Part shown: positions 1-30,326 of the stretch, piece by piece
Position numbering within the stretch: the stretch's first letter is position 1
How the letters are laid out: the number at the start of each line of letters is the position of its first letter
Source of the DNA: an uncultured virus (IMG/VR IMGVR_UViG_3300034018_000714)
Taxonomy: Duplodnaviria; Heunggongvirae; Uroviricota; Caudoviricetes
Direction: 5' to 3' (one strand)
IMG/VR virus record: IMGVR_UViG_3300034018_000714
Length of the DNA stretch: 30,326 nucleotides
Notes under the pieces: model-generated
What the model was told of the DNA's origin: nothing
Seen by the model: the letters and a program-made list of their open reading frames with translations, nothing else
The model's database searches: none
Position numbers and translations under genes: made by a program

Positions 1-3
1 TCT

Positions 4-324
4 ATGGGTCAAGGTTTTGCAGAAGATGTTGGTTTCTCCACACCTTCAGAAGAAGTACAAGAAGCGGAGACATACGAGGTAATTTCTCGCTGGGCTTTAC
101 TTACTTCTATGGGGTTGCTTGAAGAAATAATTCAATGTTCTGATTGGTTCTGTGAACTAAAGGACATCCATGAATTGTCTGAAGAAACTAAAGATGAGTT
201 TCATAGAACACTTGTTTCACACGGCGTTGCTCTTGTGAATAAACTGTTGGACTCAGAAAAAGTTATTTTAATGCTGGAAGACACAGACCTACTTGATCTT
301 GAAGGAGATGATTACGATGACTGA
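4..324 (+). CDS. hypothetical acidic protein (may begin upstream of the window)
   Basis: ORF at window edge; stop overlaps start of next gene. Confidence 0.6.
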   Translation: MGQGFAEDVGFSTPSEEVQEAETYEVISRWALLTSMGLLEEIIQCSDWFCELKDIHELSEETKDEFHRTLVSHGVALVNKLLDSEKVILMLEDTDLLDLEGDDYDD

Positions 325-721
325 TTGGTGGTCAAAGAAACTTGCTGGAGAGAACCCAACTCCACAGCGTTCACTTACAACTCCCCCCACTTCTCCTCCT
401 TTGCGTATTCCTACATCTACTCCGATGCAGTCTCCACAACAGCAACAACAGAATGTTGTGCAACAAGGTGGTCGTCAAGAGTTACTTGACCCAAGCCGTG
501 GAGCCAATGAGCAGATTGATATGAGCACTGCAATTCGTATGTGGCAAGGTGGGGAAGCCACACGAAAAGAAGGTAACATGACCTGCCCAGATTGCGGAAG
601 CATTTATGTTTTCAGCAGAACGGGGCGTGGTCATAACACCATGATTAACGGTGCAAGCCCAGCACCACGCTGTTACGAGTGTGGTTGGAACGGCATGTAC
701 GATCAAGCACTACCGAGGTAA
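317..721 (+). CDS. zinc-ribbon protein with Pro/Gln-rich N-terminus
   Basis: ATG at 317 after GAAGGAG; CPDCG...CYECG Cys pairs; directly upstream of recA. Confidence 0.7.
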   Translation: MTDWWSKKLAGENPTPQRSLTTPPTSPPLRIPTSTPMQSPQQQQQNVVQQGGRQELLDPSRGANEQIDMSTAIRMWQGGEATRKEGNMTCPDCGSIYVFSRTGRGHNTMINGASPAPRCYECGWNGMYDQALPR

Positions 722-725
722 CAAA

Positions 726-1745
726 ATGTCAGAATACGAATCACTTCAATCCATCATCGCATCAGTTAAGAAGAAGTACGGTGATGGAAGTATCGTCCGA
801 GGTTCTGATGTTCGTGAGATGATCCCACGCATCACCACTGGTGTCTTGTCCTACGACTTAATGCTTGGCGGAGGTTGGCCTGTTAACCAGTGGAGTGAAA
901 TCATCGGTGAAGAGTCATCAGGTAAGACCGCTATGGCATTCAAGACCATTGCGGCTAACCAAGCACTTGACCCAGAGTTTTGCGCCATGTGGATTGCGGC
1001 TGAGGACTTTGTTCCTGAGTATGCAAAGGCAATTGGCGTAGACCTTGATCGCCTCTGGATTGTAGAGAACAACATCATGGAGCAGGTGTATGACCTTGCT
1101 ATCCGTGCGCTGGACAACCGTGCAGTTGACATGATTGTTATTGACTCTTTGCCTGCGCTTGTTCCAGACGCAGAAGCAGAGAAGATGATGGAAGAGTTCA
1201 CCGTTGGTCTTGGTGCTCGCCTTACTGGCAAATTCTTCCGCAAGTCTTCTAAGTCACAGAAGCGTTCATTGATTGAAGACGACCGTGGTTGCACTGGTCT
1301 CATTATTAACCAGTGGCGTGAGAAGATCGGCGTTATGTGGGGAGACAACCGCACCACACCAGGTGGTAAAGCAAAGAACTTTCACTACTTCTGTCGTGTT
1401 GAAGTCAAGCGTGATGAATGGCTCAAGGAGAAAGACGAAACCGTTGGTCAGTCAGTCAAGGGTCGTACCATCAAGAACAAGACACACCGCCCACAGCAGT
1501 CAGCCATTGTTGACTTCTACTTTGCAGATGCAACTAACTTTGAGTTTGGCGACTTTGATGTCATCAAGGACATGGTAAACATCGGCATTGCATCCAACAT
1601 CATTGAGCGTGCAGGTGCGTTCTACTCATACGGTGGAGAGCGTTGGCAGGGTAAGGACAAGGCACTTGCTGGTGTCCGTGAAGACCTTGACATGCAAGCA
1701 AGCCTTCGCAAGGATGTCTTTGAGAAGCACGGTATTGAACTGTGA
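726..1745 (+). CDS. recA: RecA-family recombinase
   Basis: Walker A GEESSGKT, Walker B MIVIDS, INQWREKIG..GDNRTTPGGKA, C-terminal AGAFYSY..ERWQGK; ATG 726 after GAGG. Confidence 0.95.
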   Translation: MSEYESLQSIIASVKKKYGDGSIVRGSDVREMIPRITTGVLSYDLMLGGGWPVNQWSEIIGEESSGKTAMAFKTIAANQALDPEFCAMWIAAEDFVPEYAKAIGVDLDRLWIVENNIMEQVYDLAIRALDNRAVDMIVIDSLPALVPDAEAEKMMEEFTVGLGARLTGKFFRKSSKSQKRSLIEDDRGCTGLIINQWREKIGVMWGDNRTTPGGKAKNFHYFCRVEVKRDEWLKEKDETVGQSVKGRTIKNKTHRPQQSAIVDFYFADATNFEFGDFDVIKDMVNIGIASNIIERAGAFYSYGGERWQGKDKALAGVREDLDMQASLRKDVFEKHGIEL

Positions 1746-2065
1746 ACCTTGAAGATAAGCGCCAGATCATGAAGACTTCTCGTAAGCAAGAGCAGAGAAC
1801 TGCTGACACTTACAAGGGAAGCCGTAATGCTGGCTCAGGCTCTTTCTGGTTGCGTAAGAACGATGTGCGTTCAGCAGAGTTTTTATTTGAAAACAAGTTC
1901 ACTACTAACAAGAAGTCCATCACCTTAAAAGAGGTTGACCTTCGTGAGTTGGTTGAACGAGCAATCGTAGAAGACAGGATGCCAGTGCTTCAGTTTGACC
2001 TTGCAGGTCGTAGGTATGTAGTTCTTGCTGAAGATGATTTTATTGAAATGACAGGTGCAGAATGA
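1742..2065 (+). CDS. PD-(D/E)XK nuclease, Holliday junction resolvase-like
   Basis: QE..A..Y.G.RNAGSGS...KNDV...FLFENK motif; GTGA overlap with recA. Confidence 0.7.
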   Translation: MNLEDKRQIMKTSRKQEQRTADTYKGSRNAGSGSFWLRKNDVRSAEFLFENKFTTNKKSITLKEVDLRELVERAIVEDRMPVLQFDLAGRRYVVLAEDDFIEMTGAE

Positions 2066-2997
2066 CACTCAAGACAGAAGACATGAAGAGGCTCTTAAAC
2101 AGCCCTCACAGGCTCTTAGCGCCCGTTGAACGACTTTTGTTGGAGCAGAATGTCAAGAACAACGAAGAGCGTGATTCACTGCATTTACATCCTTCTGAGA
2201 TTTGTAAAAAGGATTGGTGCCCACGGTCATCTTGGTACAAGATCACTGGATACCCAGGACCATCAGAGTCTTTTTCTTTACAGCGTTTAAACATTTTTGC
2301 TGAAGGTCACCTTATCCATGAGAAGTGGCAGAAGTGGTTAAAGCAGGCTGGTGTTCTACTAGAGGCAGAGGTACCCATCAAGGATGTAGAGCACCACATC
2401 ATCGGTCATGCCGATGGCATCATTAGTGATAAACACGGTAAGGCTGTTCTAGAGATTAAGAGTCTCGGTGTCGGCACTGTGCGTATGGAAGACTACGCAT
2501 TGTTTGCACCCTACGCTCGTGGAGATATAAACATTGATGCTCTTTGGGCAAGTATTAAAAAACCTTTCCCATCACATGTTCGTCAAACACAGTTGTACAT
2601 GCATTGTCTTGGTATTCATGAGGCATTAATTCTTTACGAATGGAAAGCAAACCAAGATGTCAAGGAGTTTACAATTCATTATCAGCCTGATATTGTTGAC
2701 TCCATCCTAGCCTCATGCCATACCGTGGTTCGTGCGTTAGAAGATAATGAACCACCAGTACGACCATCATGGTTAGATCAAACCCATCGGGTATGCAAGA
2801 GTTGCCCATACAAAAAGCAGTGTTATAACAATGAGGACAGTAGTGACAACAGACAAAGTACGGACAGTAATCAGGGCAGGGGATGGGGACCTTCTCCCAA
2901 ATCCTCTGAGCACATTTCTTCGGAAGTTTCCGCTCCCCGATCGCCCGAACGACACGATTCCGACTCTTCCAGAGAACCTAGACGAATTAACCGATAG
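2062..2997 (+). CDS. Cas4-like (PD-(D/E)XK) exonuclease with probable Fe-S cluster
   Basis: HPSEI..DWCPR, EGHLIHE, GHADG..VLEIKS, QTQLYM, C-terminal CKSCPYKKQC. Confidence 0.85.
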   Translation: MTLKTEDMKRLLNSPHRLLAPVERLLLEQNVKNNEERDSLHLHPSEICKKDWCPRSSWYKITGYPGPSESFSLQRLNIFAEGHLIHEKWQKWLKQAGVLLEAEVPIKDVEHHIIGHADGIISDKHGKAVLEIKSLGVGTVRMEDYALFAPYARGDINIDALWASIKKPFPSHVRQTQLYMHCLGIHEALILYEWKANQDVKEFTIHYQPDIVDSILASCHTVVRALEDNEPPVRPSWLDQTHRVCKSCPYKKQCYNNEDSSDNRQSTDSNQGRGWGPSPKSSEHISSEVSAPRSPERHDSDSSREPRRINR

Positions 2998-3364
2998 CAA
3001 CCTCATGAACTTGTACACCGAGTTCATGGCGTGGGTGTCTTACACCAAATCAGAGTTAGTCCAGACAGAGATTGAAGAAGACCGAAAGGCTCACATCCTT
3101 AAAGTTACTGAGGCACGAGCAATCATTGACCAAACGGTTGAGAAGATGAAGGGTGACACTGTTACTCTTGCTAAGGCTCGCCGTGACATTGATGAGTTTG
3201 TTTTGGAAGCACAGGACGCTTACCTGGGTGCACGGGCACTTCGTAAGTTGACAGAGGCTGTGTTTGATCGCTGTGAGCGTGGGGCACAAGTACTTAGCCG
3301 TGAGTTAAGTCGCCGTATTGGTTTAGCCCCTAAAGAATACAAACAAGCAAGGTACTCAGCATGA
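2831..3364 (+). CDS. hypothetical helical protein
   Basis: Long ORF, stop coupled (ATGA) to next gene; 5' part overlaps the exonuclease tail. Confidence 0.7.
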   Translation: MRTVVTTDKVRTVIRAGDGDLLPNPLSTFLRKFPLPDRPNDTIPTLPENLDELTDSNLMNLYTEFMAWVSYTKSELVQTEIEEDRKAHILKVTEARAIIDQTVEKMKGDTVTLAKARRDIDEFVLEAQDAYLGARALRKLTEAVFDRCERGAQVLSRELSRRIGLAPKEYKQARYSA

Positions 3365-3621
3365 GCAATCCAAGAATTAAATACGCAGGTGGCACACATG
3401 TTGCTCTTCGGTATATCCAAATGAAGAGAGGAACGGTTGCTACCGTCTCTGATGTTCTAAAGATGTTCCCAAATAAGTTTGATAAACCATCTCGTGCTAA
3501 AGAAGCATTAGAGATCTTGGCTAAGAACCGTTTGATATCTCCTAAGGATAGTGGTTGGGTCATCAATGACCGTGGTTCCGATTACCTGCGAGTCACAGCA
3601 TCTGCCTACAAGGGTGGATGA
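3361..3621 (+). CDS. small basic protein, possible winged helix
   Basis: LEILAKNRLI....GWVINDRG pattern resembles wHTH wing; coupled start. Confidence 0.55.
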   Translation: MSNPRIKYAGGTHVALRYIQMKRGTVATVSDVLKMFPNKFDKPSRAKEALEILAKNRLISPKDSGWVINDRGSDYLRVTASAYKGG

Positions 3622-3746
3622 TGTCTGAAGAAAAGAATCTAGAGACGGCACAAGAAGTAATTAAGCAACTTCATGAGATCTGTCAGAAGTTACATGAAGA
3701 GAATGAACGGTTAAAAGAAAAGATTCGTACTTTTTACGGGCAATAG
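3621..3746 (+). CDS. small coiled-coil hypothetical protein (41 aa)
   Basis: TGATG coupling; MSEEKNLETAQEVIKQLHEICQKLHEENERLKEK; below ORF-track cut-off. Confidence 0.55.
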   Translation: MSEEKNLETAQEVIKQLHEICQKLHEENERLKEKIRTFYGQ

Positions 3747-3749
3747 TAG

Positions 3750-3778
3750 TTGCCAAAGACAGATGTTGGGGATAAGTT
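3750..3778 (+). promoter_or_regulatory. sigma70/SigA-type promoter
   Basis: TTGCCA-17 nt-TAAGTT in intergenic gap upstream of AAGGAG-ATG 3802. Confidence 0.5.
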
Positions 3779-3801
3779 ATCCCTCCCGACAAAGGAGCAG
3801 T

Positions 3802-4002
3802 ATGTCAACCTTATTTTTATTAATCGCCATCGGATGTAGTTACTACATGGGGTACCTCAAGAACCGTGGTGAATATAAAGAACTTCGTAATAATCTCCAT
3901 GTTTTAGTGTACGAAGATGCACGAGTCATTGCTGATTTTCGTTCCCAAATCAAACATCTTGAAGCAGAAGTAGCACGACTGGAGCGTTTAAGCAATGGGT
4001 GA
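3802..4002 (+). CDS. small membrane-anchored hypothetical protein
   Basis: AAGGAG RBS; hydrophobic N-terminus followed by coiled coil. Confidence 0.65.
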   Translation: MSTLFLLIAIGCSYYMGYLKNRGEYKELRNNLHVLVYEDARVIADFRSQIKHLEAEVARLERLSNG

Positions 4003-4075
4003 TTTCCTTATTCAAATCATAATGTTAAGTGCCGTATTTTCATGCGGACTTTTACTAGGACAGAAAGTTAAATAA
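3995..4075 (+). CDS. 26-aa hydrophobic peptide
   Basis: MGDFLIQIIMLSAVFSCGLLLGQKVK fills gap between flanking genes exactly. Confidence 0.4.
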   Translation: MGDFLIQIIMLSAVFSCGLLLGQKVK

Positions 4076-4225
4076 ATGAGCAACGAACCAGAAAACACAG
4101 AAGAACCAGAAACTACTTTTGCAGAACGGGTAAGAGAGTCCGTAGATTTCATCGTTGATATGATGAACTCAGGTAAACCAAATCCTAAAGATGTTTATCC
4201 TCCAGGTAGATACCAAGGGGATTAA
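4076..4225 (+). CDS. hypothetical protein (49 aa)
   Basis: Abuts previous stop; TAATG coupling to next gene. Confidence 0.5.
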   Translation: MSNEPENTEEPETTFAERVRESVDFIVDMMNSGKPNPKDVYPPGRYQGD

Positions 4226-4413
4226 TGGCAATCGGAAGTGAAGCCGAGATTGGCGCAGTCTTTGCCGTTTGGAAAGATATGTCAGACAGTGACCGACAAG
4301 CCTGGTGGCAGTACATGCGTGACAACTGGAACCCACTTATGAAGGGGTACGCCACGCTGGTGCATCATAAAGATAACAAGTTTTACAAGGGAGAAAGAGC
4401 GACCAATGTTTAA
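4225..4413 (+). CDS. hypothetical protein
   Basis: Coupled start, tight packing. Confidence 0.6.
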   Translation: MAIGSEAEIGAVFAVWKDMSDSDRQAWWQYMRDNWNPLMKGYATLVHHKDNKFYKGERATNV

Positions 4414-4621
4414 GGCAAAGAAATACTGGAAGAAAAAATACGAACAAACTGCTGACAAAGAGTTTGAGGCATTGCTTGAACGAGAGTTATCACTAACTCT
4501 CCTTCGCAGGATGGTTCAGGCTCTAGAGGTTGATGGCTTTGGTCATGTAAAAGGTATTGACGCAAAAGAAGCCACCGCCGTGTACCATGAGTACCTTGAT
4601 GAGTTCATCACAAAAAATTAA
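4406..4621 (+). CDS. hypothetical protein
   Basis: Tight packing. Confidence 0.55.
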   Translation: MFKAKKYWKKKYEQTADKEFEALLERELSLTLLRRMVQALEVDGFGHVKGIDAKEATAVYHEYLDEFITKN

Positions 4622-4623
4622 TC

Positions 4624-5028
4624 ATGGTTGATATTGTTGAACGATTACGAGGCAAGTTTCTTACTAAAAAAGAAGACTGTATAGAAGCCGCTGATGAGAT
4701 TGAGCGCCTTCGTAACCTTTGTGCAGAGATGGGTATCTCCAGTAAGAAGCCTATGCGTAAAGATATCAATATGTCTTTTAACGATAAATATTATGAATTT
4801 CTGTCTGTATACGAACACCACAAAGATCTAATAGGTGATGAAGCGGCTAGTCATCTAGGTATTCCTGAAGGGGAATACGGTTGGTGGAGTACCGTTTCTC
4901 AACTTAAATTAAACGGTTACATTGAGTGGACTGGCGACAAAAGAAAAAGCCGCCGAAATGGTTCGTGCGAAGTTTATAAAATCACGGATAAAGGATTAGT
5001 TACATTAAAAGGAGTTCGTGGTGAGTAA
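4624..5028 (+). CDS. hypothetical protein with probable C-terminal winged helix
   Basis: DIVERLR..EAADEIERLR N-terminus common in phage ORFs; VSQLKLNGYIE...YKITDKG wHTH-like. Confidence 0.6.
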   Translation: MVDIVERLRGKFLTKKEDCIEAADEIERLRNLCAEMGISSKKPMRKDINMSFNDKYYEFLSVYEHHKDLIGDEAASHLGIPEGEYGWWSTVSQLKLNGYIEWTGDKRKSRRNGSCEVYKITDKGLVTLKGVRGE

Positions 5029-5386
5029 TAAAGCCAAAGCCAAAGGAACCTCATACGAAACACTTATTAAAAACTATTTAATAAGTAAGGGATTTCCAAG
5101 AGCACGCCGATCCGCCTTAGAGGGTGGTCAGGACAAGGGTGACATCCACGGGATTGAGCACCAGTCCACAGGTCGTCAAGTAGCGATCCAGTGTAAGAAT
5201 CAGAAAGCCTTCCAACTCAGCCAGTGGTTGAACGACACAGTGGAGCAAGCAGAGCGTCTAGATAATGCAGTCCCTGCTTTAGTAGTCAAGCGCCCAGGAA
5301 AAGGCGAGAAGGCTGTTGGAGAGTCATATGTGGTGATGAGGTTAGATGACTTCGTTGACCTACTAGGTACCGCTAACTTCCAGTAA
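5021..5386 (+). CDS. Holliday junction resolvase (PD-(D/E)XK, actinophage type)
   Basis: KAKGTSYE...DKGDI...IQCKNQK...LVVKRPG; AAGGAG before GTG (5018 or 5021). Confidence 0.8.
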   Translation: MSNKAKAKGTSYETLIKNYLISKGFPRARRSALEGGQDKGDIHGIEHQSTGRQVAIQCKNQKAFQLSQWLNDTVEQAERLDNAVPALVVKRPGKGEKAVGESYVVMRLDDFVDLLGTANFQ

Positions 5387-5421
5387 AATAAGGGAACAAA
5401 CTTTACACTAGGAGTTCCCAT

Positions 5422-5712
5422 ATGTCACAAGAATTGACTACCTCTATTGATGATGTCCTTAAGGTCTCAGGTTCAAGCAACCCGCAGTCCGTAGGATCAA
5501 TTATGGCTCGTGCCATTAACGCAGGGCAACTGCCCAAAATGCGTGCCATTGGCGCATCCGCCGTTAATCAGGCTGTAAAAGCCGCCGCTATTGCCCGTGG
5601 GTTTGTCGCACCCCGTGGTATTGACCTTTCTTTTGTTATCGGGTTTGATGACATTGTGGGTGAAAACGGCGAAACCATTTCTGCGATATCATTAAAACCA
5701 CAGATTAAGTAA
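5422..5712 (+). CDS. spoVS: SpoVS-family (Alba-like) nucleic-acid-binding protein
   Basis: VLKVS..SNP.SV..IA...RAIGASAVNQAVKA.AIARGFVAP.GIDL signature; AGGAG RBS. Confidence 0.9.
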   Translation: MSQELTTSIDDVLKVSGSSNPQSVGSIMARAINAGQLPKMRAIGASAVNQAVKAAAIARGFVAPRGIDLSFVIGFDDIVGENGETISAISLKPQIK

Positions 5713-5721
5713 AGGATCGTT

Positions 5722-6042
5722 ATGCCTGCATTTTTAGCCGCATTAGGAGGAAGTGCCGCTGCTGGCGGAGGAGCCGCCGCCGCAGGCGGTGCTACAGCCG
5801 CAGGTGGAGCCGCTGCTGCTGGAGGAAGTGCCGCTGCTGGCGGAGCCGCCGCTACTGGTGGTAGAGCAGCCCTTGGCAATTCACTTAAATCTGCTGGAAA
5901 ACAGTACGCACAAGATTACGCTATAAAGAAAATTACAACACGCTCTGCCGATAGTAATGGTCACAGCCTTAGTAGTGGTCAATTTCCTCCTCCTGCCCCA
6001 GATCCAATTTCTGGCATCAATACTGAAGGGTCACGCTGGTAA
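5722..6042 (+). CDS. Ala/Gly low-complexity protein
   Basis: AAGGA RBS; about six GG(S/A/G)xAA repeats. Confidence 0.55.
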   Translation: MPAFLAALGGSAAAGGGAAAAGGATAAGGAAAAGGSAAAGGAAATGGRAALGNSLKSAGKQYAQDYAIKKITTRSADSNGHSLSSGQFPPPAPDPISGINTEGSRW

Positions 6043-6044
6043 CG

Positions 6045-6407
6045 ATGTCTACTGATCCATACGAAGAGCGTGATGGACGCCGAGTAATTAATATTTCTAG
6101 TTCTGCTCCTGCATCCCCAGAATTAACCAAGCGCCAAGCCAAGCGCCAAGAGCGTGCATGGGGAAACCTTCGTAGCCCAGGTACAGCCATCCGTGGTCGT
6201 ATGGCAGGCGCTGACTACTCCACCGCCAAGCATGCTGAACAGATCATGTCAGGTGCCTTTGGGAAGCGTGGTAGGAAGTTTGAAACCGCAATGGGTGGTT
6301 TCATCCAACAACACGGTATGCACCCCTCTACGGCTGTCTCACGCTTTATGCAATACGGTCATCTGGGGACACAGTCAGACCTTGAACTCCGAGGAGGAGA
6401 AGAATAA
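6045..6407 (+). CDS. hypothetical protein
   Basis: Tight packing, TAATG coupling to next gene. Confidence 0.6.
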   Translation: MSTDPYEERDGRRVINISSSAPASPELTKRQAKRQERAWGNLRSPGTAIRGRMAGADYSTAKHAEQIMSGAFGKRGRKFETAMGGFIQQHGMHPSTAVSRFMQYGHLGTQSDLELRGGEE

Positions 6408-6778
6408 TGCCAATTTTTAGAGGAATGCGCCAAAACCGCAGTAACACTTCAAGTAATACTCCCAGAGCACCTCACCCATTTGATGCCTACGCATCTAAGG
6501 GTACTCTTCAGCCACCACGACCAAACCCAGCCGCTAAGTTTGCTCCAAAGCCAAACAACCCACAAACAGTGAAGCGTGGTAATGAATTGGGTCAGGGTTA
6601 CGAATCGGCTAAAGCAACACATGACACTTACATGGAGCGTGCAAACAATGCTCAAAACCCACAGGACCGTGCCCGTCATCTAAAGCAAGCAGATGAAATG
6701 AAGCGTGTCATGGGTGGTATTGACTCAGACATCAAAGCAAATGCTCCAAAGGGCGATATCTGGAGACAGCAGTACTAA
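6407..6778 (+). CDS. hypothetical Pro/Asn-rich protein
   Basis: GGAGGAG RBS, coupled start. Confidence 0.65.
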   Translation: MPIFRGMRQNRSNTSSNTPRAPHPFDAYASKGTLQPPRPNPAAKFAPKPNNPQTVKRGNELGQGYESAKATHDTYMERANNAQNPQDRARHLKQADEMKRVMGGIDSDIKANAPKGDIWRQQY

Positions 6779-6780
6779 CC

Positions 6781-7059
6781 ATGCCAAGGTTTCAAGGTCA
6801 GCCTGTATTCCGTAACCAAGGATCACCTAAAAATGCTCCTTTGTCAGAGTGGGAAAAAACTGCACAGCGTGGTATTTCCCAGGGTGGTCGCCTTTATAAA
6901 AACAAATCTACTGGTGACATGCACCTTGTAAGCCCATCAGGTTCACACTGGGGATCTTTTACAGCCAACCCAGAGTCGTACAAAGGCGGAAACCTCAGTA
7001 AGTATGAGCCTGAGGAAAATACAGAAGATATCACAGGCAATTATAAGAATGGCTACTAA
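6781..7059 (+). CDS. hypothetical protein
   Basis: Tight packing. Confidence 0.6.
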   Translation: MPRFQGQPVFRNQGSPKNAPLSEWEKTAQRGISQGGRLYKNKSTGDMHLVSPSGSHWGSFTANPESYKGGNLSKYEPEENTEDITGNYKNGY

Positions 7060-7198
7060 GAACCCTCGGTCTCGGTCTCGTACACAGCAACGCTATGCAC
7101 GAAAGAAAGCCGTTGCTCAAGCCGCTCGCCCTGTCCAGCCAACAGGTAATGGTCAGGGTGGATTCTTAGGTGGTTTTGGCGCTGGAGGTATGATGTGA
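7049..7198 (+). CDS. small basic Arg/Gly-rich protein
   Basis: MATKNPRSRSRTQQRYARKK; GTGA coupling to next gene. Confidence 0.5.
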   Translation: MATKNPRSRSRTQQRYARKKAVAQAARPVQPTGNGQGGFLGGFGAGGMM

Positions 7199-7692
7199 GC
7201 CAGCAAACACCTTCATTTAATAACTGGGGTAACGCAGACGCCACATACGGCAACGCATCACAGCCCACAGTCGGTCCAGCACCTATCTTTCGTTCTGCTA
7301 AAGATGCACTGTTGTCGGGATACCGAACAGCAGTAGATACCCAGTACCCAGATGGCTATTTGGGAACCATGGACGCCAACAGGCGTCAAGATAAGGTTCT
7401 CGGCACTCTGAGCCGTATGAACGCACGCCAGTACAGTCGTGGCGTTCACAAGGGTGAGAGAATCAATACAGGTGATTACTTTTGGCCTGAAGAGTTTGGT
7501 AAGTACACCGCCATTGAAATGCAGGCAAAAGGATTAAAGTTTGCGCCAGTAGGTGCAGAGCCTGTGCGCCTCACCAATGATGGCAAGGTTGGTCCTCGTG
7601 GCATCCCAAGCATGCAGGGTAAAGACCAGCCAGCGCAAATGAGCCCACAACAACTAAGTCGCTTAAGGGAACTGGCTCCACGCTGGCGCTAA
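7195..7692 (+). CDS. hypothetical phage protein
   Basis: GGAGG RBS; YPDGYLGT..RRQDK..YSRGVHKGERI..DYFWP segment looks like a conserved core. Confidence 0.7.
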   Translation: MSQQTPSFNNWGNADATYGNASQPTVGPAPIFRSAKDALLSGYRTAVDTQYPDGYLGTMDANRRQDKVLGTLSRMNARQYSRGVHKGERINTGDYFWPEEFGKYTAIEMQAKGLKFAPVGAEPVRLTNDGKVGPRGIPSMQGKDQPAQMSPQQLSRLRELAPRWR

Positions 7693-7710
7693 ATAAAGTA
7701 AAATATTTGT

Positions 7711-8139
7711 ATGGCAAACCGTTTTAACGATCAATACAGACCACCACATAGCGGTGATTCTGTGTTTCCCCAGAAAATCACCAAAACCCCTTCTCAATAT
7801 CAAGAGGATGCTTGGACTCAGCCCCGTATTTCAAAGGGTACTGATTATGGTCCTCGTAAAGATAATGACGAGAATCCACATTCGGCTCCAAAAAAAACAC
7901 CCCGTGACCAGTTTGAACCTGGTCCACACGAATACAAACAGCGCAAGACACCACCCAACTACAACGAACGCCCTAAGAAGGGTGACAGTGACGGTCCTAA
8001 GAAGGGTGATCCATACAAGGATCATTATGACCCTTACCATAACCCAGATGGCGGTTCATCTGTATCTCGTAAGCCAAAAACACCTTCCAAGTCACCTTCT
8101 GGTGGCGTAGCACTCCCAATCCCTCAGAAAGTAAAGTGA
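7711..8139 (+). CDS. hypothetical disordered Pro/Lys/Asp-rich protein
   Basis: ATG 6 nt after TAAAAT (possible leaderless start); internal PKKGD repeat x2. Confidence 0.6.
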   Translation: MANRFNDQYRPPHSGDSVFPQKITKTPSQYQEDAWTQPRISKGTDYGPRKDNDENPHSAPKKTPRDQFEPGPHEYKQRKTPPNYNERPKKGDSDGPKKGDPYKDHYDPYHNPDGGSSVSRKPKTPSKSPSGGVALPIPQKVK

Positions 8140-8146
8140 GTTTCTA

Positions 8147-8449
8147 ATGGCACATAATCACCGCATGCAGGGGATCGCAGATCCTTACATCAACCAGCGC
8201 AATGAGATGCTTGCTCGTGAGCAGGAAACACGCTCCCGTATGCAGATGCCTCATGCAAGCGAGGGATACGCAAGTCTTGAAGGTCGCAGTCAAATGCAAG
8301 ACCCTTATGATGACGAGAACGAAGGCTACAACACAACTGACGAAGACCTCATGCCAGGTTCTGGTGCACCCATTAACCCAGCAGTCCGTGCTTACCAAGA
8401 ATCAGGTCATGGCGTCCAAGTGATCAACCCAATGGATGATAAGTACTAA
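8147..8449 (+). CDS. hypothetical protein, MAHNHRMQ paralog 1
   Basis: N-terminal 23 aa similar to next gene. Confidence 0.7.
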   Translation: MAHNHRMQGIADPYINQRNEMLAREQETRSRMQMPHASEGYASLEGRSQMQDPYDDENEGYNTTDEDLMPGSGAPINPAVRAYQESGHGVQVINPMDDKY

Positions 8450-8712
8450 TGGCACACAATCACCGTATGCAAGAAATTGCAGAACCTTGGATTAATCGCC
8501 GTAACGAGTACATCGCACAGCAAGAAATGCTTGCACAGCGCAGTGCTGGTCTTATGGGCGTTAACTATGACCCAGAAGAAGCAGGGTATGACGAGGCATA
8601 CGGTCCACAGGATCGTACCCGCAAGGCTCTTGACACACGCTTGGACAAGCCGTCAGAATATGGTATCGCAGAAGAGCGCATGCAAGACCGCAAAGGTCAA
8701 GGAGAAAACTAA
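8449..8712 (+). CDS. hypothetical protein, MAHNHRMQ paralog 2
   Basis: TAATG coupling; shared N-terminus with synonymous codon differences. Confidence 0.7.
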   Translation: MAHNHRMQEIAEPWINRRNEYIAQQEMLAQRSAGLMGVNYDPEEAGYDEAYGPQDRTRKALDTRLDKPSEYGIAEERMQDRKGQGEN

Positions 8713-8740
8713 GATGGCTCGTGGAGAAAATACCGCAAAT
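8692..8740 (+). repeat. 49-bp exact direct repeat, copy 1
   Basis: AAAGGTCAAGGAGAAAACTAAGATGGCTCGTGGAGAAAATACCGCAAAT. Confidence 0.95.
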
Positions 8741-8932
8741 CACCCCAACCGTATGGTTAGTCTAGAAAACTTTGCACAAGTTGCACGCCTTGGTCGTGAA
8801 TTGTCCAAAGGGTTTCCACAAATGAGTGATGATGCCCCTGCTGGTGGTATCCCTCGTCCCAAAATGCATTCATGTGGGGGCTGTGGAGAAATGACCTCCA
8901 CAGAACACGGTGTCTGCGCCGATTGTAAGTAA
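8714..8932 (+). CDS. hypothetical protein, MARGENTAN paralog 1, C-terminal Zn finger
   Basis: AAGGAG RBS; CGGC...CADC. Confidence 0.7.
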   Translation: MARGENTANHPNRMVSLENFAQVARLGRELSKGFPQMSDDAPAGGIPRPKMHSCGGCGEMTSTEHGVCADCK

Positions 8933-8979
8933 AGGTCAAGGAGAAAACTAAGATGGCTCGTGGAGAAAATACCGCAAAT
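8931..8979 (+). repeat. 49-bp exact direct repeat, copy 2
   Basis: Identical to 8692-8740. Confidence 0.95.
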
Positions 8980-9129
8980 AATCCGAACCGCCGTGTAGGT
9001 CGTGAAAAACAATACCCCTCACAACAGGGCGCCCAGCGTATTGGTGAGGAATTGTGGGGTCTTGTCGCACCAGACATGGACCTTGCGAGTGCCTTAAGTA
9101 AGCGCAAGAAGCAGTCCAAGAAAAAATAA
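8953..9129 (+). CDS. hypothetical protein, MARGENTAN paralog 2 (58 aa, basic tail)
   Basis: Same RBS and first 9 codons as 8714 gene; TAATG coupling to next; missing from ORF track. Confidence 0.7.
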   Translation: MARGENTANNPNRRVGREKQYPSQQGAQRIGEELWGLVAPDMDLASALSKRKKQSKKK

Positions 9130-9437
9130 TGGCTCAGTACCCCTCTAAGCCATGGCAGTCACGACAAGAGATGCTCGTAGACATGGCTCTACAGAGTGCG
9201 ATCTCTACACCCGAACAGATTCGGGCGATTCGTCCTGTGGTGCCACAACAATTGTTTCCAGAGTCTAGAGGAATGCTTAAGCAAGAGATGGGCGTAGCAG
9301 ATGCACTTACTATTGATCGCAATTTTCCGACATATCGTTCGTGGGTTTCGGGAGCCCCTGTGATGTTCCGTAATGGTTTCATCGCAGATGAGTTCTCTGG
9401 GTCTTCACGCTACTCAATGCAAAGTTTGTCAATCTAA
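9129..9437 (+). CDS. hypothetical protein
   Basis: Coupled start and stop. Confidence 0.65.
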   Translation: MAQYPSKPWQSRQEMLVDMALQSAISTPEQIRAIRPVVPQQLFPESRGMLKQEMGVADALTIDRNFPTYRSWVSGAPVMFRNGFIADEFSGSSRYSMQSLSI

Positions 9438-9763
9438 TGCCTAGTTATCAACAAGGAATACAACCACCTACCAGTCTAGGGTTTCAACCAAAAAAGTGGA
9501 AAGAACCCGAAACCCCTGCCATCAAGAGCGTGGTATGGAAATCACCAAGTGTTGGAGCCACCCGTGACTACGGCAGTACACCTAGCGAAGTGGCTACCAT
9601 GCCACATCGTTGGGTATACCCTGAAAAACAATTGTCAAAGAGAAAAAAAGAAGACGAAGAGGAAGGTCCAGCGACTGGTTCTTCGGGTAGCCGAACAATG
9701 CAGCGTGGTAGAGCAATCTACGATGCCTACAGAACCTACAGAGGATCTAGAACAACTCCCTAG
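9437..9763 (+). CDS. hypothetical protein
   Basis: TAATG coupling. Confidence 0.6.
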   Translation: MPSYQQGIQPPTSLGFQPKKWKEPETPAIKSVVWKSPSVGATRDYGSTPSEVATMPHRWVYPEKQLSKRKKEDEEEGPATGSSGSRTMQRGRAIYDAYRTYRGSRTTP

Positions 9764-9822
9764 ATTCTGTCCCTTGATAACTGGTAAAATAGTAAGCACA
9801 ACGATTTAACCTAAGGAACACT

Positions 9823-10029
9823 ATGGCAGTTAATGACTCTAGATCAATGAACCGTGACCTGCGTCTTGGCGCTACTGACGGTAAGTTCAAGTCCCTCACA
9901 CCAGACCGTGGTGGTGAGGTTGACCCCACCCATGCAACAAAGCGCATGCACGAAGTATCGGCTACCTACCCAACAGGTGAGCAGTACAGCATCATTGATC
10001 GTCACCCACTGGCTGATTCGGGTATCTAA
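9823..10029 (+). CDS. hypothetical protein
   Basis: AAGGA RBS; upstream TAAAAT at 9785. Confidence 0.65.
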   Translation: MAVNDSRSMNRDLRLGATDGKFKSLTPDRGGEVDPTHATKRMHEVSATYPTGEQYSIIDRHPLADSGI

Positions 10030-10244
10030 TGGCGAACATGTACCCTTGGCTTGAGTCCTATGGTCACCCAAGTAAAGACATCAAGATTGACCACCATGTA
10101 AGCGGTCAGAAGTCTTCTGTTTACAAGCGCAACCTTCACTACGGTACATTCCACGGACCAGATGCTCCTGTCAATGCACGAAACATGGCACACATCATCC
10201 ACAATGATGAGTCTGTTCGTGCAGACAATTCACCTATCGTCTAA
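10029..10244 (+). CDS. hypothetical His-rich protein
   Basis: TAATG coupling. Confidence 0.6.
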   Translation: MANMYPWLESYGHPSKDIKIDHHVSGQKSSVYKRNLHYGTFHGPDAPVNARNMAHIIHNDESVRADNSPIV

Positions 10245-10294
10245 CCTACATAAACATGTGCTAGGCTTCTTAGAAACTATCTAAGGAGTACCAA

Positions 10295-10762
10295 ATGGCA
10301 GAGACAGGTTTTGACCGTATTCTTATTTGTAAGACACACGGCGTTATGTACAAGATGCGTCCCTATGACGGACCTGCTGAGTACGACCAAGAACTAATTG
10401 AACTTTGTAATAGGCACAATGGTCAGGTACAAGATCCTGACAACTGCCGTGCACTTATCTACCGTGTTGACCCAGATACAGCCAGCAAACTGGATGTTGA
10501 AACGGCGCTCAAAGGTGAATTAGCAGAACAAGATGTCTACATCCGTGAGACACGAGACGACCTAAAGGTTCAGGCTCTCAAGTGCTTTAACCAGCACAAT
10601 CGTCCAGAAGGTGGTTGCCCTGACTGGTGTGATGAATCCAAGACCATCGGACGCAAGACTGGTGTACCGCCAGAACATCGTCAGTACATCTGTATGTATT
10701 GCCCAGTAGGTGCATGGGTTGCTCACCAAGAGCGCAAAGAGATGGGTCTTTACGGCAAGTGA
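10295..10762 (+). CDS. hypothetical Cys/His-rich (probable Zn-binding) protein
   Basis: AAGGAG RBS; CKTH, CNRH, CFNQH..CPDWC, CMYCP. Confidence 0.75.
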   Translation: MAETGFDRILICKTHGVMYKMRPYDGPAEYDQELIELCNRHNGQVQDPDNCRALIYRVDPDTASKLDVETALKGELAEQDVYIRETRDDLKVQALKCFNQHNRPEGGCPDWCDESKTIGRKTGVPPEHRQYICMYCPVGAWVAHQERKEMGLYGK

Positions 10763-11235
10763 TTGTCTTTGGCTTTGATGTTCTTGCACACCCAGGTGAT
10801 GAACTAGGAGCAAGACAGCCCACCCGTGAGGGACGACAACTTTGGAACATGATGTTCTCAAAGTACGAAGGACGCATCTGTGTGCTTGCACACGGAATTG
10901 AAGACAATAAAACACCTATACTAATGGAATGGCTCAAAAAAGAGGGCTACAAGGCAGGAGCGATTGACCTAACTTATGAAATATCTCCCGATGCCAAACT
11001 GGAGCGTGTTCGTGGTATCCAAGCAGGATACGGAAGAATTGACTGGTTCGTTGACAGCGATCCAGCCACCGTTACTAGAGTCATTCACGAAGGAATTGCA
11101 TCCCTCCTCGTCACAATTCCAAGTATCCCTAGACCTGAATGGGTTGAAGGACGAACCATCAGAGGATGGGACGAACTCTCTCAAGAACTTGACGCCCAAG
11201 CACTTGCCAAAGCAGAACGATCATGGAAGGATTGA
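10759..11235 (+). CDS. HAD-fold-like hypothetical protein
   Basis: GTGA coupling; N-terminal IVFGFDVL and WFVDSDP resemble degenerate HAD motifs I and IV. Confidence 0.55.
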   Translation: MIVFGFDVLAHPGDELGARQPTREGRQLWNMMFSKYEGRICVLAHGIEDNKTPILMEWLKKEGYKAGAIDLTYEISPDAKLERVRGIQAGYGRIDWFVDSDPATVTRVIHEGIASLLVTIPSIPRPEWVEGRTIRGWDELSQELDAQALAKAERSWKD

Positions 11236-11239
11236 TGAC

Positions 11240-11494
11240 ATGACAGACATGAACAACCTTGACATTGATTTTGATGAGTGGATGGAGTACGGCATTAAAA
11301 AGGGCTTCTGTGGTCCAGCCGTGTGCTACACCCATGATGGACTTCCTATGTCCGATGAAGAGTGGATGGAAGAAGAAGCCAGTGGTGAGCCTCCCTGCAT
11401 GCATATCATCCGCCTTTACGAGGACGATGTGCAGAAAAAGCAAATTGAAGACATGCACGCACCATCCGTGTGGCGAAACCATTATCGGGACTGA
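11240..11494 (+). CDS. hypothetical acidic Cys/His protein
   Basis: GFCGPAVCYTHDGLP...PCMHIIRLY. Confidence 0.65.
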   Translation: MTDMNNLDIDFDEWMEYGIKKGFCGPAVCYTHDGLPMSDEEWMEEEASGEPPCMHIIRLYEDDVQKKQIEDMHAPSVWRNHYRD

Positions 11495-11500
11495 GGTGCC

Positions 11501-11680
11501 GTGGCTGTTAAAAACTCTTTTGCTAATCAGGTTCGTATTGCCTTAATCGTTGCTAAGTCATTGCTTAAAAAAGCAACAGAGACTAATGAGATTTCACGAG
11601 AACAAAGTGAACTTGTGCAAGAGCATCTCAACTCTGCGTACACAATAATTAAACAAGTGTTGAGCAAGGAAACCGATTGA
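11501..11680 (+). CDS. hypothetical protein (59 aa)
   Basis: GAGG-GTG start; TTGA overlap with next gene; missing from ORF track. Confidence 0.55.
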   Translation: MAVKNSFANQVRIALIVAKSLLKKATETNEISREQSELVQEHLNSAYTIIKQVLSKETD

Positions 11681-13113
11681 AAGTCTTTTTTGGTGGAGCC
11701 GAGAAGGGCTCTTACCGCTCCATCCTCTTAAGCGCAGGTGTTACCAGATTTGGTATCAACTTAACCCACTACGCTGTTCCTAAGAAGAAACTGCTTGATC
11801 TTGCAACGGTGTATCAGGGGAACGACATCATCCTGTATGTCTCAGAGAATGATGAAGACTTGGCTCGCTATGATTCATTTGTGCGTGAGCACATTGATAG
11901 TTTGACCTATGTGATTGGACGACCCGATTACGATGGCGCATGGATGGGTGAAAAATATGTACCTATCTGGAATGACCCTGATGACTTAGAGCGTCTCCAA
12001 TGGCTGTGTCAGAAGTATGGTCGTGTGGCTGTCAGTGATCGTGCCATCACAGGCAAAACCATCAACCGAATTGGTCAGATCGCTACACGATGGTCAACCC
12101 AATTAATTGGTCTTACCTCTAAACCAGATGTCATTGAGAAGATCAACTGGGAGTCCGTTGTAGTCGTCTCATGGTCTAGCGCACTGCGCTACGGAGAGAC
12201 TCAGGTGTGGGATGGGCACGCACTGCACCGCTACCCCGCACAACAAAAAGAGAGCGCACGCAAGAGACACCGCAACGACATCCAGCGTCTTGGTGTGGAC
12301 TACAACGCCGTCCTTGAAGATGAAGTAAACGCTGTGGCACACCTTGCTATCCAATCGTGGAGAGCATGGGAAACTAAAAACTTTGGGGGCTATGACCTTA
12401 TGAATGTTGATGACGAAGAAGAGTTCACACTCACTGATGACAATCAAATCATAATGATTTCAGGGGATACCCCAAACCCCCAAAGTGTGGCACCGAGGGG
12501 TACAAACATTGTTCCACAGGTACCTAATAAGCGGCACGAAGGCAAAAGAACATTGCTCCCTGTTATGGGCATTGACACCATCACATCAATGGGCTCACAA
12601 ACCCTTGATAATGAAGGGGAATCTATTGAAGTAGACCCTGAACAAGTGTCTATTTTGAAGTACAACGCAGACCCTTTGAGGCAGTGCAATCATTGTTACT
12701 TGGCAAGTCGTTGTCCACAATTTGAGGAAAATAGTGAGTGTGCGTTTTCTTTGCCCATTGAGATCCGCACAAAGGATCAGTTGAACTCTGCAATGCGTGC
12801 TCTGGTAGAGATGCAAGTGGGTCGTGTGATGTTCGCAAGGTTCGCTGAAGAACTAGAAGGTCAAGGTATTGACACCACACTCTCCGTTGAGATGGATCGT
12901 GTCTTCACCATGATTGAGAAGTTAAAGAGCATCTCCGATACACGAGACACAGTGAGTTTTACGATGGAAGCAAAGGGCACCAGCGGTGTTCTTTCTCGCT
13001 TGTTCGGCGCCAAGGCAGGGGAGCAGGCACGCCAGTTGCCTAATGGTGGCTATGACGAGATTGCTACCAACAACATGTATGCAGATATCATTGACATGTC
13101 TGAAGAGGGTTGA
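11677..13113 (+). CDS. large hypothetical protein; possible TGT/DpdA-like N-domain plus Cys-cluster C-domain
   Basis: AAGGA-TTG start; VPIWN..D, GL and SWSSALRYG motifs; QCNHCYLASRCPQFEENSEC cluster. Confidence 0.6.
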   Translation: MKVFFGGAEKGSYRSILLSAGVTRFGINLTHYAVPKKKLLDLATVYQGNDIILYVSENDEDLARYDSFVREHIDSLTYVIGRPDYDGAWMGEKYVPIWNDPDDLERLQWLCQKYGRVAVSDRAITGKTINRIGQIATRWSTQLIGLTSKPDVIEKINWESVVVVSWSSALRYGETQVWDGHALHRYPAQQKESARKRHRNDIQRLGVDYNAVLEDEVNAVAHLAIQSWRAWETKNFGGYDLMNVDDEEEFTLTDDNQIIMISGDTPNPQSVAPRGTNIVPQVPNKRHEGKRTLLPVMGIDTITSMGSQTLDNEGESIEVDPEQVSILKYNADPLRQCNHCYLASRCPQFEENSECAFSLPIEIRTKDQLNSAMRALVEMQVGRVMFARFAEELEGQGIDTTLSVEMDRVFTMIEKLKSISDTRDTVSFTMEAKGTSGVLSRLFGAKAGEQARQLPNGGYDEIATNNMYADIIDMSEEG

Positions 13114-13139
13114 CAAGGCTAATAGCACACCTGTACACT
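13110..13139 (+). promoter_or_regulatory. sigma70/SigA-type promoter
   Basis: TTGACA-18 nt-TACACT upstream of GAAGGA-ATG 13166. Confidence 0.7.
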
Positions 13140-13165
13140 TCCACGCAAATCGGAAGGACACCATC

Positions 13166-13453
13166 ATGGATTATGAAAAACTGTCAAAAGGCTATTACGA
13201 ACAGCGCCAGAAGAACAGCCTAGAGGAACACTTGAAGTACCAGAAGTCTCTTGAGAAGTTCCCCAATGGCTACGAGAACAAGAGAGAAGAATCCCCAGCG
13301 CCTGTAGAGGTTGACTACAGCATTGTCAGGATGCCTGATGGTGGATATGTAGTTGCTCGTTCACGAAATCTCGGTTCTTTGGATTATGACTTTGTATGTT
13401 CATGCTCCAGTCGCCATGAGGCTCATGAGATCGTAAAGGCTCTCAGCAAGTGA
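13166..13453 (+). CDS. hypothetical protein
   Basis: RBS plus ATG 13166; GTGA coupling to next gene. Confidence 0.65.
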   Translation: MDYEKLSKGYYEQRQKNSLEEHLKYQKSLEKFPNGYENKREESPAPVEVDYSIVRMPDGGYVVARSRNLGSLDYDFVCSCSSRHEAHEIVKALSK

Positions 13454-14052
13454 TTACAGATGTTGCTATTGATGTAGACGGGGTGTTGTTTGACTTTGCT
13501 GGTGTTGTCACCAAGCATTTTTCTGATTACTTCGGAACAGAACTTCCAGCGCCAAAGAACTGGGAGTTCTTTGAAGAGTGGGGTCTTTCAGCAGAAGCCT
13601 TCTACACACTTCTTGACCATCTCACCGTTGAAAGAGAGATTTTTAATGAAGGCTCACCAATACCTAAAACCATGGTTGGATGGCAAGCAATGCGGGAACA
13701 AGGACTGCGGTTGCATGTCATCACCCACAGATCATGGTCAGCCCATGCCCAAACCATCCAGTGGCTTGAGCGATACCGACTCATCCCAGACAGTCTCCAC
13801 TTCACAGGAGACAAAGCCCCAGTCTTAGCGTCTATCGCAAGCGATGAGTTTGCAGCCATTGATGACCACTACGACCAGTATGCCCACTACAAGGCATACG
13901 ACACCAAGGCTTTCTTATTCACACAGCCATGGAATGCTGGACACCCAGGTCGCCGTGTTTCTAATCTCGTAGAGTTTGCCGATGCAATCAAGTTGTACAA
14001 CCAATACTGGTCAGCGGAGAACGCTTACACATTGATGGATCAGGTGTTCTGA
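13450..14052 (+). CDS. HAD-superfamily 5'(3')-deoxyribonucleotidase-like phosphatase
   Basis: IDVDGVL motif I, VITHR motif II, GDK, AIDD motif IV, QPWN. Confidence 0.85.
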   Translation: MITDVAIDVDGVLFDFAGVVTKHFSDYFGTELPAPKNWEFFEEWGLSAEAFYTLLDHLTVEREIFNEGSPIPKTMVGWQAMREQGLRLHVITHRSWSAHAQTIQWLERYRLIPDSLHFTGDKAPVLASIASDEFAAIDDHYDQYAHYKAYDTKAFLFTQPWNAGHPGRRVSNLVEFADAIKLYNQYWSAENAYTLMDQVF

Positions 14053-14429
14053 TGTCTGAGAATTATCGTTCAAAGATTCTGATGGACGCTGTTGAAATTA
14101 TTAACGGCGCTCGCAACAACGACTACGGAGATCCAGTAGACGACTTCAGCACCACAGCGGAGTTTTGGCAGACATACCTTGACCGAACAATGAAGGCTCG
14201 CAAGGGTCTTGATCTTCGTGCACACGATGTTGCTGTCATGATGATGCTTCTGAAGATCGCTCGCATCTCATGGACTCCTGAGAAGGAAGACCATTGGATG
14301 GACATCGCTGGCTATGACGGCTGCGGATGGGACTGCGTAGTCCGTCAGGATGACCTGACCGAGCCACAATGCGAGTACTGCCTCAACGGCTGGGCATGTG
14401 ACTGCGGTCAGGCTAACCCCGACTTCTGA
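14052..14429 (+). CDS. DUF6378-like protein
   Basis: A.EIING.RN.DYGDP..F...A.FW..YL..DVA.MM.LLK.AR...D.W.DIAGY. Confidence 0.8.
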   Translation: MSENYRSKILMDAVEIINGARNNDYGDPVDDFSTTAEFWQTYLDRTMKARKGLDLRAHDVAVMMMLLKIARISWTPEKEDHWMDIAGYDGCGWDCVVRQDDLTEPQCEYCLNGWACDCGQANPDF

Positions 14430-14431
14430 TG

Positions 14432-14800
14432 TCAGCGCAAGAAGGGCTTAGATTGTTTGACCGACCGAGCGACTTCTACAAGGCTCTCATCAATACGACC
14501 GACCATGAGTTCGGCGTCCAAACGAGACTTGTCAATCTTCTCAACGATGATTCGCTTCCACTGAGCAGGCTTGAGAAGTTCCTTCAAGACATCCTCGTTC
14601 CAAACAACTGTGTTGCTCTGGATGAGGTTGACCTTGCCGAGTTCTGTCTCAGCCTTAGTGAGACCTGCTTGGTTGAGTTCGCTAATGACCACTGCATCAA
14701 GATCCTTGAGGCGCTCTGTGAGCGTGTCAAGTTCAGCCTTGAGACGAATGCGTTCGTTAACGAGGGTGGATAGGGACTGGGTATTTGTGTTGGTTGTCAT
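14432..14800 (-). CDS. coiled-coil phage protein (Gam/Gp157-like, tentative)
   Basis: N-terminal heptads, VVWNEDVLKELL..IDKSRL; lone - strand gene in + block. Confidence 0.65.
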   Translation of the reverse strand: MTTNTNTQSLSTLVNERIRLKAELDTLTERLKDLDAVVISELNQAGLTKAETELGKVNLIQSNTVVWNEDVLKELLKPAQWKRIIVEKIDKSRLDAELMVGRIDESLVEVARSVKQSKPFLR

Positions 14801-14821
14801 GGTTTGCACCTTATCTGCTAG

Positions 14822-14838
14822 GTGTGTCAAAGACACAC
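14822..14838. promoter_or_regulatory. perfect inverted repeat (operator-like) between divergent genes
   Basis: GTGTGTC-AAA-GACACAC, overlapping a - strand TTGACA. Confidence 0.45.
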
Positions 14839-14860
14839 TGATTTATTAATTGGAGACTGT

Positions 14861-15265
14861 ATGGAAGAAGAATGGCGCCTAAAGGCTCTATGCCACAAGA
14901 GGAACAACGAGTTTTGGTTCCCACCCATGGAGGCGGATGCACCAGAGCAGTACTACTCCATAGCGAGGGAGATATGTCGTTGCTGTCCCTTGTGGGAGAA
15001 GTGTCTAAAAGACGGTTTAAACGAGAAATGGGGCATGTGGGGAGGACTCACACCCAAAGACCGCCAGCCCATTAAGGACGGCAAGCAGTCCCTTCTGAAG
15101 GCTCATGGCTCATGGGTTAGGTACCGACAGGGTTGTCGGTGTGATCTGTGTACAGAGGCTCACATTGAAAGTTTGAAGAATGTGAAGTTGAATATGAATG
15201 TTATTCCGTACATGAATGAGCCCGTAGGAGATTTGTCATCAGTTAGGTATGACATGATGGGATAA
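14861..15265 (+). CDS. whiB: WhiB-family transcription factor with extra C-terminal Zn-finger-like motif
   Basis: W...A.C...FFP-like, C..CP....C, GMWGGLT..DR; HG....Y..GCRC..C. Confidence 0.9.
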   Translation: MEEEWRLKALCHKRNNEFWFPPMEADAPEQYYSIAREICRCCPLWEKCLKDGLNEKWGMWGGLTPKDRQPIKDGKQSLLKAHGSWVRYRQGCRCDLCTEAHIESLKNVKLNMNVIPYMNEPVGDLSSVRYDMMG

Positions 15266-15286
15266 CCACCCTGTAAACTGGATACA

Positions 15287-15345
15287 GAAGCCCATACCAA
15301 GGATTTACCCCCTGAGACACCCGTGTCTCTCTTGGTGTGGGCTTC
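15287..15345 (+). promoter_or_regulatory. structured 5' leader upstream of rpf
   Basis: 15-bp stem GAAGCCCATACCAAG/CTTGGTGTGGGCTTC enclosing GAGACA-CCCG-TGTCTC; TAAACT at 15274-15279. Confidence 0.6.
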
Positions 15346-15375
15346 GTGCTTTATCCGCCTACAGAGGAGTACACC

Positions 15376-15945
15376 TTGTTGTTAGCACGCATTGGCTTAG
15401 TCGCCACACTTTCATTTCCATTAGGGATGCATGGAGCATCGGCACAAGGAGTGGAGGTGACGACTACAACCACTGTGGCTACGCCTGTGCACAGCACAAG
15501 CATCAACACGATGCATCCTGAACTACGGGCGCAACTAAAGACACGCAAAGTAGGATCAGTTCGTTTCTGGGAAGCAGTCTCATGGTGTGAGACCAACCAC
15601 AAGTGGAATGACGGTGGCTACTACGCAGGCGGTCTTGGTATCGCTCAGAGCGCATGGCGTGGATTCGGTGGCTGGCAGTTTGCAACTTCACCAAAGAACG
15701 CAACCAAAGAAGAGCAAATTATTGTTGCCAACAGAATCTCGTTCCTCGGATTCCAGACCAAGAATGTGTTCAGAACACTTGATGACAAGTTGAACAACAA
15801 GCCTTTCTTCCGACCAGCAATCGGCTGGCGCAGTTCAAAGAACTGGGGCAAGAATTGTATTAACTGGGAGACACGCAAACCATTGCGTGACCGCTACACA
15901 GAAGCAGGTATGGCGGAGTGGAAGAAGACTCGCCCCCAGCCATGA
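15376..15945 (+). CDS. resuscitation-promoting-factor (Rpf)-like transglycosylase with signal peptide
   Basis: GAGGAG-TTG start; WEAVSWCET...YAGGLGI..SAW..FGG...ATKEEQI.VA.RI with catalytic Glu; hydrophobic N-terminus ending ASA. Confidence 0.85.
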   Translation: MLLARIGLVATLSFPLGMHGASAQGVEVTTTTTVATPVHSTSINTMHPELRAQLKTRKVGSVRFWEAVSWCETNHKWNDGGYYAGGLGIAQSAWRGFGGWQFATSPKNATKEEQIIVANRISFLGFQTKNVFRTLDDKLNNKPFFRPAIGWRSSKNWGKNCINWETRKPLRDRYTEAGMAEWKKTRPQP

Positions 15946-16163
15946 GTAGGTGCATACCCGTTGAAGACATCTTAGGAACCTCAGAGGTTGCTGAGGTGCT
16001 CGGTGTCAGCAAGCAACGCATTCACTCACTGCGTCAGATGAATGAGTTCCCAGAGCCTGTGGTGCAGTTAGCATCCACTCCTTTGTGGGATCGTAAAGAT
16101 GTTGTATCATTTTTGGCAATATGGAAACCATGGAAGGTAATCAACAATGAGTTACAGATATGA
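15942..16163 (+). CDS. AlpA/excisionase-like HTH DNA-binding protein
   Basis: LGTSEVAEVLGVSKQRI...FPEPV..L...PLW. Confidence 0.8.
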   Translation: MSRCIPVEDILGTSEVAEVLGVSKQRIHSLRQMNEFPEPVVQLASTPLWDRKDVVSFLAIWKPWKVINNELQI

Positions 16164-16302
16164 ATGTCCATCGTGCAAGGTTGCCATGAGTACGAATCTC
16201 TCACTATCAACTCCGCCAGTGCACAAGTGCCAGAAGAAAGCCAACAGGGTGATCCCGTTGGAACTGGTAGAGAAGACAAAAGAAGAGCCCCCCACCGAAT
16301 AG
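16147..16302 (+). CDS. small zinc-ribbon-like protein (51 aa)
   Basis: YRYECPSC...PVHKC; missing from ORF track. Confidence 0.5.
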   Translation: MSYRYECPSCKVAMSTNLSLSTPPVHKCQKKANRVIPLELVEKTKEEPPTE

Positions 16303-16317
16303 GCAGGGGGCTTCTTC
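16282..16317. terminator. hairpin at convergence of + and - gene blocks (probable terminator)
   Basis: GAAGAGCCCCC...GGGGGCTTCTTC with pyrimidine-rich tails on both strands. Confidence 0.6.
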
Positions 16318-16328
16318 ATTGTTGGTTG

Positions 16329-16706
16329 CTACTCCACGCTGTCGGGGAATGGGAACTTGCGAGGACTGTTCGTAGAGACGAAGAAGTCAACACCACCCCA
16401 CACACCGTTACGCATGTCGTTCTGCTTTGCAAAGTTAAAACACTCTTTACGAACGGTGCATTGAGAGCAGAGAGCCTGAGCCTGAGCCACCATCATCGCA
16501 CGAGTGTTGTTGCGCTGTGCATTCTCGGTGAAGAAGATGGGAGTCATCTCAGACTGTCCCTTGCACTTGGCATGATCCCTCCATCGTCCATCATCCTCAA
16601 ACTTGAGGCTAGGAAGTTCAATGAAGTTGGTTGTGTCGTAATCCGTCAGGCGTACACGGCGGACGACAGGGGGCTTGACGCCCCCTGCCTCTGTAACCGC
16701 ATCCAT
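16329..16706 (-). CDS. whiB: WhiB-family transcription factor
   Basis: WRDHAKC..IFF..A.ALCSQCTVRKEC...GVWGG. Confidence 0.9.
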   Translation of the reverse strand: MDAVTEAGGVKPPVVRRVRLTDYDTTNFIELPSLKFEDDGRWRDHAKCKGQSEMTPIFFTENAQRNNTRAMMVAQAQALCSQCTVRKECFNFAKQNDMRNGVWGGVDFFVSTNSPRKFPFPDSVE

Positions 16707-17728
16707 CAGGCGAACACCAACTGCTTGATGGCGTCCAAGACCACACGGTCTTGCTCACCAGTCTTGCCAGTGATGCCATTGAGCATGTTGCGCTCAACAC
16801 GGGAGTTGTCAGCGCCTGCGTAGTGGTGCTGGTAGGTGTTCCAGCACTGGAGGACTCCAAGCGCAGTGCCTCGCCAAGGAGAGACCATTGGGTCACTCTT
16901 GTAGAGTTGGTGCAGGAGTTCCTGCTTGTTCTCAGCACGAGCCTTGACCTGAGGACGGATGTCCAAGTCAGTTGACAATGGCACGAGGCGCTCCACGATG
17001 GCTTTGAACTCGTTCTCGGTCACCTGCTGTGTGGAGAGGCGCTCAAGTTCAAGCATGATGTCGTCTGTGTACTCATGGATGAGACCAAGAGCGTCACGGA
17101 CTGTCTGCAACTTGCCGATGGAGTGCTTGCTGTGGCGCACCTTGTGCTTGGCTGTCTTCTCACCGAGGGCACCAGCGAGCGTGTTATCACACACGACCAC
17201 AGTGGACACCAACTGGAAGGTTGATGACAGGGTGCCGTCATGGCTGGTGCAGGCAAGGAGGTGAGGACGGATGTCAAAGCCTGATGGCGTTTTGATCGTC
17301 TCAGGCAATTCCACTTGCACATACGCCTTGCCACCTTGACGAAGGAGACCAGCACCGCCGATGGCGAGGTCGTTGTCGTCAACGAGGTTTGCAACGGTGT
17401 CAAGGAGCCACTTCTTGTACTGGTGAACTTGGTAGGAGGACTTGAAGATGTTGAACACCGTGTTGTCATCCGAGCGGACGATTGCCTTGCGAGCCTTGTC
17501 TTCTTTGTAGTGGATGCCACCACCTGCTGGCATTCCTACGAACACTGGAGCCTCAATGGCTGTCCAGTTGAAGAGACGGCGGAGGACATCATCCACAGGA
17601 ATCGCTCCCGTGTAGTGGTTGGGCTCGGCACCTTGTGATGACTCCTTGTAATGCCACGCATTACCTCGCTGTTCGCTGAATCCAACAAGGATGTTGGTGT
17701 TGAGCCATTCGGTAGTTTCTCTTGACAT
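16706..17728 (-). CDS. DUF932-family phage/plasmid protein
   Basis: KAIVRSD, AGLLRQG, LLACTSHDG, VVVCDNTL, VRHS. Confidence 0.85.
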   Translation of the reverse strand: MSRETTEWLNTNILVGFSEQRGNAWHYKESSQGAEPNHYTGAIPVDDVLRRLFNWTAIEAPVFVGMPAGGGIHYKEDKARKAIVRSDDNTVFNIFKSSYQVHQYKKWLLDTVANLVDDNDLAIGGAGLLRQGGKAYVQVELPETIKTPSGFDIRPHLLACTSHDGTLSSTFQLVSTVVVCDNTLAGALGEKTAKHKVRHSKHSIGKLQTVRDALGLIHEYTDDIMLELERLSTQQVTENEFKAIVERLVPLSTDLDIRPQVKARAENKQELLHQLYKSDPMVSPWRGTALGVLQCWNTYQHHYAGADNSRVERNMLNGITGKTGEQDRVVLDAIKQLVFA

Positions 17729-17810
17729 GGTTGGTTACTTTCTATGTTTGGTTGTTGTGGTTGTTAGTACCACACGAATGAATCTATCCGTGTGGTTGTT
17801 GCTTTGGCAA

Positions 17811-18014
17811 CTAGGGTTGTTTCTTTTTTGTGGGCTCGTAGGTGGCGATAGCGACACCAGAGATCGCAAGGGCTCCTGAGACAATCAGGGTGATGGGCTG
17901 TCCATACAGGAAGATGTTCATGAACAACCCTATATAGATTCCCAGTGCGTACAGAGGGAAGGACAGGGGAACCTGCACTCTCCTCTTGAACTTCTGTGGG
18001 TCAGTTACCCGCAT
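17811..18014 (-). CDS. small membrane protein
   Basis: Two hydrophobic segments; GGAGG upstream. Confidence 0.55.
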   Translation of the reverse strand: MRVTDPQKFKRRVQVPLSFPLYALGIYIGLFMNIFLYGQPITLIVSGALAISGVAIATYEPTKKKQP

Positions 18015-18301
18015 GTGTCCTCCATTTCATTGTCATTGATCCAGTCCACGAATGCGAACAGGTGCAAGGCGTCCACCACATTGATGGCACGAACTGATGT
18101 TTCGTTGCGGAAGGTCACACCATTTGGTAGTTCAAGCATTGCGGAGGATTCGTTAGCAACGACCTTCTCAATGGCTTCCACTGCCACGGGCACCATGTAC
18201 TGGGGCACAGGTGGAAAGCAGTTGCTGGTCAAGTGCATGCTTACGGCGGTCTTCAAGTCCTTTGTGAACTCGTATGTGTCGTATGCGGTTAGGTATCCCA
18301 T
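18005..18301 (-). CDS. hypothetical protein
   Basis: AAGGAGG RBS; HL.SN.FPPVP motif. Confidence 0.7.
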   Translation of the reverse strand: MGYLTAYDTYEFTKDLKTAVSMHLTSNCFPPVPQYMVPVAVEAIEKVVANESSAMLELPNGVTFRNETSVRAINVVDALHLFAFVDWINDNEMEDTCG

Positions 18302-18311
18302 GTTGTCCTCC

Positions 18312-18545
18312 TTAAAGAACTGTCGTCTCTGGCGAGATGAGTTGCTGTTTGATTAATTGTTTGATGAGCGCCTCAACATTTGCTTGAGCATCAAGCACTG
18401 AGAAGGCGTCCACTGGAATGGTTACTGTGATCAGGTGTCGCTCAAGGACATTGGGGGTGCCACACTTCTCGCAGACACCAAGCACATCAAAGTGGTTGTA
18501 GTCGGCTTCGCATGAACGGCACCAGAACGGTAGTTGGTTAATCAT
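18312..18545 (-). CDS. small zinc-ribbon protein
   Basis: AAGGAG RBS before ATG 18545; CRSC..CEKCG. Confidence 0.65.
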   Translation of the reverse strand: MINQLPFWCRSCEADYNHFDVLGVCEKCGTPNVLERHLITVTIPVDAFSVLDAQANVEALIKQLIKQQLISPETTVL

Positions 18546-18555
18546 TTGTTTCTCC

Positions 18556-18798
18556 TTAGAGGTATTCGGCTTCATCAAGGCTGATGAATGTGATGTCTTT
18601 TTCTTCGGGGTCTTCATCAAAGAGTCCCCATGATGCAGTGTCCTCATCGGGCACTAGTTCAACGGTGACGCTTCCCTTGTGCTTACGGAAGGTCTCTTCA
18701 ACCTTTGCGTATGCCATGTCCCACGCCTCGTCTTCGTCTATTGCATCGTCAATTTCAATGTCTGCATCCCATGCAATTCTGAACTTGTAAATGGTCAT
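18556..18798 (-). CDS. hypothetical acidic protein
   Basis: AAGGAG RBS. Confidence 0.7.
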   Translation of the reverse strand: MTIYKFRIAWDADIEIDDAIDEDEAWDMAYAKVEETFRKHKGSVTVELVPDEDTASWGLFDEDPEEKDITFISLDEAEYL

Positions 18799-18807
18799 TG
18801 TGTCTCC

Positions 18808-19362
18808 TTACGCCAATGAATCTTCTAGGTCATTGAGGGTATGTCCCTCTTGTTCTAACCACAACTTAAATACTTCTTCTGAACCAGTAGGCACGAGCAC
18901 GCTCACGGCTACCGAGAACAGATTGGATGTCGGGTCAAACACCAGCGCCACAACGCACGGTGGGTTCAATTCTTCGTTGACCATTCGTGTTGACAGATCA
19001 TTGAACAGCGCCTTGCGATCTGCGATGGGGTCACCCCATGAACCAGTCGTCCATCCACCAAGGACTTCTGTGAATCCCTCAATGGTTGTTTCGTAGTGCC
19101 CACGCCATGCATCATTGCTGATGTACTCACGCTTTATTTTTTCGTTGTGGTATTCGTCCCCGTACTCATCAGTGCGGAAGGCGTCTCCAATGAATAACTG
19201 CTTCACACCACCATTAGAGAACACGAAGATGACCTTTGACGATCCGTCAATGTCTTCCCCGTAGCACTGGTAGCAGAAGTAGGCGTCAACGATGTTGGAG
19301 AAGACACTGCCATCGTCAGTGTCAAACTCCCCTTCGCATGCTTTGCAATTAAATGTTGTCAT
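18808..19362 (-). CDS. hypothetical protein with N-terminal Zn finger
   Basis: AAGGAG RBS; CKAC..CYQC. Confidence 0.7.
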   Translation of the reverse strand: MTTFNCKACEGEFDTDDGSVFSNIVDAYFCYQCYGEDIDGSSKVIFVFSNGGVKQLFIGDAFRTDEYGDEYHNEKIKREYISNDAWRGHYETTIEGFTEVLGGWTTGSWGDPIADRKALFNDLSTRMVNEELNPPCVVALVFDPTSNLFSVAVSVLVPTGSEEVFKLWLEQEGHTLNDLEDSLA

Positions 19363-19631
19363 TGTGTCTCCTTTATTGGCTCAATCTCTTGAGTGTTGTT
19401 GATGTAGTAACCAAGGATGTTGGTTCCGTGTTTAATGTCCCACCATTGCTTGTGTGTTACCTCAAGCACGAGGATGTCTTGAATGTCCTCGGTGTCACCA
19501 AGGCGCTCGTAAATAATGCGGTCGTGGTCATCAATCTCTTGTGGTGTGTCACCGATGATGAACATGACCACATCTTCACCACCAGTTTCACTAGTCCATG
19601 TAACTGGGGCGAATGCTCCGATAGTTGTCAT
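19359..19631 (-). CDS. hypothetical protein
   Basis: AAGGAG RBS, ATGA coupling. Confidence 0.7.
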   Translation of the reverse strand: MTTIGAFAPVTWTSETGGEDVVMFIIGDTPQEIDDHDRIIYERLGDTEDIQDILVLEVTHKQWWDIKHGTNILGYYINNTQEIEPIKETQ

Positions 19632-19873
19632 TTGATCTCCTTGTTAAGTGATGTTGTGCGAAGAACAGAGTCTTCAAATGGTCGCACCCAGTCAAGGTCA
19701 ATGGACTGGATGACCACGACTCTGCCGTCAGTCAGTCGGAATGTCTCAGCGCCAGTGTCATCGTCACTGTCTAAGAACACCCCGCCGTCCAGTTCCTCGT
19801 AGGTGTACTGGTTGCCGTTGTTGGCATCGGGGATCAGTTGATCCTCTTCGTAGTTGCGGATGATGGTTGTCAT
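19628..19873 (-). CDS. hypothetical protein
   Basis: AAGGAG RBS, coupling. Confidence 0.7.
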   Translation of the reverse strand: MTTIIRNYEEDQLIPDANNGNQYTYEELDGGVFLDSDDDTGAETFRLTDGRVVVIQSIDLDWVRPFEDSVLRTTSLNKEIK

Positions 19874-20037
19874 TAGTTGTTCTCCTTTTGTTGTTCTTCG
19901 TACAGCAGTTCTGCGATCTCGTGTCGTGCTTCTTGAAGCAGTCTCACCAATCGTTTGTTACGCATTCCATGTAAGTCTGCGATAGACATTTGAATCTTGT
20001 AATCAATTTCTTTGAGGTTGAGTTGGTATGCGTTCAT
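19873..20037 (-). CDS. hypothetical protein
   Basis: TAATG coupling at both ends. Confidence 0.6.
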   Translation of the reverse strand: MNAYQLNLKEIDYKIQMSIADLHGMRNKRLVRLLQEARHEIAELLYEEQQKENN

Positions 20038-20345
20038 TATTCGCTTTCTTCTTCGGTGTAAGTCTCTACTTGAACTTGAATGGGTCGTGCCCATGGGTAC
20101 TCGGTCACGAAGTAACCGATGCGGTTGACAAGGTGGTAACCACTGACGATGGCTGTGCCCTCATCAGTGTCTACCCATGTCCATACGAGGTTCTCAGGCT
20201 GTGAGAGGACGAACGCAATGTCGTCTCCGTATGTCTCAAACAGGGTGCCGTTCCAGCCTTGGTCACCACTGATGTGGTTCTCAAGAGGCATGTACAGGCT
20301 CTCCCAAATGTCTACTTCTACTTCATGGATTGATGTGTTGCTCAT
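20037..20345 (-). CDS. hypothetical phage protein
   Basis: AAGGAG RBS; FETYG..VWT..GYHLVNRIGYFVTE.PW. Confidence 0.75.
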   Translation of the reverse strand: MSNTSIHEVEVDIWESLYMPLENHISGDQGWNGTLFETYGDDIAFVLSQPENLVWTWVDTDEGTAIVSGYHLVNRIGYFVTEYPWARPIQVQVETYTEEESE

Positions 20346-20379
20346 AATGAACTCCTTGGTTGGTTGTGGTGGTTGGTAT

Positions 20380-20474
20380 GGGCTGTGCCCTCAGAGTGCA
20401 TGGAGAAACAAAGGAGATAAGAACCCCATGCACCCTGAGCGCACCAGCGGTGTATTGTCACCGCTGAAGCGCCC
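20380..20474 (-). ncRNA. three-way-junction RNA-like element, copy 1
   Basis: GGGC / CAGCGGTG-loop-CACCGCTG / TGCGCTCAGGGTGCATGG...CCATGCACTCTGAGGGCA / GCCC. Confidence 0.6.
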
Positions 20475-20480
20475 TCTGTC

Positions 20481-20681
20481 TTACTTATAGGCGTTTGAGT
20501 AAGACGAGATCTCTTGTTCACGCTCATGCCGTTTGGCAATCGCTACTGCTATGTCAAGACGAGTGCTGTCAGAGGCATCGTTGATGTCTCTCCAGTCTTC
20601 GTCAGTCCAGTTCTCGGTGTTGACCACGAGGATGTCTGTTGCATCCCCGTAGTCACCGTCCACACTAAAGAAATGTTCCAT
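20481..20681 (-). CDS. hypothetical protein
   Basis: GAGGAG RBS, TGATG coupling. Confidence 0.65.
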   Translation of the reverse strand: MEHFFSVDGDYGDATDILVVNTENWTDEDWRDINDASDSTRLDIAVAIAKRHEREQEISSYSNAYK

Positions 20682-21133
20682 CAGAATGGCTCCTCATCTG
20701 CGTTGATGACAGGCACACCAATGACCTCGTTCACTGCGTTGCCGACTGCCATCCAGTCCACATCGTTGCAGTCACTCAGTGATTGCCAGTCCGCTGTGCG
20801 GTACACAGCGTCCCATTCTTCATCAGTGAGACGGCGGTTGGCATCACGCTCGGCATCCTCACGACACCATGTGACACCAGTGAACTTGAAGTGGTCACGG
20901 ATGGAGGAGATAAGCGCACGACCGATTTCCTGACCCTCTTCAGTGTTGGGGTCAATGCCTGTGAAGATCTTGTTGACCTCGTCCAGTCCGTGGTAGGTGA
21001 TGCTCCAGTCATCAGCGACAGCCTCGTTGATGTCCAAGATGAATGGTCGTAAGACCTCCTCAAGGATGGGTGTAGGTGATTGGTCTGCTGGGTGCTCAAT
21101 GTTGATAATGAGCGTTGCGTTTGATGTTTCCAT
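20681..21133 (-). CDS. hypothetical acidic protein
   Basis: AAGGAG RBS before ATG 21133. Confidence 0.7.
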   Translation of the reverse strand: METSNATLIINIEHPADQSPTPILEEVLRPFILDINEAVADDWSITYHGLDEVNKIFTGIDPNTEEGQEIGRALISSIRDHFKFTGVTWCREDAERDANRRLTDEEWDAVYRTADWQSLSDCNDVDWMAVGNAVNEVIGVPVINADEEPF

Positions 21134-21143
21134 GATGGCTCCT

Positions 21144-21341
21144 TTACTTGTTGTAATTAGTTGTTGTGCTCTCAACGAGCGTTGCTTTGTCTACGCAGTA
21201 GCGGTCACCTGAGAAGTCCTGCACTACGACTGCATCACACTTTGCGTGGTAGTCCACGGTGTTCCACAAGATGACACTCCCAAGAGCGAGAGCGACTCCT
21301 ATGAGCAGATAGATGATGTTGATTAATGTTTCTTGTTTCAT
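21144..21341 (-). CDS. small membrane protein
   Basis: N-terminal TM helix; AAGGAG RBS. Confidence 0.65.
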   Translation of the reverse strand: MKQETLINIIYLLIGVALALGSVILWNTVDYHAKCDAVVVQDFSGDRYCVDKATLVESTTTNYNK

Positions 21342-21664
21342 TGGTTGGCTCCTTCAGTTATGCGCTTCCACCCTATGTGGTTGCAGTAGTACGACCTGCC
21401 GTTGATAGTGACCTCGTCACCCACCGACATTGCCGTGTGTGTTCGGTTCTCAGGGAGTACTGGCTCCAGCACTCTCCAGAATGAACCTTTGTAGAGGTTG
21501 GTGTCCCGCCACACTTTGTCCAGCAAGTCAGTGTCATTGAGGATGTTGCCCTCGCTGTGGACATTCGCAAAGTCGTAAGAGACGGTCACCGATGTGATCT
21601 TCTTCCCGAACCCAAGCGCATCCTTGAATGCTTTCCATGTGACTGTGACTTCGTATGTGCTCAT
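21338..21664 (-). CDS. hypothetical phage protein
   Basis: RTHTAMSVGDEV.I....Y.C...GW (YodL-like SVGD motif). Confidence 0.7.
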   Translation of the reverse strand: MSTYEVTVTWKAFKDALGFGKKITSVTVSYDFANVHSEGNILNDTDLLDKVWRDTNLYKGSFWRVLEPVLPENRTHTAMSVGDEVTINGRSYYCNHIGWKRITEGANQ

Positions 21665-21858
21665 TGATTGTTCTCCTTTTGTTCTAGTTCTGCGATTGCT
21701 CGCTCTGCGTTGTTTGCGTTGATGATGTGTCGTGCCGATGCTTCGTAATCATTCTGTGTGACAGCCACCTTTGAGAATCCTTCGTTCCACTTCATGTAGA
21801 GGAACAAGGCATCAATGATGGTGTCCAGTGACTGCTTGCTGAGTTGTTCTGCGCTCAC
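21661..21858 (-). CDS. hypothetical protein
   Basis: AAGGAG-GTG, coupling. Confidence 0.6.
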   Translation of the reverse strand: MSAEQLSKQSLDTIIDALFLYMKWNEGFSKVAVTQNDYEASARHIINANNAERAIAELEQKENNQ

Positions 21859-22154
21859 TGGTCGTCTCCTTCAGCGAGGACGAGTGCGTAGTCGTCAACG
21901 AGGTCAACCCACCAGCCAGCACCCACTGAGAACTTGTCTCGGTGTTCTGCGATGCACTTGTGAAGCCAAGCCAAGTCCTTCTCGTCAAGGTAGAAGAAGA
22001 TGTCTTCATCGTTGATGCCGAACGAGTCGGTAGTTGCGTTGGGATCGTCATGGTCGTACTGACCGAACGAGATGTAGACATCTTGGTAGCCGTCAGGACT
22101 GTCGTCCCACACGATGCCACACTCAATGCCTCGGTAGATATTTGTTGTTGTCAT
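21855..22154 (-). CDS. hypothetical acidic protein
   Basis: AAGGAG RBS before ATG 22154. Confidence 0.7.
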   Translation of the reverse strand: MTTTNIYRGIECGIVWDDSPDGYQDVYISFGQYDHDDPNATTDSFGINDEDIFFYLDEKDLAWLHKCIAEHRDKFSVGAGWWVDLVDDYALVLAEGDDQ

Positions 22155-22178
22155 ATTGTTCTCCTTGTTGGTTGCTTT

Positions 22179-22259
22179 GGACTGCGTCCCATGAGCACTG
22201 CGAGGTGTCCCGACCCCACAGTGCTCGTGGCACGCCACGGGGTTGCCCCCGTGACGCCC
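22179..22259 (-). ncRNA. three-way-junction RNA-like element, copy 2
   Basis: GGGC / TCACGGGG-GCAA-CCCCGTGG / CGTGCCACGAGCACTG...CAGTGCTCATGGGACG / GTCC. Confidence 0.6.
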
Positions 22260-22282
22260 TACCTGAGCACCACCCCAGTTTG

Positions 22283-23821
22283 TTAGCCGACCCAGTCAGC
22301 GAGCAATGAGGCGACTAGCGAACCAGCCTCCACATTGAGGTCTTCAGCGTTGCCGTCAAGCACCGCCGAGAGAACCTCCTGCTTCGCATTGAGCAGGTTG
22401 AAGAGTCGGTCGTCAATGGTCAACTCACCATCGGTACGAGCACCTGTGAGGTGCCAGCAAGTGACAGATTCTGTCTGACCGAAGCGATGGCATCGGTCAG
22501 TGGCTTGCTGTAATTCCGCAGGTGTCCACGGTAACTCCACGCTCACCCACTGGTTGGCACGGGTGAGCGTGAGACCAACACCAGCGGAGGTGTAGTTGCC
22601 CACGAACACGCTCGCACGACCCGACTGGAAGTCGTCCACTGCTTGTTGCTTGTCAGCATCACTCATGCCACCGAGGACACTCACGACATTCCATCGTGGG
22701 TCTTCAACAGCACGGCGCTCACACTCTTCAATGAGAGCGGTGAGCACTGCACGGTGGTGACCGAAGACGACCACTGGCTGGTCACCTTCAATGATGGACT
22801 CAAGATGCTCAATGGCGTGCTTGACCTTGACCTTTGCAATCTCCTGTCGCAGGGCTGACAACTGCGTGATGGTCTCAGCACGAGACACACGAAGCACAGC
22901 CTCACGACCACCCTTGCCGTACACCCAAGCGAGGAAGTCTTCCTCAATGCGGAGGTAGTCACGCAACTCAGTCTTGCTGAGAGCGATAGCAACCTGAGCA
23001 CTGCGCTTGGCTGGCAACTCGGTGAGCACATCAGCCTTCTTACGGCGGATGTAGCAGGTGCCACGCAACTTCTCATGCAACTCTGCGCTGTTGGTTGAAC
23101 CATTGAATGTCCAGCCGAACGCATTCTTGATGGGGTCGCAGTAGCGCCACTTGAATGAACCAGCAGAGCCGAACACAGGGTTCAACTGACCGATCGTGTC
23201 AAGCAGTGGCACCAACTCCACAGGACGGTTGACCGCTGGCGTGCCTGAGGCGAGCACCACATACCCTTCGGCAGGGATGCCACGAGCGATGCCCTGCAAT
23301 GCGATGGTGCGCTTTGCCTTGCCGTTCTTAAAGCGGTGTGCCTCGTCTACCAGCAGAGCACCGAAGCCCTCCTTGTTGAGAGCCTGAGCCCAGCCAGCGA
23401 TGGATGCGTCACCAACGATGGTGACCTGTGCACCGTTGCACTGGGTGGCACGGGTGCCCTCAAGAATCTCAACGGTCAATGCGTTGTTGGTGAACTTGTC
23501 AATCTCACGCTTCCACTGGAGTCGCAGTGACGGTGGCACGCTGATGAGGACACGGAGACCCTGCTCAACAGCCTTGAGAGCCACGGCAATGAGTTGTGGT
23601 GTCTTGCCCAAGCCCATCTCGTCACCGAGGATGACACGGCGTTGCTTGAGGGCATACGCCACGCCAGCACGCTGGTACGGGAGCAGTGGGAGGGCAAGGT
23701 CAAAGTCAAGGTCAAAGTCATGCGCTCCTGAAAGCGCAGACAACTCAGGGCACACATCAATGGGTGATGCAGTGCGGACAGCGGACGCCAGTAAGGCGTC
23801 CAATTCGGAACGGTGGGACAT
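22283..23821 (-). CDS. SNF2/SWI2-family (HARP-like) helicase
   Basis: LLPYQ..GV, GDEMGLGKT, VDEAH, SGTP.VNRP, GVGLTL, PWTP..LQQA.DRCHRFGQ. Confidence 0.92.
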   Translation of the reverse strand: MSHRSELDALLASAVRTASPIDVCPELSALSGAHDFDLDFDLALPLLPYQRAGVAYALKQRRVILGDEMGLGKTPQLIAVALKAVEQGLRVLISVPPSLRLQWKREIDKFTNNALTVEILEGTRATQCNGAQVTIVGDASIAGWAQALNKEGFGALLVDEAHRFKNGKAKRTIALQGIARGIPAEGYVVLASGTPAVNRPVELVPLLDTIGQLNPVFGSAGSFKWRYCDPIKNAFGWTFNGSTNSAELHEKLRGTCYIRRKKADVLTELPAKRSAQVAIALSKTELRDYLRIEEDFLAWVYGKGGREAVLRVSRAETITQLSALRQEIAKVKVKHAIEHLESIIEGDQPVVVFGHHRAVLTALIEECERRAVEDPRWNVVSVLGGMSDADKQQAVDDFQSGRASVFVGNYTSAGVGLTLTRANQWVSVELPWTPAELQQATDRCHRFGQTESVTCWHLTGARTDGELTIDDRLFNLLNAKQEVLSAVLDGNAEDLNVEAGSLVASLLADWVG

Positions 23822-23852
23822 GGATTACTCCTTGGTTATGTTGGTGCTCGGT

Positions 23853-23933
23853 GAGCGATGCTATCGCTCTCACTACCTATTCACACTTTATGAATAGGCA
23901 CTGAGAGCGCCACCGCCGAAGCGGTGACACCTC
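23853..23933 (-). ncRNA. three-way-junction RNA-like element, copy 3
   Basis: GGTG / TCACCGC-TTCG-GCGGTGG / CGCTCTCA-GTGCCTATTCA...TGAATAGGTAG-TGAGAGCG / CATC. Confidence 0.6.
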
Positions 23934-24010
23934 CTGTGCATTTGTATCACCGCCTCACCACACAGTAATGAGGGACGGTGTCTAGGGAGTTTGATGTCCC
24001 TGAGATTCTG

Positions 24011-24679
24011 TTACTTCTTGGCGCACTCAGAGCCGAGACCACGAGCACGAGATGCTTCATCGGTGAGGTGACGACCACACTTACCACACACACCAAGTTC
24101 ACGCCCGTAGCGAGCCTGCGCCTCGGTCAGTTCGTCAGTTGATAGTGAGACCAGCGCCTCAACGATCCGCTTGGTCTCGGCATCAGTCACACGGAATGGT
24201 GCCTGTCCACCGAGGACTCGTAGCACCTCCTTCTTGCCGTTCTTGAGGTGAACGAAGAAGAAGTCAAGGTCGTTGTTACCAGTGAGCGATGGGATGGCGT
24301 AGTAGCCACGGTCAACCGTCTCAAGAGCGTCAGCCTCGTAGAGGCAGTCACCCTTGGCGTGGTATGTGCGCCAGCCGTAGTTCGCCTGCACAGCGAAGCC
24401 AGCACCAGTGTCAACCTCACGGTTGCACAAGGCGCACTCCTTGGCGAACTTGTTGACGATAACACGACCCTCAGGCAAGTGAGCATGCTCAGGGTTACGG
24501 GGCGCAGGGATGGACTTCAACTTGTCAATGATTTCGCTCGCAGACTTTGCGGTCAACTTGTTGATGCCCTTCTCTTCTATGTACTTGTCAATGTCGTCAA
24601 TGCCGAGCACCGAGAGGCGCTCCTGCAATAACGAACGGACGAATGACTGTTGCTTGGGGGTGATGGTGGTGGCTGACAT
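24011..24679 (-). CDS. DUF6011-like Zn-finger protein
   Basis: C-terminal YG..LG.CG.CGR.LTDE.SR.RG.G.EC; AAGGAG RBS. Confidence 0.8.
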   Translation of the reverse strand: MSATTITPKQQSFVRSLLQERLSVLGIDDIDKYIEEKGINKLTAKSASEIIDKLKSIPAPRNPEHAHLPEGRVIVNKFAKECALCNREVDTGAGFAVQANYGWRTYHAKGDCLYEADALETVDRGYYAIPSLTGNNDLDFFFVHLKNGKKEVLRVLGGQAPFRVTDAETKRIVEALVSLSTDELTEAQARYGRELGVCGKCGRHLTDEASRARGLGSECAKK

Positions 24680-24705
24680 TGATTGTTCTCCTTTACTAGA
24701 ACGGG

Positions 24706-25008
24706 TTATTGGTTGAGGTATTGGTAGGCGTACTCGTCAGGGTCGTTCTCACGCAGGTACTCCTCGTACCTTTGCTCGTCCTCCATTAACTGGCGCTCGG
24801 TTGCTAGTTCGTCACGGTAGACACAGCCAGCGCATGTGGCACGCTCGCAGTCCTCGTCAAATACCCAAAAGGGTACGAAGGGTGACTGCTTGACACCGAT
24901 TAATTCTGAGCACTGTGAGCAGGTGCTGGGGAACTCAATGTCTGAGTTCTCCAACACATCGGACTCACTCACGAGCCATGGCTGAATGGGTTGTTCGTAT
25001 GGGTTCAT
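24706..25008 (-). CDS. hypothetical Zn-finger protein
   Basis: CSQC..CAGC; AAGGAG RBS. Confidence 0.65.
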   Translation of the reverse strand: MNPYEQPIQPWLVSESDVLENSDIEFPSTCSQCSELIGVKQSPFVPFWVFDEDCERATCAGCVYRDELATERQLMEDEQRYEEYLRENDPDEYAYQYLNQ

Positions 25009-25223
25009 TGGTTCTCTCCTTCATTGGGGCGCCACACATGTGTGTCTGTCTCGTCACCGACATAGAGCGCACTGTATGCACCCTCACGGGACTGGAGGTT
25101 GTAGTACTCCTCCACATACGGTTGCTTGAGCAGTGACTCAGCAACCAGTGCCTCTGCCTCTTGCTGTGACTCCGCTATGACGATGGCACGCACGGTGACA
25201 TCAATGCTGAATGGTTGGCTCAT
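25005..25223 (-). CDS. small hypothetical protein (DpnD/PcfM-like)
   Basis: VTVRAIVIAESQQEAEALV; AAGGAG RBS. Confidence 0.65.
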   Translation of the reverse strand: MSQPFSIDVTVRAIVIAESQQEAEALVAESLLKQPYVEEYYNLQSREGAYSALYVGDETDTHVWRPNEGENQ

Positions 25224-25702
25224 TGGGTTACTCCTTCGTAGTAGAACTCACGCACAGCATCAGACAGAGAGCCTGACGCACTGCCAAGGTCAAGGATGGG
25301 GTTGTCGGCATCGTCAGCGAAGCGCAGGACACTCGCCACGATCTCCTCGTCACCTTCCATGGAATCGCTCACCACAATGGAGAGTCGCACACGCCTGCGC
25401 TGTGGGTGCTGGCTCGGCGCTCCATCAACAGTGCCGTCCGCATTGAGCGGTGATGCCCAACCAGCGGTCACGATGACCGCAGAGTCAAACAGGTGGACAG
25501 TACTGCGGACTGACTTCTTCTTGAGAAGGTCGTACACATCCTTGTCAGTGTCCAGCAGTGACAGCGTGCCACCAGCGTTGATGCCGTACACACGAGCATC
25601 ACTGAAGTTGAATGCATCGTCAGTGATGGACAGCGCACGGTGCACCCTGTCCTCTGTGTCCAGTGTGAATGTTCCGAAGTCATCGGTCTTGAAAATTGTC
25701 AT
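25220..25702 (-). CDS. hypothetical phage protein
   Basis: AGGAG RBS; GWASP...PSQHPQRRRVRL. Confidence 0.75.
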   Translation of the reverse strand: MTIFKTDDFGTFTLDTEDRVHRALSITDDAFNFSDARVYGINAGGTLSLLDTDKDVYDLLKKKSVRSTVHLFDSAVIVTAGWASPLNADGTVDGAPSQHPQRRRVRLSIVVSDSMEGDEEIVASVLRFADDADNPILDLGSASGSLSDAVREFYYEGVTQ

Positions 25703-25738
25703 TGGGTTCTCCTGTTGTTGTTGTTGTTGTTGGTTGTC

Positions 25739-26071
25739 TCAGCCGTACACGAGTTCGTTGAAGAATGCGTACTGCCAAATGGCATCGTGGTCAGTGTGGT
25801 CGGTACCGCACTCCTTGAGGTCGTCCCAGTCACCACCGTTTTGAATCCACAGTGCGATGCCCCTGAGGCAGGACTCCGTGTCAAAGTTGTAGCGGTAACC
25901 GTTGTTGATGAGGTAGGTCTCACCCTCAATGTCGGTGTGCACTTCGTACTCGTCATCAGCCACCCAGTAGCGACAGCCGTCAGAGGACTTGATGTAGTCA
26001 ATGACCTCATCGCTCACCATGAGGGTGTACGAGATGGTCAGTGGGTGGCGTGTGTTGGTTGCTGTGCTCAT
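25739..26071 (-). CDS. hypothetical phage protein
   Basis: AAGGAG RBS; YW...D..D.DAI.QYA.F.E.VYG C-terminus. Confidence 0.75.
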   Translation of the reverse strand: MSTATNTRHPLTISYTLMVSDEVIDYIKSSDGCRYWVADDEYEVHTDIEGETYLINNGYRYNFDTESCLRGIALWIQNGGDWDDLKECGTDHTDHDAIWQYAFFNELVYG

Positions 26072-26355
26072 TTGTTGTTCTCCTTGTTGATGGTTTCAAT
26101 TTGTTTGATGGTGAGTTGGTTGTCCATGTCAATGATGGAATAGCGAATCTTCCATCCTTGCTTCTCAATGTGACGCATGCGCTTGTCCATGGCGTCAACG
26201 CTCACGGAGTTACCGAAGCGTTTCCATGGCTCGCTCGCATCCTTGCGCCAGTACGAGACGACACGCTTCGCATGGCGCCCCGTGGTCACACCCTTGAACG
26301 GCTGTAGGACGCCGTCAGGGTCAGTGAAGGTTGGGTATGTCTCAAGTGTTGTCAT
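26068..26355 (-). CDS. hypothetical protein
   Basis: AAGGAGG RBS before ATG 26355. Confidence 0.65.
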   Translation of the reverse strand: MTTLETYPTFTDPDGVLQPFKGVTTGRHAKRVVSYWRKDASEPWKRFGNSVSVDAMDKRMRHIEKQGWKIRYSIIDMDNQLTIKQIETINKENNK

Positions 26356-26365
26356 TGGCGCCTCC

Positions 26366-26911
26366 TTAAGCGTTGACTTCTGATTGTTGCAATTTGTTGA
26401 TGACCGCCTCAAGCATGAGGTTCATCCAGTACTTGTCATTGAGGTGGAATGGTTTGACCTCAAATGACTCACCGAGGAATGCGTTGAGGGTTGACACCTT
26501 GCGCTCCAGTTCGTGGTGCTCTGCCAACTTGCGCTGAATGAGGCGCTCAGTCTTCAGCAACTCGTACTGGAGGAAGTTGTCCATGGTCAGCAGGACAGCC
26601 TTGCCCAACTCATCGTCATAGCGATGCACGGGGTTCGCAATCTGACTGGGCAAGAACGACTCGGTGTAGGTGCTATCCACGATGCGGTCAGGCTGTGCTG
26701 GGATCAATTCACCGTCATAACCAGTGTGCTCGCCTTGAGCAGACTTGAAGAAGACACGGACAACGGTGACCGTCTTCATCGTCTTGCGCTGTGAGCCGTA
26801 GGTACGGCGCTCACCGAATCCAGTGATGCGGTAGTAGCCGTTGTGGTTGTTGACCTCAAACAGCGTGTTCGGGTCATTCGCTACAGCGAGGGTGATGTCT
26901 AGAAGTTTCAT
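26366..26911 (-). CDS. hypothetical protein
   Basis: AAGGAG RBS before ATG 26911. Confidence 0.7.
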   Translation of the reverse strand: MKLLDITLAVANDPNTLFEVNNHNGYYRITGFGERRTYGSQRKTMKTVTVVRVFFKSAQGEHTGYDGELIPAQPDRIVDSTYTESFLPSQIANPVHRYDDELGKAVLLTMDNFLQYELLKTERLIQRKLAEHHELERKVSTLNAFLGESFEVKPFHLNDKYWMNLMLEAVINKLQQSEVNA

Positions 26912-26931
26912 TGGTGCTCCTTGTTGATAGT

Positions 26932-27009
26932 GGGCGATTGCCCTCAGAAGACACCGACCGAAGCCGATGTCCTCTGAGGACACCACAGGCTGGGGGAGCC
27001 TGTGATGCC
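26932..27009 (-). ncRNA. three-way-junction RNA-like element, copy 4
   Basis: GGC / TCACAGGCT-CCCCC-AGCCTGTGG / TGTCCTCAGAGGACATCGG-CTTCGG-TCGGTGTCTTCTGAGGGCA / GCC. Confidence 0.65.
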
Positions 27010-27020
27010 TTGGGGGTCAG

Positions 27021-27191
27021 TTACAGATACACGGTGATGGCTCGGTCAACCTCCCCGATTTCCCAGTGGTGGTTGTTCGTCTCTTCAGGGTCAAAGTCAC
27101 GAGCGATGGCGACTGCCTGCTCCTGTGACTCAGCCTCCACCACTGCGGTGTATGTCTGCCCGATGATTACTTGAACTTCGTATTTTGCCAT
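27021..27191 (-). CDS. small hypothetical protein (DpnD/PcfM-like)
   Basis: AAGGAGG RBS; KYEVQV...YTAVVEAESQEQAVAIA. Confidence 0.7.
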   Translation of the reverse strand: MAKYEVQVIIGQTYTAVVEAESQEQAVAIARDFDPEETNNHHWEIGEVDRAITVYL

Positions 27192-27204
27192 TGTGTGTGC
27201 CTCC

Positions 27205-27507
27205 TTAGGCGTTGGTTGATGGGTCGGTGAGTAGGTCGTCATTGATGGTCTTCTGCAACTTGCGAGCCCAACGCTCAACCTTCTTGCTGAGTTCGTTGGT
27301 GTCCGTGAATCGGAATGGGTAACTGGTGTGCTGGAACCAGTCACCATCGTGCACATAGTGCTCGCTCAGGTCGTTGTCATCGTCCGTGTAGAACGGTGTG
27401 TCCAGCAACTGCTCAAGTGACTCAAGGTCACTGGCGATGCGGAGCGCAGTGGTCACCAAACGGTGGCGCAGGCGCTGTTCCTTGGTCATGTCTTCTGTGA
27501 TGTTCAT
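27205..27507 (-). CDS. hypothetical protein
   Basis: ATGA coupling with upstream gene. Confidence 0.65.
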   Translation of the reverse strand: MNITEDMTKEQRLRHRLVTTALRIASDLESLEQLLDTPFYTDDDNDLSEHYVHDGDWFQHTSYPFRFTDTNELSKKVERWARKLQKTINDDLLTDPSTNA

Positions 27508-27773
27508 TGGGTTACTTCTTTCTTGTTGTTGATTGCTGTGAGCCACTCGGTCTCGGTCACTGTCTGACCGTTCACGATGTAAAAGGCGTTGGTGACTTGA
27601 CCGTCAATGACAGGCGCCAGTTGGTAGACATGGGCGTTGTTCTCTTCCTCCATGTGCTGGGCAATCCATTGCTCGGCAAGGAATGCGTTGTCATGGTAGG
27701 TAGTGACTTGTGCTGTGCAGTCACCCTTGCGGATGCCAGCCACTCTGACTCGTGTTTCTGTTGGTGTTTCCAT
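27504..27773 (-). CDS. hypothetical protein
   Basis: AAGGAG RBS before ATG 27773. Confidence 0.65.
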   Translation of the reverse strand: METPTETRVRVAGIRKGDCTAQVTTYHDNAFLAEQWIAQHMEEENNAHVYQLAPVIDGQVTNAFYIVNGQTVTETEWLTAINNKKEVTQ

Positions 27774-27792
27774 TGTTGTTCTCCTTGGTTGT

Positions 27793-28335
27793 TCAGAATG
27801 GGTAGAGGTCATCGTTGACCCAGTAGCGGTTGTTCGGAATCTGTGGCTGAGCGTTGCTGTCGCCACGCTGACGCAGTCGCATCGTGACGCAGGCGTCCAC
27901 CAGTTCTCGGTATGCCTGCTCAGTGGTCGGTACGAATGGAATCTCTTGGCGATACTCAAGGTCTCCAGCGTTCAGCAACCACAGTGGCAACTCAAGGCGA
28001 CCATTGTGTTCTGCCCAGTGCCACAAGGCATCCCAGCCCTGCGATGAGCCGATTGGCATCTCGCCACCCTTGTTGTCACCGTCACACCAGTTCGCACTGT
28101 CACCGACCCACACTGACAAGCCCCTGCCCTTCTTGTCGGTCACAAGAATCGGCAACGCAGTGCCTGCCCACTTGCGGTCAATGTTGGCGTCAAGGCGAGC
28201 GCAGTACTTCTCAAACTTCTCGCTCGGTGACCATGAGTACTTGTATCGGAACTCAACGACACCGATGTCACCGAAGACATCGGACAGTTCCTTGATTCGC
28301 TTGGTCTTCGTAATTGCGTATTGGTAAACGCCCAT
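27793..28335 (-). CDS. hypothetical protein
   Basis: AAGGAG RBS. Confidence 0.7.
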   Translation of the reverse strand: MGVYQYAITKTKRIKELSDVFGDIGVVEFRYKYSWSPSEKFEKYCARLDANIDRKWAGTALPILVTDKKGRGLSVWVGDSANWCDGDNKGGEMPIGSSQGWDALWHWAEHNGRLELPLWLLNAGDLEYRQEIPFVPTTEQAYRELVDACVTMRLRQRGDSNAQPQIPNNRYWVNDDLYPF

Positions 28336-28354
28336 TGTGGTTCTCCTTTGTTGT

Positions 28355-28428
28355 GGACAATGTCCTCACCATGCACCGACCGAAGCCGATGCACAGTGAG
28401 GACACCAGCGCCGTGAGGCGCTGATGCC
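28355..28428 (-). ncRNA. three-way-junction RNA-like element, copy 5
   Basis: GGCA / TCAGCGCC-TCAC-GGCGCTGG / TGTCCTCACTGTGCATCGG-CTTCGG-TCGGTGCATGGTGAGGACA / TGTC. Confidence 0.65.
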
Positions 28429-28451
28429 GAGTTGATCAATTTGTGTGTGTG

Positions 28452-28853
28452 TTACTTCTGAAAGTACGAATGAATCTCAACCATCCCAGCACCGACCAGC
28501 ACCTTGTTGGCGCTGGCAAGTGCAGTGCGACAGCCGTTGATGGTCTTCGTGATGTCAGGGTGATTATCACCCTCACGGCGCATCTCAATGTGATTCTCCA
28601 AGTAGTAAGCAACCTCACGAGCGAACGCTTCAACAGCGCCCAGCGTGAGGTGTGCCTCGTAAGTGCTTGAGGACTTGCGCTTGACAACGACTGATGCATT
28701 GTCAACCGCAATGGTTACCTCGTGAAGTTCAGGCTCTTCTGTTGGGTCAACTTGTGACTCAAGAATCGCTTGAAACTCACCTCGCACATGTGAGTTGAAT
28801 CGGACTGGATGGTGAATGGTCACTGTGCCGTCATCGTTCAGTGTGTAGTTCAT
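28452..28853 (-). CDS. hypothetical protein, first gene of the - strand block
   Basis: AAGGAG RBS before ATG 28853. Confidence 0.7.
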   Translation of the reverse strand: MNYTLNDDGTVTIHHPVRFNSHVRGEFQAILESQVDPTEEPELHEVTIAVDNASVVVKRKSSSTYEAHLTLGAVEAFAREVAYYLENHIEMRREGDNHPDITKTINGCRTALASANKVLVGAGMVEIHSYFQK

Positions 28854-28874
28854 GCGGTGCTCCTTGTTAAGGGG

Positions 28875-29047
28875 AACGGATTGTCCGTCCCCAGCACCCA
28901 TCAAACGAGTTGTTGCCAGACTCTGGCGTTCAATTACTTGCCTCCCAAGTGATGCGCCAGTTACTGGCAACAACTCTCATGGGGGAGGCTTCCATGCTGA
29001 TGAATGCTGGGCACGGAGCCGAGGGGCTTATGCCCCCCGACACCGTT
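28875..29047 (-). ncRNA. three-way-junction RNA-like element, copy 6 (expanded P3 arm)
   Basis: AACGG / TCGGGGGC-ATAA-GCCCCTCGG / TCCGTGCCCAGCATTCATC...GATGGGTGCTGGGGACGGA / CCGTT, with inner 13-bp stem GAGTTGTTGCCAG/CTGGCAACAACTC. Confidence 0.5.
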
Positions 29048-29910
29048 GCATGACCTGACCGCATCACCATGTGGGGGCTTTCCAATGACTTAGAGCCACA
29101 GCCAGCGCAAGCACTGACTGTTTTATCCCGATGATGCGGTATGCGAATCGTTTCCCCGTCATGGGTGAAGTTTGGCGCCAAACACTTTCGGTGTTTCAGT
29201 AACGCCAATTCATCTGTGTAGGTCACAGTGTTGCCACTGTCCGTTGGTAGTTAGTCCATAAAGCGACAATGTGTCGCACCGCTGAAGCCATCGCACCCTC
29301 GCACTCGTAACTGATTCGCCTACACCATTGCCTGTCCTGCAAAGGCTCCTTGGAGCAAGTGACCCACTAAGGGGTCAACGACCCACTATGGGGTCAACAC
29401 AATGCAGTGTCAGCGTTGGACTGGGCGTCAGTGGGTCATCTCGCAGTATCCGCACCATGTCGCCCGTAATCTCCGCACCGTGAGGTGAGAAGAATGCGAG
29501 CGCCAAATAGGTATGTGAGGACTTACGAGAGCCGAACGAATGCCAAATGAATCTTCTGATTCGCATATCTCTTGTAGATAGTTCGCCCAACTTCTTACTA
29601 ACTCATGTCCAGCAGGAAAGGCTTCGCAGGCTTGCGCCTCCACCATTCCTGCCTGTGCGCTTGGCGCATCTGAGTGTCTCCCAGCGAATGCGAGCCATGG
29701 GCTCTGCTGAGGAAGAACATCTTCGGAACTATCTGAAATTGTCAAGGGACGAACTGGATTCCATGAACCGTGGAGGCAACTGAATCTGAACTGCAATGCC
29801 CAAGGACTTAGGGCAGGACAGGAACAGGGCGCTATGGGAGTGGGCAAAGCCCAGCCATCAAGAACACGGCGGAATCTTCAGTTGGAAAAGAGCGCCCCGA
29901 AGGGCACAGC
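29048..29910 (-). ncRNA. candidate large structured non-coding RNA or long structured leader
   Basis: No credible CDS; nested long-range helices and UUCG/GNRA tetraloop hairpins on the - strand. Confidence 0.5.
29361..29398. repeat. tandem 19-bp repeat x2
   Basis: GACCCACTAAGGGGTCAAC / GACCCACTATGGGGTCAAC. Confidence 0.85.
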
Positions 29911-29913
29911 AAA

Positions 29914-29944
29914 AGTCTCCCACAAGGGGGGGGTGGTGTGTCAA
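29914..29944 (-). promoter_or_regulatory. possible promoter for the - strand block
   Basis: TTGACA-19 nt (contains C8 run)-GAGACT; AT-rich tract upstream; spacing and -10 are non-optimal. Confidence 0.4.
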
Positions 29945-30326
29945 TAGTTTTCAAACAATTTTTCTGATTTCTTTTGAGCCATATGTGGCAAGGGTCTGAG
30001 GGACAGAGGGCGCTGGAAAGGGCGCCCAAACCGTTCCTACGGGCTCTGAATGCCATTGAGGGGGACAGGGAAGGGAGGGGGGGAGAGAGGGGCTGAGAGG
30101 GGCTCTGAGTGGGGTCAGAGGGGATCAAATGTGTGTGGGCTGGGCTGGGGAATGATTGGTGCTTGGTGGGGTACCTGTGGGGGTATACCTGCCCCCCTCG
30201 CCCTCTCGTGTGTGCCCCCGATTCCATAGCCCCAGCCGTAGTGCATGACCATGCAGTCATTTATGCATAAAAAGTGATCAATTTTGGTGATTTCCCTTAC
30301 GCCACAAGGGTTTCCGCCGATGTATG

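Follow-up and report, generated by a model that had tools for sequence, protein, structure and literature searches.

The early mRNA of phage T7 carries several RNase III sites (R0.3, R0.5, R1, R1.1 and R1.3), related hairpin signals that lie between the genes of a transcript running from upstream promoters to an end terminator. REP/BIME palindromes are also intercistronic, in enterobacterial operons, where a REP can shield the message upstream of it against 3' exonucleases; REP elements occur hundreds of times in the host chromosome, as single and shorter palindromes that lack a fixed three-hairpin layout. In phage HK022, the two put sites of the genome (putL and putR) are located immediately downstream of promoters and allow the polymerase to read past terminators further on. 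Substrates of RNase III are described in PMC1540722 as typically having two helical turns (~20-22 bp), a length that coaxial stacking can supply; according to the same source, internal loops or bulges can restrict the enzyme to one strand, leaving a protective 3' hairpin. The PeSL (promoter-early stem-loop) cassettes of T4-type phages are described in PMC2839356 and PMC4122927 as linkers: repeated intergenic modules of ~100 nt that end at a ribosome site and carry a strong sigma-70-like promoter and a terminator stem-loop.

As an addition to these systems, we describe an element of ~90 bases that recurs between the genes of a - strand early operon, in five clear copies (E1-E5) and one divergent copy (E6), in a 30,326-nt stretch of DNA from an uncultured virus (IMG/VR IMGVR_UViG_3300034018_000714), referred to below as the window. 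We propose, tentatively and as a single combined reading, that all six sites belong to one cis-acting RNA family of ~85-105 nt on the sense strand of freshwater actinophage early-operon mRNA, and that its members are putative intercistronic signals for processing or stabilising that mRNA, like the RNase III sites of T7.

The likeness to T7 lies in the arrangement: a single early transcript of a phage, which would run from upstream promoters to an end terminator, has related hairpin signals at several points between its genes, and every copy of the element follows a stop codon and precedes the next ribosome site in a series of co-oriented genes. In both systems the helix makes about two turns, and the upstream message would keep a stable hairpin at its 3' end (compare PMC1540722). 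The element differs in having three abutting hairpins rather than one, a 4-nt toggle and an actinobacterial host; where T7 sites have their internal loop, only 15 of 45 copies have a mismatch. It is not known to share sequence with the T7 sites. Like REP/BIME sequences, the elements are repeated extragenic palindromes transcribed within operons directly past stop codons, but they are restricted to one operon of one phage clade. With PeSLs they have in common their size, their repetition, their end at a ribosome site and their position between small early genes without known relatives, genes that are inserted, deleted and replaced among related phages; unlike the PeSLs of the published descriptions, they have no promoter-like site and no U-tract, and their structure is under RNA-level selection, as seen in compensatory changes.

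Operon context

The last gene of the - strand operon is WhiB-like (16329-16706; Pfam PF02467, E 8.5e-14, 52.3 bits against a cut-off of 23.6), and two canonical intrinsic terminators, GC hairpins with U-rich tails found by a terminator scan and by direct reading, close the operon at 16232-16312 on the same strand. The WhiB-like gene identifies the phage as an actinophage with an actinobacterial host; the host of the phage is uncultured. The early operon is rich in genes without known relatives. In a Pfam search of 28 operon proteins, only DUF6011 and DUF932 exceeded the cut-off, and no RNA-binding domain was found.

No promoter-like or U-tract terminator site occurs on the - strand from 28168 to 16312, so the block would be a single transcript. 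Five promoter-like sites were predicted in 14000-30326, below the shuffle mean of 9.1, and none of the five lies in or after an element. The terminator scan returned 12 terminator-like matches, none at an element; a third canonical hairpin-plus-U-tract terminator lies in the leader. Inside the block, six gaps exceed 50 nt, and five of them contain a copy; where no element intervenes, neighbouring genes overlap or are at most 37 nt apart. Most copies start 5-25 nt past a stop codon (the distances in the window are 7, 11, 23, 24 and 76 nt), and the next start codon is 19-41 nt beyond the element. The gap to the AAGGAG ribosome site, initially put at ~10-25 nt, is present with a measured range of 5-25 nt.

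Copies in the window

All six copies are on the - strand. The archetype, E4 (26924-27013; fold z -7.02), scores 98.1 bits with covariance model R1 and 81.2 bits with model R2. Counted from the sequence, its parts are X1 (GGCA, 27009-27006), hairpin A (27005-26983), X'1 (UGUC, 26982-26979), hairpin B with a C(UUCG)G cap (26978-26943), X2 (GGCA, 26942-26939) and X'2 (GCCC, 26935-26932). The canonical copy E5 (28346-28432; R1 90.2 bits, R2 78.6 bits, z -8.98) lies between genes 28452-28853 and 27793-28335 and has a 47-nt stretch in common with E4, 81% identical. R1 was built from E4, E5 and four relatives only; in a search of the whole window, its top remaining matches are E1 (20372-20475; E 1.7e-9, 42.6 bits; R2 64.3 bits, z -7.99), E2 (22170-22262; E 1.1e-7, 35.4 bits; R2 66.9 bits) and E3 (23851-23935; E 2.6e-6, 29.9 bits; R2 56.8 bits, z -7.09). 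E3 is directly upstream, and E2 directly downstream, of a - strand gene for an SNF2-type DNA helicase (22283-23821; phrog_62 match, 2e-97).

The copies differ in detail. Hairpin B of E1 has an 18-nt loop that contains CUCCUU. In E2, a GCAA loop caps hairpin A and a G.G mismatch lies at the base of B; the E2 counterparts in relatives show one compensatory pair in A and five in B. Hairpin C of E3 has 7 bp (GAGCGAU-AGC-AUCGCUC), and an A-to-G change in the counterparts of E3 is compensated in both partners.

Matches of R1 to E1-E5 fall exclusively on the - strand of the window, and the + strand block yields zero; with R1 and R2, opposite-strand shadow matches reach 19-25 bits, as against 30-98 bits on the sense strand. 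As - strand RNA, each of the sites E1-E5 folds far better than its shuffled versions (z between -5.3 and -9.0; none of 200 shuffles equally good). They are also the five most stable 90-nt windows of the - strand across the whole 30 kb, and the - strand RNA of each is ~10 kcal/mol more stable than the + strand RNA. Element folds are very stable, at -48 to -60 kcal/mol.

The initial annotation had placed six copies in one architecture, which stands for E1-E5; E6 (28875-29047), the first copy, in the operon leader, is divergent. Its first hairpin scores only 15 bits with R1 (E 0.014), it is not detected in the R2 search, and the conserved helix bases UCA/UGG and CUCA/UGAG are absent. The whole 196 nt folds with z -7.47 into hairpin A (AUAA loop), a long branched hairpin B of ~125 nt and hairpin C (GGGGACGGA-CAA-UCCGUUCCCC), with ACGG/CCGU as the four-segment toggle. 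Once the long hairpin, with its ~118 extra bases relative to the other copies, is read as an expanded B, the layout matches that of the family. In the counterpart from the related contig L012 (3174-3264), B is short and is capped by a GCAA loop, and a lake variant has 28 letters in place of 28891-29010.

Structure and covariation

Each element is a self-contained module, placed after the stop codon of one gene and ahead of the ribosome site that follows. Hairpin A has a conserved base (U.G, C-G, A-U) and often a GNRA or UUCG loop; hairpin B, with the conserved base CUCA/UGAG, directly abuts it; and a small hairpin C lies directly 3' of B. This last hairpin had been overlooked in the initial annotation, where the architecture comprised only a closing stem P1 and hairpins P2 and P3, the last of which is B. 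The 4-nt segment X2 after B can pair in two ways: with X'1, between A and B, extending B to ~20 bp, or with X'2, forming hairpin C. Other features had been described correctly, among them the alternative GGCA/TGTC pairing, the G-U pairs on the - strand, the UUCG and GCAA loops that point to RNA, the G.G mismatches near the base of P3 and the absence of a U-tract (the tails after B and C are CA-rich). Among 45 distinct copies from related phage contigs, extended B measures 19-21 bp in 38 (range 17-23), with loops of 3 to 18 nt; a G.G mismatch occurs at the base of B in 15 copies, and the other 30 are fully paired there.

In the same 45 copies, 96.3% of cells pair, and 27 of the 30 pairs change on both sides. 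The covariation score is 0.718, compared with 0.08-0.15 in slid controls, and was reached by none of 500 shuffles. Sets of counterpart copies from related phages contain 13 compensatory, 14 wobble-preserving and 4 mismatch positions. The 1215 helix cells include 191 G-U but only 5 A-C pairs, and thus the structure is strand-specific. Sequence is also conserved within helices (UCA/UGG, CUCA/UGAG, CAUCGG/UCGGUG and fixed wobble pairs).

Both pairings of X2 covary in the 45 copies. For the B extension, pair 42-122 is UA in 25 copies and CG in 20, pair 43-121 is GC in 41 and AU in 4, and pair 44-120 is CG in 17, UA in 16 and UG in 12, with 0 unpaired cells in each; for hairpin C, pair 120-139 is GC in 29, AU in 13 and other in 3, with 93% of cells paired. 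Several X-segment types may each trace to one ancestral change. P1 is the least supported part: 84% of its cells pair, and its changes are almost all of the wobble type. The three-way junction is therefore better taken as one of two competing folds than as the sole structure. From nearest-neighbour energies and covariation among related copies, the RNA is predicted to have two nearly isoenergetic folds, with the extended-B fold favoured in 23 of 45 predicted ensembles (mean 0.51), in line with the two folds suggested at the outset.

Along with a description of the family as cis-acting, sense-strand and unassignable, a covariance model, a covariation test and an Rfam scan had been suggested; the outcomes given above and the Rfam result agree with that description. 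Rfam covariance models had no match at E<=1 on either strand of the whole window, and the family is uncatalogued, fitting no catalogued Rfam family. Hammerhead and other three-way-junction ribozymes and 6C RNA were set aside, given no Rfam match and no conserved unpaired nucleotides that could form a catalytic core.

Distribution in related phages

Related genomes have 4-9 copies each, always in one short stretch and on one strand. With filters off for the near-complete genome G002 and default filters for two complete genomes, searches place all copies in one co-oriented stretch of 6-10 kb, and the family as a whole occurs in a single operon of one phage clade. Elements bracket the helicase gene in the window (E3 and E2) and in relatives G002, G003 and L102; the sequences with this arrangement include L012, L102 and L182.

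Relatives differ by whole-gene replacements, and several break points adjoin elements: 28455-28872 (between E6 and E5), 23931-24009 (5' edge of E3), 21850-22156 (right after E2) and 26054-26917 (right after E4). The gene at 27793-28335, which follows E5 in the window, has a 93%-identical counterpart after the E4 counterpart in G002; homology blocks of this moved gene begin directly past the element, at window position 28347 and at L185:5319. Most break points are in the ribosome-site leader or at stop codons rather than within the element.

Candidate roles

For transcription, the elements could be U-less intrinsic terminators or attenuators, stopping or thinning transcription and so grading expression along the operon. 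U-less terminators have reportedly been found in the early region of the actinophage phiC31. Consistent with such a role, the elements are GC-rich hairpin clusters that in most copies begin 5-25 nt past stop codons, and according to a computational proposal (PMC8355165), clusters of hairpins lying within 80 nt of a stop codon serve as terminators without needing a U-tail. We nevertheless consider termination unlikely. No copy is a GC-rich hairpin with an immediate U-tract, whereas the same operon ends in two canonical terminators and has a third in its leader; the host polymerase thus appears to use ordinary signals, and the U-less elements are probably not terminators. With no promoter-like site after the elements and the next start codon only 19-41 nt away, efficient termination would silence conserved downstream genes such as the helicase gene, and the fixed 20-bp length and the toggle would be left unexplained. 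The elements resemble HK022 put in their two directly adjacent stem-loops, cis-acting on a phage early transcript; the antiterminator role that the initial annotation offered on this model is disfavoured, since each operon has 4-9 copies, all intercistronic, and no terminator was predicted within it that the polymerase would have to pass. We also regard as improbable, to a similar degree as termination, that the elements serve as operators for a sequence-specific RNA-binding protein of phage or host, or as two-fold translational switches that sense ribosomes. Of 45 copies, 38-45 retain the base of hairpin A, 32-44 retain CUCA/UGAG and 32 the fixed wobble G52.U112, as might be expected of a protein-binding site, but no RNA-binding domain was found by Pfam among the 28 operon proteins. 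The toggle resembles the four-segment logic of attenuators, and a terminating ribosome could open a first segment that lies 5-25 nt from the stop codon in most copies; some loops contain CUCC or CUCCUU, complementary to the AAGGAG site. Such loops are found in only some copies, however, and the predicted accessibility of the ribosome site ranges from 0.26 to 1.0, independent of the fold. Distances from the stop codon (7-76 nt) and to the start codon (19-41 nt) vary, giving no fixed geometry with either ribosome, and the translational switch offered initially is not borne out.

A role at the DNA level, as linkers that promote homologous recombination and cassette shuffling in the manner of PeSLs, would account for the break points beside elements, the moved gene at 27793-28335 and the 47-nt stretch common to E4 and E5. 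Compensatory changes, the G-U asymmetry and the GNRA/UUCG loops show that RNA structure is under selection, something for which a DNA linker has no use. Moreover, the replacements at 27220-27500 and the 25235-25699 gap in relative G001 have no adjoining element, two deletion joints (26054-26917 and 26053-28349) lie outside elements, between similar ribosome-site leaders of repeat family D8, and the sigma-70-type promoter of PeSLs is missing. We judge this role very improbable; the gene-shuffling junctions of the initial annotation are seen as an evolutionary pattern, with most break points outside the element. We think it just as improbable that structured RNAs of ~90 nt build up after excision and work in trans, for instance by serving as decoys for a defence protein or a double-strand-RNA-binding protein of the host. 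Many very stable copies with one shape and different sequences, expressed from this early operon, would suit decoys, but conserved unpaired nucleotides for a binding face are absent, and the strict placement between stop codon and ribosome site is more simply explained by a role in cis.

Proposed processing or stabilisation of the early mRNA

Among the four roles offered initially, processing or stabilisation is the candidate that fits best, because the sites are intercistronic, the helix is kept at ~20 bp and there is no U-tract, unlike in the operon's own terminators. Like the RNase III signals along T7 early RNA, the elements would mark boundaries in the polycistronic early message. Recognition of the two-turn helix would fall to a nuclease specific for double strands, probably RNase III from the host. 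Five related records were searched for RNase III and dsRBD genes and contained neither, so the phage would depend on the host for this enzyme. Among the listed sequencing runs that contain the phage, none is registered as RNA. Against processing, 30 of 45 copies have a fully paired helix, with no counterpart of the internal loop through which T7 sites are cut only once, and the conserved helix sequences could equally well suit a sequence-specific protein instead of RNase III.

If processing does occur, a cut near the base of B would leave the upstream message ending in hairpins A and B, blocking 3' exonucleases, and the downstream message starting with hairpin C, shielding its 5' end. Even without any cut, the structures would still be barriers to decay and would keep the translation of neighbouring gene blocks uncoupled. 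That the elements, as conserved modules, also sit at the edges of swapped gene cassettes would then be a side effect.

Copies of the element in the window

The - strand operon was described in the initial annotation as holding six copies of a covarying RNA element. Five of these, E1 (20372-20475), E2 (22170-22262), E3 (23851-23935), E4 (26924-27013) and E5 (28346-28432), are well separated from background when folded as - strand RNA: their z-scores against dinucleotide shuffles are -5.3 to -9.0 (0 of 200 shuffles as stable), they are the five best - strand windows in a sliding 90-nt fold scan of the whole window, and each is about 10 kcal/mol more stable on the - strand than on the + strand. 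A covariance model (R1) was trained only on E4, E5 and four relatives, and the full window was scanned with filters off. E4, E5, E1, E2 and E3 rank on top, all on the - strand, with E values of 1.7e-9 to 2.6e-6 for E1-E3; below them come weaker reverse-strand shadows and then the first hairpin of E6, the sixth site (15 bits, E 0.014). A second model (R2), made from 34 hits, scores E1-E5 at 57-81 bits and has no other match in the window. Five copies are thus recovered by fold and by model, and E6 is not retrieved whole by either model. The Rfam scan that the initial annotation called for returned no match at E <= 1; the family is absent from Rfam and, as far as the literature searched is concerned, without earlier description, recent intergenic-mining preprints aside.

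The consensus begins with a short segment X1 (GGCA, GGCG or GGUG), followed by hairpin A (UCA...UGG) and segment X'1 (UGUC, CGUG or CGCU); the 3' half consists of hairpin B (CUCA...UGAG), segment X2 (GGCA, GACG or AGCG), a loop, segment X'2 (GYCC) and an A. Hairpins A and B are the two hairpins first recognized in the architecture; a small hairpin after them (C) had been overlooked, and the closing stem that had been drawn around them (P1) turns out to be the weakest part. No residue is inserted at the A/B or B/X2 junction in any of 45 distinct rows. Hairpin A has 6-10 bp (8-15 bp with its extension) and a GNRA loop in 19 or a UNCG loop in 6 of the 45 copies. Hairpin B, including its extension, has 19-21 bp in 38/45 copies (range 17-23), with a loop of 3-18 nt and a sequence that is free to vary. 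Hairpin C is formed by X2 and X'2 over 3-7 bp, and its compensatory changes can be illustrated by AACAUC/GAUGUU versus AGCAUC/GAUGCU. CUCCUU or CUCCCCC, which could pair with the AAGGAG ribosome site, is present in some loops, among them the hairpin B loop of E1 (20395-20420) and loops in E4 and relatives of it; C-rich loops are seen in several further copies.

Taken as a 196-nt unit, E6 (28875-29047) has a fold with z -7.5, in which a first hairpin is followed by a long hairpin with branches and then by a small terminal one. The element at the equivalent position of the related locus L012 is compact, with three hairpins and with loops of the UUCG and GCAA types, and in one lake variant 28 letters forming a short GCAA-capped hairpin take the place of 28891-29010. 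E6 is therefore a divergent family member with an expanded hairpin B. Its short alternative pairings are ACGG/CCGU, and the UCA/UGG and CUCA/UGAG motifs are absent.

Covariation and alternative folds

In the 45 distinct copies, 96.3% of 1349 cells hold standard pairs; shuffled copies reach 73.5% and slid controls 33-48%. Both-sided changes occur at 27 of 30 pairs, and the covariation score is 0.718, against 0.08-0.15 in slid controls; a smaller set of 27 copies gives the same picture. As many of the copies are interrelated, sets of counterparts from related phages were compared separately: 13 positions are compensatory, 14 preserve pairing by wobble and 4 are mismatched in one member. Among 1215 helix cells there are 191 G-U and 5 A-C pairs, and the sense strand pairs in 97% of these cells, antisense RNA in only 82%. 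The selected structure is therefore the RNA structure of the coding strand, and the earlier observation that pairing is kept despite sequence change, with G-U pairs on the - strand, extends to the enlarged set.

Two of the flanking segments each have a choice of partner. X'1 can pair with X1, extending A, or with X2, extending B, and X2 can instead pair with X'2 to form C. In the alignment used, which was fitted to one of the two folds and in which several X types may each trace to one ancestral change, three of the four positions of the B extension are never unpaired (UA 25 and CG 20; GC 41 and AU 4; CG 17, UA 16 and UG 12), and the fourth is paired in 30 of the 45 copies, the other 15 having a G.G mismatch there. 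In hairpin C, 93% of cells pair, GC and AU replacing each other. The A extension fits the data but relies on G-U wobble, and its outermost pair is broken in 22/45 copies. P1, in which X1 pairs with X'2, is the weakest helix (84% paired, outer pair broken in 15/45), and its changes are mostly of the wobble type. In E3, a single A-to-G change seen in relatives is matched by compensating changes in each of the two alternative partners.

Partition-function prediction gives extended B a probability above 0.5 in 23/45 copies (mean 0.51). In the predicted ensembles, P1 goes with extended B, and C goes with extended A. Given this even split, the three-way junction would be only one of two near-isoenergetic states, the other being three stacked hairpins. 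The suggestion that two folds are possible is thus strengthened both by the covariation of the B extension and C and by the predicted ensembles, and the three-way junction is kept as one state of two, with a closing stem less well paired than first drawn.

Operon, host and placement of the elements

The + strand block of the window encodes a UvsX-like recombinase, a Cas4-type exonuclease and a queuine tRNA-ribosyltransferase-like protein. The - strand block, from about 29050 down to 16329, consists of about 30 small genes, very few of them with known relatives; sequence matches identify an SNF2-type helicase, a DUF6011 protein and a DUF932 protein, and a WhiB-like gene (PF02467, E 8.5e-14) closes the block. 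A strong AAGGAG ribosome site precedes nearly every gene. Beyond the WhiB gene are two canonical terminators, each a GC hairpin with a U-rich tail (16312-16232, - strand), and a third, UUCG-capped and with a U-tract, is located in the operon leader (29907-29892, - strand). DUF932 homologues were found in 580 phage records, and since these are mostly from phages of Mycobacterium, Streptomyces, Microbacterium, Arthrobacter and Gordonia, the host is very probably an actinobacterium. The phage DNA is present in lake-water metagenomes (20 runs listed, all DNA).

Several other features of the noncoding sequence can be described. A TTGACA hexamer (29944-29939, - strand) lies about 30 nt before the leader terminator, in promoter-then-terminator order, and this arrangement (29882-29944) sits in a region of about 1 kb without a convincing gene. 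Two tandem 19-nt repeats (GTTGACCCC-NTAGTGGGTC; 29361-29398, - strand), each an inverted repeat, are found about 300 nt upstream of E6 and could be operators or a promoter of the early operon. Also upstream of the operon is a non-coding, C-rich low-complexity tract with repeated CCCCTC/CCCTCT (30060-30150, - strand). The leader of gene 25220-25702 (25703-25738, - strand) has no element and is a pure CAA/CAACAA repeat (caaccaacaacaacaacaacaacagg). The + strand genes (1-16000) mostly lack an AAGGAG recognized by a simple scan, the opposite of the - block (16329-28853), and the two blocks may differ in translation or timing.

Elements occupy the gaps between genes. Five of the six gaps >50 nt inside the - strand block contain a copy; the exception, 17728-17811, before the DUF932 gene, contains a promoter-like site (TTGCCA, 18-nt spacer, TAGATT). 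At element-free junctions, genes overlap or are at most 37 nt apart. From stop codon to X1 the distances in the window are 7, 11, 23, 24 and 76 nt, and from X'2 to the start codon they are 19-41 nt in 27 copies. Predicted accessibility of the ribosome site varies from 0.26 to 1.0 without rule. The helicase gene has elements on both sides in the window, in the related records G002 and G003 and in the related locus L102. In G003 (locus L182, 960-8215), each element is followed by a mini-hairpin enclosing the ribosome site (YCCUGAGGAGGY), in which CUGAGG is a repeat of the sequence at the 3' base of hairpin B.

Distribution and gene exchange

By helicase-based searches and two pattern scans, the family was traced to at least 15 contigs of viral or metagenome origin. 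The first scan of viral contigs gave 66 stretches with 6 true elements, where roughly 55 chance hits are expected; the second gave 14 true elements among 80 loci taken from 118 stretches. Within 82 distant helicase relatives (838 kb), copies are found only in the two closest, L102 and L103 (helicase 76-77% identical), besides one marginal hit. The copies are clustered: nearly complete G002 (83.6 kb, filters off) has four strong copies and an E6 counterpart, all on the same strand within a single 6.5-kb stretch, G003 carries 8 within 8 kb, and with default filters a complete genome of 97 kb has 9 copies within 25.8-35.0 kb and one of 94 kb has 4 within 83.3-89.2 kb. A blastn search with E4 against 50,697 cultured-phage records found no similar sequence, and the 9-kb region had no megablast match among cultured phages. 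A different intergenic palindrome system, outside the E1-E6 family, is present in L013 (helicase 38% identical), where a near-perfect palindrome (GTGCGTTACGGTAACGCAC) occurs at three gene junctions (6790-6935, 7760-7900 and 9430-9575) and is adjoined by GATATCCATATC-like motifs.

The nearest record, G001, was compared with the window and is 95-99% identical in blocks interrupted by replaced genes. Whole genes are replaced or deleted in relatives and lake variants, and several of the edges adjoin elements. Gene 27793-28335 follows E5 in the window, its counterpart in G002 follows the E4 counterpart, and in both the homology begins within about 10 nt past the element. Other edges fall at ordinary gene junctions. 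In two lake-variant deletions (26054/26917 and 26053/28349), the joints fall in CA-rich ribosome-site leaders that belong to different genes and resemble each other (repeat family D8); such leaders may act as recombination sites themselves. The elements behave as modules separate from the gene cassettes, and we take gene shuffling as a consequence rather than their primary function. PeSLs are likewise modules beside exchanged cassettes, but have a promoter, which the E1-E6 elements lack.

Possible functions

The best-fitting role would be intercistronic processing and/or stabilisation of the message, a reading in keeping with the constant 20-bp helix, the mismatch at its base in a third of copies, the intercistronic site and a layout similar to that of the T7 early region. 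According to PMC1540722, Escherichia coli RNase III depends primarily on a helix length of about two turns, stacked short helices can provide that length, internal loops or bulges restrict the cut to one strand, and the 3' hairpin left behind shields the product from 3'-5' exonucleases. Five related records yielded neither an RNase III nor a dsRBD gene, so the cutting would have to be done by a host enzyme, probably RNase III. The toggle would make sense if, after cleavage close to the foot of B, X2 became free to build hairpin C at the 5' end so created, with hairpins A and B capping the new 3' end. We consider it unlikely, though worth stating as a model, that the element is a built-in refolding device, in which a 4-nt segment shifts partners, a two-turn helix is shown to the nuclease, the cut products cap themselves and the cassettes are separately capped. 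To our knowledge, such cut-and-cap punctuation of mRNA has not been described for bacterial viruses.

Transcription termination or attenuation would be an alternative use of clustered hairpins, and a computational proposal that such clusters terminate is made in PMC8355165. We disfavour it: a U-tract is missing from the elements, canonical terminators are present in this very operon, and mycobacterial RNA polymerase, according to PMC3993855, requires a U-tract. A put-like antiterminator does not fit either, as the copy number is wrong and there are no internal terminators. The elements are possibly operators for a sequence-specific protein, given the conservation of several paired positions and of wobble pairs. 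Among the operon proteins, none was identified as a candidate reader.

Other candidates were tried and rejected. A DNA cruciform or replication origin is ruled out by the strand asymmetry (G-U 191 versus A-C 5), and a promoter inside the element by the lack of any promoter hit or fixed spacing. tRNA-like punctuation cut by RNase P was rejected since most of the GYCCA tail lies in base pairs and P1 is not strong enough. No tRNA or tmRNA-like gene was detected by ARAGORN. A CRISPR-repeat mimic is ruled out because the stems covary freely rather than copy one repeat.

Implications

Early operons of uncultured phages are full of genes annotated without function, and how their expression is laid out is mostly obscure. 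In this case, a clade of ~95-kb freshwater actinophages partitions its early message by a conserved structured RNA with a well-supported two-state core. Structured punctuation of phage early mRNA is already known from T7; the three-hairpin, two-state form is new here. The covarying toggle is a clean natural case of mutually exclusive RNA helices, and the family is a practical marker of the early region and of cassette boundaries in metagenomic phage contigs. If the element is a processing signal, the T7 model of mRNA punctuation would extend to actinobacterial phages, and a compact, portable insulator would be available for multi-gene constructs in actinobacteria. If the refolding device were also true, each cassette, such as the helicase, would be excised as a message with its own lifetime, and the modular ends would make cassettes freely exchangeable.

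Follow-up and report, generated by a model that had tools for sequence, protein, structure and literature searches.

A non-coding, partly folded region at the head of the early operon of an uncultured freshwater phage: a candidate untranslated leader with an rRNA operon-like opening

The window analysed here is the whole stretch of 30,326 nucleotides of the uncultured Caudoviricetes record IMGVR_UViG_3300034018_000714. Our PHROGs and Pfam scan of its genes identified a RecA/UvsX-like recombinase, a Cas4-type exonuclease, a DpdA-like transglycosylase, a SNF2 helicase, a DUF932 protein and an Rpf-type transglycosylase domain. All 24 of the 24 sequencing runs that carry the stretch were lake, freshwater or unspecified metagenomes, and no RNA run was among them. 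An AAGGAG ribosome-binding site (RBS) precedes nearly all genes of the window, and of 14 control genomes only that of Corynebacterium glutamicum yielded the domain PF06737, which the phage possesses. These two features suggest that the host is likely an actinobacterium and the virus a phage of a freshwater actinobacterium.

Positions 1–16800 of the window are occupied by plus-strand genes. A leftward, early operon of about 12 kb follows on the minus strand, from an ATG at 28853 down to 16706; at least five long hairpins lie in its intergenic gaps. Upstream of this operon there is only one gene-free stretch, the region 29048–29910 studied here, which lies ahead of the first gene and makes up most of a putative leader of about 1,055 nt (29908–28854, minus strand). 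At the end of the window, two contigs stop no more than 10 bp apart. Past this end, metagenome contigs extend for at least 319 nt, and the contig of the relative L005 continues into divergent genes.

Scans of viral contigs, metagenomes and a genome collection found the leader in only two other records, G001 and the contig behind L005. Both scans of the metagenome collections for leader homologues returned no match, and neither did a blastn search (word size 11) of 28900–30326 against 50,697 phage records. G001, a viral contig of 60 kb, is identical to the window from 28862 to about 30060; the likeness stops exactly at the RBS and start of the first gene, and the gene behind the RBS is unrelated. 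L005 is the only diverged relative found. It comes from a contig of 83.6 kb whose helicase is 84% identical in protein sequence and whose genes are 71–93% identical in DNA sequence. In L005 the region lies inside the contig, as part of a divergent intergenic region of 1.8 kb, the other side of which opens with a weakly ParB-like gene.

Other candidate relatives were rejected. L008 and L011 have only a 20-mer in common with the window, inside a membrane-protein ORF, and five bacterial matches to the same 20-mer have no flanking similarity; both were regarded as chance. Contigs reached through the helicase (L003, L004, L006, and L007), the ParB-like gene (L036 and L037), the first gene (L038–L040) or a 180-aa gene (L044) stop short of the leader or have another intergenic region.

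About 444 of the 1,055 nt (42%) could be aligned with L005, and the remaining 58% could not. Near-identical blocks alternate with unrelated filler of variable length, and the leader is thus conserved in blocks. The exact runs common to the two leaders are 85, 46, 43 and 43 nt long. Since the genes common to the window and L005 likewise contain exact runs, of up to 101 nt, the blocks of the leader are well, but not uniquely, conserved. Fragments from four lake metagenome runs vary at only four leader positions, including one in the hairpin D loop; these fragments are near-identical and of low depth, and are of no use for covariation. We also considered whether the leader could be a MITE bounded by its 10-bp inverted repeat, but the repeats lie inside the conserved blocks and not at the edges.

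Read on the minus strand, the order of elements is an A/T tract with TTGACA, a variable spacer, TGnGAGACT, the UUCG hairpin, CGCUCUUU, block A, V1, block B, V2, C1 with C2, a 70-nt hairpin, hairpin D, AAGGAG and ATG. The features are as follows.

29939–29975, minus strand: promoter-like site, an A/T-rich upstream tract and a −35 TTGACA (29944–29939), putatively the promoter
29914–29922, minus strand: candidate extended −10 element TGnGAGACT, 19 nt after the −35 (18 nt in L005)
29892–29907, minus strand: P1, a hairpin with a UUCG loop where the transcript is predicted to start, in a boxB-like position
29886–29894, minus strand: boxA-like CGCUCUUU(U), directly after P1 and partly in its 3′ arm
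29735–29885, minus strand: conserved block A, about 150 nt; identical to L005 over runs of 43 and 85 nt, with one 1-nt indel
29813–29822, minus strand: 5′ strand of H1, CCUGUCCUGC, in block A, a perfect 10-bp complement of 29331–29340
29452–29734, minus strand: variable segment V1, about 283 nt long (about 215 nt in L005), unalignable and without similarity
29313–29451, minus strand: conserved block B, about 139 nt; identical to L005 over runs of 43 and 46 nt, and including the 3′ strand of H1 (29331–29340)
29142–29312, minus strand: variable segment V2, unalignable with L005, minus-strand z 0.0 to −2.2
29058–29140, minus strand: C1, a predicted three-way-junction domain with closing helix 29140–29130/29068–29058
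29011–29049, minus strand: C2, a long G+C-rich hairpin with G-U pairs, stem identical in L005, loop different
28907–28976, minus strand: hairpin of 70 nt (arms of 22 nt) shared by the window and G001, missing from L005, z −5.5 to −7.5 on both strands
28871–28892, minus strand: hairpin D, directly before the RBS, kept in G001 and L005 despite a different gene behind it
28851–28865, minus strand: start of the first early gene, AAGGAG 28865–28860 and ATG 28853–28851

An earlier note on this DNA, made from the sequence alone, had called the region non-coding, and our analysis agrees. Stops are present in all six frames, and the longest ORFs have 139 aa (minus strand), 78 aa and 67 aa (both plus strand). 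The four ORFs in or beside the region, which were among 20 proteins scanned, matched no family of PHROGs or Pfam. The codon-usage score per codon was −0.25 to +0.03 for seven candidate ORFs and 0.009 to 0.50 for 18 genes, with off-frame controls averaging −0.39. The 139-aa and 78-aa ORFs of V1 are not conserved and score as non-coding. In L005 a 1-nt indel, which falls within the most conserved block, puts both the 139-aa ORF (minus strand) and the 67-aa ORF (plus strand) out of frame, and the sequence beyond is unrelated. The note had further reported no ORF with an AAGGAG RBS, and indeed there is no AAGGAG usable as an RBS for any ORF inside the region. A TTG 3 nt from the sole internal copy (29351–29346) starts an ORF of 39 aa, which in L005 is cut off after six codons. 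A 349-aa open frame in L005 (4691–5740) was rejected as a chance upstream extension of the first gene of L005; its upstream part is of low complexity and is closed by stops in the window. This indicates that the stretch is non-coding and has no conserved or gene-like ORF on either strand.

Analysis on putative transcription signals showed that the minus-strand TTGACA noticed before is present at 29944–29939. It belongs to a 17-mer, TTTGAAAACTATTGACA, which occurs once in the window and is unchanged in L005 amid variable flanks. The 17-mer was found at 14 loci, of which 12 are unrelated viral contigs, and in two of these 12 a TATAAT lies 17–18 nt after it. The candidate −10 element TGnGAGACT is kept between the window and L005 amid variable sequence, but it is a weak match to the −10 consensus, GAGACT being poor. 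The claim that the region is transcribed from the operon promoter holds as to its position: it stands at the head of the leftward operon, past the promoter-like site, and no other promoter is evident for this operon.

P1 begins about 7 nt after the candidate −10, which would place it at the 5′ end of the transcript. Its fold has a z of −3.4 in the window and −3.1 in L005. Among its six pairs, two are changed on both sides between the window and L005, one is changed on one side, and none is broken. The terminator scan also reported P1 as terminator-like, with a 6-pair stem followed by TCTTTTCC; in L005 the stem is stronger and only UUU comes after it. Terminator-like sites in 26000–30326 numbered four, against 3.7 expected.

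The boxA-like CGCUCUUU is kept in both lineages. It continues in L005 as UCUUUGAAA, as does the B. subtilis consensus, and in the window as UUCCAAC, so that the 3′ half of the window element, UUUUCCAAC, departs from every published consensus. CGCUCUUU agrees with the rrn sequence UGCUCUUUA at 7 of 9 positions and with the lambda sequence CGCUCUUA at 7 of 8. The heptamer GCTCTTT occurs five times in the window against 3.47 expected, that is, at chance frequency. Three nucleotides of the element, and more in L005, are inside the P1 stem. BoxA is bound single-stranded.

In published work the rrn boxA is UGCUCUUUA (E. coli UGCUCUUUA(ACA)) and that of lambda is CGCUCUUA (PMC2724277); in B. subtilis rrn operons a 5′ hairpin is directly followed by the boxA AUGAUCUUUGAAA (PMC13753749); and a working consensus for gamma-proteobacteria is GYTCTTTAANA (PMC5725501). 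The order of hairpin and then boxA has been described in these sources for the rrn operons of E. coli and B. subtilis (PMC13753749, PMC2724277), and boxA is stated to protect other long untranslated transcripts as well (PMC13753749, PMC5725501).

As to folding, the six long-range complementarities listed in the earlier note all exist. The pair 29331–29340/29813–29822 is a perfect complement of 10 bp, 29576–29584/29726–29734 one of 9 bp, 29827–29833/29891–29897 one of 7 bp and 29051–29056/29220–29225 one of 6 bp, while 29058–29066/29132–29140 extends to 11 pairs (29140–29130 with 29068–29058). The other 6-bp pair is shifted by one base, its true position being 29403–29408/29789–29794 and not 29790–29795 for the second strand. 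The minus-strand tetraloop hairpins are also present, with UUCG at 29907–29892, GCAA near 29634 and 29232, and GAAA near 29188. Perfect inverted repeats are enriched in 29048–29910: there are five of at least 9 bp, against 1.23 expected, a number reached by 5 out of 300 dinucleotide shuffles, and two of at least 10 bp, against 0.29 expected, reached by 7 out of 300.

The global fold of 29048–29910 on the minus strand gave −329.7 kcal/mol and a z of −4.63, and none of 20 shuffles was as good; on the plus strand z was −1.46. Eight coding controls of 863 nt each from the same window gave z values of −0.4 to −3.14, and the leader thus lies about 1.5 units beyond the most structured of them. The global fold of the L005 leader has a z of −4.73 for the sense and −3.13 for the antisense strand. 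The description of the region as densely structured is nevertheless borne out only in part. In its core, 29200–29900, minus-strand windows of 150 nt gave z values of −2.1 to +0.6, like ordinary sequence, and strong local folding was found only at 29000–29200 (minus strand only, z −5.3 and −3.0) and at 28850–29050 (both strands), the latter outside the stretch that the note had described. The comparison with shuffles on both strands therefore supports a minus-strand signal, but a local one: the excess stability resides in the 5′ hairpin and in a 3′ double hairpin at 29140–29011. At 29000–29149 z is −5.3 on the minus strand and −0.6 on the plus strand, and G-U pairs are present in C2, D, and P1. 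This strand-specific folding, together with the G-U pairs, points to a minus-strand RNA and not to DNA palindromes. By these folding models, the leader RNA is partly folded, the minus strand being the folding strand.

The two conserved blocks contribute little to local stability. Block A has unremarkable local folding (z −1.9 and −0.1), and notable local folding is likewise lacking in block B. V1 has minus-strand z values of −0.2 to −1.5. The 10-bp helix H1 and the 6-bp complementarity are nested and could join block A to block B, with high predicted pairing probability in both lineages; for H1 it is 0.89 in the window and 0.74 in L005, although the intervening sequence differs. Both strands of H1 are invariant and show no covariation, so H1 is a potential pairing and not a proven one. 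Block B also contains two tandem palindromic hairpins, TGACCC-N6-GGGTCA, at 29361–29376 and 29380–29395, whose 19-nt unit is duplicated in tandem in the window and present as one copy in L005, and a promoter-like match, CTGACA-17-CATAGT, at 29413–29385 on the minus strand.

At the 3′ end, C1 has a minimum free energy of −40.6 kcal/mol and a z of −4.69 in the window, and its L005 counterpart a z of −3.55; for each, 0 of 200 shuffles was as good. Eight pairs of the closing helix are common to the window and L005: four identical, one changed on one side, three changed on both sides and none broken. C2 has z values of −3.96 in the window and −3.85 in L005. Hairpin D contains a sole variant, 28883 G>A, which lies in the loop, and the same position differs in L005. 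No terminator-like site marking the end of an RNA before the first gene was found in our scan.

The compensatory changes expected of homologues were accordingly found in part. Two helices, P1 with two of six pairs and the closing helix of C1 with three of eight, appear from the comparison with one diverged relative to be kept through compensatory changes, five in total and none broken. The number is limited because only two independent lineages are available. The long-range helices have no covariation, since they are located in invariant sequence or in lineage-specific filler.

The search against known RNAs was negative. Rfam models gave no match to the whole window in cmscan at the gathering threshold. 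At E≤10, 28800–30326 gave four matches to unrelated animal or Streptomyces models, far below gathering, and the L005 leader gave three such matches, none in common with the window. No Rfam model of group I or II introns, RNase P, tmRNA, OLE, HEARO, GOLLD, or ROOL matched the leader, and ARAGORN reported neither tmRNA nor tRNA. The earlier note had likewise recognised no intron, tmRNA or RNase P core. Its proposal of a multi-domain RNA of the GOLLD or ROOL kind is not supported by our comparison. Although the leader is of similar size class, resides in a phage and matches no protein, most of its length is not conserved, the filler between the blocks is unrelated and folds like shuffles, and it stands as an operon leader and not as a free-standing gene. 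No evidence was found for a single conserved multi-domain RNA of this kind.

The leader resembles the rrn leaders in having a promoter-like site with an A/T-rich tract, then a small hairpin, a boxA-like CGCUCUUU and a long, partly structured untranslated RNA. The small hairpin is at the predicted 5′ end, just past the candidate promoter, and is kept in L005. It differs from them in that it heads protein-coding genes and not rRNA, that the 3′ half of the element is off-consensus in the window lineage and part of the element is inside a stem, and that no boxC was identified. Like lambda nutL and nutR, which combine boxA with boxB and act with the N protein, this would be an early phage transcript with CGCUCUU(A/U) near the promoter, beside a small hairpin. 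However, the hairpin precedes boxA here, as in rrn, while in nut sites it comes after boxA, and this phage is unrelated to lambdoid phages. Among the papers listed in a limited literature search, none dealt with rrn-type boxA leaders in non-lambdoid phages.

The closest functional analogue in print is the Pleft region of the Cluster A mycobacteriophages L5, D29, and StarStuff. It is described as a gene-free stretch of about 500 nt between Pleft and the first early gene, whose leader RNA is the most abundant RNA of infection and is stable, processed, and toxic (PMC5712189). The architecture here is the same: a gene-free stretch between an early promoter or promoter-like site and the first leftward gene, with no conserved ORF. 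The host phylum is probably the same as well, judging from PF06737 in Corynebacterium alone among the 14 control genomes. The differences are that our blastn search of 28900–30326 against the 50,697 phage records showed no sequence similarity, that the present leader is about twice as long, and that stoperator-type repressor sites were not seen in it.

We consider it somewhat more probable than otherwise, on the sequence features described above, that the region is a partly structured untranslated leader of the early operon with an rrn-like opening. The host RNA polymerase would start at the TTGACA promoter with its A/T-rich upstream tract. The transcript would open with the small UUCG hairpin and continue directly with the boxA-like CGCUCUUU, as rRNA operons do, and this signal would probably recruit a host anti-termination complex of the NusB/S10 type. 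The polymerase could thus cross about 1 kb of untranslated RNA and the intergenic hairpins, unstopped by Rho or by hairpin terminators. The leader RNA itself would consist of a 5′ hairpin, blocks A and B pairing over 330–480 nt, the 3′ double hairpin and a hairpin before the first RBS, and the segments between these parts would be lineage-specific filler. Anti-termination would be needed because of the 1-kb untranslated leader and the 12-kb operon with its five or more long intergenic hairpins. Once Nus factors are bound at boxA, Rho no longer stops the polymerase on long RNAs that are left untranslated. The boxA step itself we put at about an even chance. The heptamer is at chance frequency, the 3′ half is off-consensus in the window and the element is partly in a stem; in addition, the hairpin with its U-rich tail fits a terminator pattern.

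Another explanation is that the region acts as DNA. The blocks would then be promoters and operators, for example a TGACCC-N6-GGGTCA repressor operator overlapping a second promoter, and the RNA folding would be incidental. This agrees with the sequence conservation of blocks A and B without local folding, and with the two 16-bp palindromes of block B, which are 19 bp apart, occur nowhere else in the window and lie beside CTGACA-17-CATAGT. Moreover, the divergent intergenic region of L036, of 1.36 kb, has five copies of a GTGACGAACGTCAC-type palindrome beside its ParB-like gene, and L005 has two sites. But DNA sites have no need of the strand-specific folding and G-U pairs at 29000–29200 or of compensatory changes in P1 and C1, about 1 kb far exceeds what a promoter and operators require, and the palindromes are not dispersed like stoperator-type sites. 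We therefore think it unlikely. Less probable is a reading in which P1 and its U-rich tail form a terminator or attenuator close to the promoter, the rest being decayed or spacer DNA left by mosaic recombination. P1 was indeed scanned as terminator-like, V1 and V2 are wholly different between the lineages, and behind the leader the window and G001 carry different first genes. Against this, the operon would be left without an evident promoter, the tail in L005 has three U only, and spacer would not keep exact blocks of 43–85 nt, helices with compensatory changes and as few as four variant positions per kilobase, which makes this account very improbable.

The head of the early transcript might instead give rise to a discrete RNA of about 0.9–1 kb, multi-domain like GOLLD or ROOL, with an independent function, perhaps in trans on the host. 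The global z of about −4.6 to −4.7 in both lineages and the enrichment of inverted repeats would fit such an RNA, as would the nested 10-bp and 6-bp complementarity of the blocks with its high pairing probability. The conserved double hairpin on the 3′ side could give it a stable terminus, and the Pleft RNA of L5, D29, and StarStuff (PMC5712189) provides a precedent for an abundant, stable, and toxic leader RNA. Rfam matches were lacking both at gathering and at E≤10, however, 58% of the leader is filler that cannot be aligned and is no better folded than shuffles, and the long-range helices have no covariation support. There is also no terminator-like end before the first gene, and only one diverged homologue was found across the viral, metagenome and genome collections. 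On balance, we regard such a discrete RNA as rather unlikely. In a more specific and still more doubtful form, suggested by analogy, the leader would yield a stable RNA of about 0.9 kb with A and B clamped by the 10-bp helix and the 3′ end protected, which would act in trans like the toxic Pleft RNA, e.g., by titrating NusB/S10 or a different RNA-binding factor of the host with its boxA-like head. If this were true, host rRNA synthesis would be shut down while phage transcription continues, and the RNA would represent a new class of large phage RNA for host take-over.

Phage genomes are tightly packed. A gene-free kilobase at the head of the early operon, near-invariant in the lake population, is therefore probably functional. 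Anti-termination by boxA and Nus factors is textbook knowledge for rRNA operons and lambda. If the rrn-like opening of the untranslated leader proposed here is functional, this uncultured phage would borrow the anti-termination machinery of host rRNA operons without an N-type protein.

Comparison of the window with G001, a 60-kb viral contig, showed that the leader heading the minus-strand early operon is identical in the two, and that they are then unrelated from exactly the first gene's ribosome-binding site (window 28853-28870). The break coincides with a gene boundary and is a mosaic junction. Within the leader there is a 70-nt hairpin (28907-28976), whose 22-nt arms are 86% complementary. 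This looks like an inserted hairpin element, because it is carried by the window and G001 and is cleanly missing in L005, the sole diverged relative found with the leader.

Long hairpins were also found between genes of the minus-strand operon, with arms of 18-23 nt and, at least on one of them, a UUCG cap:

Long junction hairpins of the minus-strand operon in the window
20385-20444, between genes of the minus-strand operon
22184-22235, between genes of the minus-strand operon
23865-23909, between genes of the minus-strand operon
26939-26982, between genes of the minus-strand operon
28361-28404, between genes of the minus-strand operon, UUCG cap

Two copies (26939-26985 and 28361-28407) are 81% alike, and both align with one site of L005 located directly behind its first gene (94.7% for window 28336-28428 and 78% for 26912-26985). 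Possible roles for these junction hairpins are as terminators, as RNase III sites or as stabilisers.

Upstream of the predicted promoter, a low-complexity tract (30060-30190), G-rich on the plus strand and C-rich on the minus strand, contains repeated GAGGGGCT units and is highly variable among the window, G001 and L005. Between 29900 and 30100, the plus strand folded better than shuffled sequences (z -4.2 and -3.8), and the minus strand folded no better than shuffles (z -1.6 and +0.1). This plus-strand-folding stretch includes a hairpin, GGGCGC-N8-GCGCCC, at about 30011-30030, and may be part of a divergent transcript. Near the end of the window, a perfect 12-bp palindrome, TTTATGCATAAA (30258-30271), adjoins repeated GTGAT motifs; this palindrome is a possible operator for the divergent promoter region.

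The window (30326) and G001 end within 10 bp of each other. Past this point L005 runs on, and metagenome contigs extend at least 319 nt further. The shared stop may reflect either a break point in assembly or the end of a genome. Beyond the end of the window, in L005 and in L036, a relative found via its ParB-like gene, palindromes of the GTGACGAACGTCAC type (two copies in L005, 3632-3671; five in L036, 3115-3890) fill the divergent intergenic region adjoining a small gene that weakly resembles ParB. In appearance these palindromes are operator sites or centromere-like sites.

Elsewhere in the window, two pairs of gene starts are tandemly duplicated (8144-8508 and 8692-9008), with 76% identity over 63 nt and 86% over 78 nt, which suggests a row of small paralogous genes. 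A periodic repeat (5748-5876; five copies, 18-nt period) within a G+C-rich coding stretch probably encodes a Gly/Ala-rich repeat protein. The 478-aa protein encoded at 11677-13113, which gave no match in a Pfam search, matched, with E 8e-36, the family that PHROGs names queuine tRNA-ribosyltransferase. The protein is possibly a DpdA-type enzyme that modifies DNA with 7-deazaguanine.
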